DNA of 64,000 nucleotides from a plasmid. Below, piece after piece: positions 1 through 64,000 of the stretch; position 1 is the first letter of the stretch; the number at the start of each line of letters is the position of its first letter. The position numbers and the translations under genes are program-made. The stretch lies in the sequence record NZ_CP044066.1; one strand, 5' to 3'. The notes under the pieces were generated by a model, which worked only from the letters and a program-made list of their open reading frames with translations, had not been told where the DNA came from and did no database searches.

Positions 1-189
1 CCGGCTGTTTCAAATCGCTGAGATCTGGTGCGCGCGATGGGGGTGCGGGCTGATCTGCAGGAGCCTTCGTGGCAAAGCCATTCGGTTGGCGCTCTACTAG
101 TGCTTGCGCACGCGCGAATCGATCCGCTGGGGGCGCTACCGATAGTGCTCGGTTTGCTTGCTGTCGCATAAGGTCAAGCTTCTTCGTCA

Positions 190-903
190 TCAGATCACCT
201 CCGCATTCTGCGTAACCGCTTTTGTCTTTCCTGCTTTCTTGCCTACAGGCAGGCCGAGTTTTTCCAGGACGACATCCGCGAGGGCTTCGACTTCTTTCAC
301 AGCTGCGCCCGCCCCCGTAACGCCATGAACGCTTAGGCCGAACATCTGCGATTCACCATATGCGTTGCGCTGTTGCAGACCGGTATCCAGGAGCGGAATT
401 TCCTGGTCATCCTGCAAGATCTCTGTGCATGCCTTGAATACGTTGCCACGACGGGACATGGATGGAATGCAGTAGGTCTGGAGCGAAGGATTCTCCTGCT
501 TAGCACGCCTTGCCAGCTCTTTTGCCTCTCTGCTCGCCCAGACATTGTCCAGCAGCGGGATAACTGGGATCAGACCGATGTCGGAGACGTTGAGGGCAGC
601 CCAGGGAATGGACGACTCAATGGCGGGTGGGCAATCGATGAAGATGAAGTCGTAATTCACCGCATGCTTCTCAATCTCCCCGAGCATCTTTTCGCGAAGC
701 GGCGCTAGGCTGATAACGGTGGCCGGGAATGGCTTATCGGCACCGGCCTGACCCGCCCAGATAGTGCTCGTGCCTTGCTTGTCCATATCAACCAGCAGCG
801 TGCGGTGACCGCGGAGCGCAAACGCTGCCGCGAGTTGCATGCACGTCATTGTTTTTCCGCAACCGCCCTTCTGGTTAAACACCGTGATAATGCGTGCGCC
901 CAT
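190..903 (-). CDS. parA: ParA/Soj-family partition ATPase (small, no N-terminal HTH)
   Basis: 237 aa. Deviant Walker A 'KGGCGKTMT' at N-terminus (IITVFNQKGGCGKT...LVDMDKQGTS). RBS GGGAGA before ATG. AT-rich promoter region 904-1000. Partner parB would lie left of the window. Confidence 0.85.
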   Translation of the reverse strand: MGARIITVFNQKGGCGKTMTCMQLAAAFALRGHRTLLVDMDKQGTSTIWAGQAGADKPFPATVISLAPLREKMLGEIEKHAVNYDFIFIDCPPAIESSIPWAALNVSDIGLIPVIPLLDNVWASREAKELARRAKQENPSLQTYCIPSMSRRGNVFKACTEILQDDQEIPLLDTGLQQRNAYGESQMFGLSVHGVTGAGAAVKEVEALADVVLEKLGLPVGKKAGKTKAVTQNAEVI

Positions 904-1113
904 ACTGATCTCCCGAAATTTTATTTAAAATAACATAAAATTATTGATAATGAAACATCCTATTTGCATTGATTGCACATTGTTGACGTAATGCGTTGAC
1001 AGTCGAAGATGTCGCGCCACGGACGCGTCATTCAAACTGCGAATTGCTTGCTTGGATTGCTGGCCTTCCGCATGATGACCCCGAGGGGCGGCAATCACTA
1101 GCCGAGTCCCCAT

Positions 1114-2482
1114 CTTTCACACGTGAAAGTTCCGTTGTTTAGCCCGGGACGACCAGCTGAGGAAGCCTGATGCAAGAACTGGAGATTAGTCGCGAACCGT
1201 GTTGGGAGACTTTGTTGGCGGTTGGATGAAGGATGGCTTTCACGTGTGAAAGCAGCCTAGTATGTGACGCGTGAACTTTTGGCATCAAGGAGGACAGGTT
1301 CCTGCGCTCAGCGCTCCTGTCGAAAGCACATACTTTCACGTGTGAAAGTATGTGCTTATCTCGTCCATTCTAGAGTTCAGTAGTCCGCGATCAGAGATGT
1401 GGTGGGCTGGTGTAGTGCTGATTAGGGCTACGCTACACACACTTTCACATGTGAAAGTGTAGCGCGCTCATCCGAAGTTCCACACAAAAGCCCGTAGTCC
1501 AAGGTGCGCTTCCCGCCTCGTATGCCTTCGCTTGTTTGCTTAATGAATGCGCGTTTCGATACCACGTATGGCGCATACGCATTCTCTAAGATCCCGTACC
1601 ACGACCTTTCACATGTGAAAGTCACCTCGAAATGTGTCACCCTCGGGTTGATATCCTTATCACCTCTTGCCGTTTCGGTGAGAACACGCACTAGAAGCTG
1701 CTGCTCGCGCTTTCATACGTGAAAGCGCGAGCGGGCCGATCCCGTTGACTTTTGGAGCTTGGCATTGCATACGCTGAGCATTCAGAAAATTGCAGAGCGT
1801 CGAAAAATGCGGGACGCTGGTGATTTGCTCTGGAGGGCGTAGGCTGTCGCTCCTTTTCATCGGAAAAATACATTTTTATTAAATTTTTTTCTGCAAAGGT
1901 CCCACGCGTCTTCCGTTCGCATAGACGCGTTCCGGAGGTCTGACGGTATCACCTCTCGGTGGTCGGTTTCGTTCGTGCGCGAGTATCCATCAAAGAGCTA
2001 ACCGCCTCGGCGACGAACGTCCCCCATCAGCGAGCGTGTGGCGACAGAGGAGCCTAGACAAGGATGTGAGGCCCGGTTGCGGCCGCATTGTCTCTGGCAG
2101 GGGTTAGGAAGCAGACGCGCTCAGTGATGCCGCCTGTGGCCGCGCTACTGCGCACCATTGCGTCTAGAAGGGATCGGTCGCCTAGGCAGGGGGGGCGGAA
2201 TCATTGGAGCGCGATTCTTCAACGCAGCACAACACAGCCCCAGAATAGCTCACGGCGAGTCCTGGCCAGGACGAACCATGAAACGGATCTCCAGCCATCT
2301 AAGTGTCTGATAATAAACAAGAATGAACCACGCGACATTTCACAAGGAGTAAAACGCGTGGCAAAAATCAATGTAAATTATCTTCGATTATGGTGGCTCA
2401 CCCGTAACAGAAGCTGCTGCCGTTCGGCTGAGTAGGAATCGGGAGGCTGAGCAACATCGTTTTCTGCTTTCACATGTGAAAG
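1114..2482. repeat. array of 7 palindromes CTTTCAC-NN-GTGAAAG (candidate parS-like centromere / iteron cluster) upstream of parA
   Basis: Copies at 1114-1129, 1237-1252, 1333-1348 (arms extended to 28 bp: cacatac...gtatgtg), 1447-1462 (arms cgctacacac...gtgtagcg), 1606-1621, 1710-1725 (arms gctcgcgc...gcgcgagc) and 2467-2482. The region lacks credible ORFs. Confidence 0.6.
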
Positions 2483-3790
2483 CGTGTGGAAGCTCTGGGC
2501 GATCGTTGATTTCCGCGCAGATCAGCAGGGGCAGGGTGTGCGTCGGGGGCGCGAGAGTATCCATAACCGCGTATAGGGACGAGCGCCGGACGCGCGCCGC
2601 CCCCGACGCGTTTCCCGCCAAGCTCTGAGCCCGGATGCGGATGCTCCAGATCGTAAGTCACCTGGCCGTTAGCCGTTAGATGCAATGTCCTTGATCCAAC
2701 CTCACTGCGCGCACATGGGCGCAAGATTTGGTTCGAGGAGCTTGGGATCCACTAGGAAGGCGAGCACTGGAGGTGCCCGGAGCAATGGTCGTACCCCCAC
2801 CCATCTAGCCGAGGGGCTGAGCGTCGAAGCCTGCGTCGCCAGCGCGCCAGCGGCTTTGCTGGCGCTGGCCCGCCGGGCCCGCGTGCACCGCTGGCCATCA
2901 CGATCGCGTTCACGCAGGCATGCGCTTCTCGAATGGGCGGCGACATGGGGGCTTGGATCATCGAAGACCACTATCTCGGTGCCGAGAGTGTCGTTCATAT
3001 CAGCTCGTTTAGAAAACGATCGACTTGGCGCTGGGCCTTGGCTTCGCCCCCGGGGCTCTCTAATTCCGCAATCCTGCCGCGTTAACGATGGCAGGTGGAG
3101 CGCAGATAGAGTTTCGCAGATCGGCGCGCGGTGGCACTGCAGCTCGCATATGCCGGGGAGGCAGGCGTCTCCGGCATGTCGATCTGGCCACCGCGCAAGA
3201 TGCCTTTGACGCCACCCCGCGCGCTGGCGCACTGTCACTGCGCCAGCGCCGCGCACGAGCTGCCAATGTGCGTAGCCGACGAGCGTAGCGGTGGTCCAAG
3301 TTTTTGTCCGTCCCCCCGCGTTTAGCCTGGATCGGGAAGCCCATGGTCGGCAGAGTAGGCGGCAGCGTCCGAAATCGCAGAAATCAGGACAAGCGGCTGT
3401 CTGTGCGCGACTGATCTGACGAGCGACGTCGCCTAGGTCGCTACACGCGACCGCTCGCCGCACTTGTCGGGGGACGCTTCGGCTCGATCGATAACCACAT
3501 CGCAAACGCGGGCAGGAATACGACACACCGTCGATTCATGCAACATTCGATTGGCGTTGACAGCTGGTCTCCAGCAACTTTTGCGCACCCCGGATGCGTT
3601 GCGGGATCAGCCATTGGATCGGCGCGGTTCCCGTTTCGTCAGGGAAGCGGCACGACGGCCAGCCGCGCCGCACGGCGATCGCCTGGCCATAGTCACTCCC
3701 GGCCAAATTCAGGCGCTTCCCTCGTGCGCCACTCCGCGTGGACTTGTCGTTCCGAGCAGGGCGAGTTCGAGCAGTTGCCTCGAATGTGCG

Positions 3791-3814
3791 AAAAAAAGCT
3801 CCGCATCGCGGAGC
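3791..3814 (-). terminator. rho-independent terminator of cspA
   Basis: Hairpin gctccgc-atc-gcggagc followed by a T7 run on the minus strand, immediately after the cspA stop. Confidence 0.6.
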
Positions 3815-3839
3815 TCCTTCGAGAGATTACAGGAGCCGT

Positions 3840-4043
3840 TTAGATCGGCTCGATTTTCGTTGCTGCAGGACCCTTTTGGCCCACCCCGGCAATATAGCGA
3901 ACCTTTTGTCCCTCTTGGAGGGACTTAAACCCACTGCCTTGAACCTCGGAAAAGTGCGCAAAAAGATCGTTTCCGCCATTATCGGGCGTGATAAACCCAA
4001 AGCCCTTCGAATCGTTGAACCACTTTACGGTACCGGTTTCCAT
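3840..4043 (-). CDS. cspA: cold-shock protein CspA family
   Basis: 67 aa. [20 protein letters not shown]...FAHFS contains RNP1/RNP2 cold-shock motifs. Confidence 0.92.
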
Positions 4044-4191
4044 GTTGAATTCCTTAAAAAGTTCTCAGCTGGCATAGCATTGCCAGCGAGGCACGACGTT
4101 CAAGGGAGCAGCAACAAGGAAAGTGACGCTATGCGTCAGGTACATCGAGGCTATGACTTGAGATCCTGCTCGATCTCTTATACAGGTCGAT

Positions 4192-5104
4192 GTGACGCGG
4201 GGCAAGCGAAGAAGGAAAATTCCCGAAGATTCGTGCGCGAGCAATCTGTGGCCCATTTTCTCTGAATTGCGAGGGAGATATCCCAAGCACGCAAGTACGG
4301 GCGGATTGCGTCCGAAGACCTGTAAGCTCATCCGAAATCGCACGCTGGCACAGGTTGTGGCAGTCAAACTAACGAAGCAGTGGTCCCCGGAGCAGATTGA
4401 AGGTTGGCTCAAGCATGTCTACGCGGTCAACAAGGACTACCAGGTGTCACACGAGACCATCTATCGTAGCCTCTACGTGCAGGCCCGCGCCGCGCCCTGA
4501 AGAAGGAGTTGCTTCAACATCTGAGGCGGTGCCGGATCATGCGCCACTCGCGCAACTATTCGGCGAAGGCCGACGAGCGCGGAAGAATCCGTGATGCCGT
4601 TTCAATAAGCGAGCGACCGCGAACGCTGAAGATCGCGCGATACCTGGGCATTGGGAAGACGACTTGCTCTTCGACAGTGCCAATAGCCAGATCGTCACCT
4701 TGGTCGAGCGTCAGACGCGGTTCGTGATGCTCCTGAAGGTCTCCGGCAAAGACACGGAGACAGTCGTCAACGCCTTGATCCGACATGCCGGAGAACTGCC
4801 CCAGGAGCTTTACAAATCGTTGGCGTGGGATCGCGGCAAGGGGTTGGCGGACCACCAGCGTTTTACGGTCTCGACCGACATCAAGGTTTACTTCTGTGAC
4901 CCACGGAATCCCTGGCAACGCGGCTCCAACGAGAACACCAATGGCCTCCTGAGGCAGTACCTTCCCAAAGGAATTGATCTCTCTGTCTATTCACAGGCAA
5001 AGCTCAATGGCATAGCACGCCGCGTCAACGAACGTCCGCGTAAAACACTAAACTTCGATACACCCGCTGAACGATTCCATCAAACCGTTGCATCGACCGG
5101 TTGA
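4192..5104 (+). pseudogene. IS30-family transposase remnant (5'-truncated, at least 2 frameshifts)
   Basis: Three successive frames carry IS30 transposase segments: ...KQWSPEQIEGWL.. (4192-4500), ..RGRIRDAVSISERP.. (4509-4727) and ..SQIVTLVERQTRFVMLLKV..DTETV..NGLLRQYLPKG..ERPRKTLNFDTPAE (4664-5104). The HTH part is missing and overlaps the cspA upstream region. Confidence 0.7.
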
Positions 5105-5325
5105 ATCCACAAGTGTGCACTGCCACAAATGGCGAACAGTCGATCGCAGTTGTTGATCGCAGACTTGGCTGCGTCTGCATTGGACAGCTACTAACTCGTG
5201 CGAACCCTGCGCAGTCGGCCGGAATGGACACGTGTTCACGCCATTTGCGATGAGCGGATCTAATCCCCAGCCTAATATTGATAAAGCCATTTGGCTCGGC
5301 TTCGATTCGCATCTTTCGACGCTGA

Positions 5326-5589
5326 TCACAGTTGAGGTGTTGTTGGCCGCCGTGGCGCAGCTTCACCTGCATTAATCAAACGCTTACGACGCTGCAATCG
5401 CAAAGCGGATACTGTGACAATCAACGCTGGTAGGAACGATTCGGCTGTATTGACCTGTACACCCTGAGCGCGCGCGTCTCGGATGGTCGCAATTTGCTGG
5501 CGTATGAGAAACCGGCCTTCATCGATGTAGGCATCCAGCCGCTTCTCTTGCATCAGCTCAATGAAGGCTTCCGTCAGATCAAGGCTCAT
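5326..5589 (-). CDS. hypothetical small protein (second gene of overlapping pair)
   Basis: 87-aa ORF coupled to the upstream ORF. Possible toxin-antitoxin-like or regulator pair, unidentified. Confidence 0.3.
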   Translation of the reverse strand: MSLDLTEAFIELMQEKRLDAYIDEGRFLIRQQIATIRDARAQGVQVNTAESFLPALIVTVSALRLQRRKRLINAGEAAPRRPTTPQL

Positions 5590-5897
5590 GTCATGGTCTT
5601 CTGGTCGGTCGCGAAATTAGACTTTGCCACCGGGCGGCGCTCGTCTATCCACAGCTTGGCCCACGCGAGCCCTTGAGCCAGCGCCCGCTCGCGGGTTCTG
5701 AAGACGCCGAGTGATCCCGAAATCGCAAGCGTGTCGCTTTCCTGCTCAACTGCTCCAGAGGACTCAAATACGTCGTCGGAGATCGCGCGGGCATATGCCC
5801 TCGCTTGGTGACCGAAGTATCTTTGCGTCGTTGTGATGGGTCCCACAGAACTGCTCCCCTCTAAGACGGCAGTGGCAAATTGCGGCCGCCACTGCAT
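5586..5897 (-). CDS. hypothetical protein (first gene of a 4-nt-overlapping pair)
   Basis: 103-aa ORF. Its stop overlaps the start of the next ORF (ATGA). No recognisable domain. Confidence 0.3.
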   Translation of the reverse strand: MQWRPQFATAVLEGSSSVGPITTTQRYFGHQARAYARAISDDVFESSGAVEQESDTLAISGSLGVFRTRERALAQGLAWAKLWIDERRPVAKSNFATDQKTMT

Positions 5898-6813
5898 GGT
5901 AGAGAGCGGATGGGCTGGAGGCTACCAAGGCCGGCAGTCGGCAATGGAAGGATTCCGTACAAGCGAGGTGTGGCATCAGGTGCGGCGGCGTGCCGCCGCA
6001 CCTTCATATTCTCAACGCGGGAGAGCAATTAGTCACTCGGTCACTCGCGCTTTACACGTTTGCAGTTCTAGAGTGCGAGCCGTCTCGATGCAACCCGTGT
6101 CCGGCGAGATAGCGTTCAGTTTGATTAGTCGCTCGACTCTCCACCAGGCGACAACTTCTGCTGCATATGCTTGGTCACGGTGGAAGAGCTCGCAATGTAC
6201 CGGGCGGCCAGTTAGCATAGACCGCACTATACGCAAAGTGGAACCGTCTCTCAGATGCGACAGCAGTCGAGTTTGTTGAACGGATTTCGCCATGTTGTTA
6301 GTAGGAACAATTAATGATGCGACCTTGAAAGTGATATGTCGCAAAAATTTGCCGGCTACTACATTACGAGAATAAAGGAGAGTCCTTCATTCTAGCTCAA
6401 TCTTTGGGATCGAATATATTAATATCTATGGTATATCCCCCAGCGTCTGCGCAGCCCCGATTCAGGGTTCAACGTTCCCAATTACATCCAGCTATTCTCA
6501 CGGGTTGGCCGCGCGTGCGAAATAAGAGGAAGTGTGGGTAAGTCGTCGCTCTACGCCGATCCGCTATTGACCTCAGTCGGATATCACGAGCGAATTACTG
6601 TCGCCTGCGTGTCTAGCGCGTCGAACCTATTGCACTGTTTAAGCCAAAACTCGTGACGGGCGCTCCGGTTAAATGTGCTTCCCTATGATAAATTTGCCAA
6701 TTTTGATGCCCTTAAATGAGCGTTCCCTTGACCTCTTCCTTGAAAGATGGGCAAAGGCTGGTAAGCTAGGGAGCGTCGACATCTGTAGGTGCAACAACAA
6801 GGAGAAGAAAGCA

Positions 6814-7128
6814 ATGGCTACTTACAAACAACTGCTGGCTCAGAAGCAAGCGCTGGAAGCTCAAATCGCCGAGGTACGCGCGACGGAAGTGAATGGTGTT
6901 ATCGACCAGATTCGCGCGCTTATGGAGCAATATGGATTGTCTCTCGAGGATATTCAGGGTAAGCGTCGCCGGGGACGGCCGGCAGGCAGGGGAGTCGCGA
7001 AAGAAGTCAAGGAGCCGCTACCCCCTAAGTTCCGGGATCCAAAGTCCGGTAAGACGTGGTCGGGTCGGGGGCGGACGCCAGCCTGGCTCGGCAAGAACCC
7101 GAATCGTTTTCTAATCGCACAGGAGTAA
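6814..7128 (+). CDS. H-NS-family nucleoid-associated protein (Bv3F/MvaT-like)
   Basis: MATYKQLLAQKQALEAQI.. coiled-coil N-terminus. C-terminal ..KFRDPKSGKTWSGRGRTPAWL is the H-NS DNA-binding motif. RBS AAGGAGAAG lies 6 nt before the ATG at 6814. Long AT-rich upstream region 6280-6800. Confidence 0.8.
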   Translation: MATYKQLLAQKQALEAQIAEVRATEVNGVIDQIRALMEQYGLSLEDIQGKRRRGRPAGRGVAKEVKEPLPPKFRDPKSGKTWSGRGRTPAWLGKNPNRFLIAQE

Positions 7129-7377
7129 CCCGAGCTCCGGAGCCCGCTTGTCTGTTTCTCGTGGGGCGACGACATCAAACGCGTCCGAGGTCAAGGCCGT
7201 GGCATGCGCGCAGCGAGGGCCTTGGTCAGTAGATAGAGCGATGACGGATCGCGCACGGAGCTCTTACAAGGTTGTGCCGCGAGCCTCTTTAGCGCAAGCG
7301 GATTACCCATTGCCGTAGCAGCATCGCCCGCGACAGCATCGTCGAATCAGTCGCGAGCCGAATGTCTCTAGTCCCAC

Positions 7378-9396
7378 TCAACGTTCGAGGAATAGCTTCA
7401 GTTTATCGGCGCGACTCGGGTGCCTTAGCTTGCGCATCGCTTTAGTTTCAATTTGTCGGATTCGCTCACGCGTCACGTCGAATTGCTTACCGACCTCTTC
7501 CAAGGTGTGCTCGGTGTGAGTTTCGAGTCCGAACCGCATCCGCAGTACCTTGGCTTCGCGGGGCGACAACTCATCCAGAGCCGCATCGATCTGCGCACGC
7601 AGGCCTGCCGAAACTGCTGCCTCAGCCGGTGAACTCGTCGCATCATCTTCAATCATGTCACCGAGCGTGGTGTCTCCTTCCTCGCCCACCGGAGTCTCGA
7701 GCGAGATAGGTTGCTTGGCGATCTTGAGAAGGCCGCGTACCTTCTCCTCGGACAACTCCATGCGCTCGGCGAGGAGCGCTGGATCGGCTTCTTGCCCAGT
7801 TCGCTGCAATATCTCGCGCGAAATCCGGTTCAGCTTGTTGATCGTCTCGATCATATGTACCGGGACGCGGATAGTCCTGCCCTGATCGGCAATTGCCCGT
7901 GTCACGGATTGCCTGACCCACCACGTCGCATACGTGGAAAACTTCCAGCCGCGACGGTATTCGAATTTATCCACCGCCTTCATCAGGCCGATATTGCCTT
8001 CCTGGATAAGATCCAAGAATTGCATGCCGCGGTTCATGTACTTCTTTGCAATGGAGACGACCAGCCGCAGATTGGCTTCGATCATTTCGCCCTTAGCTTT
8101 ACGCATCTTCCGCTCGGCAGCACCCATCATGTTGTTGATATGCTTGAGCTGCTGGAGTGGTAGTGCGACCTTCTCCTCTATGTCGATAAGTTTCTGCTGA
8201 CTCGCCTGAATGGCAGGCAGCTGCCGCTCGAGTGCCGGGCCAAACTTGCCGGAAGTTGCGGCCGCACGGTGGACCCAGCCGAGATCGGTCTCGTGGCCCG
8301 CGAAAGACTGAATAAATGTCTCGCGGGGCATGCCGCAGCGCGCAACGGCGATCTCGAGGATGGAGCGTTCGATCGCACGCACTTGTGTCACCTGGTCGTG
8401 CACGCTCACACACAGGCGATCGATCATCTTCGGGGTAAACCGGATTGGCGCAAGCTCTCGCTGGATTTCAGCGCGCATGCCATCCATGGCTGCGGAATGC
8501 GTAGGGCCAGTGACGGGCAGCTCGGTCATCCGTTCGAATAGGGCTCGCACGCGTGCAAAAATCGCCAGACTGTCGGTGGTCAGTTGTTCCAGCTGGGCCG
8601 CATTCACCTTTTCTGAATCGCCGGAACCATCTTCGTCATCGTCCGACACATTGTCCTCCACTTCGGGGGTATCAGAATCGAAATCAGCGGGCTCGACAGC
8701 CACTTCTTCGGATGGAAGGGGCGAGTCGCTCGCATCTACAAATACACCGCCCACTGTGTCGCTGATGCCGTCAACCAGTTCGTCAATGCGTGAGTCGCCG
8801 GCGATGACACGCTCCGCTTCGGAAAGGATCATGGAAACCACCGCGGGACAGGCAGCGATGGCCTGGATCATATCCTGCAGGCCACTCTCGATGCGTTTGG
8901 CGACATCAATTTCGCCAGCGCGAGTCAGCAATTCGCTGGAGCCCATTTCGCGCATATACATCCGGACCGGATCTGTGGTCCGGCCAAACTCGGAATCGAC
9001 GGTCGACAAGGCCGCCTCTGCTTCTTCGTCCGCCTGATCATCGGACGTTGCAGTGGGTGCGACATCACGCAGCAGTAGCGCTTCGGCGTCAGGCGCCTGC
9101 TCATAAATGGTCACGCCCATTTCGTTGAACGTGCTGACGATGGTTCCCATTGCCGCAGGTGTCACGATCTCGGACAGATGATCGTTAATATCCGCGTGTG
9201 TGAGATAACCTCGCTCGCGCGCAAGCGCGATGAGCGCACGCATCTGGCCTTTGCGCTCCGCATCCTCGCCGACTATGGATACATCATCTGATAGCTTTGC
9301 TACCGCCTGCGTCTTGGCGGTTGATCGCCGGCGGTTGGGCTTTTCCCCTCCGCGCGACGAGGTGGAGCTTTCAAAGTCAGGATCCGAACGGGTCAA
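7378..9396 (-). CDS. rpoD: RNA polymerase sigma-70 family factor, RpoD-like
   Basis: 672 aa. Acidic region 1.1. Region 2 [44 protein letters not shown]. Regions 3 and 4.2 (..[35 protein letters not shown]) all present. Confidence 0.9.
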
Positions 9397-10214
9397 TACA
9401 TGCTCCTGGGCAGGTGGCCGACCATTTTAGCCATAGCAAGGTACTTTTGGCGCGGCGAATATGACGAACATGGTAGTCATCGATGATGAAACAATAAACG
9501 CGGCCGGGAAATCGTGTGAGCGCTTGGCGGTCCTCAAAAGAATCCGCAACTATTGGCGCTTGCCACTGCCCCATTCAATCTATTCGTCGTTGTGCTAGCT
9601 ACGTCCGCGGGTTCTTCCACTCGGACGCGCGCCATCGACGATTAGCCGGAGGCTGCGACGCAATGGAGTCAGCCCGCTATCTGGCAAGTCGAGTTGACTA
9701 GCTCGCCTAGCGTCGTCCGGTCCGTCCGATGACTTGTAAATCACGCGTCTGATAGCGTTAGGAAGGGCAAGTTGAACCGGCGCGCGCACTAGGACGTACG
9801 ACCTTGCGCAGCTGCGGCTCGCATCTTTATCTGCGCCGGTCACGCTGATGGTCAGTTCCTCCGGCACTGGAGCTGTCACGCTTGCTGGGGACGTGGCTTT
9901 CACTCGCGGGCAGACCGGAAACCGTCTCCATGCTGCGGCTGGCCGCTCCCATGAGTCTGTCCGACGGCGGGCACGTAGCACCACTGGAAACGAATCTCAG
10001 GTGCATGTGGCCGCTGGTGAACTGAACCCTGTTCGAACGAACAAACACGATCCGTTAGTGAAGCGCGTAGCCCGCAGTGATGATTCGATATCGGCCGCTG
10101 GCCCCGAGATCTTGAGATGTACCGTGCGCTTGAATATCCTCTTCGATCCGTTATATTGGCAAACAAAAATAGGCTGCAAGGCCTCAAACTACGCCTGTCG
10201 CGGAGCGCACACCG

Positions 10215-10451
10215 ATGACTGAGGGAAAGCTACTGCATGACCTTTCGCGCTTGAACAAATGCATCGACGCTCGGGAAAAACAGTTACGTCGTATCGAGGC
10301 GAACTACGGATCGCTCTACGAACTTAGTATTAGACCCGAAAGTCCGGAGGCCGTTAGGATCCGGCAAAAGCTCTACGCCCTTAAGGCGAGGCGCGCCGTA
10401 CTGAGCGGTGAACTCACCGCTCTCGCGCACCGCACCAACTTCCGGAGCTAG
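10215..10451 (+). CDS. small coiled-coil protein (DUF465/YdcH-like?)
   Basis: 78-aa ORF with a heptad-like pattern (..LYALKARRAVLSGELTAL..). Weak call. Confidence 0.3.
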   Translation: MTEGKLLHDLSRLNKCIDAREKQLRRIEANYGSLYELSIRPESPEAVRIRQKLYALKARRAVLSGELTALAHRTNFRS

Positions 10452-11303
10452 AGACCCCGGCGATTGGGAACCCTTGAGGTGCTAAGTGAGGCGGTCTTCG
10501 GGAATCGCTGTTCAAGCTGCGGCCTCTCCCTCCGACTGACTACGAAGGCATTTCTGCGCGCTCCCGTGCTGACCGGTCTGCGAGTTGGTTCCCCGGAGAC
10601 GTCGGCTGTCGTGCACCCTAGGAATGTCGGAACTTTGACGGCTAACATGATTGAGCGCAGCCGCTCTTCGTCCCTGCGATCGACTGGGGTATGTCGCGCA
10701 CTGACCAGCTTTGGGCTGTTTTTTTTGCTGTACTGCAGCAAGCAGTGTGTGTGCTTTTATCGGGTGAAGCCTGGCACAGCAGAGCTTACGATGGTCTTGG
10801 AGCAGGAGGGTGCCAGTCGCTCACAGCATACACACAACTCTTCAAGTCGATTCGGTTTGCATACGCGACATCGGAATCCAGCCGGCACCGTATATCGATT
10901 GCCGAAGCCGCGGAGGATGGATTCTGAGCAAATGCGCTCTCCCTCTCGGCGCGAGACCCACAGAGGCAGAGTCCGGGCGCCTGCTCGGTTGGCCACCAGA
11001 CGAAAATGGACACCAATTTGTCATTGACCTAGGGGCAATTCTCTCTCTTCGACGGTGTGGGCTGTCTAAATCCGTGCATCTTGGTCCTTGAATAGGTGTG
11101 GCGCCCGCTGGCTTCCCGAAGCACCGAACAACTCCCAGTCGGCGCTAGGAGGATGGGCGGAGCCGAATGGGGTGTTTTGAATAGATGATCGTGGTCGCGC
11201 GCCTCTAACTTGGCTACAACACTCGTAGACGGTGCCATACGCGGCAAGGGCCACATTTCGTTTGCGGGCGCGGAATTTGCTCAACCATTGTTGAGGAGGA
11301 TCC

Positions 11304-12302
11304 ATGACCCAAACACTCGTCGTCATAGCGGCATCCCGGGGAGGCCTTTCGGTACTCAAGACCCTCGTCTCCGACCTCGATCGAGATTTCCAGGCGACGA
11401 TTCTGGTAGTCATGCACGTGGGCAGGCATCCAAGCATCCTGCCGGAGTTGCTGGCCGCTTGGGGGGCGGTCGCGGTGAGCCATGCTATTGATGGCGAGAC
11501 GATGAAAATCGGTCGGATATATGTAGCCCCACCTGATCGGCATATGGTTGTGCACGGCGACAAGATCCAGCTGCTCGATACGGCCGCCGAGAATTTCTGT
11601 CGTCCGGCTGCAGATCCGCTATTCCGCTCTGCGGCAGTTCACTACGGGGATCGAGTCATTGGCGTGGTCCTTACGGGCGACCTTGATGATGGCGCGGCCG
11701 GGCTTGCTGCGATAGCGGCTCGGGGTGGCTATCGAATCGTGCAACAGCCTGAGGATTGCGAAGCCCCATCGATGCCTCGCAGTGCACTCGCTGCGGCAGG
11801 GGCGGATGTTGTGACAACGCAGGAGAAACTTCCCAGTGTTCTGCGGGCTGCTATCAGTGAGCTATTTCAGCGTGGAGGGGCCATGATAAGTAGTCGGCCA
11901 GACTTGGACCGCGAGGCACAGATTGCGGAAAACGGACTAGCGTACCCTGAGGATCTTGATGAGATCGCAGAACGCTCAGCACTCACATGTCCAAGCTGCA
12001 ACGGGGTGTTATGGCGGCTTCGGGATGAGCGGCCGTTACGCTATCGCTGCCACACAGGTCACGCATACTCGGTGCTGTCACTGGAGGAAGCGACCGCACG
12101 TGCGACGACGGACGCGATATGGCGCGCTATTCGAGCCGTTCGCGAGCATATGATTCTTGCGCAAGAGCGTTGCTTCTCGGCGCAGAGGTTGGGTAACTAC
12201 GGCGACGCGGCACTGGAGCGTGCGCGCGTTGAAGAGAATGAAAAGCTAGTCGCTTTATTGCGGGAAGTGGCTGGAGCGCATGCGTTGGTCGAGCACTCAT
12301 AG
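11304..12302 (+). CDS. CheB-type protein-glutamate methylesterase domain protein (no receiver domain) with Cys/His-rich C-terminal extension
   Basis: LVVIAASRGGLSVLKTLVSDL..ILVVMHV..IYVAPPDRHMVV..CRPAADPLFRSAA..VIGVVLTGDLDDGAAGLAAI matches the CheB catalytic domain. C-terminal CPSCNG...RYRCHTGHAY. Confidence 0.7.
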   Translation: MTQTLVVIAASRGGLSVLKTLVSDLDRDFQATILVVMHVGRHPSILPELLAAWGAVAVSHAIDGETMKIGRIYVAPPDRHMVVHGDKIQLLDTAAENFCRPAADPLFRSAAVHYGDRVIGVVLTGDLDDGAAGLAAIAARGGYRIVQQPEDCEAPSMPRSALAAAGADVVTTQEKLPSVLRAAISELFQRGGAMISSRPDLDREAQIAENGLAYPEDLDEIAERSALTCPSCNGVLWRLRDERPLRYRCHTGHAYSVLSLEEATARATTDAIWRAIRAVREHMILAQERCFSAQRLGNYGDAALERARVEENEKLVALLREVAGAHALVEHS

Positions 12303-12961
12303 CAAAACATCTGTGCGCCGAGTGTTCGGGGGATGGGTGTGCAGAGCACGTCCGGTCCGTTACAAGCCTCCAAGGTGGCCGACTTGCAAGAACATCATTC
12401 CCGCGCCGTATAGGTCTGCAGAAGGTTGCGCCAGTGCGGTAGATGCCCCTGCGAGGAAAGCGGTAAGGGAATGTCCGCCAACTACGTCGTTCGACTGACG
12501 TAAGTTCTTCCCTGCCCCCGCCGCAGCCGCAAGGCCGCTTCCAAAGTCGCAAGCGTCGTAAGCGAACGAGTTAACTGGACGGCAGCAATGCTCGCCGCCG
12601 CCCCCGTCGCGCTCAGCATTGCCATGGAGCGGCGTTGCGCATCCACCTTTGTCCGCATTTCGTCGATGTATCGATTCAGGACAACCAGGTCCCTCCAGTC
12701 TGCTTTCCACATTTCGCTCCTGAATGCTAATACCAAGTACACCAGCTATGACTATCAGGCTATAGGCTTTCGCCATGTCCTGCGATGTTCTGAATGGGAT
12801 GTTGATGGACAGTGGGGGAGAGGTGATCGACTGACGTGAGCCGGGCATCAAGCTCGACGCAGCGAAAGAGAGGAGTCCGCTTCGGTAGGAATGACTAATA
12901 GGCCAGCCGCCTCTAGCCACGCAGACTACTTTCGCTATGCGTGGGCAGAAATGACAATTCG

Positions 12962-13993
12962 TCAGGAATCTATCGGATTCCCCTCGACCTCCTGAGCGAC
13001 TGATAGCAGTTCAGACGAAGAAACCGGATCCTCTGAGAGAGACGCTACCGCGTTGGCGATTTCGTTCACTGCCGCGTAGTGGAGCATATGACCTGTCGGC
13101 ACCATATGCAGCTGGCTTCCGGCCACTTCCTTATGCAGGCGCACGGTCTGAGCTCCTGAATCTACGATGCCGTCGTCGGTTCCCGCGAACAGCACTACCG
13201 GAGGGCGTAATCGCGAATACTCGCTTCGCATCAGCGTCACTGCGGGAATCATGAGGGCTGTGTCTTCTGCGGCGGCGCGGAGCTGCTTTGGTCTCAGCAT
13301 TAGCTCGCGGGGAATCACACTGAAGAAGTTCTCCGGTATTTGCGCTGGCGCGAACATCTTGCGCAGCGCTCGCTTTAGCCCTACGCGCGCGAGTACTGGG
13401 AGGGCGGTGTGTTGAAGTACGTCTCCCACCCCCGGTATCGCTCCGGGGATGTTGAGTGGTGCATCCAGTCGGGCCGTTGGATGGTAATAGCCGGAAAGCA
13501 GGACTAGCGCACCAATTTCAGCCGGAGTCTGGAGGCCCATCGCGAGCGCGACTAGAGTACCCCACGAGTGGGCTACCACCACGGGCCGCATCGCCGACAG
13601 TTGGTTGATCGCCTTGCTGAGCAGGAGAGCCTGCAGGCGTGGCGTCCAGATCCGGCCGCGAGGGCGGTCACTGTAGCCGAAGCCCGGGCGATCAAAAGCT
13701 ATTACGCGGTGCCGCTGGGCAAGCTTGTCAAACAGTCCGCTTGCAATGAAGTCTTCCGACTGGACGCCGTTGCCGTGGAGAAGCACGACTGGAGGACCGG
13801 TGCCTTGCTCGAGGTAGTGTAGACGCACACCCTCGATTTCAATGAATTGCCCAGTTGGCGGATGCTCCCGTTCCGCTACGCGTGCACGGTGGTTGACCCA
13901 AAGCGCAGCCGCAGTGCCGACAAAGGCGAGGGCGGATGCTGCGACTACGCTACCGGAATTGACGAAGGAAGTCCTCGAGGTCTTAGGAGGCAT
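12962..13993 (-). CDS. alpha/beta-fold hydrolase with N-terminal TM/signal segment
   Basis: ..PPVVLLHGNGVQSEDF..RPGFGYSDRP..VVVAHSWGTLVALAMGL.. (nucleophile elbow HSWG). Start chosen at the ATG at 13991-13993 (MPPKTSRTSFVNSGSVVAASALAFVG...). Confidence 0.75.
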   Translation of the reverse strand: MPPKTSRTSFVNSGSVVAASALAFVGTAAALWVNHRARVAEREHPPTGQFIEIEGVRLHYLEQGTGPPVVLLHGNGVQSEDFIASGLFDKLAQRHRVIAFDRPGFGYSDRPRGRIWTPRLQALLLSKAINQLSAMRPVVVAHSWGTLVALAMGLQTPAEIGALVLLSGYYHPTARLDAPLNIPGAIPGVGDVLQHTALPVLARVGLKRALRKMFAPAQIPENFFSVIPRELMLRPKQLRAAAEDTALMIPAVTLMRSEYSRLRPPVVLFAGTDDGIVDSGAQTVRLHKEVAGSQLHMVPTGHMLHYAAVNEIANAVASLSEDPVSSSELLSVAQEVEGNPIDS

Positions 13994-14655
13994 TTGCAAG
14001 TGTCCAAGGTAGGTGCCAAAGCCGGCATGGCTTGAATGGCTGAGCCCTCTACGCACGCAAGCTCGATGCCGAGCAGTAGGACACCTGTGGATTTGACAGA
14101 CTGCCTCAAAAAGGCGAACGGGCCAATGTAAGTAATGCACACCTTAACGCCGGATATTGCATGATTAACCGCTTGCCCGGAGCACGCGGAAGGCGGGGGC
14201 ATGTTGCCGCAAGAAAGCAAAAGGTAGTTGCCCGCAAAGTCTTAACTGCAGAGGGGGGATCTCATCAAGTGATGCGACTCTAGCAGCTAGACAACGGTGT
14301 TGTGTCATATCCTGCGATGTGAACTCGGACGAAAGAAACGCAACTGATGCACGCCTTCGTGCTGGGCGTAGAGGATCGCGCAGGGCTTTGAGCTGCGCAT
14401 CGCCATGGTGCTGACGCTCACCCTCGAGTCCCCCGGCGAAAGGGGTATGGCCATGAAGTTGCTGTGACATATGCCATGAACTGCCCCACGCGTCACTTCT
14501 CGGCACCGACGCTCGGGTGTCGATCCTCCCTTACCTGAGTTCGCATCACCGCTACGAGGAGTACGCTTTTCAAAACGTGCAGCGATGAAGAGCGCTTGCG
14601 TAGACTTCACACGCTTGGCTGCGTCAAACCGCTTTCCCCACTTAGTGCCGCATGC

Positions 14656-15351
14656 TCAGCATGCGGGGAGCGCGCGGCGGACAGCCAGAATATCGGCCAT
14701 TGTTACTAGCTCAGCGAAAGATGTAGCCTCCATTTTTCGCATCGCCTGGCCGCGGTAGATCTTCACCGTTGCCTCGGCGATCCCCATCGCGCTTGCTATC
14801 TGTTTGTTGAGCAGGCCCGCCGTTGCAAGCGACATCACCTCGCGCTCGCGGTGGGTGAGCGTGGCGAAACGCGCTCTGAGCAAATGGACTGTCGATTCGG
14901 ACGCGCGACGTAAGCGATCTGACTCGAGAGCGCGATGCACCGAATCAAGCAGATCCTGGCTGCGAAAGGGCTTCGCAAGGAAATCAAATGCGCCACCTTT
15001 CATTGCCGCGACACCCATCGTGAAATCGGCATAAGCAGAAATGAAGATAATGGGGATCGGATCCCCCGCCCGCCGCAATTTCGCCTGAATTTCCAAACCG
15101 CTACATCCACGAAGCCGGACGTCAAGGACGAGGCAAGACGGTACAGGCGGCAGCGTCATCGCAAGCAGTTCTTCGCCCGATGATAAGAGCTCGTGCCGCA
15201 ACCCAACCGACCGAAACAAACTCGCAAGCGCGAATCGCATCGCGGCGTCGTCATCGACCGCCAATACTAACCCCAGCCCCTCGCGGGCGCTTTGGGCAAG
15301 ACTGATGGGGATAGCAGACGACATCAGTGACCGCTCGCTTTCCATTCGCAT
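14656..15351 (-). CDS. FixJ/NarL (LuxR-type) two-component response regulator
   Basis: Receiver ..LVLAVDDDAAMRFAL..CLVLDVRLRGCSGLEI.. plus C-terminal HTH LTHREREVMSLATAGLLNKQIASAMGIAEATVKIYRGQAMRKM. Confidence 0.8.
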   Translation of the reverse strand: MRMESERSLMSSAIPISLAQSAREGLGLVLAVDDDAAMRFALASLFRSVGLRHELLSSGEELLAMTLPPVPSCLVLDVRLRGCSGLEIQAKLRRAGDPIPIIFISAYADFTMGVAAMKGGAFDFLAKPFRSQDLLDSVHRALESDRLRRASESTVHLLRARFATLTHREREVMSLATAGLLNKQIASAMGIAEATVKIYRGQAMRKMEATSFAELVTMADILAVRRALPAC

Positions 15352-16495
15352 GTTTCTGACTGTGTCAGTAATGTATGTGTCGGCGACAGCGGCCGCCAGC
15401 TAATTGCGTGACCCGGCCTACACTATTTCTGATTGTTAAGGGATGTCCATATTTGAACCTTTATGGAAGGTCCAAGCGTCCAAGACTCGACGTAACATCC
15501 GGTTTCGTCGAGAACGCGCGCCAGCCGACCCGACGAAATCGTAGTGCAGTAAATTCATCCGCCTGCCGGCGGATTTTTTTTTGCGAAATAGCCCCACCTG
15601 AGAAAATGCAATTAATCGCCAACGTGCGACCAGACGCAAATTTTGCGTCAGAGACAATGTCGGTGCGGCGAAGCCTGCTTGCGGATAGCGATACTTTCGA
15701 GGTTTCGTTGTTGCCCCCGGCACGTATGTGCAGCCCCTGCTGCAGTAACTTGAAGGGCGCCTAACAACTGCGCGCGGCGAGGCATACGTCTCCGACAGCC
15801 ACCGACGAAAGGCGCGAGCGGCATCGCCTATCCTTAGTGGAACGCTAGGAACAATCTGGCTCTTTCATATTCTCAAGACGTGCCCACGGGGCCACAAAGG
15901 GGCGCTTGTGTCTCGCCAGCTTCGCTTCATCACCCCGCCGTATCGTGGGTACCTGTTGCACATTTTTATTTTTCCCATGGCGTCTCCGGATTTGGTAGGA
16001 GGGTGGGGATATGAGGTCGGCGTCGCGGATAACGGCGGAGAATTACTGTGCGGTCCCTTTTACTCCTCGTCTGGGTATTGTGATCGAGAGGCAGCAGAGG
16101 AGGCCTCCACTCAACGCGGACGCCTTGCGATTGACATGCTGCTAGGTTAGCCTGGCCCCATGCGCCCGACTCACGTTCTTTCCCTCGCGCGACATATCTT
16201 TGGTTGCTGGGTGCAAGTGGATCGCGTCGCCCCTGACGAGACCGGCGCAGTCGCGAGGCACGTTGCCGGCAGCGTCGAGGGTGTCGGGGCTGAATGGGGT
16301 GCTCACGCAGCGGTTGAGCACGCTCAAGAACGAGAGCCGGCAACTGCGTGAACACGCGGGTACTGCGGAGAGCGCTGCGCGCGGCTGGCCGACAAGGAAA
16401 CCAGTCTGTTGTCCGCGGTGAGGGCCGCGACGGAGGAACTCGCACACATGGGTAAGCGCCAGGTTGCGGCTGTTCGTCTCCGCGCGCTGCCTCGC

Positions 16496-16568
16496 GAGGG
16501 TTGAGTTGCTTCCGGGCCTGATTCACTAGTACCGGTACGGGGTCAGTTCTCAGTGCAAAGCAACGATC
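16496..16568. repeat. MITE/REP-like palindromic element, copy b
   Basis: ttgagttgcttccgggcctgattcac...gggtcagttctcagtgcaaagcaac. About 26-bp inverted arms. Lies 3' of the AraC gene. Confidence 0.55.
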
Positions 16569-16619
16569 TGATCTAGCGACGCGCGCCAGCGCATCGCCCA
16601 TTGACATCATGAGAACGAT

Positions 16620-17447
16620 CTATAGGTCGGATTGTTGTGCCTCACACTTGAGCAACAATTCCTGGCCCGGAAGGGCGCTGCCACTTGTCTGTCGGGCCTG
16701 GTACCTCCATCGACCCGGCGTTAGTCCGGTGAAGTTGCGGAACACTGTCGTGAAATGCGCCTGGGAGTGAAAGCCGGTCTCCGGCGCGACTTCGGCTAAC
16801 GAAGACGATCCTTCCGCCAGCAGTTGCTTCGCGATGCCCAGGCGGCATTCCGTAAGATACCGGTGGAGCGTCATGCCGGTAGCGAGAAGGAACTGGGCTG
16901 CGAAATGCATGCGGCTCAGCCCGGCCTCGTCTGCCATGGCTTGGAGCGAGAGGGTCGTTCTCGAGTTCGCCTGGATGAATGCGATTACCTTGTGCAGTCG
17001 CCATGATTGCAGCCCGGCGCGCTGGGCCGGCGAGCGCTCGCGTTGGCGTTGTGCGCGAACGAGATATGCAATGACGCTCTGACAGGCGCTCTCCACAAAA
17101 AGCGGCGGGACTGGTCCATCAGCACTAGCTGCAGTTGTGAGTGCCCCCACAAATCGGCCCAGTAACGGATCGGATCGGAAAGCTGGGTCCTGCAGAGATA
17201 CTTCTTCAGCCGCAGCCAATTGGCATCGCCTGATAGCCTCGGACATCGTTGCGGCAGGCACGAACAGATGAACGGATTTCATTGGTCGCTCGAAACGACA
17301 GCGGATCTGCTCGCCCGGCGCAGTAATCTGGGCAGCACCAAACTGTCCAGCCCGCGTACACAGAGCAATACCATTTTTGGTGCAATCCACCAGAGTCTTC
17401 GAGAGAAAGATCTCGATGGTATAGAAGTGCTCGAGTGATGGCGACAC
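16620..17447 (-). CDS. AraC-family transcriptional regulator
   Basis: C-terminal AraC HTH: ..MADEAGLSRMHFAAQF..ECRLGIAKQLL..SLAEVAPETGFHSQAHFTTVFRNFTGLTPGRWR. Confidence 0.85.
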   Translation of the reverse strand: MSPSLEHFYTIEIFLSKTLVDCTKNGIALCTRAGQFGAAQITAPGEQIRCRFERPMKSVHLFVPAATMSEAIRRCQLAAAEEVSLQDPAFRSDPLLGRFVGALTTAASADGPVPPLFVESACQSVIAYLVRAQRQRERSPAQRAGLQSWRLHKVIAFIQANSRTTLSLQAMADEAGLSRMHFAAQFLLATGMTLHRYLTECRLGIAKQLLAEGSSSLAEVAPETGFHSQAHFTTVFRNFTGLTPGRWRYQARQTSGSALPGQELLLKCEAQQSDL

Positions 17448-17735
17448 ACATGTCCGCTGCTCGCCGCGCCCGTCACTCCATTTTCCCCAAGTGCATCCGG
17501 CGGCTGGTCCTTTGCAAACCAGGAATGGAGTGACGCGCCACGCTGGCTCGAAGTCGATGCCGGCCTCAGTGATTCACTCTCGTGGAGCGGATACACGGTC
17601 GGCGGAAAGCCGCTTAAATTTGGCGGGTTCTCGAGAGAGGTCGGGTCTCGTTTCATAGCTCTCTCGCATGCCTCAACGCGCGTCCCGTATGTTCAAGTCA
17701 AGCGACCCTGGATTGGCAATGTCAGAGATCTACAA

Positions 17736-17812
17736 GGTTGTTGAGTTGCATCCGAACCTGACCCACTGGGGCCTGTGGGTCAGGTCTCGGTGCAAATCAA
17801 CAACCATACCGA
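17736..17812. repeat. MITE/REP-like palindromic element, copy a
   Basis: ggttgttgagttgcatccgaacctgaccca-ctggggcctg-tgggtcaggtctcggtgcaaatcaacaacc. 30-bp near-perfect inverted arms. Lies 5' of the AraC gene. Confidence 0.6.
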
Positions 17813-17966
17813 ACGACAAATCGCGCTAGCGCCGTGTGAGCGACTCCCAGCCTAGCCAACGCATCCTGGCCTTTGCCTGAGGGAAACGCAGCGACTTTCG
17901 TCTATGCATAGGCCTGTCTCGCGTTGAGCACCCAGGAGCAAGCGTGTCATGGCGTGCAGCGCACCC

Positions 17967-18167
17967 TCAGGATTGATGAGTGCTTTGTGGAGTCGTCAGC
18001 TTCCATAGATCGTGCATGGCAACGTCATCGACCTCTACAAGGTAACCACCCCGGACATGCTTTTGTACTGAACTGAGAAAACCAAGCGCGCACAGATTGT
18101 TTAGGACTGACTCTAGGTCAGACGAATCACCGCCGAGATACTCGGCCGGATCAATGCGAATTTCCAT
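17967..18167 (-). CDS. hypothetical small protein
   Basis: 66-aa ORF. No recognisable domain. Confidence 0.25.
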   Translation of the reverse strand: MEIRIDPAEYLGGDSSDLESVLNNLCALGFLSSVQKHVRGGYLVEVDDVAMHDLWKLTTPQSTHQS

Positions 18168-18272
18168 AGTCGCTGTCTCCCGCTAAGTTCGAAGCTTAAC
18201 TCTCAACGACACGTCCACGCGATGGGGCAAAGTCCCAAGAGGACCGAGCCACGACTTTCCCCTCGGGTGCTG

Positions 18273-19336
18273 CTATGCCCAACTGTAAGCGCCACACCCT
18301 TTCCTCGCCGGGTGCCAGAGAAGGGTGTGGCACGCCGCAGCTTTTCGGCGAGCGGTGGATGGTCGCGCCCGATGCGCTCGGCGGCGAGTGTCAGGAAGCG
18401 TCACAGCACGGCGCGTAGCCGTGGTGTAGGGATCGGAGTGCTGTCCTCCAGATTGGCGAGAAGGGGGCACGCCGACTCCAGTGCGCGGGCGTCCACGGCA
18501 GTCCGCGTGCAAGCAGATATTGATCCGGCGCCGGGCTGGCCATGGACGGCAGCGCCGTCTTGCAACGGCGCTCGCCTTTGCCGAACAGATGCAGCCAGCG
18601 CTCGCCGCGCGAGCCCACTTCGATGCCACCCAGCGTGACGCCGACCAGCTCCGGTGCGCGCAGGCCGGTTGCGTACCCAGAATCAAGCAAGAACCGGAGA
18701 CGCGCCGCCGCATCGGGTTTTTACCCCTGCGACCATTCGAACCCTTCCGCGAGCGCGCGGAGGAGCGACCATTCTCTCTTTCGGTGAATACACGCGATGC
18801 GTCGAGATCCGTGGCACGCTGGGTGCCGCGCACCTTCCGGCCGGCAAACGGATTGGCCGGCACCTAGCACTGCGCAATTAGCCAGCGAAACATCGCGCTA
18901 ATGACGCCGAGCGCGTAGGCGATGGACCGCGGCGCCAACGCACCAGTGAAGGGTCGCCATTCCGGCGAAGGGCGAGGGCGCGCCGGGCCGACCCAGCGCG
19001 ACGTCGGCGCCAGCAGAAACGCCCGATAGGCCGTCGCGTCCTCGGAAGTGAGCGAAGAGAGTGGTTTGCCGCGCTCGAGAATCGCCCATAAGAGAAGACG
19101 CTCCGCCTCCTTGCGATACGCCCGCGCGGTAGCCGGCGCCTCATGCAGCGCGAGCCAGGCATTGACCGCGTCGTAATCATTGTTGGCGGAGAGCGAACAC
19201 ATGCGCCGGGGCGCCCGATAGTCGCCATGCGAACCGTCGATGTCTGCGGGCAGCACCAGATGCTCCCAAGGCGCGATGCGTATGGCATCAGCGGACATCA
19301 CCGGCGCAGCGAGCACCAACGCGCGCGCCCGCTCGG
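18273..19336 (-). pseudogene. 5'-truncated, frameshifted paralog of the integrase at 20888-22600
   Basis: Three frames (18273-18863, 18391-18690, 18864-19385) each align to consecutive parts of the intact integrase: TERARALV..IDGSHG..RMCSLSANNDYDAVNAWLALHEAPATARAYRKEAERLLLWA.., ..ANPFAG.KVRG.QRA..LDASRVFT.. and ..GYATGLRA.ELVGVTLGGIE.G.RGERWLHL.GKGERR.K.ALP... Confidence 0.7.
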
Positions 19337-19783
19337 TCAACTGCGACGGCAAGTTCGACGATGCAGTGACGAAGTGTTGGAACATATGGGCGAGCTTGCC
19401 TGGCGCCGGCCACGGCCAGCACTAGCACGACCTCGCCGCTCTGTCGCCCACAGCACATCCGCTGTACGCTGCGCGCGAATCCACATCAGGCGCTCTGGCG
19501 CGATGCCGCAGTTCGCCAGCGCATGCGTTTGTGGAGTGCGAGGGGGCATAACCAGCGCGATCGGACGTTTGGCGCTGGCCCGCAGAGCAGGGCGCAACAG
19601 ACACAGTTCCCGAATGCCAGGTTGCTGGACCAGCATCTCGACCAGCGTTCCGATTGGCCAGCCGCCACCGGGCAGTTCCGATGACAGTGACTTGTCGCCG
19701 GCGGGCACTGTGCGCAGGAATCCACGCGCCAGCTGAGTGGGCCAAAGTGCGGGGTGGATGGCTTCTGGGGCGACGGTTAGCAT
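19337..19783 (-). pseudogene. imuA: imuA 5' fragment (SOS mutagenesis cassette RecA-like protein), fused to the integrase fragment
   Basis: ..HPALWPTQLARGFLRTVPAGDKSLSSELPGGGWPIGTLVEMLVQQPGIRELCLLRPAL.. matches the ImuA signature (LPGGGWP..G.L.E.L, G..EL.LL). The C-terminal part is junk. The reading frame is broken at about 19335-19385. Confidence 0.65.
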
Positions 19784-19808
19784 GATGGTCTCCGTCCCGG
19801 GAAGTGCA

Positions 19809-19824
19809 CTGTATATTCATACAG
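19809..19824. promoter_or_regulatory. LexA (SOS) box CTGT-N8-ACAG upstream of imuA
   Basis: ctgtatattcatacag, about 25 bp upstream of the imuA start. Embedded in the larger palindrome gtgcactgtata..acagtatttgcac. Confidence 0.7.
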
Positions 19825-20267
19825 TATTTGCACTTTTTTGCGGAGAGAGACTTCCCGGGCACGCCTGACGTAGCCGACTGCCTTGCGCTCAATTTTCTGC
19901 AGCTTATGCCGATGACTCAAGTCTCTGCGTTTTCTTCGTCGGCACAATCACAGCAACGGGTCGAGCACTCTCAATGGTTCATCTCAAGCAAGTCCGCCGT
20001 GTGTCCGTACTTCCTATCAGGGAGAACTGGCACGCTACGCCGCTGTTCGAGAACGGCACGGCCGGCAAAAGTCAGCGCTTCACCGAGGCAAGTGCGGCAT
20101 GGGATTGGGCCGTCACCATCTTCCCCGGAGTTCCGGTCTCGATTCAGACCATCAGGCGCCGCAGTGTGTATGCGGCGGGGCAGAAGTAGGCGGTCCGGAG
20201 CCGCTTCACCCGCAATGTCCAAGGGCCGAAATCGGCCAGAAGGAGACGCTCGACGCCAAGACATGAG

Positions 20268-20609
20268 TCATGGGATTTGAATGTCTCTACTCCAAATGGG
20301 CGCTAGGTACCCAAGCGCCAAGCCCGCAACCACGGCAATGGAATAACCGAGCGCACCTGCCTGAAGATGTACTGCGATAAGAACGCAGCCCACTACCGAC
20401 AGAGAAATCTGCCAAAGTCGAGGGAACCGGAACAACTTTGGCTCAAGTTCCGGCGCGGCGATTGCGCCCACAAAAAGCCCAGCCGAGCCGAGAAAAAGTA
20501 CGCTACGAAGGGAGTATCCGTGCGCCAGCCCCCCAAACACAATGAAGATAGCCGCGAACCCAAACGTGGACAGCGAAACGACTATCGCGAAGCGCATCCA
20601 GTCTGCCAT
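20268..20609 (-). CDS. small integral membrane protein (3-4 TM helices)
   Basis: MADWMRFAIVVSLSTFGFAAIFIVFGGL.. is hydrophobic. GGAG lies 13 nt upstream of the ATG at 20607-20609. The longer ORF to 20774 lacks an RBS. Confidence 0.4.
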   Translation of the reverse strand: MADWMRFAIVVSLSTFGFAAIFIVFGGLAHGYSLRSVLFLGSAGLFVGAIAAPELEPKLFRFPRLWQISLSVVGCVLIAVHLQAGALGYSIAVVAGLALGYLAPIWSRDIQIP

Positions 20610-20887
20610 ATTAATTGAGGCTCCAATTTTTGATTGCCTTGCAAAGTGACAGAATATTAGACTATTTGCCGTATGAACCTGCTGTGGATCGATGATGGGA
20701 TCAACGGTCGCACATGAAGCTGCACGCCGGCGTCGCGCTACGGCCACGAGCAGATGCATGCGCGACCATTCCACACGATATGGAGCGATGCCGCCCGCGA
20801 GAACGTCTGTTTTGGGGAATCACGAAGGGCCGCTTAGGGTCGGGAGCCGCCCGTCACTTTGCTGCGGCTGCGTGCTAGCGAGATCTG

Positions 20888-22600
20888 CTACTTGCGCCGG
20901 AAGACTTGCTCGAGCTGATCGCTACGCTGAATGTCATCCTCGTGAAGGTAGCGCGACGTGGTCGTGATGGATGAATGCCGCAGGTTGTCGCGAACCGATG
21001 TCAGTGAGGCACCCCCCATGAGCGCATGGGTGGCATGGGTATGCCGGAGCCAATGCGGTGTGGCGCGCCGCAGCTTGTCGGCGAGCGGCGGATGGTCGCG
21101 CGCGACATTGTCGGCGGCGAATTTCAGGAATCGCTGCAACACGGCACGCAGTCGCGGCGTCGTGATTGGAGTTCCATCCTCCAGATTGGCGAGAATCGGC
21201 GCACGTCGGTCCCATAGCGCAGGCGTTGTTGGCAGTCCGCGCATAAGCAGGTATTGCTCCAGCGCTTGGTTCGCCATCGTGGGGAGCGCCACCTTGCCGC
21301 GGCGCTCGCCCTTGCCGATCAGGTGCAGCCAGCGCTCGCCGCGCGGTCCCAACTCGATGCCGCCAAGCGTCACACCAACCAGCTCGGCCGCACGCAGTCC
21401 CGTCGCATACCCGAAATCCAGCAAGAACCGCAGCCTCATAGCCGCGTCCGACTTCCAACCCTGCGACCATTCCAGGCCATCCGCGAGCGCGCGTACGAGC
21501 GCCCATTCCCCTTTGGTGAAGACACGCGAGGCGTCAAGAGCCGCGGCGCGCTGCGCGCCGCGCACCTTCAGGCCGGCGAACGGATTGGCCAGCACGTAGC
21601 ACTGCGCAATCAGCCAGCGAAACAATGCACCGATGACGCCGAGCGCGTAGGCGATGGATCGCGGCGCCAGCGCACCGGTGAACGGGCGCCATTCCGAAGA
21701 GGGGCGAGGGCGCGCCGGGCCGACCCACCGCGAAGTCGGCGCCCGCAGGAATGCCCGATAGGCCGTTGCATCCTCGGAGGTGAGCGAAGAGAGCGGCTTG
21801 CCGCGCTCGAGCATCGCCCATAAGAGTAGCCTCTCCGCCTCTTTGCGATACGCCCGCGCGGTAGCCGGCGCCTCGTGCAGCGCAAGCCAGGCATTGACGG
21901 CGTCGTAATCGTTATTGGCGGAAAGCGAACACATCAGCCGTGGTGCACGGAAGGTTCCGTGCGAGCCGTCGATCTCCTTCGGCAGCACGATATCGTCCCA
22001 AGGCACAATGCGCGCCGCCGCGGATGTCCTTGCCTGCGATGCCATGACGAGGGCGCGGGCTCGCTCAGTCAGTCGCGGATGCGCGGCAAAGAAGGCCTCG
22101 ATGACCCGCGCGCTTCGCTCCCCCAACCCGTCAATCGCCACCCACCACCGCCTACGCCGCGGAATCCGAATGGTGAGATCCGCGAGGGTATTAAGCCCAT
22201 GCGCCCGCAGCGCGGACGCTGCCCGGGCAGGCAACCACGTTTCGACGGCATCAGTGATCTGCGGCATCGCCGCGGGCAAATGCCGCAACGCCTCAATGGC
22301 GCGCGGCACCTCCGCGGAGCGACTGACGCGGCAATCAGCCGGGCAACCGAAGAGGGCGGCAAGCTCCTCCCGCTGCCCCGCGCGCGCGATATCCACCAGG
22401 TGCCGACGCAGCTCGCCGAGTACACCCCGCGCGGAGCGTCCCGGCGTCAGCGCGTCCGGCCAGAACCGCTCGATAGCCATGCGTGAAGGGGCGCCCTCAT
22501 ACCAGGCGCGCAACGCCGCCAATGCATCGGCCGAAGGAAACGCGGCAGCTGTCGCGACGGGGGATGGTCCGGGGAGGGCGGTAAGGGGGCGGCGAGGCAT
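20888..22600 (-). CDS. int: large tyrosine recombinase/integrase (genomic-island type; start at M60 of the 629-aa ORF, alternative start 22777)
   Basis: C-terminal catalytic domain ..WLRHTHATHALMGGASLTSVRDNLRHSSITTTSRYLH.. (R..H..R..Y). Long N-terminal region. The shorter start avoids overlap with the tRNA-3' fragment at 22735. Confidence 0.85.
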   Translation of the reverse strand: MPRRPLTALPGPSPVATAAAFPSADALAALRAWYEGAPSRMAIERFWPDALTPGRSARGVLGELRRHLVDIARAGQREELAALFGCPADCRVSRSAEVPRAIEALRHLPAAMPQITDAVETWLPARAASALRAHGLNTLADLTIRIPRRRRWWVAIDGLGERSARVIEAFFAAHPRLTERARALVMASQARTSAAARIVPWDDIVLPKEIDGSHGTFRAPRLMCSLSANNDYDAVNAWLALHEAPATARAYRKEAERLLLWAMLERGKPLSSLTSEDATAYRAFLRAPTSRWVGPARPRPSSEWRPFTGALAPRSIAYALGVIGALFRWLIAQCYVLANPFAGLKVRGAQRAAALDASRVFTKGEWALVRALADGLEWSQGWKSDAAMRLRFLLDFGYATGLRAAELVGVTLGGIELGPRGERWLHLIGKGERRGKVALPTMANQALEQYLLMRGLPTTPALWDRRAPILANLEDGTPITTPRLRAVLQRFLKFAADNVARDHPPLADKLRRATPHWLRHTHATHALMGGASLTSVRDNLRHSSITTTSRYLHEDDIQRSDQLEQVFRRK

Positions 22601-22734
22601 GGGTGTGGCGTAAGTTTGCAACCCTGAGTTTGCCACACAAAATGATTGGTATCGATAATGTTTGTTATCGGTATAGCGACGCGTTCCAAAAGAAACTCGT
22701 CTCGCGCGCGGCGGAAGTTGAATCGGGTTCAAGC

Positions 22735-22758
22735 GTTCGAATCCCCCTCTCTCCGCCA
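22735..22758 (+). other. tRNA 3'-end fragment (T-loop + acceptor 3' strand + CCA): putative att-site remnant
   Basis: gTTCGAATcccccTCTCTCCgCCA. The canonical T-loop and CCA end are present but no 5' half is found, so this is not an intact tRNA. Confidence 0.4.
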
Positions 22759-22782
22759 AGAATAAGTACGAATTCATCCGAA

Positions 22783-22806
22783 GCCGTCCAACTGGGCGGC
22801 TTTTTT
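22783..22806 (+). terminator. hairpin + T6 terminator-like element after the tRNA fragment
   Basis: gccgtcc-aact-gggcggc followed by tttttt. Confidence 0.35.
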
Positions 22807-23094
22807 GTTTTCTATCCCTTATGCAGCAACGGCTTGCTGGCGATATGCTGTCCTAAGTAGTGCGTAGTCGTCCGTCCCCAGCCGGTGAAATCCTGGGTAC
22901 ATAGGGGGGAAACTGGCCTCATCAACGACACGCGGGGTACCTCAAGCGAGCGCGAACGCGAGCTTTGTACTTCGAGGACGAGGGCGATGCCACGACTCAC
23001 TGAGATCTAGCTCAAGAACGAACAGCCTGGAGAGAAGGCCCGCAAGATTTACGACGAGCGCGGGCTCTTCCTGCTCGTCAACCCGGACGGTTCG

Positions 23095-24201
23095 ATGTAC
23101 TGGCGCGTGCGCTACACGCTCGACGGGAAGGAGAAGCTGACGCAGGTCGGTGTCTATCGGAAGAAGGGCACAGAGCGGGTCACGATGCGCCTTTCCAAGG
23201 CGCGCGAGCGACGCGACGAGCTACGCGATCTGCTGAGCCGGGGTTTGGACCCCTCGGCCCGGGCGGCGCGAGGCGTACGTTGGCCGTTGTGGTTGAAGAG
23301 TGGATTGAGGCGTACCGCCTCGGCTGGTCCGTGCAGCACGCACACCAGAACTGGCAGTCGTTACGGGACCAACCACGTCCTCCCAATCATCGGAGCGAAG
23401 CCGATGCGAACGATTGGGACCGCCGGCATCCTCACCGTCCTCCAGAAAATGCTTGCAGAAGGGAAGGCAGAGACTGCGCGGCGAGTTCGTCAACGCTTGG
23501 CCGGCGTCTTCCAGTTCGCAGTCCTGCGCGAGTACATCGATCGTGACCCGGTGCCGCTCGTCGCCAAGGAGTTCACCGAACTCCGCGCTCAGGCTCTCAA
23601 GATCAACCCTACCGAGTCGTTCGCTTGTATAAGCCGCGAGGAACTGCCGGCGCTGTTGCGAGTCATGAGTGCGTATCCAGGCATCGTGGTCCGCATCGCG
23701 CTCAGGCTGACCATGCTTACGCTCGCCAGGACGAAGGAAATCCGCGGCGCAACGTGGGCGGAGTTTCACGATGTCGATGGCGATGCGCCGATCTGGCGTA
23801 TCCCGGCTGCACGGATGAAGGCAAATCGCGCGCACGACGTGCCGCTAAGCCGCCAGGCCGTCGAAGTTTTGAAGGAGTTGCGAGGATACACCGGCGATAG
23901 CGAGTACCTGTTCCCACATGAGCGGAAGGGTGACAGGTCGATGAGCGAGAGCGCGATGCTCTACGCGCTCTGGTCGATGGGGTATCGCGGCCGTATGACT
24001 GGGCACGGCTTCCGTGCACTCGGATCGACCATCCTGAATGAGGCAGGCTATTGCACCCGTGGTGATTGAGCGCGCGTTGGCGCACGACGTCAGCGATAAG
24101 GTCGAGGCCGCCTACAACCGCGCCGAGTATCTGCGGTAGCGGCGCGAAATGCTGCAGTGGCGCGCGGACGTGGGAGAGCGCCTCAGCAAGCTGACATCCT
24201 G
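23095..24201 (+). pseudogene. P4-family phage integrase, frameshifted (at least 3 frame changes)
   Basis: MYWRVRYTLDGKEKLTQVGVY.. then a shift to frame 23280 (..VVVEEWIEAYRLGWSVQHAHQNW..). It then returns (..NHVLPIIGAKPMRTI.. ..TLARTKEIRGATWAEF.. HDVPLS.. GHGFRA) and shifts again after 24065 (..IERALAHDVSDKVEAAYNRAEYL.. ..MLQWRADVGE..). Confidence 0.75.
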
Positions 24202-24272
24202 ATCTTAGGGCGTTGCTACGCGACGTGACAGAGCGTACCGAGTAGCAGCGCCCTACCATAAAGCAAAAGCTC

Positions 24273-24812
24273 CTACAGGAGAGAATCGCGGTTCGCGGGA
24301 TTGCTCGATGGGGATTGCTGTTTGTTGTACAGGCGGATCGCCGCTTCGCTCAGTTTGCCAAGAGCCTGCTTTGCGCCATTTGTTGAAAATCGAAAAACAG
24401 CAAACCTGCCGCTCTCCAATCCGACCGCGAGACCAAATGGCTTGCCCCCATTCGCAACTTGATCCAATAGCTCATAGTTAGCGATGGCATAGCGATACTG
24501 AGCGGGGGAGTTAGGCGCACTCGATACACTTTGATCACAGATAAGATCGGTCGTCGTCGCACCCAGAGCGGAGTTGATCAACGTAGGAGATCGCGCACCA
24601 GGCTCACATCGGGTGGCGGTCACTAGAAACCAGACGCAGTTACCGGATTTAATGATGCACACCTTCATGAGCGCGCTCTGACTGTCGTTCACAACTCCAG
24701 CGTAAAGGTTACCATCATCGGTAACTCCGGTCTGCCAATCTCCGAACGTCGCGCCGCTAGCATGCCCGGCGAGTGCGATTAATACTGCCGTCAGACAGTG
24801 ACGGATGTTCAT
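24273..24812 (-). CDS. secreted hypothetical protein (signal peptide)
   Basis: MNIRHCLTAVLIALAGHASGATF.. signal peptide. No known domain. Confidence 0.4.
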   Translation of the reverse strand: MNIRHCLTAVLIALAGHASGATFGDWQTGVTDDGNLYAGVVNDSQSALMKVCIIKSGNCVWFLVTATRCEPGARSPTLINSALGATTTDLICDQSVSSAPNSPAQYRYAIANYELLDQVANGGKPFGLAVGLESGRFAVFRFSTNGAKQALGKLSEAAIRLYNKQQSPSSNPANRDSLL

Positions 24813-24855
24813 TTAATGCTCCCGTGACTCCACTCGGAGCCAGCACGCTTGTCAT

Positions 24856-25296
24856 CTACCTTGCGCCGATCTGCTTGCGGAAGCGATTTAAGCGCTTAAT
24901 GTACCCCTCGCATCCGCCCAAGTTCCCTTCGTATTGACCTCGCATGATGCGGTCGTTTTCATCGACCTCCATCGTTACCGAGCAGTTGTAATTCACTGGC
25001 ACATAGGACGTACTGTAGGTGGTGGAAGAATAGTTGCCATATGCGCGCCCTACGTTGACGTTGCCGTAGGTTGTAGAGGGCGTTGTCACTGGGACGAACC
25101 CAGAGCTGGATCGACCCCATTGGATGTACCGGCGGCCGGAGATAGTTCTTTCGCCGCTTGGCATACCGAACACGTTGATGGCATCGTCGAGCGGTCTGCC
25201 CTGGAGCGCATTCATGCCCTTGTCGAATTGACCCCAAGTGGCGCAGCCGCCTAAAAGCAACGCACCCAAGCCCACACAAAGCGTTATTGTTCTCAC
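24856..25296 (-). CDS. lipoprotein (LGGC lipobox)
   Basis: MRTITLCVGLGALLLGGCATW.. A paralogous fragment lies at 31352-31478. Confidence 0.5.
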   Translation of the reverse strand: MRTITLCVGLGALLLGGCATWGQFDKGMNALQGRPLDDAINVFGMPSGERTISGRRYIQWGRSSSGFVPVTTPSTTYGNVNVGRAYGNYSSTTYSTSYVPVNYNCSVTMEVDENDRIMRGQYEGNLGGCEGYIKRLNRFRKQIGAR

Positions 25297-25739
25297 TACC
25301 CATCCCCTGTAAGCCTTCTTCTACGGTGCGGTTCTCGGCGGCGGAGATGTCTCCGCGTACCGCATTTTACGGGGGTGAGTTGCTGTGGAATCCCCCTGCT
25401 TTGGTGGGGAGTGACAAGATCGTATCGCCTCAATCTGGTGGGAGCATGCCTGCAAAGTCAGATAACTAACCTAGCGACGAGCTGATCGATGCCGCCCTAA
25501 AGCGAGTCCTTTTTGCGATGGAGAGTGGGTCGCGCGCCGGGCGCGAGGGTATTCTCGTGGATCAGTTCGTTTCTCTCCTTGCAACGAAGGCGATTCGCAA
25601 AGCCGAGCGGGACGCCTGTGAAATACTAGGGACGCGGTGCGAGCGCTTCGGAGATCTGTTCTGTGATATCCAAGCTATCGCTGAGTTTCTGCATCGATCG
25701 CCGAGAGGGCTGTTCAAGGTTCCGGGGTTTCCTTAGCCA

Positions 25740-26255
25740 GTGTGCCGCTGCACAGATCCAGCCGAATCGAGCGCCGTCCGATCAAGCATGCGGAGTTGGT
25801 GGCGCGCGTCGGATGTCATTGCGTGGGCTTATAGCTATCAGGAAGGCGTTAACCCAAGCCTGCGCGCGGAGGTTGAAGCTGAATTGCGGCAGGAGTGGTC
25901 CAGATGGACTATGCAGACTGCGGCAAGCGCAGTGGGCGCGAGGCGAGCGCTGCTGCGCGATTGCGGGAAGGCGGGTCGCAGCGGGGCAAGGGCGCCCGAC
26001 ATCCCCCATGCGCCGGCCGGCTGGATAGCCACAGGGCGATTGAGAATCACCGTTCGGTCTGGGCCCCGGGGCGACTTTCGAATCAGGGATGAGGGAACCA
26101 CAGTCGTCGAGGAACTCGTCGCAAAGCTTGTCTCATACATTGTTGACGCAATATCCGGCGCGCCCGAGCGTGAACGACAAGCTGCGGAGGCACGATCTGC
26201 GTACGAAGCGCAGCGCGAAGGCGACGCGCCTGGTGCGCCAGTGCGCGGTCGCTGA
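25740..26255 (+). CDS. hypothetical protein
   Basis: 171-aa ORF in a GC-rich region. Could be a shadow. No domain recognised. Confidence 0.2.
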   Translation: MCRCTDPAESSAVRSSMRSWWRASDVIAWAYSYQEGVNPSLRAEVEAELRQEWSRWTMQTAASAVGARRALLRDCGKAGRSGARAPDIPHAPAGWIATGRLRITVRSGPRGDFRIRDEGTTVVEELVAKLVSYIVDAISGAPERERQAAEARSAYEAQREGDAPGAPVRGR

Positions 26256-26632
26256 GTCGTCAGAATCGAATCGAACCCGGCGCGGCACGGCGCTATACCG
26301 CGCGCTCCCTGTAGTGCATTGGGCGTCGTGCTCGGCGGCGAGCGCGGCGCTTTCTTTTTGAATGGCATCCAACCAATGCTTCCTTGGCCCGCCCTTCAGA
26401 ATCTCCTGTCCACTGCTGAAAGGCGCAGGCCTACGAACGCCTCGCCGTCAAGGTGCTGATCAGAGGAATAAATCGCGGCGATTGCAACGGGTGCAGCAGC
26501 GAAGGCTTAAGCAGGAGATCAAATGCAGCCATCTATCGGCTGTGTATGAACATGCAACACGCTCGGCAGAGGGATTGACCAAGCTGCATGTGGGTTTTCA
26601 CAATGCGGCCATATCGACGGACAGGATTGAAA

Positions 26633-27121
26633 ATGACACCCGAACAGGCACAAGCCATCCTCCACGAATACCGACTCCGTATGAGAGAGGCTGCCGTGGC
26701 ATGGAGGCGGGTCCATGCCGACGAACACAGCGCTTGGACTTTTGAGACCGTCAAACATCTGGCCTTCGTGAACGCCGCCGGATTGGCAGGTGCTGCAGCG
26801 CTATATGCAGCCCCCGATCTTGGTAAGAAGATCGTGGGCCCGTGCAGTGTGCCCATTGCCCTGCTGTTTGCGATTGGCCTCGTGATGGCGGTAATCGACA
26901 TGTACCTCAACTCGCTCGGTGCTCTCGCCAGACTCAAAGAGCTAGACAGTCGGCTAAAGATTTGGGACATCCAGCCTCTTCCTGGTCAGATTGAGGCGGC
27001 TGAGCTGCTGAAAGATATCGAGCGTGGCAGCATTTTCTTTCGGTTCGCCGGATATGCCGGCTGGTGCTCAGCATTCCTTTTTCTGGCTGGCGTATATCCG
27101 CTTGCCTTCCTTCGCTTCTAG
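26633..27121 (+). CDS. hypothetical membrane protein
   Basis: Three hydrophobic segments (LAFVNAAGLAGAAALYAAP, PIALLFAIGLVMAVI, FAGYAGWCSAFLFLAGVYPLAFL). Confidence 0.4.
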   Translation: MTPEQAQAILHEYRLRMREAAVAWRRVHADEHSAWTFETVKHLAFVNAAGLAGAAALYAAPDLGKKIVGPCSVPIALLFAIGLVMAVIDMYLNSLGALARLKELDSRLKIWDIQPLPGQIEAAELLKDIERGSIFFRFAGYAGWCSAFLFLAGVYPLAFLRF

Positions 27122-27281
27122 TCAGCTCTACGGGGATGGCCAGGCCTCCACCGTCTTCCGATGCTTGGCGGCGCACTCTCCAAGCGCCCTCAATATGTCC
27201 CCCATTACCCGTTCCTGCCAGATGTCATAGTCGCGCTCGGCCGGCGGGTCCGATGGTCACCGGCACGGCGCGGCAAGCGCG

Positions 27282-27527
27282 TTATCGAGCGCCGGCGGCT
27301 TGCTTTGCTGCCTCGTAGGCGTCGGTGAGCTTGCGCACCCGCAGGTCATCAGGGCGGCAATCAGGAGGCAGTGGCTTCTTCGCATTTCGGAATTCCTTCA
27401 CGGCGGCGTCCACCTCGGCGCCGAGGGTGGTCTGCGCGACGCTGAACTCGTCAGCCTTCGCGCGGATCGTCGCGCCAGCATGCTGCAGATCCTCGAGCGA
27501 CCACTGCGCCGACGTAGGCTCGAACAT
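27282..27527 (-). CDS. hypothetical small protein
   Basis: 81-aa ORF. No domain. Confidence 0.25.
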   Translation of the reverse strand: MFEPTSAQWSLEDLQHAGATIRAKADEFSVAQTTLGAEVDAAVKEFRNAKKPLPPDCRPDDLRVRKLTDAYEAAKQAAGAR

Positions 27528-27770
27528 CAGCGGCGCGGCGCTAGGCCATCGCCTCGCGATAAAGCTGCCGCCGCCGAGCAGCCGCAGCGACCTCCGCCTG
27601 CCTCGCGTTTCGGCCGCGCGCTGCTGCTGTGCTTGCCGCTCGGCTTCGCGAGCACCTTGGTGTGCCGCAAAACACCCGAGACCGATAAGCCACGCCGGAG
27701 GCCTCCTGAGCTAGCTCTCGCACGGAGCTGGATTTTGGTCCATCGCGAATCTGCGAATTGATCCCACGCC

Positions 27771-28440
27771 TTACCGCTTAGTAAGCAACTCTGTGACGGA
27801 ATTTGGACTCATTCCTCCGACGAAATAGGCGCCGGTCGGTCCGCTTAGGCCCAAATCCCCAGTGGGCCCCGTTGCGCCCGCCGCACCCGGAGACCCATTT
27901 CGACCATCATCCCTGCAATAAGGTCTTGCGTCGGTACCGCGTCTGCCGCCTGGCCCCCCGTAGCCAGGGTCACCGCCATTGCCGGGGGGGGGGGACCTGC
28001 GGCTCCCCCCGCAATCTCCACCTTAAGTAGGCGCGAAGCGGCCGCCATGTTGTCCTCGCTGGTAAAGAGAGTAAAGGTACCGCCGCGGCCGCCTGATCCA
28101 CTTGGCCCCCCCTTTGCCGCCATTGCCGCCGGCCCCTCCGGGCCCACCGTCTCCGGCGCCTCTAGTGCAGTTCACAGCGTTCTGACTGGCGGGTGTGCCG
28201 TATCCGCCGCCGCCGCCTCTGCCGCCGGCTTGCCCTTTGCCTCCTGGTCCTCCATCTTGTCCTTTTGGTCAACCAGGAGGGGACCTTTAATGGAAAGGGC
28301 GGTAAGCGTCAAGGAGGGAGCATCACGCCCGGGCTGACCGGGATTCCCGAGTTTTCCGTCTTCTCCGCGCCCCTCTGCTACGGATTCTTCCGCTCCGTGG
28401 TCCGGCCCGGCACCGGCGCTTCCTGAGTCAGGCGGCGAAG
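27771..28440 (-). pseudogene. collagen-like (G-X-Y) / glycine-rich repeat protein gene, frameshifted at homopolymer tracts
   Basis: Minus-strand translation gives DDG-RNG-SPG-AAG-ATG-PTG-DLG-LSG-PTG..AYFVGGM* and upstream GPG-GKG-QAG-GRG-GGG-GYG, in different frames. Contains a G11 run (27984-27994) and a C7 run (28106-28112). Confidence 0.5.
27984..27994. repeat. G11 homopolymer inside the collagen-like gene
   Basis: gccgggggggggggacc. Confidence 0.8.
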
Positions 28441-28968
28441 GTGCTGCGCCGCGACTGATTCGGCACTACAGCCTTTCCGCGCGATAAGCCTGCCAGTAGG
28501 CGTGAGACTGCACGGCCGTGCCGGGAGAGTTTGCGAAACGATGAAGAGGCGCACCTGGCCGATGTTCCCGACCGTGACGATTACGTGGCGATGCTCAGGG
28601 CCCGGCGCCGATGGTGGCGGCAAGATCGCCATGCCTTGCGCGACGATGTCCCCGGGCACCTGAGCCAATATGCCGTTGTCGGTATCGGGTTCGCGCTGCG
28701 GTTGCCCCGACGACGCCTAGCAGCCTTGCGCCAGTTTGCTGTTGCCCATGATGCACACCACGTTACTGTATGGGCGCACAAGTATATCCGTGTCCAATAA
28801 GTGCCTGCGTGCGACCCGGAAAGCCAGACCCTACCGATGCCTTTTGCGTGCGCAGTTTCCTGGACGGGAAAGAAGCAAACCATTGCGCCACAAGGCTATT
28901 CGGGCCGCGCATGGCCCTGCATGCACTACACTTGTCGGTTGCAAGCTATAAAATTACGCTGCGGCAGT

Positions 28969-29781
28969 TCAGATCCTGACGGCAACTATCTCTAGGTGGC
29001 GCGACATCTCGCGCAAGACTTCGATGCCTCGGTCCGTCAACGTGTCCCCCCTCATATCGACTAATCCCGCAGCCTTCAGACCAGTGACAACTCCGCCGTT
29101 GACCTGGTCGGATCCTCTGGCGCGCGTCCAAATCCCTGGGGCAGGTTCCGAGTCTATGTCGATTCCCCGATTCGCATAGAGTACGTACGACATCATATAG
29201 ACCGAGCCAATGCTGACTCCGATAGCACGGGCGAGGTGACGAAGTTCGTCTTCGAGAGTGCGACCTGAGCGGACGGACCAATCGTAGTGCTGGCGTCCGA
29301 ATTCCTCTCCGTTGCATCGGGCGTCTACAACCGAGAGATCTAGCAAATCTAGAAGTCCCTCGCCGAAGGCGACAGTGTCGCTTTTTACGGTAATGTCTAG
29401 CGTCCCCCTCGCGCCACCGCTCGCAAACTGAGCATTCATATCCAACGCGCCGTCGTGTAGGAGGCCGTTACGATAGTATTTGTACAGGAGCCACGCCACA
29501 TCCCGTTGCTCTCCCTTCCAGGCAACGCTGACGCCGCTCTCACCGACCGTTCCACGATTCCGTCGCAAAAAAAGTATGTCGTTCAGTCGCCCGCCAATGA
29601 AAAGGCGGAAGGCTTCGCCGTCCCCCATTGTCTTCGTAGGTTCGGCGACGGAGGGGCTTTTGAGAGGAAAGCGTCGTCGTGACGACGCCGCAACGGCGAT
29701 CATATACATCGCAAGAGATGCAACCGGTCTACCCGCTGCCCTAAGAAATCTTGCATCATCGACACGATCTGCAATGGTCAT
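28969..29781 (-). CDS. hypothetical protein with HEPN-like R-N-x3-H motif (YRNGLLHDG)
   Basis: 270 aa. Co-oriented with, and 222 bp downstream of, gene 30004-31371. Confidence 0.45.
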   Translation of the reverse strand: MTIADRVDDARFLRAAGRPVASLAMYMIAVAASSRRRFPLKSPSVAEPTKTMGDGEAFRLFIGGRLNDILFLRRNRGTVGESGVSVAWKGEQRDVAWLLYKYYRNGLLHDGALDMNAQFASGGARGTLDITVKSDTVAFGEGLLDLLDLSVVDARCNGEEFGRQHYDWSVRSGRTLEDELRHLARAIGVSIGSVYMMSYVLYANRGIDIDSEPAPGIWTRARGSDQVNGGVVTGLKAAGLVDMRGDTLTDRGIEVLREMSRHLEIVAVRI

Positions 29782-30003
29782 GAGTTTCTTGTCCTGCCTA
29801 AGACTGTTTGCGGTGAGACAACTGAGATTGGATTGCGAGTCCCATCGAGAGGTCTTGCAGCGGCCGATGCGGAGATTTGTCCCGCGATTGGGGCGGCCTG
29901 CTCATGTCAGTGTACTCAACAAAAAAAGGGGCGCCGCGAGACGGCCGGCGCCAAAGACTTCAGGGACGAAGCGAGGCGAGTATCGCGCGAGGGGACGTGG
30001 GAT

Positions 30004-31371
30004 TCAATTCGAATCTGACGACGCAGAGTCCCGGGCGCCGAGCACCAGATCATCCCAATTAAAGTCTTTGGCCAAGATAACTGCTTGTATCGCATCTGCG
30101 CACAAGGCAATGCCGAGATCAAGCATGTCTATCACCTTCTTGAAGTCGCTAGGCTTCTTGGGGTTCGCCACGACGCCTGTATGTACTGCATTCGATCGAA
30201 ACTGATAAATACTCTTTAGTTGGGAAACTATCTCTCGACGCTCTTCCAGCGTGCGGCCAAGAAGCCATGCGCCACGCATCCGGAGTTGAAAGCCTAGCTG
30301 GGCCGGATCGGTCTTTCCTGAAAGGAACAGGGCTTCTAGGGCGATGCCTAAGTCGATTGCTCGATTCACAGGGCTCCGGTGGCGAATCGCCTCGTTTAAA
30401 CGGTGTAGTGGAACATCTAATTCTGCTCTTCTCTCTTGTGGCAGCGTGAAGTAGGCTTCAAAAGTGGGCCGCTTTGCAAGTAGGTCGTCGCGTGTGACAA
30501 CGGTTGTTGAGCTCACGCGAGTCTCCTCGATAGCAGAAGACCATGCGTGGCCGATGTGCCCCTTCAACAGGCTCTCGTCGACAAGCTCTGTGTAAGCTCG
30601 CCAGACAATAGGTGAAGAAGGTCCAACGATAGTGAGTAGAGTTGCAACTCGTTGAAGGAAAGTCAGTTCCTCTACTTCTTCGGGCGAGAGAGGCTTGACG
30701 TTATCGGCTGAAGGCGAGAACCTCGGTCTTGGCGAGGCGAAGCGATACAAGGCGGCCTTGGGGATTCGAGGTGCCTCTCGCAGATTGGCCGGTGCCCGCA
30801 TGTTAAACATGAACGCATCCTCGTCAGACTGGGCAGTTGCCACAAGCTCTCCCAGATTTGATTCGGGAACATCCGCGGGCGGCGCGATAAATACGCCGGG
30901 TAGTAGTTCGGTAGTTTCCGTGACCTCTATACCTCCCAGCAGACAGACTTCGATGCAGTCACTCGCGCATGGCGATAGAAATGCGTAGAGATCATCTATA
31001 GCTTGACTTGGTCCCTTCGTGAGTGCGCGCGCAATGATGGCCTGACCATACTGATGGGTGTCTATCATATGGTGCGACATTCCTCGATTGAACAGCATCG
31101 ATCTTGTCTGCGCGATCTCCGGAATCTCGGCAAGTGCGTTCAGAACGGTTTCGGGGCAATGGTGGTAGGACGGGAAACCGGGAAACATGGCGACAGCAGG
31201 CTCAGTGCTTTCGGCTATAGCGGCTTCCAGCAACCGCAGCAGCTTTTCTCGATATAGGTCCTTGGTCGTCATTGCTAAGTCCGCCGTGGGTGGGAGTAAA
31301 TTGCGTTCAGCTGGTACCAATCTGCTTTCGAAAGCGGTTGAGCGCTTGGATTTACAACTCGCATCCTCCAT
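30004..31371 (-). CDS. hypothetical 455-aa protein with C-terminal HEPN-like motif (..LKSIYQFRSNAVHTG..)
   Basis: No NTPase motifs. The C-terminal alpha-helical region carries R-x4-H followed by TG, typical of HEPN RNase domains (Abi/ApeA-like). Confidence 0.5.
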   Translation of the reverse strand: MEDASCKSKRSTAFESRLVPAERNLLPPTADLAMTTKDLYREKLLRLLEAAIAESTEPAVAMFPGFPSYHHCPETVLNALAEIPEIAQTRSMLFNRGMSHHMIDTHQYGQAIIARALTKGPSQAIDDLYAFLSPCASDCIEVCLLGGIEVTETTELLPGVFIAPPADVPESNLGELVATAQSDEDAFMFNMRAPANLREAPRIPKAALYRFASPRPRFSPSADNVKPLSPEEVEELTFLQRVATLLTIVGPSSPIVWRAYTELVDESLLKGHIGHAWSSAIEETRVSSTTVVTRDDLLAKRPTFEAYFTLPQERRAELDVPLHRLNEAIRHRSPVNRAIDLGIALEALFLSGKTDPAQLGFQLRMRGAWLLGRTLEERREIVSQLKSIYQFRSNAVHTGVVANPKKPSDFKKVIDMLDLGIALCADAIQAVILAKDFNWDDLVLGARDSASSDSN

Positions 31372-31478
31372 TCTCCTCGTACTGAGTCACCTGGATTCGC
31401 TCATCGTTACCGATCTGCAGCGTGATCGAGCAACTATATTCCACGGGGACATATTCCGTGCTGTAGGTCGCCGCGGTG
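31352..31478 (-). pseudogene. C-terminal fragment paralogous to lipoprotein 24856-25296
   Basis: ..YSTEYVPVEYSCSITLQIGNDERI..GGCE compared with ..YSTSYVPVNYNCSVTMEVDENDRI..GGCE. Confidence 0.5.
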
Positions 31479-31545
31479 TTGAGTTGCACCCGATCCTGAC
31501 CCACTAGGGCCTGTAATTTGCATCGAATGTTGACCCACGTATAGA
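31479..31545. repeat. MITE/REP-like element, copy c (left arm conserved, right arm divergent)
   Basis: ttgagttgcacccgatcctgacccac-tagggcctgtaa-tttgcatcgaatgttgaccca. Confidence 0.45.
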
Positions 31546-31785
31546 ACACTGTCCTGCTCGGCAACGCGCAGGAGTTCGGAGTGATCGACGTGGCCATACT
31601 GAGCATCATTCGACGCTGGCACCTGCGCGACCGGATCCCGCTTCGCGAGATCGCCAGGCGCTTGGGTATCTCCCGCAACATCGAGCGGCGCTATCTGCAT
31701 GCCGATGTCACGGTACGCGCCTATCCACCTCGGCACAGTCCGAGCAAGCACGACGGCCATGCCCCAAGCTCGCTGCGTTGACCTG

Positions 31786-32236
31786 CCCCCGGTCTTAGTA
31801 CGGCATGCGATTAGAGTCCGGGGTTAAAAACGCTGCCTTCCCCTGAGCTTGACCTGCTCCCCGTGTTTAGTACCGTGACGATGTAGAGTCCGTTCCCAGG
31901 AGGAGCGGTCATGAAGAAGCGATTCACCGAAGAACAGATTATCGGCGTGCTGAAGGAAGCCGAAGCGGGCCTGAGGCCCGCGGAGCTTTGCCGCAAACAC
32001 GGCATCTCGGAGGCCACCTACTCAACGGTCGGTTCCGCGACGAATGCCTGAACGAACACTGGTTTGTTTCGATGCGTCATGCCAAGACGCTGATTGAAGA
32101 TTGGCGCAATGAGTACAACACCGAGCGGCCTCATAGCTCGCTCGGCCACCTAACCTCTGCGCAATTCGCTCAGGGGAAGGCAGCGTTTTTTACCCCGGAC
32201 TCTAGTTGCGTTTCGTACTAAACCCCGGGGCAGGTC
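31786..32236 (+). mobile_element. IS3-family (IS407-like) remnant with large internal deletion
   Basis: Ends TGACCTGCcCC... at 31786 (an extra inverted right-end-like fragment), at 31849 (IRL) and at 32236 (IRR). OrfA N-terminus MKKRFTEEQIIGVLKEAEAGLRPAELCRKHGISEATY is joined to the OrfB C-terminus ..NGRFRDECLNEHWF..IEDWRNEYNTERPHSSLGHLTSAQFA. Confidence 0.7.
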
Positions 32237-32356
32237 ATATCTTGCCCAACGGCTTGTGATGCGCCCGGCGGACTTGCCGGCTTTAGAGGCTACTACCGAC
32301 CCTTGACGATAGTTTAAAGTTGTTCCCTGATTGGCCGAGTTAGGTCAAAAGTGACA

Positions 32357-33361
32357 TTATCTATATTGTTTTCGAGCTATATCTGAGCTGAAGGCGCTGG
32401 CCGCTATACCGGAGATGACTGGGTCAGCCCGAATCAGAATCAGAATACCGTCGGCCTCAGTTCCAAGATTATCGAAAAGCGCATATTTGTTGGCATATTC
32501 GATAAATGGCTCGCCCCGCTGAGTCATGCAGTTGTAAACAAGAAAAACGAGCTCTATCCAAGAAAGTTGAGCTCTAATGATTGCGATGTACTGCCACTTT
32601 TCTTCTCGACTAATTATCTTCGGGTCAGATTCGTCGACCCATTTGATTAGTCGGAACAGGGTACGAAACATTCCATCGAGCTGATATCGATGTCTGTCAA
32701 ATACCGTCTCGTACCCATCCCGTGCCATATTTATTGCTGTTTCCCGTTGATCTTTTGACCAGTTGGAGAAAAATAGTGGGTCTTGCGGGGTGGAAAGACT
32801 ACTCCTATGTCGGCGTTGAAAAGTCGGCAACTTTTTCCCTGACTTTGAATCCTTCAGGATAACTCGCGCTGCGGTAAAGGAGCCGACGTGCATGCGTTTG
32901 AGTGCATGTCGGCCGATATATATTTTTTCCGGGGCCTCGGCATTTTCATTGCTGATGGTTAGCTGAATACTATCCAAGAGCTTATGGTATGAATTCAGCC
33001 AAGAGAAAAAACTGTTTTCGAATCCCTGTTTTGCTAAGGCTTTGTTCGAGATTCGCAGCTCGCGTAGTGATGCCTGCAACTCGCGCCGTTGAAGCTTAAC
33101 TGTGACAAGCACTAAGTAAACGGTTGCTAAGCCAACTACCGGGTTGATTGTGCCACCGATAAAATCACCAAACTGCCCCCATGCTTCACCTTTCTCAGAA
33201 AATGGGAGACTAATAAAATTTAAGGCGTACGCGGCTACGACACTAATGGCGATGTATATGACGATTCGAAAGACTTCCGCCGCGGATTTGAGATCGTTCG
33301 ATCCATCCTCATCGTCCATCTCCGACAAAGTTGGAGCTCCGAATTCTCGGTCATTTTTCAT
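32357..33361 (-). CDS. putative abortive-infection membrane protein (putAbiC/PF16872-like), AT-rich foreign gene
   Basis: The gene is clearly lower in GC than its neighbours. N-terminal two-TM region ..FGDFIGGTINPVVGLATVYLVLVTVKLQRRE.. resembles Abi membrane anchors. Confidence 0.45.
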   Translation of the reverse strand: MKNDREFGAPTLSEMDDEDGSNDLKSAAEVFRIVIYIAISVVAAYALNFISLPFSEKGEAWGQFGDFIGGTINPVVGLATVYLVLVTVKLQRRELQASLRELRISNKALAKQGFENSFFSWLNSYHKLLDSIQLTISNENAEAPEKIYIGRHALKRMHVGSFTAARVILKDSKSGKKLPTFQRRHRSSLSTPQDPLFFSNWSKDQRETAINMARDGYETVFDRHRYQLDGMFRTLFRLIKWVDESDPKIISREEKWQYIAIIRAQLSWIELVFLVYNCMTQRGEPFIEYANKYALFDNLGTEADGILILIRADPVISGIAASAFSSDIARKQYR

Positions 33362-33776
33362 GTCGAGTATTTATGATTGAGTCGAGGCGAGAATATTGAC
33401 CGATGGTGAAGGCTCATACCCCGCTGAAGAGGGGGTGTACGGCTGATGCAAAGATTCTATTTCGGCGAGTGGTTGAATTAACCCACTATGCCAAAAAAAG
33501 CACGCGGCATATCATTCAACGGCTTGAGCGTCCGGACACCGCGTCACTATGGTCATGAGTTCTGCTACTGCTAGTCTTGCACCGCCTTCGCATACTACTG
33601 TTCCGACGAGAATGTGTCAGAACCCCCATTTCTACCAACGCCAGTCCACTTTGGGTCGGACTAGCTGCGGCTGATTGTTAACGTCTTTCGGCCGCTGGGG
33701 AAGGTGAAGCGTAACGGCTGTTCATGGCCGACGTGAGCCGGCCGAGCTAAGGATCGCTAATGGAGAAGCGATTCAA

Positions 33777-33786
33777 GGGGGGGGGG
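33777..33786. repeat. G10 homopolymer in the jetA upstream region
   Basis: attcaaggggggggggtgac, about 310 bp upstream of the jetA start. Confidence 0.8.
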
Positions 33787-34093
33787 TGACATGGAGAGTG
33801 TAGTCCGAAGGTTGAAATAACATTCCAAACTTCGCACCGCATTTAACATAAATTGCGTACTTTAGCCCGACGGGCACCGCAAACGGTCGGGGTTGGAGGT
33901 GGGTAGCCACACGATGCCGCCGGGAGTGAACTTGAGGGCTCTCTCAACTGTTGCGCTTTTACCGCGGGGGTATTGGTCCCCCCTTCGTGGGCTTGCCTCT
34001 ATCGGGAGTCGCCTAGATACTGCGCAGCACCGCGCTGCGGAAAACCAAGCGCGCAAACCATTCGATTTGTACGTCGTTTCCCTTGATACCGCG

Positions 34094-35593
34094 ATGGACT
34101 TTGATTGGAAGCAACGGACGAATCAGTATGTCCAAGCCAGGCGCCAGCATCCTGCCTGGCTGCTGCTCGCTGCGCGCAGCGCGCCTTTGGTGCTTAGCTG
34201 TCTTCAGACTCTTTTCGAAAAAGATCATGACGGCATTGCTATTGAAGAGGCAGAACTCGCGCTGGCCGCGATGCTTGAGGAGCATGCCAACGCAGAGGAG
34301 TTCGGAGTAGACCCCGAAGGGGACTTCGCGGGCCAAGCGCGGAAGGAATTGCGCGGCTGGATCCGACGCTCTCTCGTGATTGAGCGTGAAGGGCGAGTTT
34401 ACGCTACCGACGCCCTCGAGGAGGCACTCCGGTTTGTTGCGGCTCTCGGCGGTCGGCTTATGACATCGACGGCTTCCCGACTATCGATCGTGCAACGAGA
34501 GATTGAGAACCTCGAGTCGAGTCTTAACCCTGACCCCCGCACCAGAGAGAGATACCTTCAGCGCAAGATCCGGGACCTCGAGAGCGAGTTGCAAGACGTT
34601 CGTGCAGGCAATCTCAAGGTACTTAACCAGTCGGAGGCTGTTGAGGCGATCCGCGAAATTTATAGCCTCGCCACAAGCCTGCGTTCCGACTTCAGGCGGG
34701 TGGAGGACTCGTACCGAGAGGCGGACATGGCGCTGCGCCAATCCATTGTCAGCGAGCGCAGCCATCGTGGAGAGATTGTCGATAAGCTCCTCGATGGTCA
34801 TGACGAGTTGCTGGAGACCGCCGAGGGAAAGGTCTTTCGTGGCTTTCAGCAACAACTCGGCCGTACGGTAGAGTTGGATTTCATGAAGCATCGTCTGCGA
34901 TTGATTGTGAAACATCCAGCTACACGGTCTGCTCTGAATGCTCAACAGGAGAATGAACTCAGATGGCTCATCATTCGTCTGGTTGATGAATCTGCTGCTG
35001 TCATCCGTGCGCGGGCGCGCAGTGAGCGCGACGTCAAGGGTTTTCTCAGAACGGGCCTAGCCGCTGAACACCATCGCGTGGGAGATTTGCTTGGCGAAGT
35101 ATTCCAGCAGGCTTTGCTAGTCGACTGGAAGAGCGCGGCGGTACGGGGTGCAGATAGTCCTTTACCACCTGTTGGGTTGTCGCTAGGCGGATTGCCTGTG
35201 GTTGAACGCTTGCGCTTCAAAGTGTTTAGCGACGATGAGGGTGAGGCGCTCGAACTGAATGCCCAGCGTATGGACATAGCAGCGATTGACGACGAATTCT
35301 GGGATGCATTTGACGGACTTGACCGGCAAGCGCTCTGGGACAGCACGGTCGCATTGCTTTCCCAGCGCGGCGAGCGCTTGGCGATAAGTGAGTTGGCCTC
35401 ATCCCTGCCGCCGACACATGACCTTGAAACCATCGCACTCTGGCTAAGCATGGCCCGCCACGCCGATGCTCCGGTGGGGGTGAAGCGCGAGAGCGTCGAT
35501 GTCGAAGGGCATGATGGTCTGCTGCTTCGATTTGACGTGCCCATGATTGAACTCGGCATTGAGCATCTCCGCGACCTAGACATGGAGCTGTAG
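34094..35593 (+). CDS. jetA: Wadjet JetA (MksF-like kleisin, DUF3375)
   Basis: 500 aa from the ATG at 34094 (MDFDWKQRTNQYVQARRQHPAWLLLAARSAPLVLSCLQTLF..). Long coiled-coil, acidic C-terminus. First gene of a four-gene jetABCD operon. Confidence 0.75.
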   Translation: MDFDWKQRTNQYVQARRQHPAWLLLAARSAPLVLSCLQTLFEKDHDGIAIEEAELALAAMLEEHANAEEFGVDPEGDFAGQARKELRGWIRRSLVIEREGRVYATDALEEALRFVAALGGRLMTSTASRLSIVQREIENLESSLNPDPRTRERYLQRKIRDLESELQDVRAGNLKVLNQSEAVEAIREIYSLATSLRSDFRRVEDSYREADMALRQSIVSERSHRGEIVDKLLDGHDELLETAEGKVFRGFQQQLGRTVELDFMKHRLRLIVKHPATRSALNAQQENELRWLIIRLVDESAAVIRARARSERDVKGFLRTGLAAEHHRVGDLLGEVFQQALLVDWKSAAVRGADSPLPPVGLSLGGLPVVERLRFKVFSDDEGEALELNAQRMDIAAIDDEFWDAFDGLDRQALWDSTVALLSQRGERLAISELASSLPPTHDLETIALWLSMARHADAPVGVKRESVDVEGHDGLLLRFDVPMIELGIEHLRDLDMEL

Positions 35594-35596
35594 CAG

Positions 35597-36352
35597 ATGA
35601 GCATTTTCGACACCATTGCAGCGCGTGTGAGCGTTGACGAAGCGCCAGGTGATGGGGCTCTCTCTGCGCTGGTGGAACTGCAAACTACGCAGGCCGATAC
35701 AACACTCCAGGCTGACACAGGCTATACGCCGCGGGAGGTCAAGGATGCCTGCCAGGAGCTCCTTAAATATGGCCTGCTGGAAGTCGCGAGAAAGCCCAAC
35801 CTCTACCGGACGGCGCTGGCCAAGACGGCTGAGGTGAATCGCATCCTTGAACCCTTCGATCTCGTGGTCAAGATTGACGATATCAGGGGCTTGGCATACC
35901 TCATCGTTGCCCAACCGATCTTCGCGGAAGGCGAGGATGAATGGTCGCATCCTCTGGTAAGAAGGCAGCGACTGACGCTCGAGCAATCGTTAATGGTAGC
36001 TCTCCTTCGCCAGCAATATCTGATCTTCGAGCAGGAGCGGGGTGTCGGGGCGGCCGATGCGCCCATAGCGGTTGAGGACTTGGTACCGCAGTTGCAGATT
36101 TACCTCGGCAACCTCGGCAGTGATACGCGCGAGCTGCAGCGTGCCCGGACATTGCTGGAGAAGCTCAAGGTGCATGCCCTGGTTTCCGAGATCGATCAAC
36201 AAGACCAATTCGTCATCCGACCTATCATCGTGCATTTGGCCAACCCCGAAAGCCTCCAGGGTTTATTGACCGCGCTCAAAGACGTCGGGACCGCCGCGTC
36301 ACCGCGGGCAGACGACCCTGCCGCTGCATGCGTGCAAGAGGAAAATCGATGA
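35597..36352 (+). CDS. jetB: Wadjet JetB (MksE-like, DUF4194)
   Basis: 251 aa. Starts 4 nt after the jetA stop. Its stop overlaps the jetC start (ATGA at 36349-36352). Confidence 0.7.
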   Translation: MSIFDTIAARVSVDEAPGDGALSALVELQTTQADTTLQADTGYTPREVKDACQELLKYGLLEVARKPNLYRTALAKTAEVNRILEPFDLVVKIDDIRGLAYLIVAQPIFAEGEDEWSHPLVRRQRLTLEQSLMVALLRQQYLIFEQERGVGAADAPIAVEDLVPQLQIYLGNLGSDTRELQRARTLLEKLKVHALVSEIDQQDQFVIRPIIVHLANPESLQGLLTALKDVGTAASPRADDPAAACVQEENR

Positions 36353-39300
36353 CCTCGGTCGATTCGCACACCTCGATTGAGGCTCTGGTGCCCGACGCAG
36401 CCTTCGTGTTGACACGTTTGGATGTATTTAACTGGGGCCCGTTTGGTGGCCGTCACCAAGCCGAGATCGATATTGAAGGCACGGCGATTATCGGCCAGAC
36501 AGGTAGCGGAAAGACGACCCTCGTGGATGCGCTGATGACATTGATTGCCGCGCAACCGCGCTACAACTTGGCATCAACGGGCGGCCACGAGAGTGATCGT
36601 GATCTCGTGTCGTACGTGCGCGGTGTTTCGGGCGCTGGGCGAAGTGGTGAAACAGACCACATCGCGCGGCCAGGCAAGACTGTTTCGGGCATCTCGGCGA
36701 CTTTTGCCAATGGCAGCCGCACCGTGACCATCGCGGGGATCTTTGCCCTCGACGGCACCGGTTCATCAGCGACAGATCTCGACCGCGTTTGGCTCATCTC
36801 CAAAGCGGCGGAGTCGGACCTCGACGAGTGGTTGGAAACAATGCATGCCGGTGGCAAGCGTGCGCTCCGGCAGCTCGAGCGAGATATTGCCGAACTGCGC
36901 ATCTATGACAGTAAGAAGGCATATGTAGCGGAATTGCGTCGCTATTTCGAAGTGGGCGAGAATGCCTTCACGTTGTTGAACCGCGCGGCGGGCCTCAAGC
37001 AGCTCAACAGCATCGACGAGTTGTTCAGGGAACTCGTCTTGGATGACCGCGCGGCATTTCAGCGAGCTCAGGAGGTCGCATCTGAGTTTGATGATCTGGC
37101 GGCAATTCGCGAGGAGCTTGCCATTGCCCGCAAGCAGCGAGATTCCCTCCTGCCCATCCAGAAAAGTTGGGATCAACGCATCGAAGCAGCGGCAGCGCTC
37201 GACTTGCATCGACAACTTGCCGCCATACTTCCTGTGTCAGTGGCAATCCGAGGGCACAGGCTCTGGGCGGAAGTTGAGCGTCGCCTTGGGGAGGAGCTTG
37301 AGAGTTGCAATGCACAAGTGGCTTCGCTCACTGCTCGCGTGCGTGGACTTGAAAGCGATGCAGAGCACCAACGTGATCTGTACATTCAAAGTGGAGGGGC
37401 AAACGTCGAACTCTTGGAGCAGACAATCGACGCTGCGCGAGGACGCTACGAAATCGTCAGGCGCAATGCTCAGGACTACGCTCGGATGACGGCATCGCTT
37501 CAGCAGGTACCAGCCAGCACGCAGGACGATTTCATCGCTGATCAGGCGAGGTTGAGAACTCAGGCCAGCGATGATGAGGCGTCGCGGATCGATCTTGAGA
37601 ATCAGGCATTTGCTGCCGGGGCCATGGTGACTTCGACACGAGCATTGCGAGGCGAGCGGGAGCGTTCTCTATCGGAAGCCCAAGCAAGGCCCGGCTCCAA
37701 TGTGCCCATCCCGTATCAGAAGTTTCGCCTGGAGCTCGCAGACCACCTGAATCTGCATGAAGCGTCGCTACCATATGTCGCTGAGCTTGTGCAGGTGCAG
37801 GAGAAGCAAGCGCATTGGCGGGGCGCGATTGAGCGTGCCATTGGTGGTCACCGACTGCGAATTTTGGTGCGGGTTGACCACATACGCGAGGCGCTTGCTT
37901 GGGTGAACGGACGCGACAACAAGATCCATGTGCGGTTGATTAAAGTCGCCGGGACGGAGCGCCCTGCGCCTGCGTTTGAAAACGGATTCACACGAAAGCT
38001 AAATTTCAAAGAGCATCCGTACCAAGACGCGGTACGAGCGCTCCTGGTCGGGTTCGACCGACATTGCGTTGCCTCCCCGGAGGCATTACGCGAAACGCCG
38101 CACGGCATGACGGCCCAAGGTTTGATGTCGGGCAAAGACGGGCTCTTCGAGAAGCAGGATCTCAAGCCGCTCAACGAAGGCTGGCTTACCGGCTTCGACA
38201 ACAGCGATAGCGTCGCTGCGCTAGAGCGAGATCTCGAAGAGGTTCTGCGGGATCTGAAGACACAGGAGGCGCAGTTGGAGGTGGCACGTGCCCGGGTCAG
38301 CACGGCGACCGCACGCAAAGCTACACGGGAGCGACTATTGTCCTTGACGTTCGAGGACATCGACGTTGTCCACGTGAAGACAGCGCTCGATCGGGCGCTT
38401 GCGCAATTGGCTGCGCTTACAAGTGCGCATTCGGATACGACGCAAGCGAAAAAGCAGTGGGAAGCCACTAAGCAAGAACTCGAGAAGACGAGGAGCGAAC
38501 GAGACGATAGTCTTGGTGTTCAGGGCAATCTGATATTAGGACAGAAGAACGCGTCGACCGATCGACAGCGCATGTTCGCACTGATTGGTGAGGGCCTTGA
38601 TGCAACGCAAATGGCGTTGGCCCAGGAACATTTTGACCTAGAACGTATTGGTACTATCGAGGACCTTCAGCACCGCCACGCGAAAATTGCGGGGGACTTG
38701 CATCAGCAAGTGGAGCAGCTTACCAAGAGGATTACGGAACTCGAGAGGCAACTGGTACGCGGCATGGGGGCGGCCCAGACGATTGATACGGGGGCGCTTG
38801 CAGAAGTCGGTACAGACCTCGAGGATGTCCCGCACTACCTCGCGCGCCTCAAGATCTTGATTGAAGAGGCGCTGCCAGAGAAGCAGGATCGATTCATCAG
38901 CTATCTGAACCAGTCGTCTGATGAAGGCGTCACGCAACTGCTGCGGAGCATCGACAACGAAGTGGAGACGATCACCGAGCGAATCGCTGACCTCAATGAC
39001 ACGATGCGCAGAGTGAATTTCCAACATGATCGATATCTCAGGCTCGAGCCAAGGCGGGTCGTCCATGAAAGCTTACGCACCCTTGAGCAGGCCCAACGCC
39101 ATCTGCGCTCTACGATGTTGGTGGATGATCTGGGAGAGAGCCAATTTGCCGCGTTGTCGCGAATTGTGGCGTTGCTCAAGGAAGCTGCCGAGCGGCGTAC
39201 GACCGTGGGATCCCGCGCGCTGCTCGATCCGCGCTACAGACTTCAGTTTTCTGTCTCAGTCATTGCGCGCGGGTCCGGAGAGGTTGTTGAAACGCGTACC

Positions 39301-39672
39301 GGATCTCAAGGCGGTAGTGGCGGCGAGAAAGAGATCATCGCGAGCTATATTCTCACCGCGTCTCTCAGCTACGCCCTATGTCCTGAAGGCAAGGATCGAC
39401 CGCTCTTCGGCACGATCGTTCTGGACGAGGCATTCTCAAAGAGCTCACAGGCAGTGGCGGGACGCATCATTTCTGCGCTCCGTGAGTTCGGGCTACATCC
39501 GCTTTTTGTGACGCCGAACAAGGAGATGCGTTTGCTGCGTGCGCATACACGCTCTGCCGTGCTGGTTCACCGGCGCGGCTTACAGGCGACGATGACCTCG
39601 TTAAGTTGGGAGGAGTTGGACACGTTCGCCAAAGCAAGGCAACAGGCGGATCGGGATGAAGTCGCCAGTTGA
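36349..39672 (+). CDS. jetC: Wadjet JetC (MksB-like SMC-family ATPase)
   Basis: N-terminal Walker A GQTGSGKTT. About 800 aa of coiled coil. C-terminal signature ..GSQGGSGGEKE.. and Walker B ..TIVLDEAFSK... RBS AGAGGAAAA before the ATG. Confidence 0.9.
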   Translation: MTSVDSHTSIEALVPDAAFVLTRLDVFNWGPFGGRHQAEIDIEGTAIIGQTGSGKTTLVDALMTLIAAQPRYNLASTGGHESDRDLVSYVRGVSGAGRSGETDHIARPGKTVSGISATFANGSRTVTIAGIFALDGTGSSATDLDRVWLISKAAESDLDEWLETMHAGGKRALRQLERDIAELRIYDSKKAYVAELRRYFEVGENAFTLLNRAAGLKQLNSIDELFRELVLDDRAAFQRAQEVASEFDDLAAIREELAIARKQRDSLLPIQKSWDQRIEAAAALDLHRQLAAILPVSVAIRGHRLWAEVERRLGEELESCNAQVASLTARVRGLESDAEHQRDLYIQSGGANVELLEQTIDAARGRYEIVRRNAQDYARMTASLQQVPASTQDDFIADQARLRTQASDDEASRIDLENQAFAAGAMVTSTRALRGERERSLSEAQARPGSNVPIPYQKFRLELADHLNLHEASLPYVAELVQVQEKQAHWRGAIERAIGGHRLRILVRVDHIREALAWVNGRDNKIHVRLIKVAGTERPAPAFENGFTRKLNFKEHPYQDAVRALLVGFDRHCVASPEALRETPHGMTAQGLMSGKDGLFEKQDLKPLNEGWLTGFDNSDSVAALERDLEEVLRDLKTQEAQLEVARARVSTATARKATRERLLSLTFEDIDVVHVKTALDRALAQLAALTSAHSDTTQAKKQWEATKQELEKTRSERDDSLGVQGNLILGQKNASTDRQRMFALIGEGLDATQMALAQEHFDLERIGTIEDLQHRHAKIAGDLHQQVEQLTKRITELERQLVRGMGAAQTIDTGALAEVGTDLEDVPHYLARLKILIEEALPEKQDRFISYLNQSSDEGVTQLLRSIDNEVETITERIADLNDTMRRVNFQHDRYLRLEPRRVVHESLRTLEQAQRHLRSTMLVDDLGESQFAALSRIVALLKEAAERRTTVGSRALLDPRYRLQFSVSVIARGSGEVVETRTGSQGGSGGEKEIIASYILTASLSYALCPEGKDRPLFGTIVLDEAFSKSSQAVAGRIISALREFGLHPLFVTPNKEMRLLRAHTRSAVLVHRRGLQATMTSLSWEELDTFAKARQQADRDEVAS

Positions 39673-40819
39673 ACTGGGTGCGCGGCTGGCACGAGCTTGG
39701 CAGTCTGCCGAGACGCGTGTGGCGCGCTTGCTAAGCGCCGATGCCTGGCCCATTCGTCTTGCGATCGGGCGGCCTGACGCCAAGACGTTCAGCAGCGACA
39801 CGCTCGCAGTGAAGCAGCACATCGAGCTCTGGCGTAGTGTGGAAGTAGGGGTGGTCCAATGGGAGACGGTGACATATCGTGCGGGCCGAGAGCCAGTTGA
39901 GATCCCCCGATACTGGGAAATCAGAACGCCGACGGAATGGGTGGGCGCCGCGGCGGATGAGACCATTCTCCGTGAGTTTCAGCGCTTGGGTGAGGCCGTA
40001 CAGCGTCTTGATGCAGACTTCCATGCATTGGTGGTACGTCAACGGCGATGGGCGGTAGAGTTATCCGAAGAGGAACTGGCCAAGGTCGGGGAGGTCGCAT
40101 TGACGCTTGGGCGAGGCATGGCGGCAGGGCGTCCGATCCGCGCGATAGCTGTATGCGGTATCGATAGCAAGTTCATTGAGCGTAATCGCACGCTCTTGTG
40201 CCAGATGCTCGATCTTCGTTTTGACGGCCTTGTGTCTGAAATAGGTCTCGAAGCATTCTTGGGCGCGATCGACGAGGATGATCGGTGGTTATTGGTTGTG
40301 CCACTGACTGCCGGAATCTTGCCTTTTCGCCAGCAACGCATTCGTGCCAGTGAGCTTGAGGGACTGCCGGGTACCGTGAAACACGTGGTGATTGTGGAGA
40401 ACGAACGAGCGCTATATCAGCTTCCGACTTTGCCGCATGCAGTGGCGATCCTTGGCGCAGGCCTGAGCTTGAATTGGGTGCGGGATCCGTGGTTGGATGG
40501 CAAACGGGTGGCCTATTGGGGGGATATGGATACCTGGGGCCTTACCATGCTGGCAACAGTGAGACGAGCCATACCCGATTTGGCCTCCATATTGATGGCC
40601 AAGCAATGCTTCGATAGGTATTCGGAGCTGTCCGTACGAGAACCCGTACCTGCTGGTGACAGCGTCCCTGCGGGTCTGACGATGTCGGAGGCTGAGTTCT
40701 ATCAATTCCTGCTTCTGCAGGAGCGAGGCCGGCTGGAACAGGAATTCCTCCCATCGGACGCGGTGCATACTGCTTTCTGGCAGTGGTACGGCGGCGAGAG
40801 CAACGGAGTGGGCTCCTGA
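39656..40819 (+). CDS. jetD: Wadjet JetD (MksG-like, DUF3322 + Toprim/DUF2220 nuclease)
   Basis: 387 aa. Toprim motifs ..HVVIVENERALYQL.. (catalytic E) and ..VAYWGDMDTWGL.. (DxD). Overlaps the jetC end by 17 nt. Confidence 0.85.
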   Translation: MKSPVELGARLARAWQSAETRVARLLSADAWPIRLAIGRPDAKTFSSDTLAVKQHIELWRSVEVGVVQWETVTYRAGREPVEIPRYWEIRTPTEWVGAAADETILREFQRLGEAVQRLDADFHALVVRQRRWAVELSEEELAKVGEVALTLGRGMAAGRPIRAIAVCGIDSKFIERNRTLLCQMLDLRFDGLVSEIGLEAFLGAIDEDDRWLLVVPLTAGILPFRQQRIRASELEGLPGTVKHVVIVENERALYQLPTLPHAVAILGAGLSLNWVRDPWLDGKRVAYWGDMDTWGLTMLATVRRAIPDLASILMAKQCFDRYSELSVREPVPAGDSVPAGLTMSEAEFYQFLLLQERGRLEQEFLPSDAVHTAFWQWYGGESNGVGS

Positions 40820-41321
40820 TAGTATTCTGTCCAAAGAAGGCCGTAGGGCATCGTTTCGTGAGGGTGCCGAGTGTGCTCGTTCATTGCGGAGTCGGAATCG
40901 CTTTTCAATCCGGCCCATCCGAACGCCATCAAGGCATCATGAAGCTGTGGGCGCGGTGCATGGCCCGCGCAACATCTGGTTACTCTCGGAGTCCGGGCTT
41001 AGATTTTTATAGGCTGTAGATTAGTTCGCGATGAAAACTGAGGCATCCCCAAGGATGCATTCGATCCGTGCGTATCCAAAGTGGCCCTTAACGGGTTTCC
41101 ATTCTTGATTCAGTGGGTTTCTCCCGCCCTTCCGGAGAACCTTATTCCACGAGGCCTCGCGGTGCGGGTTGCACGCGTCTCCCACACGGGTAGCTTCTAT
41201 CGCAACGCCTTGACGACTCGGGTACACCCTTCGAAAAATTATTAAGGCTCGCTCGCTTATAGATTCGTTGTCGCATGCGTGCTAGATTTGTCAGCTTTGA
41301 TGCGTTAAGTTGAGGTCTCCT

Positions 41322-42620
41322 ATGCTGGGCGATTTAGACGAGCTAGTGTTGCGGTGTCGTAATGAAAGAGCTCGTGTCCATATTGGTGAAGCGGTCACGG
41401 CCTATAAGGCTGGAGCGTACCGCTCGGCCGTCATTATGACTTGGGTGGCCCTTGCTTTCGATATTGTAGACAAACTTAAAGAGCTATCGATTAACGGCGA
41501 TGCCGCGGCAACAAAGACGATTGAAGAATACGAGCGCATACATAAAGACGGTGATATCTCCGCCTCACTAAAATTCGAGCGATCGCTTTTAGTCGTAGCG
41601 AAGAAGGATTTCGAGCTTTTCTCCGATTCTGAGTTGATCGAACTGGAGAGAATTCAGGAAGACAGAAACCGCTGTGCGCACCCGTCTCACAATATGGAAG
41701 GAGAGCCTTTTGCGCCGTCAGCCGAGCTTGCTCGCGCGCATATACGCGCTGCCATAGACTATGTGATGAAGAACGAGCCTGCTCAGGGTAGGCACGCGCT
41801 AGACATGGTCATGAAAATGCTCACGGGCGACTACTTTCCAACGAACCGTCGTAAGGCTTTCGAAGCGCTTGCTCACAGCCCTTTAATGACTGGGCGACAA
41901 TCGCTTGTCCGGGCTTTTTTGGTGGTTGTGTTGAAAGACTTGTTACGCGGCGCGGTGGAGAGTCGTAAGAGAGCCAAGTACATCAATGGCCTTTGGTTCG
42001 TTAAAGAGAAGCGCCCCGATTTGTGGCAATTGCTCTTCAACAACGAGTTCTCAGCCCTATCCAAGTCCCTTGATATTAAGGAGCACGGCGAGCGACTTCT
42101 GCTCATCTTGGCCCGCTTGCGGGATGGCTGGGGTGCCTTGTCGCCGGGAATCCGGGCCGGCTTAGTGCTGCTGGTACAGTCTCTGCCGGAGACCTCCATT
42201 GTGGACGTCGACGAGATTCTCCCATTGCCTGAGCTTCGGACGGCTGCCGTGACTCGGATAAAGAAGTTGTCTGCGGAGGATATCTCTCACATGCTTTTAG
42301 TGGAGGACATACCCGTTGAGATCGTTGATCATATTGTAGATTCCCTCTGCGCTGCAAAGAGTTACGCATCGGCAAACGGTTGGGTTGAGGCACTCGTCTC
42401 CGCATTATGGGCCGACTACGCGGCACTAACGCAGACGCACGCCGATCGCATCCTCGATTCAGTGATGAACAACCGACAGCTGAGAGACTGCGGCAAGCTA
42501 GATCAGCTCTTGAAATTCATTGCTAACCGCAGGTTTGGGCATGGTGTGAGGTGGAATAAAGTACTTGTGGCCACGGAGCGTGATCCATCAAACTACACGG
42601 CGCGAGACTCAGAAAAATAA
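41322..42620 (+). CDS. HEPN-domain (DUF4145/Swt1-like) protein with large C-terminal domain of unknown function; candidate defence effector
   Basis: N-terminus ..EAVTAYKAGAYRSAVIMTWVALAFDIVDKL.. then ..LIELERIQEDRNRCAHPSHN.. (R-N-x2-A-H HEPN motif). The tool ORF starts at TTG 41310, and the first ATG is 41322. AT-rich 5' flank. Confidence 0.55.
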   Translation: MLGDLDELVLRCRNERARVHIGEAVTAYKAGAYRSAVIMTWVALAFDIVDKLKELSINGDAAATKTIEEYERIHKDGDISASLKFERSLLVVAKKDFELFSDSELIELERIQEDRNRCAHPSHNMEGEPFAPSAELARAHIRAAIDYVMKNEPAQGRHALDMVMKMLTGDYFPTNRRKAFEALAHSPLMTGRQSLVRAFLVVVLKDLLRGAVESRKRAKYINGLWFVKEKRPDLWQLLFNNEFSALSKSLDIKEHGERLLLILARLRDGWGALSPGIRAGLVLLVQSLPETSIVDVDEILPLPELRTAAVTRIKKLSAEDISHMLLVEDIPVEIVDHIVDSLCAAKSYASANGWVEALVSALWADYAALTQTHADRILDSVMNNRQLRDCGKLDQLLKFIANRRFGHGVRWNKVLVATERDPSNYTARDSEK

Positions 42621-42817
42621 GATGCTCAATTGCGTCTTTTCGCTTTTCGTGTATTGCTGAGCAGCTATTAGGAGGCTGCAAATCTGTTGGCGTATTGCCC
42701 GTCGGTCTGGCCGCCCAACTGACGCCCCGACACCTGAGTGCCACCCTGTACTTCGAACGCATAGAGATTTTGTAGAGCGCAATTTTCTTCTTCAGGGATT
42801 GCGTTCCTTGCGTTTCC

Positions 42818-44910
42818 ATGGGCGCAACGCTGCGCCTGAACGGCGGCTTCTACCTGGGCGGCCGGCAGGTCGTCAATCGATCCGGCTACATCAACCTCTA
42901 CGGAGCCGGCACACTCGGCAATGCCCAGGTGACGAACCTCGGCGGGTTCACGTACCTGCTCGGCAGCAGCACGGCGGCCAATGCAGCACCGGCGGTAACA
43001 GCCAGGTCACCACCCGCAGTGGCAGCTATACCGAGTTCTGGGGCTGGAGTACCGCTGGCAACGCCTCGCTGGTGACGGACGCGGGTGGCTGGGTCGACTT
43101 CTCGGGCACATCCGGTCCGGCTTTCGACCACCGGATCACCGCAGGCGCCATCGCGGGGGCGGGGCGCTTCCAGCTCGGCCAGAACGCCTTGACCGTGGGC
43201 GGCAACAACACCTCCACCACGGTGAGCGGCACGATCGAGGATGGCGGTGCCGGTGGAGGCACCGGCGGCGGGCTGATCAAGATCGGCACCGGCACGCTGA
43301 CGCTGAGCGGCACGAATACCTATACCGGTGCGACTCAGGTCAGCGCCGGCACGCTGGCCGTGAACGGTAGCGTGCCCGGTGCGGTCACGGTGAACAATGG
43401 CGCCACGCTGAGCGGCGCCGGCAGCGTGGGCAGTACCTTGATTGCATCAGGCGGCACGCGGGCCCCGGGCAATTCTATCGGCACGCTCACCGTCAATGGC
43501 GACTTGATGCTGGCCTCCGGTTCGACCTATCGCGTGGAAGCAGACCCGGCCTCCTCGGCGAGCAACCGTGTGGCGGTGAGCGGTACGGCCACACTCGGCG
43601 GCGCGGTGGTCCATGTCGGCCCCGACGGCAACTTCGCGTCCACGCGCCGCTACAGCATCCTGACGGCTGGGATGGTGCAGGGCCGCTTTGCGTCGGTCAG
43701 CTCGAACTACGCGTTCCTTGACCCGACGCTGACCTATGGCCCCAACGAGGTCACCCTAGCACTCGCACGCAAGGACGTGACGGACCCGGTCTCGCCCGTC
43801 TCGCCGGTCGATCCGGGCGCAGGTGGTGGCACTGGCGGAGGCGGCCCGCGCCCGATGCGCTTTGCCGACGCTGCGGTCACCGGCAACCAGCGTGCCGTGG
43901 CCAACGCACTAGAGACCCTGTCGGACAGCAACCCGGTGCACGAAGCCGTGGTGACGCTGCCCGAGGGCGCGCCGCCGGCCGTCTTCGACAGCCTCTCCGG
44001 TGAGGCCCACGCCAGCGTGGCCACGGGTCTGATGACCCTGGCGGGTGGCGCGCGGGCGCTGCCGCTGGCGCATTTGAACGACAGCCTGTCCGCCGGCATG
44101 CTGCCCGGCGCGCACGTCGCCCAGCTAGGCGGCCCTCTGCCGGCCGCAGCGTTACCCGTATCCGCGTCCCAGCCACTGTGGGTGGAGGTGATTGGCAACT
44201 GGCAGACCTTCGATGGGAGTGCCGCCGCGGCGCGCGTGCGCCAGCAGACGGGCGGCTTCTATCTGGGTGGCGACGGAGCGATGGGGAAAGACTGGCGCAT
44301 CGGCGGGGCATTCGGCTACGCCAACAGCACGCTGCGCGTGAGCAAACGCTCCTCGCGCGCCATCACCGATTCCTTCAGCGCCACGCTCTATAGCGGCCGC
44401 GCCTTCGCGCTCGGCGGCGGCAAGCTCAAATGGCTGTTCGGCACCGCCTATAGCTGGCACGAGGCCAACACCGACCGGCAGGCCAACCTCGGCGGCAGCA
44501 CGGTCCAGTCCTTGACGGCCAGCTATCATGCCAGCACGGCGCAGGTCTTCACGGAAGCCGGCTACGCCGTGCCGCTATCACCGGCAACCCAGCTTGAACC
44601 GTATGCCGGCGTGGCATGGAGCGATACACGCACGCGCAGCTTCGCGGAGACGGGCGGCTCGGCGGCCCTGCACAGCCCCGGCGATAGCAACACCCTGACC
44701 ACCACAACGCTAGGCCTGCGCACTAGCGTGCGGGTTCAGTTTGGTGGCTCCGAGGCGGCATTCTACGTCGGGGCGGGCTGGCGCCATGCATTCGGCGACG
44801 TGCGCCCGGCTACCACGCTGGCCTTCGACGGCAGCCAACCGTATACCGGCCAGTTCGGCGGCGGCAACCAGGACCATACCGGGACGGTGGGAGTGCGGTG
44901 GAGGTTTTAA
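42818..44910 (+). pseudogene. autotransporter (type Va) adhesin, 5'-truncated and frameshifted near 43000
   Basis: Passenger repeats ..GTGTLTLSGTNTYTGATQVSAGTLAVNGSV..GNSIGTLTVNGDL.., pertactin-like region, and C-terminal beta-barrel ending ..GVRWRF. No signal peptide. The first part is read in a different frame (42818-43075), then frame 42799 takes over. Confidence 0.75.
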
Positions 44911-45425
44911 ACATCGCGCTCCGGGTTGGATCACCACCTGATTGCCTAGGCAATGCCCGGCAAGCCGCGTCGTTGAGCCGAAAGCGCAGCATGCGCGGTA
45001 CACCTATTGACGCGACGAAGATGTGTTAAAGACATCGCGACTCCTCTGCAGGGCGAGCGTGTGATCAAAGATGAAAGCCTGGGATAGATTCCGGCGTTAA
45101 GGTTTAGGGCTTCCTCTGTCCATGCGATGCGACAATGGTCGCCCCGGTGGCGATGGCAAGCCAGCCCGCGTGCCGGCGATGCGCGATCTTCCCGAAAGAT
45201 GGCGCATCGCCGACTGTGCGACAAACTGACTGGAATGTGGAAGGACGGTGCAGGCGGGCGATTTCGCGCAGCGATTCACAATCAAGGCGACGATCTCATA
45301 CGCGCTGGAAAATATCCCGGTTCTGGTTACGGAGCCCTCTGTCGAACAGACTATCGTGAGTGTGCGCAGCTTGCTTGACAAGCTGGAAGCACTAATCACG
45401 ATACGACGTCGCGGCGAGCGGCTTT

Positions 45426-45941
45426 TCAGCCGACCTCAATGATGATGGATACGCGACGATTTTCCGCTCTGCCTAACGCGGTGCGATTATCCGCAATCGG
45501 CATGGATTTTCCCAGTCCGCGTATATGGATACGCTCTTGCGAATATCCGGCACGCTCGAGCAGCCGGGCCACAGCGGTCGCCCGACGCACCGACAGTTGC
45601 TGGTTATATTCCGCGCTACCCTTGTCGTCGGTATGCCCGTGCACATTGAGGTCGTTGATGCCTGCATCGGCAAGTAAGCGCCCAAGTCGCAGCAGTGGCG
45701 CCTCACGGTCGGCAGCAATGAAGTCTTCATCGACGCCAAACAGTACTTTCTCAGCCAACCCGAGTTCCCAGCCATTTTCCGTCAGCTTGAAGCCTTCGCT
45801 TTGCAGCAAGGCTACTTGAGCTGGAGTTAGCTTGTTGTGACGAGACTCCCGCGTTGCACAGCCGACCAATGAAAGCGCGGCTAACGAGGTGAAGAAGTGC
45901 AAGAGAATGCGACGCGACTGAAAGGTGGGTTGGTATGACAT
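45426..45941 (-). CDS. OmpA-family lipoprotein (peptidoglycan-binding)
   Basis: Lipobox LSLVGCA. OmpA_C motif ..NDLNVHGHTDDKGSAEYNQQLSVRRATAVARLL.. Confidence 0.85.
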   Translation of the reverse strand: MSYQPTFQSRRILLHFFTSLAALSLVGCATRESRHNKLTPAQVALLQSEGFKLTENGWELGLAEKVLFGVDEDFIAADREAPLLRLGRLLADAGINDLNVHGHTDDKGSAEYNQQLSVRRATAVARLLERAGYSQERIHIRGLGKSMPIADNRTALGRAENRRVSIIIEVG

Positions 45942-46060
45942 GAGTAGCTATCCGGTTCGCCGCGCGACGCGAGACTCGGCGTCATCCCGCGAGTAAGCGG
46001 AAGCGGCATATGACAATGTGGCATTGTGTCGAATAAGCATGCTTATCGTCTTCCCGACGC

Positions 46061-46420
46061 ATGGGGGATACGATCGTCGGCTATGCGGCAGCGCACCGCG
46101 CTCGCCGAGCTTTCTTCACTCGCCGGCCACACGTTAGGGCGCCACCCCCGTCATGCAGAGGTGCGGGCGGACGAGTCACCTTGGTCCCGGCTGTGGACAT
46201 TGTGGAAGACACTAATGGCGTTACGTTGTGGGCTGACCTCCCAGGCGTGAGCCGCGAAAATCTTCAGGTCAGTTCCAACGAGGGTGCATTGCACATCGAA
46301 GGGCAGGCGGTCGTGCCGACGCCCTCGGGTCTTCGCGTGCAGCATGCGGAAATTCGCCAACCTCACTTTGCGAGGTCGTTCTCGTTGAGACCGGACCGCC
46401 GTCCGGGCACCGAAACTTAG
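46061..46420 (+). CDS. Hsp20/alpha-crystallin-like small heat-shock protein (possibly aberrant/truncated)
   Basis: ..VPAVDIVEDTNGVTLWADLPGVSRENLQVSSNEGALHIEGQ.. is the alpha-crystallin core. The ends are atypical. Confidence 0.45.
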   Translation: MGDTIVGYAAAHRARRAFFTRRPHVRAPPPSCRGAGGRVTLVPAVDIVEDTNGVTLWADLPGVSRENLQVSSNEGALHIEGQAVVPTPSGLRVQHAEIRQPHFARSFSLRPDRRPGTET

Positions 46421-46612
46421 CCCGCAGGTGCCGATTCAAGAAAAATGAGGTCCCGGACGTAATTCAATGGGAGCCATAGCGGCCACCAAGAAGGGAGCCG
46501 GGCTAGTCTCCGCTGTTCGGGGACAGGCAGCACGCGCCAGCGCCGTGATAGTCGCGCGCAGGGCGCCGGGCGATAGCGCCGGGCTACAACCAGAACATTA
46601 CGGGTCGGATCC

Positions 46613-48628
46613 ATGTTTCCACGTCTTCCTGCCGGCGCACGCGCGTTCGGTATTGCCTTGCTTGCGACTGCGGTACTTGCTGCCTGCGGTTCCGATGACA
46701 ATGCCACTCCCGCCCAGTCAGCTACGCCGGGCGCCACCAAGGTTGTCGTAGACACAAGCAGCGCTGCGCCGGTAGCAGGCACCACGCTGACGCTGAAGGC
46801 GACGGTGTTTGCCGCCGATGGGAATGAGGTGAAAGGAGCAAGCTTCGCCTGGACGTCTTCCGACGAATCGGTTGCCGTGGTCACAGGGGCTTCGGACAAG
46901 TCGCCGGCAGGAATCTCGGCTTCGGTTCTGGTCGGCACCTATGCCACGGTGCAGACCCGCAATGCTGGCGTAGCCGATATCACGGCCACGGCGACGCTTG
47001 CCGATGGCGGCCGAGCTACCGCGGTTACGCATCTGGTAGTGCAATCGGCGCCCGCAAAGTCGTACACGCTGACGCTGTCGCCCGCGACCCTGACAGTGAC
47101 CGCCGGCGCGGCGGCTCAAACCGTGACCGCCGCCGTGCGGCGCTCGGATGGCGTCGATGGTATCGCCGACCTGATCAACTGGTCGTGGAGCACCGGCGAT
47201 ATCACTTTCCCCGTGACCGCCGCAGTGGACGGCCGTTCAGCACAGATCAGCAGTCCATCATCTGCCACGCTGGGTGGCTCCGCCGTGCTCGCCGCCTGCG
47301 CGGATACACCCACAGGAGCCCGCCTGTGCGGCAACGCCGCGCTGGCCCGCCCGACCACGGTGCCGCTGCCGACTTACACGGTGGGCGGTACGGTGTCCGG
47401 TCTGGCCGCGGGGAAGAGCCTGATGCTGGCCGGGGCCAACGGCGATACGGCGGTCGTCAGCGCCGGCGGGGCGTTCTCATTCCCCACCGGGCTTGTCGCC
47501 GGGACGCTGTACGGCGTCACGGTGTCTGGCCAGCCTGCCGGGCAGACCTGCACTGTGCAGAACGGCAGCGGCACCATCGCCGGCACCAACGTTACCGATG
47601 TGACGATCAACTGCGTGCAGGCCCAGTTCGTGGTCGTGCCCAACAGCGTGGATTTTAAGATTTCGGTCTATCGGATCGATCCGCGCAACGGAACGCTTGC
47701 CGCAGTGCCTGGCAGCCCGTTCGCCACAACGAGAAAGGTGACTGACATCGCCTTCCTGCCGTCGGGGCTGGTGGGCTACGCGATCATGCGCGACGACGAC
47801 GCGGTGGAGGCATACCAGCTGGATCCAGCCACTGGCGCCCTGAGCGTTATCTCTGGCACGAGCGCGCCGACCTCCCCGATGCCGGAGGTTATCTCCGTGC
47901 ATCCCACGGGCAAGTGGTTAATTATTGGCGCAGGGCGCACTGTCCTCGCATTCAGCATCAACCCCCTCACCAACACGGCGACAGCTACTGGACAGGGGTA
48001 CTGGAGCGGTGACTTGAGCGGTCGTACATCAGGTGTTGCCGTGTCGCCGAATGGTCGGTTTATCTATTCGGTGAACACCACAACGGACGAGGTGTGGTCC
48101 ATGGCCTTTGATCCGTTGCTCGGCACAGTCTATTTGCCAGACACGACGCCACCCACTGGCTCAGGCGCGCGTAGCGCTGTGGTGTCTGCCGATGGCCGGA
48201 TGCTGTACTCGCTGAACATGTCCAGCAACACAATCGGCGTCGGCGCTATCGACCCCGTTAGGGGTGCCGTGACCGCGATTGACGTTTTCCCGACCATGCT
48301 TTCGCCCACCGACATCGTGCTCGCCCCGTCGGGTCCGTTTGCCTATGTCCTGACTGGGGGGCAGACTGCAAATGGGATTCAGGTGGTGCGGCGCAATCTG
48401 ACGACGGGTTTGTTCGATCAGAACCTGGGGAGCACGCCCACCGGCTTCAACGCGCAACGCCTGCACGTCGATCCGAGCGGGCGCTTCCTGTATTCGCCGT
48501 CCTTCCTCGGCGAGCTCTACGGCTTCGCAATCAATTCAACCACCGGTGCGCTGACACCGGTGCCGGGCAGTCCATTCCCCACGGGCAATGGCAATATCGG
48601 CATGGCGATTGTCGAGCCGCTGCCATAG
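46613..48628 (+). CDS. lipoprotein with N-terminal Ig-like (Big_2-type) domains and C-terminal 7-bladed beta-propeller (lactonase/YVTN family)
   Basis: Lipobox LAACGSDD. Repeated beta-strand-rich A/T/V segments. C-terminal blades ..GVAVSPNGRFIYSVN.. ..VVSADGRMLYSLN.. ..IVLAPSGPFAYVL.. ..HVDPSGRFLYSP.. Confidence 0.7.
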   Translation: MFPRLPAGARAFGIALLATAVLAACGSDDNATPAQSATPGATKVVVDTSSAAPVAGTTLTLKATVFAADGNEVKGASFAWTSSDESVAVVTGASDKSPAGISASVLVGTYATVQTRNAGVADITATATLADGGRATAVTHLVVQSAPAKSYTLTLSPATLTVTAGAAAQTVTAAVRRSDGVDGIADLINWSWSTGDITFPVTAAVDGRSAQISSPSSATLGGSAVLAACADTPTGARLCGNAALARPTTVPLPTYTVGGTVSGLAAGKSLMLAGANGDTAVVSAGGAFSFPTGLVAGTLYGVTVSGQPAGQTCTVQNGSGTIAGTNVTDVTINCVQAQFVVVPNSVDFKISVYRIDPRNGTLAAVPGSPFATTRKVTDIAFLPSGLVGYAIMRDDDAVEAYQLDPATGALSVISGTSAPTSPMPEVISVHPTGKWLIIGAGRTVLAFSINPLTNTATATGQGYWSGDLSGRTSGVAVSPNGRFIYSVNTTTDEVWSMAFDPLLGTVYLPDTTPPTGSGARSAVVSADGRMLYSLNMSSNTIGVGAIDPVRGAVTAIDVFPTMLSPTDIVLAPSGPFAYVLTGGQTANGIQVVRRNLTTGLFDQNLGSTPTGFNAQRLHVDPSGRFLYSPSFLGELYGFAINSTTGALTPVPGSPFPTGNGNIGMAIVEPLP

Positions 48629-48699
48629 AGCGTCGGACGCAACGGTCCGCGACAGACACCTCGCACCATCCAATGGAAAACTTCGGCGGCACCCGATGG

Positions 48700-49200
48700 G
48701 CTGTCGAATATGCCGGACCGGTATTTCTATATCAATACAGGTGGAGTCCTTGTTTCCACGGGCTCTTGTCGGCGCGCGCGCTGCCGGCCTTGCCGTGTGC
48801 TCAGCGCGGCGCTGCTCGCCGCCTGCGGCACCGACGACAATCGCCGACGCCAGCCACCACGCCGGCAGCTTCGCGCTTGGTGGCCGACACCGGGAAGGCC
48901 GCACCTGTTGCTGGTGGCAGGCTGACCTTCAAGGCGACATTGCTCGCTGCCAATGGCACGGAATTGAAGGGCGCTGGCTTCGCGTGGACGTCGTCGGATC
49001 CGGCCGTGGCCACCGTGCTGCCACGGACAAGGCTCCAGCCGCTTCGGTGATGGCGACGGCCGCTGCTCCGGTCGGCATTTTCGCCACCACTTAGACGCTT
49101 GCCGCCGGCGGGGCCGACATCAAAGCCACGGCGACGCTCGCCGATGGGAGCCGTGTCATCAGTATGACGCACCTGGCAGTGCAGGCGGCACTGTCAAGCA
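48700..49200 (+). pseudogene. degenerate paralog fragment of the N-terminus of 46613-48628
   Basis: Frameshifted ..LAACGTDDN.. ..VADTGKAAPVAGGRLTFKATLLAANGTELKGAGFAWTSSDPAVATV.. ..TATLADGSRVISMTHLAVQAA compared with VVDTSSAAPVAGTTLTLKATVFAADGNEVKGASFAWTSSDESVAVV..TATLADGGRATAVTHLVVQSA. Confidence 0.55.
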
Positions 49201-49272
49201 GGATGGCGAGCGCAGTGAGGCGGAGTCCTGACGGTTGCTTGTTTGGCAATTTGCCGTTAATATCAGGGCATA

Positions 49273-49743
49273 TTGCCGGAGCCTGTCATGCGAACCATCG
49301 CCTTTCACCCATCAGGCGCTCAGGCGCCTTATGAACGCTACCTCGAAGACTTGAGTGCTTTTTTGAGCACTAAGGTGCGCGGCGGCGCCGATCTGGCGAC
49401 GTTGGCGAGTGACAGGCTGCCGGCAGAGACACTCGAGCGTCTGCTCGAGACGGGTCTCTCGTGGGACGAAGTCGCCTTCATCATTCCCCGGCGGACGCTG
49501 AGTCATCGTCGGGAGAAGGGCCAACCGCTGACGGTGGAGGAATCAGACAAAGCCATTCGGCTGGCTCGGATTCTTGCCCTGGCGGTGAACACGTTCGGTG
49601 ATGTCGAGCGCGGATTGAACTGGTTGCGTCAAAAGCAGCAGCGGCTCGGCGGGATGGCGCCGTTGTCTCTGGCTGGGACCGAGCAAGGGGCGCATCTCGT
49701 CGAGGAGCAACTCGTGCAAATCGACGAAGGGTACTTTGCCTGA
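49273..49743 (+). CDS. Xre/ParS(MbcA)-type antitoxin (DUF2384) of RES-Xre toxin-antitoxin
   Basis: 156 aa. Stop/start overlap with the downstream RES toxin (..TGATGA..). Confidence 0.65.
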   Translation: MPEPVMRTIAFHPSGAQAPYERYLEDLSAFLSTKVRGGADLATLASDRLPAETLERLLETGLSWDEVAFIIPRRTLSHRREKGQPLTVEESDKAIRLARILALAVNTFGDVERGLNWLRQKQQRLGGMAPLSLAGTEQGAHLVEEQLVQIDEGYFA

Positions 49744-50210
49744 TGATCCTTTGGCGAATCAGCAACTACGCGGATCTCAAAGGCGTCGGTGGACTGCGCG
49801 CAGGAGGACGATGGCATTTCCCCGGTCAGCCGGTTGTGTATCTTGCAGAACACCCTGCGCTTGCGCTCCTTGAGGTGTTAGTTCACCACGAGCTCTCGAG
49901 AATCGAGGATCTGCCGAGAAACTACCAGCTCTTGAAAGTCGAGGTTGATGACGCCATCGCGGTCGCTAGCATTGCGGACCTGCCGGCAGACTGGAAGCAG
50001 AACGCCGGCTGGTCGAAGAATGCCGGCACGGAATGGCTGTCCGTCCGATCCAGTCTGCTCCTGAAGGTGCCGAGCGTCCTAGTGCCTTACGCGTCGAATT
50101 ACGTTTTTAACCCATCGCATCCGGATGCGGAGAAGGCTCGCATCCTCGAGGCCGAGCGCGTCGAGCATGATCCGCGCATCCTTTCACTGCTCTCTGAGCC
50201 GCGGGCATGA
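49743..50210 (+). CDS. RES-domain toxin (ParT/MbcT-like NAD+-targeting)
   Basis: ..GGRWHFPGQPVVYLAEHPALALLEVLVH.. with R-E-S signature residues. 155 aa. Confidence 0.85.
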   Translation: MILWRISNYADLKGVGGLRAGGRWHFPGQPVVYLAEHPALALLEVLVHHELSRIEDLPRNYQLLKVEVDDAIAVASIADLPADWKQNAGWSKNAGTEWLSVRSSLLLKVPSVLVPYASNYVFNPSHPDAEKARILEAERVEHDPRILSLLSEPRA

Positions 50211-50387
50211 TCCCCCCGGCCGTTTTGCCGGCCGTCAGAAAGACCAACAGCTTGAGAGCACGAACGACCGTGCGCAGTGCCTACTGCTAGGAGCGTGGCT
50301 CCTGCCACCTTGTTGCGAAGACACCAGCTCGTAGGCGCCACACGCTCATCAAATCGCAACTAACTGCCAATCCCATCCTGCTCACCA

Positions 50388-50403
50388 CTTTCACATGTGA
50401 AAA
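50388..50403. repeat. isolated 8th copy of the TTTCAC-AT-GTGAAA palindrome
   Basis: ctttcacatgtgaaaa, 30 bp upstream of the -35 of the mazEF-like promoter. Confidence 0.6.
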
Positions 50404-50434
50404 TGGATCGCATACCCGATAACAGCCTATATCG

Positions 50435-50463
50435 TTGCTAATAACGGATGCGCAGGTTATACT
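50435..50463 (+). promoter_or_regulatory. sigma-70 promoter TTGCTA-N17-TATACT of the antitoxin/toxin operon
   Basis: ttgcta ataacggatgcgcaggt tatact, about 40 bp upstream of the antitoxin ATG. Confidence 0.55.
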
Positions 50464-50470
50464 GTTCGCG

Positions 50471-50484
50471 TGTTACTAGTAACG
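50471..50484. promoter_or_regulatory. perfect palindrome TGTTACTAGTAACA overlapping +1: putative antitoxin operator
   Basis: Lies between the -10 and the RBS (GGGGGAGAAG). Confidence 0.5.
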
Positions 50485-50501
50485 ACAAACGGGGGAGAAG
50501 C

Positions 50502-50714
50502 ATGGCGAAGAGCACTGCGCTACGTGCCAGGGAGTTTCGGGCCGCAAAGGCAGCGTTGGGGCTGCGCCAAGTGTTGTTATGGGTGCCTGACACGCGTGAT
50601 CCCATCTACATCGCCGAGTGCAAGCGACAGTCAGCACTTATCGCCGCGGAGCCTCGCGAGTGGGAGCTGGCAGAAGAGCTTAGCCAAATGAGTGATACGT
50701 CGGGGTGGGAATGA
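50502..50714 (+). CDS. DUF3018/MazE-like antitoxin
   Basis: MAKSTALRAREFRAAKAALGLRQVLLWVPDTRDPIYIAECKRQSALIAAEP.. Strong RBS. 4-nt overlap with the toxin gene. Confidence 0.6.
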   Translation: MAKSTALRAREFRAAKAALGLRQVLLWVPDTRDPIYIAECKRQSALIAAEPREWELAEELSQMSDTSGWE

Positions 50715-51037
50715 AGCGAGGTGACGTCGTTGTAGTGGCAATGAACACCGAGTTCGGTAAGCCACGTCCAGCCCTTGTCATTCAGTCCAACACTTACCTA
50801 GACGAGCATCCGACGATCAACGTTTTGCCCATTACCAGCGAGCTTCGCAATACGCCGGCGTTTCGCATTCGTGTCGAGCCGGACGAGCAGAATGGGCTTC
50901 GCGAGATATCGGAGATCATGGTCGACAAGATCCAGTCGCCACTGAGAACGAAGATTGGCAAGGTCATTGGCCGACTGGACAGCGACCGCATGGCGGAAGT
51001 TGACCGTGCACTAACCGTCTGGCTTGGCATCGTCTGA
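50705..51037 (+). CDS. MazF/PemK-family endoribonuclease toxin
   Basis: ..KRGDVVVVAMNTEFGKPRPALVIQSN.. ..INVLPITSELRNTP..RIRVEPDEQNGLREISEIMVDKIQS.. Confidence 0.85.
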   Translation: MGMKRGDVVVVAMNTEFGKPRPALVIQSNTYLDEHPTINVLPITSELRNTPAFRIRVEPDEQNGLREISEIMVDKIQSPLRTKIGKVIGRLDSDRMAEVDRALTVWLGIV

Positions 51038-51193
51038 CATCGACGCATTCAATGCTTCGCCGTACGGCGGGCGAGGTTGCGCCGCCCAACGCGAGGCGGC
51101 CGGCGCAATACCGCACTAGTCAGAGAGTTGTCGGTGACTGGCGGCCCCGACGTCGATCTTGGCCTCATGGGAACGGATGGTGTCCGCAGGACC

Positions 51194-51990
51194 CTATCGT
51201 TGGTCTGTGTGTTGGTCTGTGTGTTGAATTGCACCGAGACCGAACCCACCAATTGCATCGAAAACTGACCCACCCCAAGGACATGCCTCTTCACTGACTG
51301 GTGTCTGCTTTGTGCGTTTCTCCTTGCTCGGCTGAATGCTGCTGTTCTTGAACCGGTAACTGTCGTTGCCGATCTCGACGATGTGGCAGTGATGGGGCAG
51401 ACGATCCAGCAGCGCCGTGGTCATGTTGGCGCCGCCGAAGACAGCCGACCATTCCCCGAAGCTGAGGTTAGTGGTGATGATGAGGCGGGTACGTTCGTAG
51501 AGCTTGCTGATGAGGTGGAACAGCATTGCGCCGCCGGCCTGGCTAAATGGTAGATAGCCCATTCTCGTCGAGGATCACCAGATCGGCGTACATCAGCCGC
51601 GTCGCCAGATGTCCTGGCTTGCCGGCGGCCTTCTCCAGTTCCAGCGTGTTGACGAGTTCGATGATTGAATAGAACCGCACGCGCCGATGATGATGCTCTA
51701 CGGCCTGCACACCGATTGCAGTGCCGATGTGGGTCTCGCCGGTCCCGGGTCCACCAACCAGCACGACGTTGGACGCGAGGAACTTACAACGGCGGAGGCG
51801 CACCAGTGCTTCGTCGACTTCACTGCATGTAAAGTCGAAGCCCATGAGATCTCGATACGCCGGAAACTTGGCCACCTTCATCTGGTAGGCCAGCGAGCGC
51901 ACCTCGCGCTCAGTGAGTTCGCTGCAGAGACAAACGCCACGCCAAAGCGCTTCGCCGCGCAGTTTGGCTAGCCTGAAAGGTATCACCGCC
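51194..51990 (-). pseudogene. istB: IS21-family istB remnant (frameshifted, istA absent)
   Basis: ..FDFTCSEVDEALVRLRRCKFLASNVVLVGGPGTGETHIGTAIGVQAVEHHHRRVRFYSIIELVN.. then a frame change to ..[62 protein letters not shown]. Confidence 0.75.
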
Positions 51991-52080
51991 CTACCTGAAA
52001 AGAATTGGTAGCGAGCGGCGTCTTGCACGATAGTGGACGCATGTTCGTCGCTGTCGAGACGCCGCGAGCGTCCTTTTTCC

Positions 52081-52971
52081 ATGAAGACCTTTCCGAATGT
52101 CCACCGAGTGGGCGCCGCAACGATTACCCGCGTTGACGAGACGGAATTTCCGCTCGCCCCCGAGCGCCTGTTCCCGGCATGGACCGAGGACCTCGGACGC
52201 GCGCTGTCGGAGCGCTTCGCCGCGGAGAGCCTCGACCTGGCCCTTCGACGCGTACCGCTGAAAACGCATCTGTGGCTCGTCGAATTGGATGGGTACACCA
52301 TCGTCGTCGATACGGGCATCGGGAATGGCAAGTCGCGGCCGTTCAGCGCACTGTTCGACTGCCTCGACAACCCGGTGCTCGAGCGTCTCAAGGCCGCGGG
52401 CTTTCATACAGAGCAGGTCGATTACGTGTTGCTGACCCATCTGCATGTCGATCATGTGGGTTGGAATACGCATCGCCGCGAGGGCAGGTGGGTGCCGTTG
52501 TTTGAGAATGCCACGTATGTATTTGGCGAACGTGAGCGCGACTTTTTCGGGACGCCCGAGGGGGCGCCACGTCGCATGGTGTTCGATGACAGCGTTGCCC
52601 CGGTCATTGGGGCAGGGCAGGCGCGCACGGTGCCTGATGCGGGCGCGGATGTTATGGACGGCATCCGGTTCATCCCGACGTTCGGACACAGCGCCGGGCA
52701 CATGGCCATCGAGATCCGCTCGCGCGGCGAAACGGCGCTGTTTTCGGGGGACGTCATGCACAGCGCGGTGCAGGTGCACCACCCAAACTGGAATTCGATG
52801 TTCTGCCAGCATCCGGAGGAGGCCCGCGCTTCTCGCCTCGCTTTGCTCCAGCGTGCGGCGGAAACGGGGGCCACGGTGTTCACCGCGCATTTCGCGGAGA
52901 CGTCGGCGGGCGTTATCACACGCGCCGGCGACCGCTTCGAGTGGACCTACGCTCGACCTATTCCGGCCTGA
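52081..52971 (+). CDS. MBL-fold metallo-hydrolase (lactonase/beta-lactamase superfamily)
   Basis: ..YVLLTHLHVDHVGW.. (HxHxDH), ..FIPTFGHSAGHMAIEI.., ..TAHF.. The tool ORF begins at GTG 52033, and the first ATG is 52081. Confidence 0.85.
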   Translation: MKTFPNVHRVGAATITRVDETEFPLAPERLFPAWTEDLGRALSERFAAESLDLALRRVPLKTHLWLVELDGYTIVVDTGIGNGKSRPFSALFDCLDNPVLERLKAAGFHTEQVDYVLLTHLHVDHVGWNTHRREGRWVPLFENATYVFGERERDFFGTPEGAPRRMVFDDSVAPVIGAGQARTVPDAGADVMDGIRFIPTFGHSAGHMAIEIRSRGETALFSGDVMHSAVQVHHPNWNSMFCQHPEEARASRLALLQRAAETGATVFTAHFAETSAGVITRAGDRFEWTYARPIPA

Positions 52972-53311
52972 GCTCTGAGACCCATCTTCTCCTGCGTCAG
53001 TGTCTCATCGGCGCTCAATCCGCTGATGAAGAGAGCGTCCCTGTCCACAATCAATGCATTTTCGGTCGGCTTGCAGCTGTAGATCTCAACGTAGTACTGA
53101 GTTTCGTCGATAAGAGCGTCAGCCCAACCGACGAAGATGAGAATGGAACGAATTATCCGCCGTGGAGGCGGTTTTTTTAACTGAAAAGCGTGCCCAGCAG
53201 CGGCATTCGTGGGCAAGGCCCTGTCGTACAGCAATGTAAGACTATTCCCGATGTCGCGGTTTTGAAAGTGCCGTCAGACTTCTCGCATACCTAATCCGCG
53301 CACTCGCGGGG

Positions 53312-53539
53312 ATGGAAACCCTCCAGAGAGAGCACGACCTGAACAGACTGCATGCCTCCAGCTATGCCGCTCGCCCCACCAATGCTGCCGGCGTACACGA
53401 GCGCCAAAGCTCTGTGGCTGAGCTTGGCCGGATGATGCGCGCGGAGCGCGAACGGCACGGATTGACGCACGATCAGTTCGCTCAGGCGCTGGGCATTGAA
53501 TCCTCGGATATCGTTTGGTTGGAGCGCGGCGTTCTGTAA
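53312..53539 (+). CDS. XRE-family HTH protein (small)
   Basis: ..MRAERERHGLTHDQFAQALGIESSDIVWLERG.. is an HTH_XRE-like pattern. Confidence 0.35.
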   Translation: METLQREHDLNRLHASSYAARPTNAAGVHERQSSVAELGRMMRAERERHGLTHDQFAQALGIESSDIVWLERGVL

Positions 53540-53853
53540 ATTCCCAGGGACTGGTCTCTAATCGTGTCGTTGTCACTGGGCGCCGCAGAATTTCTAACAC
53601 CGTCCCTCGATATCTGCGGGCACGTTCAAAGAGGGGATGTGTGTAATCGTGTGCGAGGGAGTACCTGATCGGCACCGGGTCGTCGTGTCGGCAAAGCAAT
53701 TAAGAGCACAAAAAAATGCCCCTCGAGCGATCCGAGAGGCTGGGATACGGCGTCATCGTGGGGGTCACTCACGAAATGGTGATTGCTCTTTATGCTGCGC
53801 GCGGGACGGCGGGGAGGGCGAATGGCTTTTCCGTCCGGCCTGCGCAGACGTGC

Positions 53854-54339
53854 TCACTCCGTCAGGGTTTTAGGCAGCTTACCGCCGTTCTGTGCCAACT
53901 CCTGCATCACGCGCTTGTGCAGCCAGGTGTTCATGGCGGCGGAGTCATTCGTGTCACCCGAATAATTCAATTCCTTCGCCAGCGCTTTGCGGTGCTCAAG
54001 GCTGCTATCAATACCGAGCGCCTTGAGCGTATCGACGATCGACGTGCGCCAGTTAAGCGTCTCCCCGGCTTCCTTCACCGCGCTGTCCATCACGCCTTCG
54101 ACGTCCACTTGCGCTAGCGCAGTCGGCAGGGGCGGGCCTGACGCTCCTGTTGCTCCGCCTGTCGTTGGCTGTGCTTCGGCAGCCTTACTGCCCAGGGCAG
54201 GCTGGCCGCCTGAAGTTGTGCCCGAGAGAGGTGCGCCGGTGTCGCCAGCCGGCGTGCCCGTTGCCACTCCTGTAGTGGCTTGCGCCTGCTGATCGCCGCG
54301 GTGCAATAGCTTATTGAGAATGTCCTTGAAAATGCTCAT
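53854..54339 (-). CDS. DUF3597-family protein
   Basis: MSIFKDILNKLLHRG.. N-terminus. Low-complexity G/T/A-rich linker. RBS AGGAGA before the ATG at 54337-54339. Confidence 0.5.
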   Translation of the reverse strand: MSIFKDILNKLLHRGDQQAQATTGVATGTPAGDTGAPLSGTTSGGQPALGSKAAEAQPTTGGATGASGPPLPTALAQVDVEGVMDSAVKEAGETLNWRTSIVDTLKALGIDSSLEHRKALAKELNYSGDTNDSAAMNTWLHKRVMQELAQNGGKLPKTLTE

Positions 54340-54925
54340 GGCTGATCTCCTATAGTTTGAAAGGTGTGTCCGTTGCCGCAAGTTCCGTTCCAGTCAATGC
54401 GGTCAAGTGCGAAGCGCTGTTAGGGTCCATCGCGCGCGTGAGCCTGTCCTATTAGCTCAGACGGAATGCAATACTGGACTTCGCCGGTTTTGTTGTGCAC
54501 GCGTGTCAAAAGGCTTCGCATTGGCAATTGTTGCGTCTCTCACCTCCACCTAGCGCTCCCTTGCCAACTTCACTGGGCACCGCATGCCGTCAAATCTAAA
54601 AGGCTCGAGAACACTAAGAGCTCCCTGCAAGAGCCAATGAGGGTCCGGTCGCGAGTGGTCAAGGTAGCCTTCCGGTCGTGGCGTTTGGTGCGAAAGCGCT
54701 CGAGCGGCCGCGCGGAAAACGGATGCCATCCGCCACTTATCCGCAGGAAGGAGACCAAGAACCCGAAAGTGGTTGTATGCGCTGGCTTCTATACCTAGCA
54801 TGGTTACGCTAGGTGTTGGCATTAATCCGGCCCGATCGAGTCCGCCCCGGGGCTTGTTGGGAAATAATGCGACACAATCGGCCAGCCTTCGGGCTGGCTT
54901 TTTTTTGCGCCCCTAGGGACGGATG

Positions 54926-55348
54926 TCACGTTCCTTTAGCCGGTATCTCGTCAAGCGCGGGCGGGTGAGGCCGCTGGACCGGGCTCGCTGGACTCTGCAT
55001 GTCGATCGAAGCAGCCTGCCGCCAGTCGATCTGGTCACGAGACGTGCTGAATTGGTGAGCCATCCCCAACGCGGCACCTGGGGAAATGGGATCGCTCGCA
55101 GGAAATGTCATCTCCAATGAGGCATCCAACGCTGCCTGGTAGCTGTTCCCATCGTCCGGACGTTGTTGAATTGCTGGGATAGCTTTGGGCATGGTCGTCT
55201 TGGCTTTGAGAGCGTGGTGTCCGAGACTTTGCCATCCTAGACCTTTCGCGTCAGTACGGCACAGGACCAATCCAGTCGGACCGAGAGCTTCGATCTTAGC
55301 AAACGCGACGCAACGATCCGTCGTCCAAATACGAGCCATTACAGACAA
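54926..55348 (-). CDS. hypothetical protein
   Basis: 140-aa ORF. No domain recognised. Confidence 0.25.
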   Translation of the reverse strand: MSVMARIWTTDRCVAFAKIEALGPTGLVLCRTDAKGLGWQSLGHHALKAKTTMPKAIPAIQQRPDDGNSYQAALDASLEMTFPASDPISPGAALGMAHQFSTSRDQIDWRQAASIDMQSPASPVQRPHPPALDEIPAKGT

Positions 55349-55529
55349 TTTTGCATAGACAACTTCACCACCATTGATCCGGCAGCCTACCGACCTAACT
55401 GCTGATACGCATCGCAGAGCGCGGATTTTATGGGATACAACTGAGCGCGACTCCCTGCCACAATCACCAAGTTTGCGTGATGATCGGCCGCAGCGCAGTC
55501 ATGCCCGGAGGCTCTCGGCCGAATACCTG

Positions 55530-55823
55530 TCAGATGTCAACACGAAAATGCTCGACAGACTGGCCGGCATTCACGGCGCGCTGCAGCCAGGCCGGTAACG
55601 CGCCTTGCCCGTCCCAAACATGGCCTTGAGCATCTCGAAAGCGAGCTTGCGCGCTTGACGTTGAGCCGGCCGAGGCGTGTTCATCAAAACCCGCTCTTTT
55701 AAGATCTTCGAATTGAAGACCGTGTCGCGCCATTTGGGTCTTTATCCAGAGGATGGCCTCGGCACGTTCTCGCAGCACTTGGGTCGGGTTGGAGTAGGTA
55801 TGAAGTCGGGTACTTTGGCTCAT
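55530..55823 (-). CDS. H-NS-family protein (second copy)
   Basis: MSQSTRLHTYSNPTQVL..ILWIKTQMARHGLQFEDL.. and C-terminal ..RFRDAQGHVWDGQGALPAWLQRAVNAGQSVEHF.. (H-NS DNA-binding motif). Start taken at M24 of the tool ORF. Confidence 0.65.
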   Translation of the reverse strand: MSQSTRLHTYSNPTQVLRERAEAILWIKTQMARHGLQFEDLKRAGFDEHASAGSTSSAQARFRDAQGHVWDGQGALPAWLQRAVNAGQSVEHFRVDI

Positions 55824-56270
55824 GGTTGCATGATAGTGCGATGAAGCTTTAACTGTGAGTTCCGGGGACATATCTCTCCCTCGATATTCCATCGCGGTAG
55901 TCCGCTGTGGGTGGGCATTGAAGAAAAGTCATTTCGGGCGCAGAAAGATCGGCCTGCCAGCGTAGGCGGCAAGGTCCATCCAGGTGCGTTGTGTTTCTTT
56001 AAGATACTTCCTCTCCGTCGCGGCCGAGTGAGCTATTCCATTCCCGATGCTGGCACCGTTCACACTAGGCCCTCCGAGCATTGGCACTCATATGCGCTCG
56101 CATCAATGAGGGCGCGTGCGGCCCAGCCAGCGAGATCAAGGTGCCGTCTTATTTACACCAGCTAGAGTTTCGCATGACGTGCCCCGGTTACCACGCGCCC
56201 GCAAGAGGAATTGAGGTCGAGAACCAGCTTGTGTGACGGTCTACGCCCTGCAACGTTTCCCCAGATTGGC

Positions 56271-56549
56271 ATGGTCAGTCGCATGCCCAAAAACTACCGC
56301 CGGCCCGATGAGCATGTCCTGGACAATGTATGCGAACGGTTGGCAATGCATCCTGGTGTCGACGTATTTGATGTGACCGTGCACATAGAGGCTGGTGTCA
56401 TCAGACTCGTGGGCACCGTTAAAGATCGTTACGAGCGTCGTCTAGTTGAGAAGATCACCGAAGGTGTGTGGGGCGTGCGCGATATCGAGAACGGTGTTCG
56501 TTTCCGAGACCCGACGGTTTCACCGGAGCGAACGCTGAGTCTCAGATGA
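56271..56549 (+). CDS. BON-domain protein (OsmY-like)
   Basis: ..MHPGVDVFDVTVHIEAGVIRLVGTVKDRYERRLVEKITEGVWGVRDIENGV.. matches the BON consensus. Confidence 0.55.
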   Translation: MVSRMPKNYRRPDEHVLDNVCERLAMHPGVDVFDVTVHIEAGVIRLVGTVKDRYERRLVEKITEGVWGVRDIENGVRFRDPTVSPERTLSLR

Positions 56550-57765
56550 TCACGTGAGATTGCGAAGTCGTATTGGCCAGCTTTGCCGGGCTCCCGTGCC
56601 CGGAGTTGTCAAACATGGCAGAAAGATCAACCGCCTGATGGGCTGGCCGAAGCGGTTGTGCTGTCGATGCCTAAAAACCATCCTTTGGACGTGAAAGGAC
56701 GCAATTGGGACATCGCGGAAACGAGGAATGAGACTGCTTATAAAAGTCATCTCCGCCGCGTTGTGGAGGAGGCAAGGTTCGCGTTCTATCTGTCGCGGCC
56801 GCTCGCCACGAGCTGAGCCCTAGCGCCCGGCGCGCGTTAGTCACGCCGTTGGCGGATGAGTGAACGTCTTCTCTTTGCCCATCAGCCTGGCATCTCGCGG
56901 CCCACCTTGGCTTCGGTCGAAACCAACGCCACGTTGATCAGGTTTTCCCTCAACACGCCACGTGGTGCTTGTCAACGCACGACTACACATAGCATGTAAG
57001 CAAGCCAGATTAGAAATCTGCGAAATGCCGAAACCTCTCGCTGAGGGGGCGATCACCAAAGCATCGGACCACAGGGATAAGATTCGGCAGTGCGCCCATA
57101 CGCGTTGGCGACATCGCGGCAATCGCGACGACTATCGTTCTCGGCCAGCAAGATCACGGCTACGATCAAGACTAATACGACAAACACAGAGGCGGCGATG
57201 CGGCCACTCGATAACAGATGGGTAATAGTCATGGCTCAGGCGTAGTAAAGGTTATAGAACGCTAGTGCTGTGGACGTAGAGACCGTTGCAGCCGCGATCG
57301 GAAACCAGCGGCGCGGTGCGATGTCGGGAGCCGAACACCCCGCCATCTATGACTCTGACGCCTGGCGAGGAGCACGAGTCTTGGCGGGTACGTTCGCGGG
57401 CTATGAAACAGTCTAGACCCTTAAGAAGAAAAATCTAATCTGCGGCGTTAGTGTGAAGAGAAATGTGCTCGCGCGGGCCAATCGTGTCGCCGATAGTACC
57501 CGCGGGCCGTATGACTGCTCAGGCCAAGCGCCAGACTGCGGTCGCAACGAGGGAGGGAGCGAAACAGACAACCGTTTTTTGGACCCGAGCGCTGACTTAG
57601 AGGACGAAGCCACGGATAAAGCGCCGCGCCGCGTAGCGCAAGGCCTGTGGCTAAGCAACGCTACGTCAAGTGCCGGGCGTGGCCCTTCGAGATATCCCCG
57701 CAAGTGCAATGAACGCACAGAGCACTCCGGATACAGCATTGCGGGTAGCGTCGCGGCGCAAACGG

Positions 57766-59835
57766 CTATCGGTCAGCCCGATGTGTTCCTGCGGTGCGAG
57801 CTCTCTCCAATGCCAGATTTATGCGACTGATCAACTGGTCGTGTTGAAAGGGTTTGCGGAGGTGGATGATGCTTGAGTCAGCTTCAGGTAGTTCCGCATA
57901 ACCTGTTGCAAGAACGATGGGCAGCTGCGGGCGTAATAGTCGCGCTGCCTCCGCTAACTCCAGTCCCGTCATGTAAGGCATGGAGTAGTCTGTGAGCAGC
58001 ACGTCGATGTTCATGCCCTCTGCCAACAACTGGAGGGCCGCGTCGCCAGACTCTGCGACGACAACTTCATGGCCTACGTCTTCCAGCAGCAGCGTGGTGC
58101 TGGTGGCAACGAGAGTGTCGTCATCAACGACTAGAATTTTCCCAACCGCTTCTGCGTGAACCGACGGTGGACCCGTATCACGCGCGACTTCTTCAAGCAG
58201 TGACTCACTGGTCATTGCGAGTGCCGGGAGCCAAAGCGTAGCGCGAGTGCCTTTTCCGAGTTCACTCTCCAGTCGCAGCGCCCCATGCAACTGTCGCGCG
58301 AGACCGCGGACCATGGAAATGCCCAGTCCGGTTCCTTTGCCGACCTCTTTTGTTGTGAAGAATGGCTCGCCTGCTTTCGCAAGAGTCGTCGCGTCCATCC
58401 CGACACCTTCGTCGCTTACGCAAATACGCACGTATTGACCTGCTGGGAGTTCGGGGTCACCAGACGAAGTTAGCGTGTCCACGGCAATAGAGAGGCGTCC
58501 GCCGCGCGGCATCGCATCTCGTGAGTTCACCACGAGATTCAATAGCGCGAGTTCAATCTGGTCGGCGTCGGCGAGAGCAAGGGGTACCTCGTTCGCAGTT
58601 TCTATACGAAGGTCGATGGATGGCCCAATCGAGCGAGCGATAAGTTCTTCCATGCCGCGTAGCAGTTTGGGCAGACTCGTAGGAGCAACGTTAAGATCCT
58701 GTTGTCTCGCCGCAGCTAGCAGGCGCTGAGTCAGCGTCGCCCCACGGCGAGCGCCTTGATAGGCGCCGTTGATGAGACGTAAGAGTTTCGGATTGGCAGA
58801 CGCGTCCTTCCGGGCAAGCTCCAGATTATTGAGGATGGCTGCCAGCAGGTTGTTGAAATCGTGCGCAACTCCACCGGACAATTGACCAATCAGCTCGAGT
58901 TTTTGTACGTGCCGCAGCTTCTCTTCGGTCTGCTCGCGCTTGCGTATCTCCTCAAGGATGTTGCGGTGGGACGTCTCGAGTTCTGCCGTACGCTCGCGGA
59001 CTTTCCTTTCCAGCGACTCGTTGGCACGACGCAACCGTTCCGCTGCTGCCACTTGCTCGGTGACGTCAAGACAGACGCCAACGAACCGTCCGCTCCCGTT
59101 CATCCCATCGCCGACGTATCGGGCTCGCACGTCCACGGTCCGCACACTTCCGTCGGGCAAGATCAACCGATGCTCGAGAGTGTAGTCGGCGCCCGTGTCG
59201 ATGCTGTGTTTGAGCATCGCCTCGATGCGCTCGCGGTCCTCCGGATGGGTCGTGGCCAGCGCGTCGTCGTAGGTGAGGTCCTCGTTCTCGGCCCGCCCGA
59301 AAATGGCCCTGCACGTAGCCGATGCTGTGAGCGTCTGTGTTGCTATGTTGAGCTCCCACGATCCAAGGCGGCCCGCCGTCAGTGCCGTGCGAAGGCGCTC
59401 CTCGCCCTCATGCAGTTCCACGAGACTTCTACGGGCGTCAAATTGCTTTCTACGCGCGCGCACGGCCGCGCCAATCACGCTGATGAAGGTGGTGGGGTGA
59501 AACGGTCGCTCGATGAACGTGACATTGCCCAAGCTCTGGGTTATCCGGGCGACTTCTCCTAGGCGATTTCCCTCATCCGCGACGCGCCGCGTGAGCACTA
59601 CGAAGGGAAGATCGGACCATGGCGGCTGGGTTGACACCCACGCCGACACTTCCCGCAAATCCAGCAGTTCCTCTTCGGTCACGACCACGCAGCATATCGA
59701 ATCATCAAGCGCATGCGCGAGGGACTGCAGGTCGACGCAAATGCGGCAGGGCGTTTGCGTCCTCGCCAGCAACGAAGCGGCGACGGTCGCATCGCGTCCA
59801 ACAGGCGCTAGTATCAGTGCTGGGCAGTCATTCAT
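57766..59835 (-). CDS. hybrid sensor histidine kinase: N-terminal pseudo-receiver-like region, PAS, HisKA, HATPase_c, C-terminal REC
   Basis: H-box ..GGVAHDFNNLLAAI... ATP lid ..SDEGVGMD..FFTTKEVGKGTGLGISMV... REC ..KILVVDDD..DVLLTDYSMPYMTGLEL..VLATGY... Start at ATG 59833-59835 (MNDCPALIL..), overlapping the kaiC stop (ATGAATGA). Confidence 0.9.
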   Translation of the reverse strand: MNDCPALILAPVGRDATVAASLLARTQTPCRICVDLQSLAHALDDSICCVVVTEEELLDLREVSAWVSTQPPWSDLPFVVLTRRVADEGNRLGEVARITQSLGNVTFIERPFHPTTFISVIGAAVRARRKQFDARRSLVELHEGEERLRTALTAGRLGSWELNIATQTLTASATCRAIFGRAENEDLTYDDALATTHPEDRERIEAMLKHSIDTGADYTLEHRLILPDGSVRTVDVRARYVGDGMNGSGRFVGVCLDVTEQVAAAERLRRANESLERKVRERTAELETSHRNILEEIRKREQTEEKLRHVQKLELIGQLSGGVAHDFNNLLAAILNNLELARKDASANPKLLRLINGAYQGARRGATLTQRLLAAARQQDLNVAPTSLPKLLRGMEELIARSIGPSIDLRIETANEVPLALADADQIELALLNLVVNSRDAMPRGGRLSIAVDTLTSSGDPELPAGQYVRICVSDEGVGMDATTLAKAGEPFFTTKEVGKGTGLGISMVRGLARQLHGALRLESELGKGTRATLWLPALAMTSESLLEEVARDTGPPSVHAEAVGKILVVDDDTLVATSTTLLLEDVGHEVVVAESGDAALQLLAEGMNIDVLLTDYSMPYMTGLELAEAARLLRPQLPIVLATGYAELPEADSSIIHLRKPFQHDQLISRINLALERARTAGTHRADR

Positions 59836-61333
59836 CAGGGTCTGCCTCAGGAGGGAGCAACGGCCCCGCATCGCCCAAGAACCTGGGAACGCCGCTCAGA
59901 ACCCCTTGGAATTGCTCCAATGGAGCGCCGAAGACGAGCCCCGTGTTGCCCAACCTGTATTCGCGAATTGATTCCTCGTGCGGACCGGTGCGCTTCTTGA
60001 TGACCGAGACGGCGCGGCGCACGCGTCCGTGCGCTTCGAAATAGCGGAGCAGGATAACGGTATCGGCAAGGTACGTCACGTCGACGGGTGTCTTCATGTC
60101 TCCCACCAAGCCATGCTGGGCCACGGTCAGGAATGTATTCGCGCCTTGCCGGTTCAGGTATTGGAGCAGTTCGTGAATATGAAGCGTCAACGCACTCTCT
60201 TCCGGCATGGCGGACTCATAGCCGTTGATGCTGTCGATCACCACTGTCTTCGCCTGCAGGTCGTCCACGCTGGTGCGTACCCGATGCGCGAACTCTCCGG
60301 GGGACAGTTCGGCCGCATCGACCTGCTCAATATGCAGCTTCCCCGAGGCGCGCATGGCTTCGAGGTCTATGCCCATGGCACGGACTCGATCGAAGAGCAG
60401 GCCGAGTTCTTCGTCGAATATGAACAGCGCAGCTTTTTCACCACGCTCAACTGCTGCCGCTACGAACTGGAGTGCGTAGAGACTTTTACCGGTTCCTGAC
60501 GGGCCTAGAATAAGTACGCTGGAACCTTGCTCGACTCCGCCACCAAGAAGGTCATCCAGACCCTGAATCCCACTTGTGCGTTGTTTGCGACTAAACACGG
60601 AGCGATGTTCCAGTGCCACCAGCCGCGGAAAGACCGCCACACCACCGGTCTTGATCGTGAAATCGTGATAGCCACCTCGGAATGACTGGCCCCGGTACTT
60701 AACAATCTTCACCCTGCGACGCTCTGCGCCGTAGTTCGGCGAAAGCTCCTCCAGCTTCACGACGCCATGAGCAATGCTATGTACCGTCTTGTCCTCCACG
60801 TCCGAGGTACGATCATCGAGTATCAGTACGGTAGCGTTTTGGCGGGCGAAGTAATGCTTGAATGCGAGAACCTGGCGCCGATATCGCAGGGAACTTTGGG
60901 CTAGCAAGCGAATTTCCGAAAGGCTGTCGATAACGACGCGCCCGGGCTTAACGCGAGCGAACTCGGCGAGGATAGACGTGACCGTCTCCCCGAGTTCGAG
61001 GTCGGAGGAATATAGTAAGCTCTGCTGCTGGTTCGCCTCTAGAAGGGCTTCAGGCGGAGTTACCTCAAATATTGAGATCAGTGGGTCCAACTCCCATCCA
61101 TGGGAATACATGCCGTCCTTCAACTCCTCAGCAGTCTCAGACAGAGTGATATACAACCCACGTTGACCCTTCTCCGCGCCGGCCATCAGAAACTTGATGG
61201 CAATCGTTGTTTTGCCAGTGCCAGGGCTGCCTTCCAACAGGTAGAGATTTCCTTCCTTGAGCCCACCGTTGAGAATATCGTCAAGCCCCGAAACGCCCGT
61301 GCTTGCGAATGTCCGTGCCGCCGCGTCGCTCAT
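59828..61333 (-). CDS. kaiC: KaiC-family double RecA-like ATPase
   Basis: Two Walker A motifs (LLEGSPGTGKTT and LILGPSGTGKS). ..GVSGLDDILNGGL.. and ..GIQGLDDLLGGGV.. duplicated domains. 501 aa. Confidence 0.9.
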   Translation of the reverse strand: MSDAAARTFASTGVSGLDDILNGGLKEGNLYLLEGSPGTGKTTIAIKFLMAGAEKGQRGLYITLSETAEELKDGMYSHGWELDPLISIFEVTPPEALLEANQQQSLLYSSDLELGETVTSILAEFARVKPGRVVIDSLSEIRLLAQSSLRYRRQVLAFKHYFARQNATVLILDDRTSDVEDKTVHSIAHGVVKLEELSPNYGAERRRVKIVKYRGQSFRGGYHDFTIKTGGVAVFPRLVALEHRSVFSRKQRTSGIQGLDDLLGGGVEQGSSVLILGPSGTGKSLYALQFVAAAVERGEKAALFIFDEELGLLFDRVRAMGIDLEAMRASGKLHIEQVDAAELSPGEFAHRVRTSVDDLQAKTVVIDSINGYESAMPEESALTLHIHELLQYLNRQGANTFLTVAQHGLVGDMKTPVDVTYLADTVILLRYFEAHGRVRRAVSVIKKRTGPHEESIREYRLGNTGLVFGAPLEQFQGVLSGVPRFLGDAGPLLPPEADPDE

Positions 61334-62319
61334 AAACTCTCCGGGATAACGATCGTGTGACTAGCCTATCACCGTCTTACTGACCGCATGCACCACCTGC
61401 TATCTATCGTACCTTCTCTATGCCTGGAGCAAACTGTGCTCGCCTGCGCCGCGGGAACGTCTGTGAAGCAAGTGCAGTACTGACGGTTGCGATGGAGGGT
61501 TCGAGGGACGCGGAATGCAATGATCTGAAGATGTCGCGCTGGTCATAATCCAGCGACCTCATAAGACGTAATTGGGATAACTGTTTAGTTCGGCATATAG
61601 GAGCAGTTTGGCATGATACTGCGCGCATGCTATCGGCCAATGTCTGACACGTTTCCACGGGCCTGTCGCCAACTATGGGACTCGAACCCTATGGATGTGC
61701 AGATTACTGGGCTCAGGCCAACCAGCGCGGTGGCCGGGCCAGATATCACGCGAAGCGGGTGCTGGCGCCAACGATGGCGCACCGACGCCGGTATGTTCAT
61801 CATCTGCTCCTTCCGCCCGTCAGCGGGGCGCTGTCGAGATCAGACTCGCCGCATGGCAAGCGATTCCAGCGTCGATTGCTGATCGGGAGGCACATTGATC
61901 GTCGCCGTGCCATCGCCGCTGTCAACTGCCGGCTCCGGATCTTCACGAACGCGAGCGCGCTGTCCGTATTACACGGGCCGCGGATATCGTCGCCTTGCGA
62001 CACGTTGTAGTAAATGGTGGCGAAGCGCGGGTCGCCGGGAGTCTTGCCGGGTGAGAAGTTCGGCCTGATCGGAGTACAGCGCCTTTTCGAACGACTCCTG
62101 ATGCGAGACTTCGCGCGTCATCGGGAAGCCCAGTGCTTCCTGCACCCCCGGAGCGTCCGTGATGTTCATGAGCCGCCTCATTCGCGTCAGGGCTCGCCCT
62201 AGTCTGTTCCGCGATCTCAAAAAACTGGACCGGTCTCTGAGCGTTCTGTTGGACCACGGTTAGCCGGCCTGTGAATACGGCTGACATTTTTCATTTAACA
62301 TAACATGCATTAGAGTATC

Positions 62320-62384
62320 GATCGGTGTTGGCGGTTTTTTCTAATGTCGTACCTGAGACGAATTCAAATGTCGTATCTCCAGGC
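62320..62384 (+). repeat. upstream terminal repeat of the transposase unit
   Basis: atcggtgttggcgg..tctaatgtcgtacctgagacgaattcaaatgtcgtatctccaggc, with two ATGTCGTAyC sub-repeats. Confidence 0.5.
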
Positions 62385-62432
62385 TCCCGATCCTGCCATG
62401 CTGGCTGACCTTCGCCAGTCAGGAGCACGAGC

Positions 62433-63890
62433 ATGGGCCGCCCCGACACGATCACCATGAGCATGCAGGAACTGGACCGCTGCAAAGTTATCGAAGCCGT
62501 CGTCCGAGATGGTCTGATGGTGTGGCGCGCGGCCGAGAAGCTCGGTATCAGTCGCCGCCAGATCGAGCGGCTGGCCCAGCGATATCGAGAAGACGGTCCA
62601 CGAGGCCTTCTGTCCCGCAAATGGGGGCAAGCTGGCCACCGCCAACTGCCTCCCGGGCTGGAATCACGCGCACGTGGCCTGATCCGCGACACCTACGCTG
62701 ACTTCGGCCCGACGCTGGCGGCCGAGAAGCTGCGCGAGCGCCATGGCCTCGATCTCTCGACGTCCTGTGTGCGCCGGATCATGATTGACGCCGGCTTCTG
62801 GGTGCCCCGCAAGTTGCGCCCGCCCAAGGTCCACCAGCCGAGGAACCGCCGCGCCTGCCTGGGCGAGCTGGTGCAGATCGATGGCAGCGACCATGCATGG
62901 TTCGAGGACCGCGCGCCGGCGTGCACGCTGCTGGTCTACGTCGATGACGCCACCGGCCGGCTGATGCAGCTCCTGTTCGTGCCAACCGAGTCGACGCTCG
63001 CGTATTTCACCGCCACGCGCGGCTATGTCGAGCAGCACGGCAAGCCCGTGGCGTTCTATTCCGACAAGGCCAGCATCTTCCGCACAAACCGCCAGCAGAC
63101 GCCCGAAGGCCGCGGCTATACGCAGTTTGGCCGCGCGCTGTTCGAGCTCAACATCGACATCCTGTGCGCCAATACGAGCCAGGCCAAGGGCCGTGTCGAG
63201 CGGATGAATGGCACGCTGCAGGACCGGCTGGTCAAGGAACTGCGGCTACGCGGCATTAGCTCGATGGCCGACGCCAACGCCTACGTCCCCATGTTCATCG
63301 CCGATTTCAACACGCGCTTTGCCAAGGTACCGCGCAGCGATTTCGATGCGCACCGGCCGCTGCGTGGCGACGAGGATCTGGCGCGGATCTTCTGTTGGCG
63401 CGAATGGCGCAAGGTGTCGCAGAGCCTGACCCTGCAGTACGACAAGGTGATGTTCCTGCTCGAGGACCGGCCCGCGCACCGCCACCTGGCGCACCGATAC
63501 ATCGAGGTCGCCGAGTACCCGGACGGGCGGATCGAGCTGTGGGGCGATGGCGCATCCCTGCCCTACACCACCTATTTTCGTTACCCGGAGGTTGACCAGG
63601 GCGCCATCGTGGAGAACAAGCGGCTGGGCCACGTGCTGGAGATCGCGCAGAAGGTGCAGGCGCTACGCGACAGCCGGCATTCCGAGGGACCGTCGCGCAC
63701 GATGTCGGGGGTGCCGGTCCGTTCCCAGGAGGTTGCGCCCGGCACGCGGCGTCAGCGGCAAATCAATCGCTTGGATCTGGAGCGTGCCATGGCCACCACC
63801 CTGCTCTGCCCGCCCGCAACAGCGGCCAGCGCCACCGCCCCAAAAAAGAACCGGCTTCCACACAAACCGCACGCCCGTGCCGACATTTGA
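62433..63890 (+). CDS. DDE transposase, rve (integrase-core) superfamily, IS481/ISNCY-like, 485 aa
   Basis: N-terminal HTH (..VIEAVVRDGLMVWRAAEKLGISRRQIERL..). DDE core ..LVQIDGSDHAWFED.. ..LLVYVDDATGRL.. ..FYSDKASIF.. ..GRVERMNGTLQDRL.. Confidence 0.8.
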   Translation: MGRPDTITMSMQELDRCKVIEAVVRDGLMVWRAAEKLGISRRQIERLAQRYREDGPRGLLSRKWGQAGHRQLPPGLESRARGLIRDTYADFGPTLAAEKLRERHGLDLSTSCVRRIMIDAGFWVPRKLRPPKVHQPRNRRACLGELVQIDGSDHAWFEDRAPACTLLVYVDDATGRLMQLLFVPTESTLAYFTATRGYVEQHGKPVAFYSDKASIFRTNRQQTPEGRGYTQFGRALFELNIDILCANTSQAKGRVERMNGTLQDRLVKELRLRGISSMADANAYVPMFIADFNTRFAKVPRSDFDAHRPLRGDEDLARIFCWREWRKVSQSLTLQYDKVMFLLEDRPAHRHLAHRYIEVAEYPDGRIELWGDGASLPYTTYFRYPEVDQGAIVENKRLGHVLEIAQKVQALRDSRHSEGPSRTMSGVPVRSQEVAPGTRRQRQINRLDLERAMATTLLCPPATAASATAPKKNRLPHKPHARADI

Positions 63891-63926
63891 ATTTGCCGGG
63901 CGCTCCGACACCTGAGAACGCCCTAG

Positions 63927-63993
63927 ACAATCGGTGTTGGCCACTATTAGTAATGTCACCTTTGAGATGAATAGAGATGTCACCTCAGGCTTC
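63927..63993 (+). repeat. downstream repeat in direct orientation relative to 62320-62384
   Basis: atcggtgttggcca..agtaatgtcacctttgagatgaatagagatgtcacctcaggc. Same order of sub-repeats as the upstream copy. Confidence 0.5.
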
Positions 63994-64000
63994 TCCTCGT

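Follow-up and report, generated by a model that had tools for sequence, protein, structure and literature searches.

The centromeres of the ParABS systems of Burkholderiales secondary replicons (Bsr) are reportedly the subject of Passot 2012 as well as of Pillet 2017. The Bsr sites are 16-bp palindromes with a T-rich 5' end and a 6-bp core with a central CG (PMC5450999), found on c2, c3 and pBC of B. cenocepacia and on plasmids of R. pickettii 12D/12J and B. vietnamiensis G4 (Pillet 2017, PMC5450999); in the Bsr3 site parS-12D, GTTTCAACGTTGAAAC, TTTCA and TGAAA pentamers lie 4 bp apart (PMC5450999). The parS of IncA/C plasmids is a 22-bp inverted repeat, AAAC-TTTCACATGTGAAA-GTTT, of which TTTCACATGTGAAA is the EMSA-validated 14-bp core; IncC ParB binding is lost with a 4-bp central insertion in parS, and the AAAC/GTTT flanks are needed for binding (PMC10954446).

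Here we have analysed a 64,000-nt stretch of a plasmid (NZ_CP044066.1, hereafter the window) in which the original prediction placed seven palindromes upstream of parA. These palindromes are real: CTTTCA-N4-TGAAAG fits all seven copies at 1114–2482 exactly, and TTTCACNNGTGAAA occurs without mismatch at 1115, 1238, 1334, 1443, 1607 and 2468, as well as at 50389, where dinucleotide shuffles give 0.00 expected occurrences; the copy at 1711–1724, TTTCATACGTGAAA, carries one mismatch to this 14-mer. In total the window holds 7 or 8 motif matches, as compared to the 0.0–0.1 expected by chance. Because parA occupies 190–903 on the minus strand, the array lies upstream of it, with the seven 16-bp sites located 0.2–1.6 kb away. 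Site 1 (1114–1129, CTTTCACACGTGAAAG) is proximal to parA, 211 bp from its ATG, and is followed by site 2 (1237–1252, CTTTCACGTGTGAAAG), site 3 (1324–1357, core 1333–1348), site 4 (1439–1460, core 1442–1457), site 5 (1606–1621, CTTTCACATGTGAAAG), site 6 (1703–1732, core 1710–1725, CTTTCATACGTGAAAG) and site 7 (2467–2482, again CTTTCACATGTGAAAG). Successive distances of 123, 96, 109, 164 and 104 bp pack the first six sites into 612 bp, in keeping with the predicted spacing of about 100 bp, which does not extend to site 7, an outlier 757 bp past site 6. Sites 3, 6 and 4 do sit within longer palindromes: a 34-bp palindrome with 16-nt arms at site 3 (AAGCACATACTTTCAC-GT-GTGAAAGTATGTGCTT), a GC-rich 30-bp palindrome with 13-nt arms at site 6, and a perfect 22-bp palindrome at site 4, beyond which outer arm pairing continues after interruption by a 4-nt (CA)n bulge. 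Within site 6, position 1716 is T in the window and C in L003, a 99%-identical variant.

The genes adjoining the array are those of a type I ParABS system. The parA product is a 237-aa deviant Walker-A ParA lacking an N-terminal HTH domain, with Pfam matches to AAA_31/CbiA/ParA and a top NCBIfam match to NF041546 (ParA_partition) that scores under the cut-off of that model. Only the 5' end of parB lies in the window (1–190, minus strand), its ATG overlapping the parA stop (ATGA); a 100%-identical contig, L001, reaches further left, and on it the complete gene spans 7660–8697 and encodes 345 aa. This ParB carries ParB_N and HTH_ParB domains, the former with a GxxRxxA motif (GHYRLRA), and its closest solved structures are Noc and Spo0J. 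Judged by their arrangement, parA and parB are co-transcribed. Leftward on L001, parA-parB is followed first by a set of iterons, then by the gene of a Rep_3 initiator and by transfer genes of the MOBH type; neither these three modules nor parB itself contain a site. The sites are enriched near the locus, with seven sites in the 1.4 kb of the array and one in the remaining ~72 kb inspected; since about 74 kb of the replicon were covered, further distant sites are possible.

Upstream of parA, the tract without a credible gene spans about 904–3839, such that the stretch predicted to be gene-free is indeed so, its extent of 1.4 kb having been understated. The open reading frames at 2088–2435, 2685–3209 and 2702–3526 have no Pfam match and are dismissed as genes, because indels in the L003 variant break the frames of this 2.9-kb gap. 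An AT-rich tract is seen at about 1860–1900. Rfam returned no match over the whole window, and a structured RNA is therefore unsupported; distant nucleotide matches to 1730–3840 were trivial fragments only, and PLSDB held no near-identical plasmid. The AT-rich stretch at 904–1113 (minus strand), with its GTCAAC and TGCAA direct repeats, is only a presumed leader and promoter region of parA, because a consensus scan called no minus-strand promoter; the scan also called none that overlaps a site in this plasmid. On reading its sequence we find no ParB-type site there. As no site in the window's plasmid overlaps this presumed promoter, autoregulation through the sites is hypothetical.

Comparison with relatives speaks strongly for a centromere. 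Across 13 loci (the window and 12 related Cupriavidus plasmids, with ParB proteins 65–91% identical), 4–16 CTTTCA-N4-TGAAAG sites lie upstream of parA in every case, co-occurring with the cognate ParB throughout. The DNA around the arrays is unalignable among relatives, without detectable similarity, and the sole element common to the parA-upstream regions of the 12 related plasmids is R-CTTTCA-N-R-Y-N-TGAAAG-Y. The centre of this family consensus is degenerate; the clade of the window's plasmid has an invariant C at position 7 and an invariant G at position 10, so that its sites read TTTCAC-RY-GTGAAA. A complete 334-kb relative, NZ_CP033971, has all four of its exact sites within 620 bp, at 295609–296226, upstream of parA at 296414, and none elsewhere on the 334 kb (0.005 expected). 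Array layout turns over even between plasmids with 91%-identical ParB. Site spacing among relatives ranges from 39 to 356 bp, and helical phasing is unsupported (Rayleigh p = 0.09–0.98), so the spacing, first put forward as unusual, is not special.

Position, conservation in the 12 related plasmids and confinement upstream of parA thus strongly support the ParB-type centromere that was originally suggested. Judging from sequence, the array is very probably the parS centromere of a type-I ParABS system, in which inverted-repeat sites cluster at the par locus and are rare elsewhere, on a large low-copy conjugative plasmid with a Rep_3 iteron replicon, a MOBH relaxase and Cupriavidus megaplasmid relatives. 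Based on established ParABS biology, a ParB dimer would set one HTH on each CTTTCA/TGAAAG hexamer and would read the four base pairs between them only weakly, if at all. CTP-bound ParB clamps would load at the sites and slide away from there, building a single partition complex over about 1.5 kb, whereupon ParA-ATP on DNA would position and separate the plasmid copies; the complex would probably also dampen parAB transcription.

The long arms of some sites call for a separate explanation, since the original prediction took their differences from copy to copy as a sign of selection for hairpins or cruciforms. The arms exist and are enriched: relative to cross-paired flanks, extension by at least 4 bp is found at 10 of the 88 sites where 1.0 is expected, and by at least 5 bp at 7 sites where 0.3 is expected. 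They recur in several plasmids of the family, and their single-stranded DNA folds reach -15.1 kcal/mol at site 3, -18.6 at site 6 and -11.0 at site 4, as compared to about -3.5 at plain sites. Since no T-run follows the stems, we reject them as terminators. It has to be weighed, then, whether cruciform or hairpin extrusion was selected because it aids ParB loading or insulates the centromere, a reading to which the recurrence of the arms, the hairpin energies of -15 to -19 kcal/mol and a compensatory A>C / T>G change between two samples in the palindrome around an eighth site (see below) all lend support. However, long arms occur on about 11% of sites only, and which site bears them differs even in a 91%-identical relative; duplex DNA, moreover, is the substrate of ParB family proteins. 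Extension is heavy-tailed as well for generic 6-N4-6 inverted repeats from these replicons, and a comparison matched for the first flank pair leaves no significant excess (16% vs 9%, p = 0.22). The palindrome around the eighth site, 36 bp long in other samples, takes about 8 of the 14 variable columns, and in the window a clustered 4-nt change breaks one of its arms. Because this palindrome behaves as a mutational hot spot and generic repeats are heavy-tailed too, selection for cruciforms is disfavoured, and we consider it rather unlikely.

Palindrome-driven mutation fits the long arms better than such selection does. Most likely, the arms arise in passing, through template switching driven by the palindromes or through conversion of one arm by the other; the sites probably do not need them to function, and the arms may possibly mark recently born sites. 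More tentatively, and at fairly low probability, the arms could record the birth of the sites themselves, with a hairpin-templated (template-switch) inverted duplication copying both a CTTTCA half-site and the unique sequence beside it. The product would be a new full ParB site in the form of a long perfect palindrome, the outer arms of which later decay. If true, this would account for the copy-to-copy differences of the arms, for the restriction of long ones to about 11% of sites, for a 4-bp centre that resembles a loop and is free of constraint, and for the turnover of arrays at 91% ParB identity. A stronger variant of this reading would have the arms selected for the extrusion of some sites as cruciforms. 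In any event, the recurrent extension of the sites offers a small set of natural cases of palindrome-driven mutation where proteins bind DNA.

Beyond the array, the eighth copy predicted near a mazEF-like promoter is present at 50388–50403 (CTTTCACATGTGAAAA), between Xre/RES and MazE-like/PemK toxin-antitoxin pairs, and is a probable outlying ParB site. Its sixteenth base is A and not G, and it lies about 35 bp upstream of a promoter-like element, TTGCTA-17-TATACT, that precedes the MazE-like/PemK pair; a nucleotide search with the site-8/mazEF region gave no matches. The closeness of this toxin-antitoxin promoter raises the question of whether the sites serve chiefly as operators in transcription, bound by a KorB-like ParB or another repressor, with partition not their primary role. 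Such a reading could draw further on an invariant 32-nt block, TTTGCTTTCATGCTTGAAAGCGCCTAATACGA, which holds the parA-proximal site about 70 bp upstream of parA in three relatives, and on the known regulation of genes by the ParB/KorB proteins of IncA/C and RK2. It is nonetheless improbable: the window's ParB has no KorB domain, 7–16 copies over 0.6–1.4 kb far exceed what an operator needs, NZ_CP033971 has no exact sites at other promoters, and the consensus scan called no promoter at the conserved block, as seen in L008. Partition and regulation can, moreover, coexist.

Rep_3 iterons are direct repeats of about 17–22 bp that adjoin the rep gene. Against this background, the palindromes could be taken as iterons, that is as replication-initiator binding sites in a stretch forming part of the origin, as the original prediction allowed in invoking an unseen initiator; a replication module does lie within 3 kb of the array, and the region includes the AT-rich tract noted above. 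Yet the initiator is in view just left of the window, and its Rep_3 gene has its own iterons of a different sequence, about 12 direct repeats GGTGAAC-N4-TTGGGG in the classical position, the parB-rep gap (L001 8880–9665). For that reason the palindromes are not to be read as iterons, a role that now seems highly improbable: they are inverted repeats rather than direct repeats by rep, their spacing is irregular (96–757 bp), and in two relatives, L008 and L009, where rep lies on the opposite side, the sites stay with parA. Equally far-fetched is a plasmid that hitch-hikes on chromosome segregation through sites bound by the host's chromosomal ParB, for although the TTTCAC/GTGAAA hexamers are common to universal parS, the window contains no match to the universal site TGTTNCACGTGAAACA with up to 3 mismatches allowed, its half-sites are set wider apart, the probe S11 (TCTTTCACGTGAAAGA) is not bound by B. 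cenocepacia ParBc1, and the plasmid encodes a ParAB of its own.

Having weighed these alternatives, we return to the array as a parS centromere and to how it compares with known ones. Universal parS, TGTTTCACGTGAAACA, is likewise a 16-bp palindrome, served by a ParB with an N-domain and HTH of the Spo0J/Noc type. As the original prediction had it, the window's half-sites match the universal hexamers with two extra central bases, placing them 2 bp further apart; a C, and not G, precedes TTTCAC. The label 'non-canonical' is apt with respect to this chromosomal site only, as the 14-bp core is that of IncA/C parS (PMC10954446) and the Bsr3 pentamers are alike (PMC5450999).

The likeness to the Bsr systems extends from site to host. 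The window's CTTTCAC-RY-GTGAAAG is a 16-bp palindrome with a T-rich 5' arm, repeated upstream of parAB; the TTTCA/TGAAA of parS-12D stands in the same register; and both belong to plasmids of a Burkholderiales host range with a small ParA and an HTH-bearing ParB of about 320–350 aa. The window's ParB is 32% identical to pBC ParB, comparable to the 26–31% reported among Bsr families. Its tblastn matches include 210 from Burkholderia and 150 from Ralstonia, and a place within the Bsr families is at most tentative. In contrast to Bsr sites, positions 1 and 16 are C and G in window-type sites, and the central CG that all SPR-tested Bsr sites require is never present: positions 8–9 are AT, GT or AC in the window and mostly GC in relatives, with C at position 8 in none of the 88 sites. 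Positions 7–10 vary within one array, whereas centre changes abolished binding in every tested Bsr system. Because the central CG is absent, the mode of ParB binding may differ from that of characterised Bsr relatives. At positions on which all characterised Bsr and chromosomal sites depend, this ParB clade appears to accept any sequence, a tolerance that bears on the diversification of ParB-parS specificity and of plasmid incompatibility. The R. solanacearum megaplasmid is similar as well, with a ParB 40% identical over its full length, a similar HTH and, around parAB, the palindrome CTTTCAGCGCTGAAAG, whose outer hexamers and 4-bp gap agree with those of the window's sites; there, however, the centre is fixed as GCGC and so includes the central CG, 2–3 copies are seen, one within parB, and the replicon is a 2-Mb chromid. 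Our literature search for CTTTCAGCGCTGAAAG and related sites found no report.

The likeness to IncA/C is closest in the core itself, TTTCACATGTGAAA, which is exact in four of the eight window sites (1443, 1607, 2468 and 50389), the others differing in the two central bases only, or in one further base at 1711. The C and G directly flanking the core are common to both, both plasmids are MOBH conjugative, and one IncC copy lies just upstream of the IncC parA. The differences are nevertheless considerable: the AAAC/GTTT flanks are absent in the window, where the flanks beyond C/G vary by copy; the IncC core is invariant while the centre of the window's sites varies; the 12–14 IncC copies are scattered over the backbone and not arrayed; and IncC ParB is a 393-aa protein with a KorB domain, which the window's ParB lacks, the identity to pAR060302 ParB being 32% over 157 aa. 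That one 14-bp core is common to the window's clade and to IncA/C resistance plasmids, with distantly related ParB proteins, raises the question of cross-recognition or centromere mimicry, which has reportedly been shown for SGI1. Set beside these systems, the array is very probably a centromere of a known kind, and our finding, real but largely ordinary, leaves the current picture of plasmid partition unchanged; it annotates the centromere of an uncharacterised family, the large MOBH conjugative plasmids of Cupriavidus, and yields a testable consensus, R-CTTTCA-N-RY-N-TGAAAG-Y, to place alongside the IncA/C, Bsr and universal sites.

Here we find that the palindromes at 1114-2482 of the window are well supported, from sequence comparison, as a putative ParB centromere on a Cupriavidus-type MOBH/Rep_3 megaplasmid. 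The ParB-type centromere of the original prediction is upheld by the parAB gene pair, the domains of ParB, the array itself, and the conservation of the sites across the family together with their confinement upstream of parA. In the window, the exact 14-mer TTTCACNNGTGAAA occurs six times in 1115-2481 and once at 50389, with zero matches in dinucleotide-preserving shuffles; with mismatches permitted, the sole extra match is TTTCATACGTGAAA (1711-1724), which is the seventh array copy seen originally. The 16-mer CTTTCA-N4-TGAAAG is exact in all seven array copies and has one mismatch in the distant copy (site 8, 50388-50403). The parA gene (237 aa) lies on the minus strand at 190-903, placing the array upstream of it. 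The gene-free stretch first noticed here does exist and is larger than described, with ~2.9 kb (~904-3839) lacking a credible gene: its ORFs have no family matches and are disrupted by five indels (at 1323, 2238, 2288, 3081 (+11 bp) and 3312) in L003, a 99%-identical variant from another sample. This stretch also holds an AT-rich tract (~1860-1900) and two copies of the 14-mer GCG(C/A)GAGTATCCAT, at 1977 and 2551.

The partner gene was found on a contig (Logan L001, reached via a ParA protein look-up) that matches window 1-7849 at 100% identity and extends further left. There, parB follows parA with an ATGA overlap and encodes a 345-aa protein with ParB_N and HTH_ParB domains and the motifs GHYRLRA (GxxRxxA) and ENAERE. 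Past parB, the order is a 1-kb gap, a 437-aa Rep_3 initiator, a UvrD-type helicase, a DUF4400 protein and, last, transfer genes for a TraD/TraG coupling protein and a TraI_2 (MOBH) relaxase.

A tblastn search with ParB returned three complete Cupriavidus megaplasmids (65-73% identity), followed by Ralstonia solanacearum megaplasmids (~40%) and many Burkholderia replicons, and a one-genome-per-species scan added nine further Cupriavidus loci with ParB 65-91% identical. In 13 of 13 loci, the 0.1-2 kb upstream of parA contain 4-16 copies of CTTTCA-N4-TGAAAG, including loci with rep on the opposite side; the non-coding DNA around the sites has no detectable similarity to the window among the compared loci, leaving the sites as the only conserved element. 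The 88 exact sites give the consensus R-CTTTCA-N-R-Y-N-TGAAAG-Y, with G at position 8 in 83%, C at position 9 in 77% and T as the base 3' of the site in 74%. Family-wide, positions 7 and 10 are unconstrained, except in the clade of the window plasmid and its relative with a 91% identical ParB, where they are C and G, hence the TTTCAC-RY-GTGAAA appearance described at first. Spacings within the array are 123, 96, 109, 164, 104 and 757 bp; the ~100-bp spacing singled out originally is no special feature, since family-wide values range over 39-356 bp and helical phasing is not seen. When a complete 334-kb C. pauculus plasmid (NZ_CP033971) was retrieved in seven pieces and scanned whole, all four exact sites fell at 295609-296226, directly before parA (296414), and the rest of that plasmid had none (0.005 expected from composition). 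Density therefore does not speak against a centromere, as it would if the motif were spread evenly over the replicon.

By established ParABS biology, ParB dimers would bind each palindrome via its two outer hexamers, the sites would load CTP-bound ParB clamps that spread into a single partition complex, and nucleoid-bound ParA-ATP would move this complex. Autoregulation of parAB through the sites is plausible. Between the parA ATG and the nearest array site are 211 bp, and a promoter scan upstream of parA in the window plasmid called none. Three relatives have an identical 32-nt block, TTTGCTTTCATGCTTGAAAGCGCCTAATACGA, that contains the parA-proximal site and lies ~70 bp upstream of parA (L008 7167-7200, L015 4173-4206, L017 4167-4200); this block is likely an operator/promoter, and a consensus promoter scan there called no promoter.

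The eighth copy was rightly placed by a mazEF-like promoter: its exact 14-mer (50389) is flanked by Xre/RES and MazE-like/PemK toxin-antitoxin pairs and stands ~35 bp upstream of TTGCTA-17-TATACT. These two modules, Xre(ParS)/RES(ParT) and MazE-like/PemK, stand back to back at 49273-51037 (+). Among samples, the hexamers of site 8 are unchanged and variation within the site is confined to the central dinucleotide; this mirrors the tolerance of the centre within the array, and site 8 thus probably belongs to the ParB sites as an outlier. Two further samples share the PemK protein (L033 270-320, L034 150-200), and in them the site centres a 36-bp palindrome, ATGCTC[A/C]CCA-C-TTTCAC-[AT/GT]-GTGAAA-A-TGG[T/G]GAGCAT, whose arms differ between samples by A>C on one and the matching T>G on the other; at window 50370-50410, a clustered TGAG>ATCG change disrupts the right arm. 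Some 8 of 14 variable columns in a 300-bp intergenic alignment lie in or beside this palindrome. Such a pattern characterises mutational hot spots driven by palindromes, in which template switching or arm-to-arm conversion makes 'compensatory' changes arise automatically.

Long arms also surround three array sites, as 34-bp (1324-1357), 30-bp (1703-1732) and 22-bp (1439-1460) palindromes whose single-stranded folds reach -15.1, -18.6 and -11.0 kcal/mol, respectively, against about -3.5 for plain sites. Palindromes extended past the 16-mer by at least 4 bp were observed 10 times, and by at least 5 bp 7 times, where a null that matched the left flank of one plasmid with the right flank of another gave expectations of 1.0 and 0.3; such extension recurs in several plasmids, to a maximum of 18 bp (L019); the early observation of extended arms is therefore sound and general. 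That the arms are selected for cruciforms or another structural role, as proposed with it, is a minority possibility and not favoured. Only ~11% of sites are extended, the extended site's identity differs between the window plasmid and its 91% relative, and site 8 acts as a mutational hot spot. Furthermore, generic 6-N4-6 inverted repeats of the same replicons are also heavy-tailed (3.1% reach at least 4 bp); the ParB sites exceed them fourfold overall (p = 0.004), but non-significantly after allowing for the consensus R/Y flank pair (16% vs 9%, p = 0.22). Given the hot-spot signature, the long arms are most likely a by-product, and possibly mark recently created sites.

Binding of the array by the host chromosomal ParB is unlikely, since the window holds no canonical chromosomal parS even at three mismatches and ParBc1 fails to bind TCTTTCACGTGAAAGA (probe S11). 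The palindromes as iterons of an unseen initiator, the second reading offered originally, are ruled out by the plasmid's iteron origin, ~12 direct repeats GGTGAAC-N4-TTGGGG in the parB-rep gap (L001 8880-9665) upstream of the Rep_3 gene. A G-rich tract with GGGG motifs (L001 8912-9018) lies ahead of the iterons, and array-type palindromes are absent from parB, the iteron region, rep and the transfer genes of this contig.

Elsewhere, the plasmid itself carries a complete Wadjet (JetABCD) anti-plasmid system (33893-40819, +) of DUF3375, DUF4194, a 1114-aa SMC-like protein and JetD, as well as a full-length RpoD-type sigma-70 (672 aa, regions 1.1 to 4; 7378-9396, -) near a CspA-type cold-shock gene (3840-4043) and an H-NS-like gene (6673-7128). 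An IS30-like transposase (4192-5104, +) is split into HTH and rve parts (ORFs 4192-4500 and 4664-5104) and appears frameshifted or degraded. A KaiC-like double-domain ATPase adjoins a PAS hybrid histidine kinase/response regulator (57766-61333, -), and there are a CheB-like methylesterase (11304-12302), an AbiC-like gene (32357-33361) and two integrase genes (20888-24069).

Among known centromeres, the "two extra central bases" of the original prediction hold relative to the universal chromosomal site, though they were already known in IncA/C and parS-12D. IncA/C parS has TTTCACATGTGAAA as its symmetrical, fully conserved core; the whole site is an inverted repeat of 22 bp (AAAC-core-GTTT), and IncC backbones carry 12-14 copies, of which one lies at the parA promoter. 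In EMSA, IncC ParB needs the flanks to bind this site and no longer binds after a 4-bp insertion at its centre (NAR 2024, PMC10954446). We confirmed three such sites in pAR060302, one just upstream of parA. However, IncA/C ParB is a KorB-domain protein, whereas the window plasmid's ParB lacks this domain and shares only 32% identity with IncC ParB over 157 residues. The Bsr family of centromeres, from Burkholderiales secondary replicons, offers the closer framework; its sites are 16-bp palindromes grouped at parAB that are T-rich at the 5' end and have CG at the centre, such as GTTTCAACGTTGAAAC (12D), GTTGTCACGTGACAAC (c3) and CTTGGCTCGAGCCAAG (pBC) (PMC5450999). The ParB of pBC is 32% identical to that of the window plasmid, and that of the R. 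solanacearum megaplasmid 40% full-length with a very similar HTH; the Po82 megaplasmid carries CTTTCAGCGCTGAAAG flanking and inside parB (L020 2053, 2898 and 4954), with outer hexamers as in the array but a fixed GCGC centre. Unlike characterised Bsr sites, the array lacks the central CG, and its central four bases differ between copies of one array; all six systems examined by SPR lost binding upon changes at the centre. As judged from sequence, the array would join a Bsr-like group of plasmid centromeres with a core shared with IncA/C parS, its particulars being a degenerate centre and recurrent palindrome extension.

Follow-up and report, generated by a model that had tools for sequence, protein, structure and literature searches.

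A predicted type I Wadjet (JetABCD) operon on a 249-kb plasmid of Cupriavidus pauculus

Four genes on a plasmid of Cupriavidus pauculus, located at positions 34094–40819 of the 64,000-nucleotide stretch of record NZ_CP044066.1 analysed here (the window), very probably form an intact type I Wadjet (JetABCD) system. We observed its gene content and order, intact reading frames, full-length homology to known subunits, and conserved ATPase and nuclease residues. The operon is an ordinary one, a standard match for PADLOC or DefenseFinder profiles. All four genes, jetA (34094–35593; 499 aa, kleisin-like subunit), jetB (35597–36352; 251 aa, KITE/MukE-like subunit), jetC (36349–39672; 1107 aa, SMC/MukB-like ATPase) and jetD (39656–40819; 387 aa, Toprim nuclease subunit), lie tightly packed on the plus strand, and the open reading frame listing and the translations show no internal stop codon or frameshift. 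The boundaries, co-orientation and packing given in the original prediction are thus borne out, and so are its lengths of 251 and 387 aa; its other two lengths, 500 and 1108 aa, are corrected to 499 and 1107 aa, stop codons apparently having been counted. A gap of 3 nt separates jetA from jetB. The two predicted overlaps are both present: jetB and jetC share 4 nt (ATGA), with the ATG of jetC inside the overlap with the jetB stop codon, and jetC and jetD share 17 nt. Of 80 related loci, gathered by sequence patterns including YWGDMDTW and coming from Burkholderia, Cupriavidus, Pseudomonas, Lysobacter, Halomonas, Yersinia and other taxa, about 75 keep the jetA-jetB-jetC-jetD order.

The assignment to type I is carried by profile and structure matches. 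The PADLOC type I models match all four proteins at full length: JetA1 (PDLC00452, 782.6 bits, 1–499/499), JetB1 (PDLC00480, 324.7 bits), JetC1 (PDLC00511, 1422 bits, residues 8–1101) and JetD1 (PDLC00532, 521.8 bits). Among the PADLOC profiles for Wadjet types II and III, the sole type II match is that of JetC2, with an E value of 1.9e-05 and 20.8 bits. Against the nearest solved structures, the best E values are 0 for JetC, 1e-176 for JetA, 1e-69 for JetB and 1e-110 for JetD. Since the profile E values range from 1e-25 to 0, the operon signal is far above chance. The Pfam families suggested together with the original prediction also match: DUF3375 (PF11855) in JetA (E = 6.5e-96, residues 15–485, model positions 2–472 of 474), DUF4194 (PF13835) in JetB (E = 7.7e-25, model positions 1–165 of 165), and both DUF3322 (PF11795; residues 5–186, E = 1e-34) and JetD_C (PF09983, the former DUF2220; residues 206–372, E = 8e-40) in JetD. 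The predicted Wadjet identity is therefore supported by Pfam, PADLOC and PDB matches alike.

A housekeeping condensin of the MksBEF/MukBEF type, which would organize or segregate the replicon instead of acting as a defence nuclease, is the alternative that these searches address most directly. The JetABC architecture does resemble MukBEF, with the SMC–kleisin–KITE composition and the dimer of dimers in common (PMC10586767), and a segregation role is imaginable on a large low-copy replicon that carries a ParA gene (190–903). However, none of the four proteins matches the MukB, MukE or MukF Pfam families at E ≤ 0.01, and the NCBIfam condensin models give no match either, in a collection without models that name JetA, JetB or JetD. 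Moreover, MukBEF and MksBEF have no Toprim nuclease partner, whereas the fourth gene here retains intact Toprim catalytic residues and is translationally coupled to jetC, and the profiles and structures of type I Wadjet match all four proteins along their whole length. The outcome named beforehand as speaking against a Wadjet, namely chromosomal MukBEF/MksBEF genes lacking a Toprim partner, is not what we found, since MukB, MukE and MukF are unmatched and a Toprim jetD overlaps jetC. We consequently rejected the condensin explanation as extremely unlikely.

We examined the type I Wadjet assignment subunit by subunit. JetA corresponds exactly to QET03913.1 (WP_150373978.1), and its best matches among the PDB chains are 8dk1_A (E = 2.4e-176) and 8q72_E (E = 5.6e-166). 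A longer JetA of 559 aa, called in Logan assemblies from the in-frame ATG at 33914, was rejected; its 60-residue extension has no counterpart in the homologues, and the PADLOC model, the JetA chains in the PDB and the NCBI annotation all favour the start at 34094. JetB aligns with the JetB chain 8dk1_E (E = 3e-69). An N-terminal IFDR motif of JetB is reported to contact JetD (PMC10586767), and the JetB N-terminus in the present operon reads MSIFDT, with the I-F-D part kept and the arginine replaced by threonine. The 45 homologues compared keep I/V-F-D; 27 of them have arginine as the fourth residue, nine glutamine and three threonine.

JetC has the split head of an SMC ATPase, in which the Walker A, signature and Walker B motifs are parted by long arms and a hinge. 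Pfam places AAA_29 at residues 22–79 and SbcC_Walker_B at residues 958–1046. Residues 18–1101 align unbroken with residues 29–1113 of 8dk2_C (1067 bits), and the match to 8as8_A (1062 bits) is likewise a single uninterrupted alignment; both span the heads, arms and hinge. All the JetC and JetD motifs listed in the original prediction are present in the translations, on the plus strand. The Walker A motif of JetC, GQTGSGKTT (36493–36519, residues 49–57), has Gly49, Thr51–Thr57 and Lys55 invariant in 72 homologues, and position 50 is glutamine here and proline in 57 of these 72. This glutamine and the threonine of the JetB IFDT sequence are two small departures from what most homologues have. 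In the same set, Ser990–Glu995 of the ABC signature GGSGGEKE (39310–39333, residues 988–995) and the whole Walker B motif LDEAF (39421–39435, residues 1025–1029, including Asp1026 and Glu1027) are invariant.

JetD combines an N-terminal CAP-like DUF3322 domain with a C-terminal Toprim domain bearing the catalytic glutamate and the DxD motif. Its closest PDB matches are 7til_A (E = 4.6e-110, 46% identity) and 8q72_M (E = 2.4e-103, 45% identity). The acidic motif IVENE (40391–40405, plus strand, residues 246–250) contains the predicted catalytic Glu248, which aligns with the position of the E248A substitution in the nuclease-dead E. coli GF4-3 JetD (8q72) and even has the same residue number. 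Glu248 and Asn249 are invariant in 80 homologues, and IVENE was not among the patterns used to collect these loci. The DxD motif YWGDMDTWG (40514–40540, plus strand, residues 287–295, with Asp290 and Asp292) is also invariant in the 80 homologues, partly by ascertainment, because YWGDMDTW was one of the collecting patterns. The same nine residues occur in 7til_A, and 8q72_M is one residue off (YWGDMDSWG).

We compared the operon with the known systems of the same kind. The nearest solved relatives, from Pseudomonas aeruginosa PA14 and E. coli GF4-3, are the two biochemically characterized type I JetABCD systems. The PA14 system (type I; PDB 8dk1, 8dk2, 8dk3 and 7til) has the same subunits, gene order and domains, and shares the Walker A, signature, Walker B and Toprim E and DxD motifs; the full-length alignments score 590 bits for JetA, 236 for JetB, 1067 for JetC and 371 for JetD (46% identity). 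The architecture of the GF4-3 system (PDB 8as8, 8bfn, 8q72 and 9qxr–9qxx) is also the same, with scores of 1062 bits for JetC, 556 for JetA, 215 for JetB and 349 for JetD (45% identity). Unlike both, the present operon is plasmid-borne, resides in a different host, the betaproteobacterium Cupriavidus, and shows moderate identity to either system. MksBEFG of Corynebacterium glutamicum is of the same kind, an SMC-like complex with a Toprim nuclease, and its MksG (8b7f) matches JetD (E = 2e-15); however, it belongs to an actinobacterial lineage and is far more distant, with 59.8 bits compared with 371 for the PA14 JetD.

By homology to the PA14 and GF4-3 complexes, JetA (kleisin), JetB (KITE) and JetC (SMC ATPase) would assemble into a dimer-of-dimers motor that loads onto DNA and then extrudes loops in an ATP-driven manner. 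On a small closed circle, two such motors would reel in the entire molecule, stall against each other and bend the last unextruded segment. The JetD Toprim dimer would bind this bent segment and cut it, so that the plasmid would be linearized and lost; on chromosomes and very large replicons extrusion would stay incomplete, and these would be spared. In the systems studied, cutting depends on ATP and on the SMC ATPase, and restriction is lost when a glutamate in the JetD Toprim domain is changed to alanine (10.1101/2022.10.04.510915). Motors that have stalled hold the DNA in a U shape, from which JetD makes a kinked substrate (10.1101/2023.11.03.565488), and a 44-kb plasmid has been followed at the single-molecule level through full extrusion, stalling and cleavage (PMC10889018). 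For Cupriavidus, we infer expression, assembly, loop extrusion, cleavage and a size threshold by analogy with these complexes.

The size threshold bears on the carrier itself. Wadjet restricts circular DNA of up to approximately 100 kb and linear plasmids evade it (10.1101/2022.10.04.510915). This limit and this evasion were determined for the E. coli and Bacillus systems, with B. subtilis and E. coli, not Cupriavidus, as the organisms in which the threshold was measured. The exact proteins are QET03913–QET03916, from a C. pauculus contig of 249,232 bp that is labelled plasmid, with locus tags of the FOB72_172xx series of C. pauculus FDAARGOS. Since this replicon exceeds the limit of approximately 100 kb, it is expected to count as self, and its tolerance of the system would need no special explanation. 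Carriage on a 249-kb replicon is the sole mildly unusual point of the operon. Megablast of the operon found nothing in PLSDB, which shows that this database lacks the source plasmid.

The operon is set in a mosaic of recombinases, IS remnants, an AbiC-like gene (32357–33361), a PD-T7-3-like gene (41310–42620) and toxin–antitoxin pairs, with Xre/RES and MazEF addiction modules nearby. The AbiC-like and PD-T7-3-like genes were considered as Wadjet accessories and rejected; they stand beside the operon only in identical Cupriavidus contigs and are absent from all 80 loci in other taxa. Direct repeats resembling att sites, sought from the recombinases (at about 21–24 kb) to the toxin–antitoxin/IS region (at about 51 kb), are short and at chance level, so the island boundaries could not be defined. 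Scans of the window for tRNA genes and Rfam families found none.

This setting raises the question of whether the operon, intact in sequence, might be silent or non-functional, a passenger that arrived recently in an island full of IS elements and has a disrupted promoter. The 730-bp region upstream of jetA carries IS-derived debris, placed at 33750, and for this reason the genes could be expressed differently or not at all. Within 350–2500 nt upstream of jetA lie fragments of IS21 and IS3 together with a copy, 26 nt long, of an IS3 orfA start. Consensus searches for promoters and terminators near the operon stayed at background level; promoter matches numbered four, with 2.7 expected, and none was convincing. 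In addition, another C. pauculus strain carries a truncated JetA of 325 aa in the same 90% cluster (P0003), which suggests that decay can occur. Against a silent operon stand the four full-length reading frames with neither stops nor frameshifts, the conservation of every catalytic residue and the recovery of an identical locus in four independent sequencing runs. We therefore regard a silent passenger as improbable.

An active Wadjet would probably guard both the host and the megaplasmid against smaller incoming plasmids. The same mechanism may instead benefit mainly the megaplasmid rather than the host, as a weapon in competition between plasmids with which it would clear smaller ones, whether co-resident or incoming, a reading to which we give somewhat less than even weight. 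It agrees with the plasmid location of the operon and with its addiction and defence neighbours (Xre/RES, MazEF, AbiC-like and PD-T7-3-like), although the sequence cannot tell it from host defence. In PLSDB, 47 of 49 records with JetD-like genes are replicons of at least 186 kb, which would themselves escape cleavage, but gene number rises with plasmid size, Ralstonia megaplasmids make up 38 of the 49 records and the survey rests on the sensitivity of single-sequence tblastn. Distant JetD homologues also occur on two small plasmids of 42 and 60 kb, a point against the megaplasmid reading. The PLSDB carriers of the same type I clade (JetD identity of at least 59%) are all Ralstonia megaplasmids of at least 1.75 Mb. 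The 249-kb plasmid may be the smallest surveyed carrier of the clade; if the system is active, this replicon could set a natural ceiling in vivo for the size of Wadjet targets in Cupriavidus, with a circle of 249 kb being tolerated, and could exemplify a megaplasmid that keeps out smaller competitors by means of an SMC nuclease. We put this proposal forward only tentatively and consider it doubtful.

Regarding annotation, the original prediction held it likely that the system would not be recognized as Wadjet in older annotations. This is true of GenBank, where the system is hidden, JetD being a 'hypothetical protein FOB72_17260' and the other three products DUF or AAA proteins, and does not hold for RefSeq, where JetD is named a 'Wadjet anti-phage system protein JetD domain-containing protein'. 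Plasmid-encoded Wadjet operons have been noted before (PMC10586767), so the operon is not new in kind, and its significance is practical, not conceptual. From its presence, this C. pauculus strain and any other host of the megaplasmid would be expected to resist transformation and conjugation with ordinary small circular vectors, which is relevant to genetic work in Cupriavidus and to plasmid traffic in this opportunistic, metal-resistant genus. The location on a 249-kb plasmid fits a size-measuring model of self and non-self discrimination, for which it would provide a natural test case.

The four jet genes are consecutive plus-strand reading frames at 34094-40819 without internal stops in the ORF listing and translation: jetA (34094-35593, 499 aa), jetB (35597-36352, 251 aa), jetC (36349-39672, 1107 aa) and jetD (39656-40819, 387 aa). 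The lengths originally predicted for jetB and jetD are retained, and those of 500 and 1108 aa for jetA and jetC are corrected to 499 and 1107 aa. The junctions are a 3-nt gap between jetA and jetB and, as predicted, a 4-nt ATGA overlap between jetB and jetC and a 17-nt overlap between jetC and jetD. Every motif quoted from the raw sequence was found in translation, namely GQTGSGKTT (Walker A, residues 49-57), GGSGGEKE (988-995) and LDEAF (1025-1029) in JetC, and IVENE (246-250) and YWGDMDTWG (287-295) in JetD. An in-frame ATG at 33914, used by some automatic gene calls, lengthens JetA by 60 residues. No homologue has an equivalent of these extra residues, and the start at 34094 is favored by the NCBI call, the JetA chains in the PDB and the PADLOC model, which is matched over 1-499 of 499.

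Regarding family assignment, the Pfam families are exactly those expected for Wadjet: DUF3375 in JetA (E 6.5e-96), DUF4194 in JetB (E 7.7e-25), AAA_29 and SbcC_Walker_B at either end of JetC, and DUF3322 (E 1e-34) with JetD_C (E 8e-40) in JetD. The PADLOC type I models match end to end with 782.6, 324.7, 1422.1 and 521.8 bits for JetA to JetD, and the sole type II match among the four proteins is JetC2 at 20.8 bits. The original prediction had named assignment to the MukBEF/MksBEF housekeeping condensin, without a Toprim partner, as the alternative to Wadjet. Pfam and NCBIfam profile searches matched none of the four proteins to a MukB, MukE or MukF family; this alternative therefore fails. 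The original observation and its reading as Wadjet both hold, and the locus is a standard type I system that any current defence-finder would call. The best PDB matches of all four proteins are the two characterized type I systems, from Pseudomonas aeruginosa PA14 (8dk1-3, 7til) and Escherichia coli GF4-3 (8as8, 8bfn, 8q72). Residues 29-1113 of PA14 JetC (8dk2_C) align unbroken with JetC 18-1101 (1067 bits); therefore, conservation spans the heads, the coiled-coil arms and the hinge. JetD shares 46% identity with its PA14 and 45% with its GF4-3 counterpart, and the E248A site of the nuclease-dead E. coli JetD in 8q72 aligns with exactly E248. Corynebacterium glutamicum MksG is related far more remotely (E 2e-15).

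Scanning a single genome of each species yielded 80 loci with JetD relatives of 40-64% identity, the nearest in Burkholderia, Paraburkholderia and Cupriavidus. When the window proteins were searched against these loci by tblastn, all four genes were present in about 75 of the 80, and the jetA-B-C-D order and spacing were kept wherever the flank sufficed. Homologue alignments show invariant E248, N249, D290 and D292 in JetD and K55, S990, D1026 and E1027 in JetC; the invariance of YWGDMDTW is partly by construction, because this motif was among the peptide patterns used to collect loci; neither the IVENE region nor any JetC motif served in that collection. Departures from the homologue majority are minor: Q50 in the JetC Walker A is proline in 57 of 72 homologues, and the JetB N-terminus reads IFDT instead of the described IFDR, a motif that contacts JetD (PMC10586767). 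The genes of the operon are intact, their homology is full-length and the catalytic residues are conserved; the system is a new, uncharacterized member of a well-understood family. Separately, the Yersinia pestis NCTC5923 locus (L014, NZ_UAVH01000008.1) has a JetD relative beside a JetC represented by just its C-terminal ~443 residues, and tblastn detected no jetA or jetB within 10 kb upstream; the Wadjet locus of Y. pestis is probably disrupted, judged from this locus. Yersinia similis (L015) has all four genes. In another C. pauculus assembly, a 325-aa 'DUF3375 family protein' (P0003, WP_404990801.1) shares a 90%-identity cluster with the JetA of the window, which points to a truncated jetA in that sister strain and possibly to decay of its Wadjet system.

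The mechanism is taken by homology from established work on the two closest characterized systems. There, a closed circle is extruded over its full length before stalling and cleavage (PMC10889018), and the stalled motors trap a U-shaped residual segment that JetD binding turns into a kinked cleavage substrate (10.1101/2023.11.03.565488). Restriction acts on circles of up to about 100 kb, is evaded by a linear plasmid and is abolished by a Glu-to-Ala mutation in the JetD Toprim domain, and cleavage requires ATP and the SMC ATPase (10.1101/2022.10.04.510915). By analogy, we infer that the operon is expressed and that its products assemble and are active: they would extrude a small closed circle fully, stall and cut the DNA, with JetD binding, kinking and cleaving the U-shaped leftover segment held by the stalled motors.

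The operon lies in a small defence cluster. Upstream of jetA and divergent from it is an AbiC-like abortive-infection gene (32357-33361, minus strand; Pfam putAbiC E 3e-15, PADLOC AbiC E 1.7e-08). Directly downstream of jetD is a plus-strand gene of 436 aa (41310-42620), which matches PADLOC PD-T7-3 over its N-terminal 160 residues only (E 8e-26), is assigned to no family by Pfam or NCBIfam except for a weak AF_1680 note, and may be a PD-T7-3 variant whose C-terminal domain differs. Across the 80 loci, tblastn did not find either gene conserved beside Wadjet in other taxa; therefore, they are independent genes. IS21 and IS3 debris occupies 31581-32237: an IS21 istA-like N-terminal fragment (31581-31781) is followed by an internally deleted IS3-type element, in which the orfA start (MKKRFTEEQIIGVLKEAEAG) is fused to the orfB C-terminus. 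Inverted repeats of 70 nt (31779-31848 and 32168-32237, 87% complementary) enclose this element. At 33750-33775, 344 nt upstream of jetA, 26 nt of the orfA start occur again, and this copy may affect the Wadjet promoter.

The window as a whole is a mosaic, horizontally assembled megaplasmid region. Its left part holds ParA (190-903), CheB, LuxR-type and AraC-type regulators, and a full-length RpoD paralogue (7378-9396, minus strand, 672 aa) that has the non-essential region as well as regions 1.1 to 4. This protein scores 785 bits against the NCBIfam RpoD equivalog (cut-off 555) and 450 bits, below the cut-off of 800, against the MzaA defence-associated sigma model; a housekeeping sigma factor paralogue is unusual on a GenBank-labelled plasmid. 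Two tyrosine recombinases follow, one with DUF3701 and Phage_integrase (20888-22777, minus strand) and one with an Arm-DNA-binding domain (23095-24069, plus strand). The first also has a degenerate, incomplete copy 2.7 kb to its left (18324-19074, 76-87% identity), which suggests that integration took place in successive events. A repeat search in the window identified no att repeats and could not define island boundaries around the operon. The 7 kb or so that lie between the recombinases and the defence cluster (24273-31371) hold orphan ORFs, among them two on the minus strand that encode 455 aa (30004-31371) and 270 aa (28969-29781). None of these ORFs has a match in Pfam, PADLOC or NCBIfam, and they are candidates for uncharacterized defence or mobile-element genes. 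The right part carries an autotransporter, OmpA-family and lactonase-like genes, two adjoining type II toxin–antitoxin pairs (Xre-family antitoxin with RES toxin, 49273-50210; MazE-like with PemK/MazF, 50448-51037), an IstB fragment, an H-NS-like gene, a hybrid histidine kinase, a KaiC-like ATPase and an ISNCY-family transposase gene (62433-63890; NCBIfam 505 bits, cut-off 250) between 52-nt imperfect direct repeats (62321-62372 and 63930-63981). GC content is lowest at 30-34 kb, where it falls to 0.50-0.55; over the operon it is 0.57-0.59, and in much of the surrounding DNA 0.60-0.64.

The four proteins match exactly QET03913-QET03916 (WP_150373978-81) on a plasmid-labelled, 249,232-bp contig of Cupriavidus pauculus, and four further sequencing-run assemblies carry the identical locus. 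GenBank names the products DUF3375, DUF4194, AAA family ATPase and hypothetical protein FOB72_17260; RefSeq calls JetD 'Wadjet anti-phage system protein JetD domain-containing protein', so current annotation hides the system only in part.

An anti-plasmid system borne by a plasmid looks paradoxical. The 249-kb carrier is about 2.5 times the published target limit; therefore, by its size alone, it would need no special mechanism for self-tolerance. The carrier is absent from PLSDB, as searched with the operon. In a tblastn survey of JetD against 72,556 PLSDB plasmids, close relatives (E <= 1e-20) occurred in 10 records, all of at least 0.52 Mb, and matches at E <= 1e-3 in 49, of which 47 are at least 186 kb. 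The two small exceptions, with homologues just 26-28% identical, are plasmids of Sphaerotilus sulfidivorans (59.8 kb; NZ_CP035707.1, 59,773 bp) and Stenotrophomonas maltophilia (42 kb; NZ_CP090424.1, 42,189 bp). Both are smaller than the ~100-kb target limit, and the Sphaerotilus match adjoins an annotated SbcC/MukB-like gene. The size pattern fits size-based self-tolerance as weak evidence, because gene number rises with plasmid size, Ralstonia megaplasmids make up 38 of the 49 records, linear replicons may be among those from actinobacteria and single-sequence tblastn is insensitive. Carriage on a 249-kb plasmid is the sole noteworthy aspect of this operon, and the size-measuring model could be tested on it in a natural setting.
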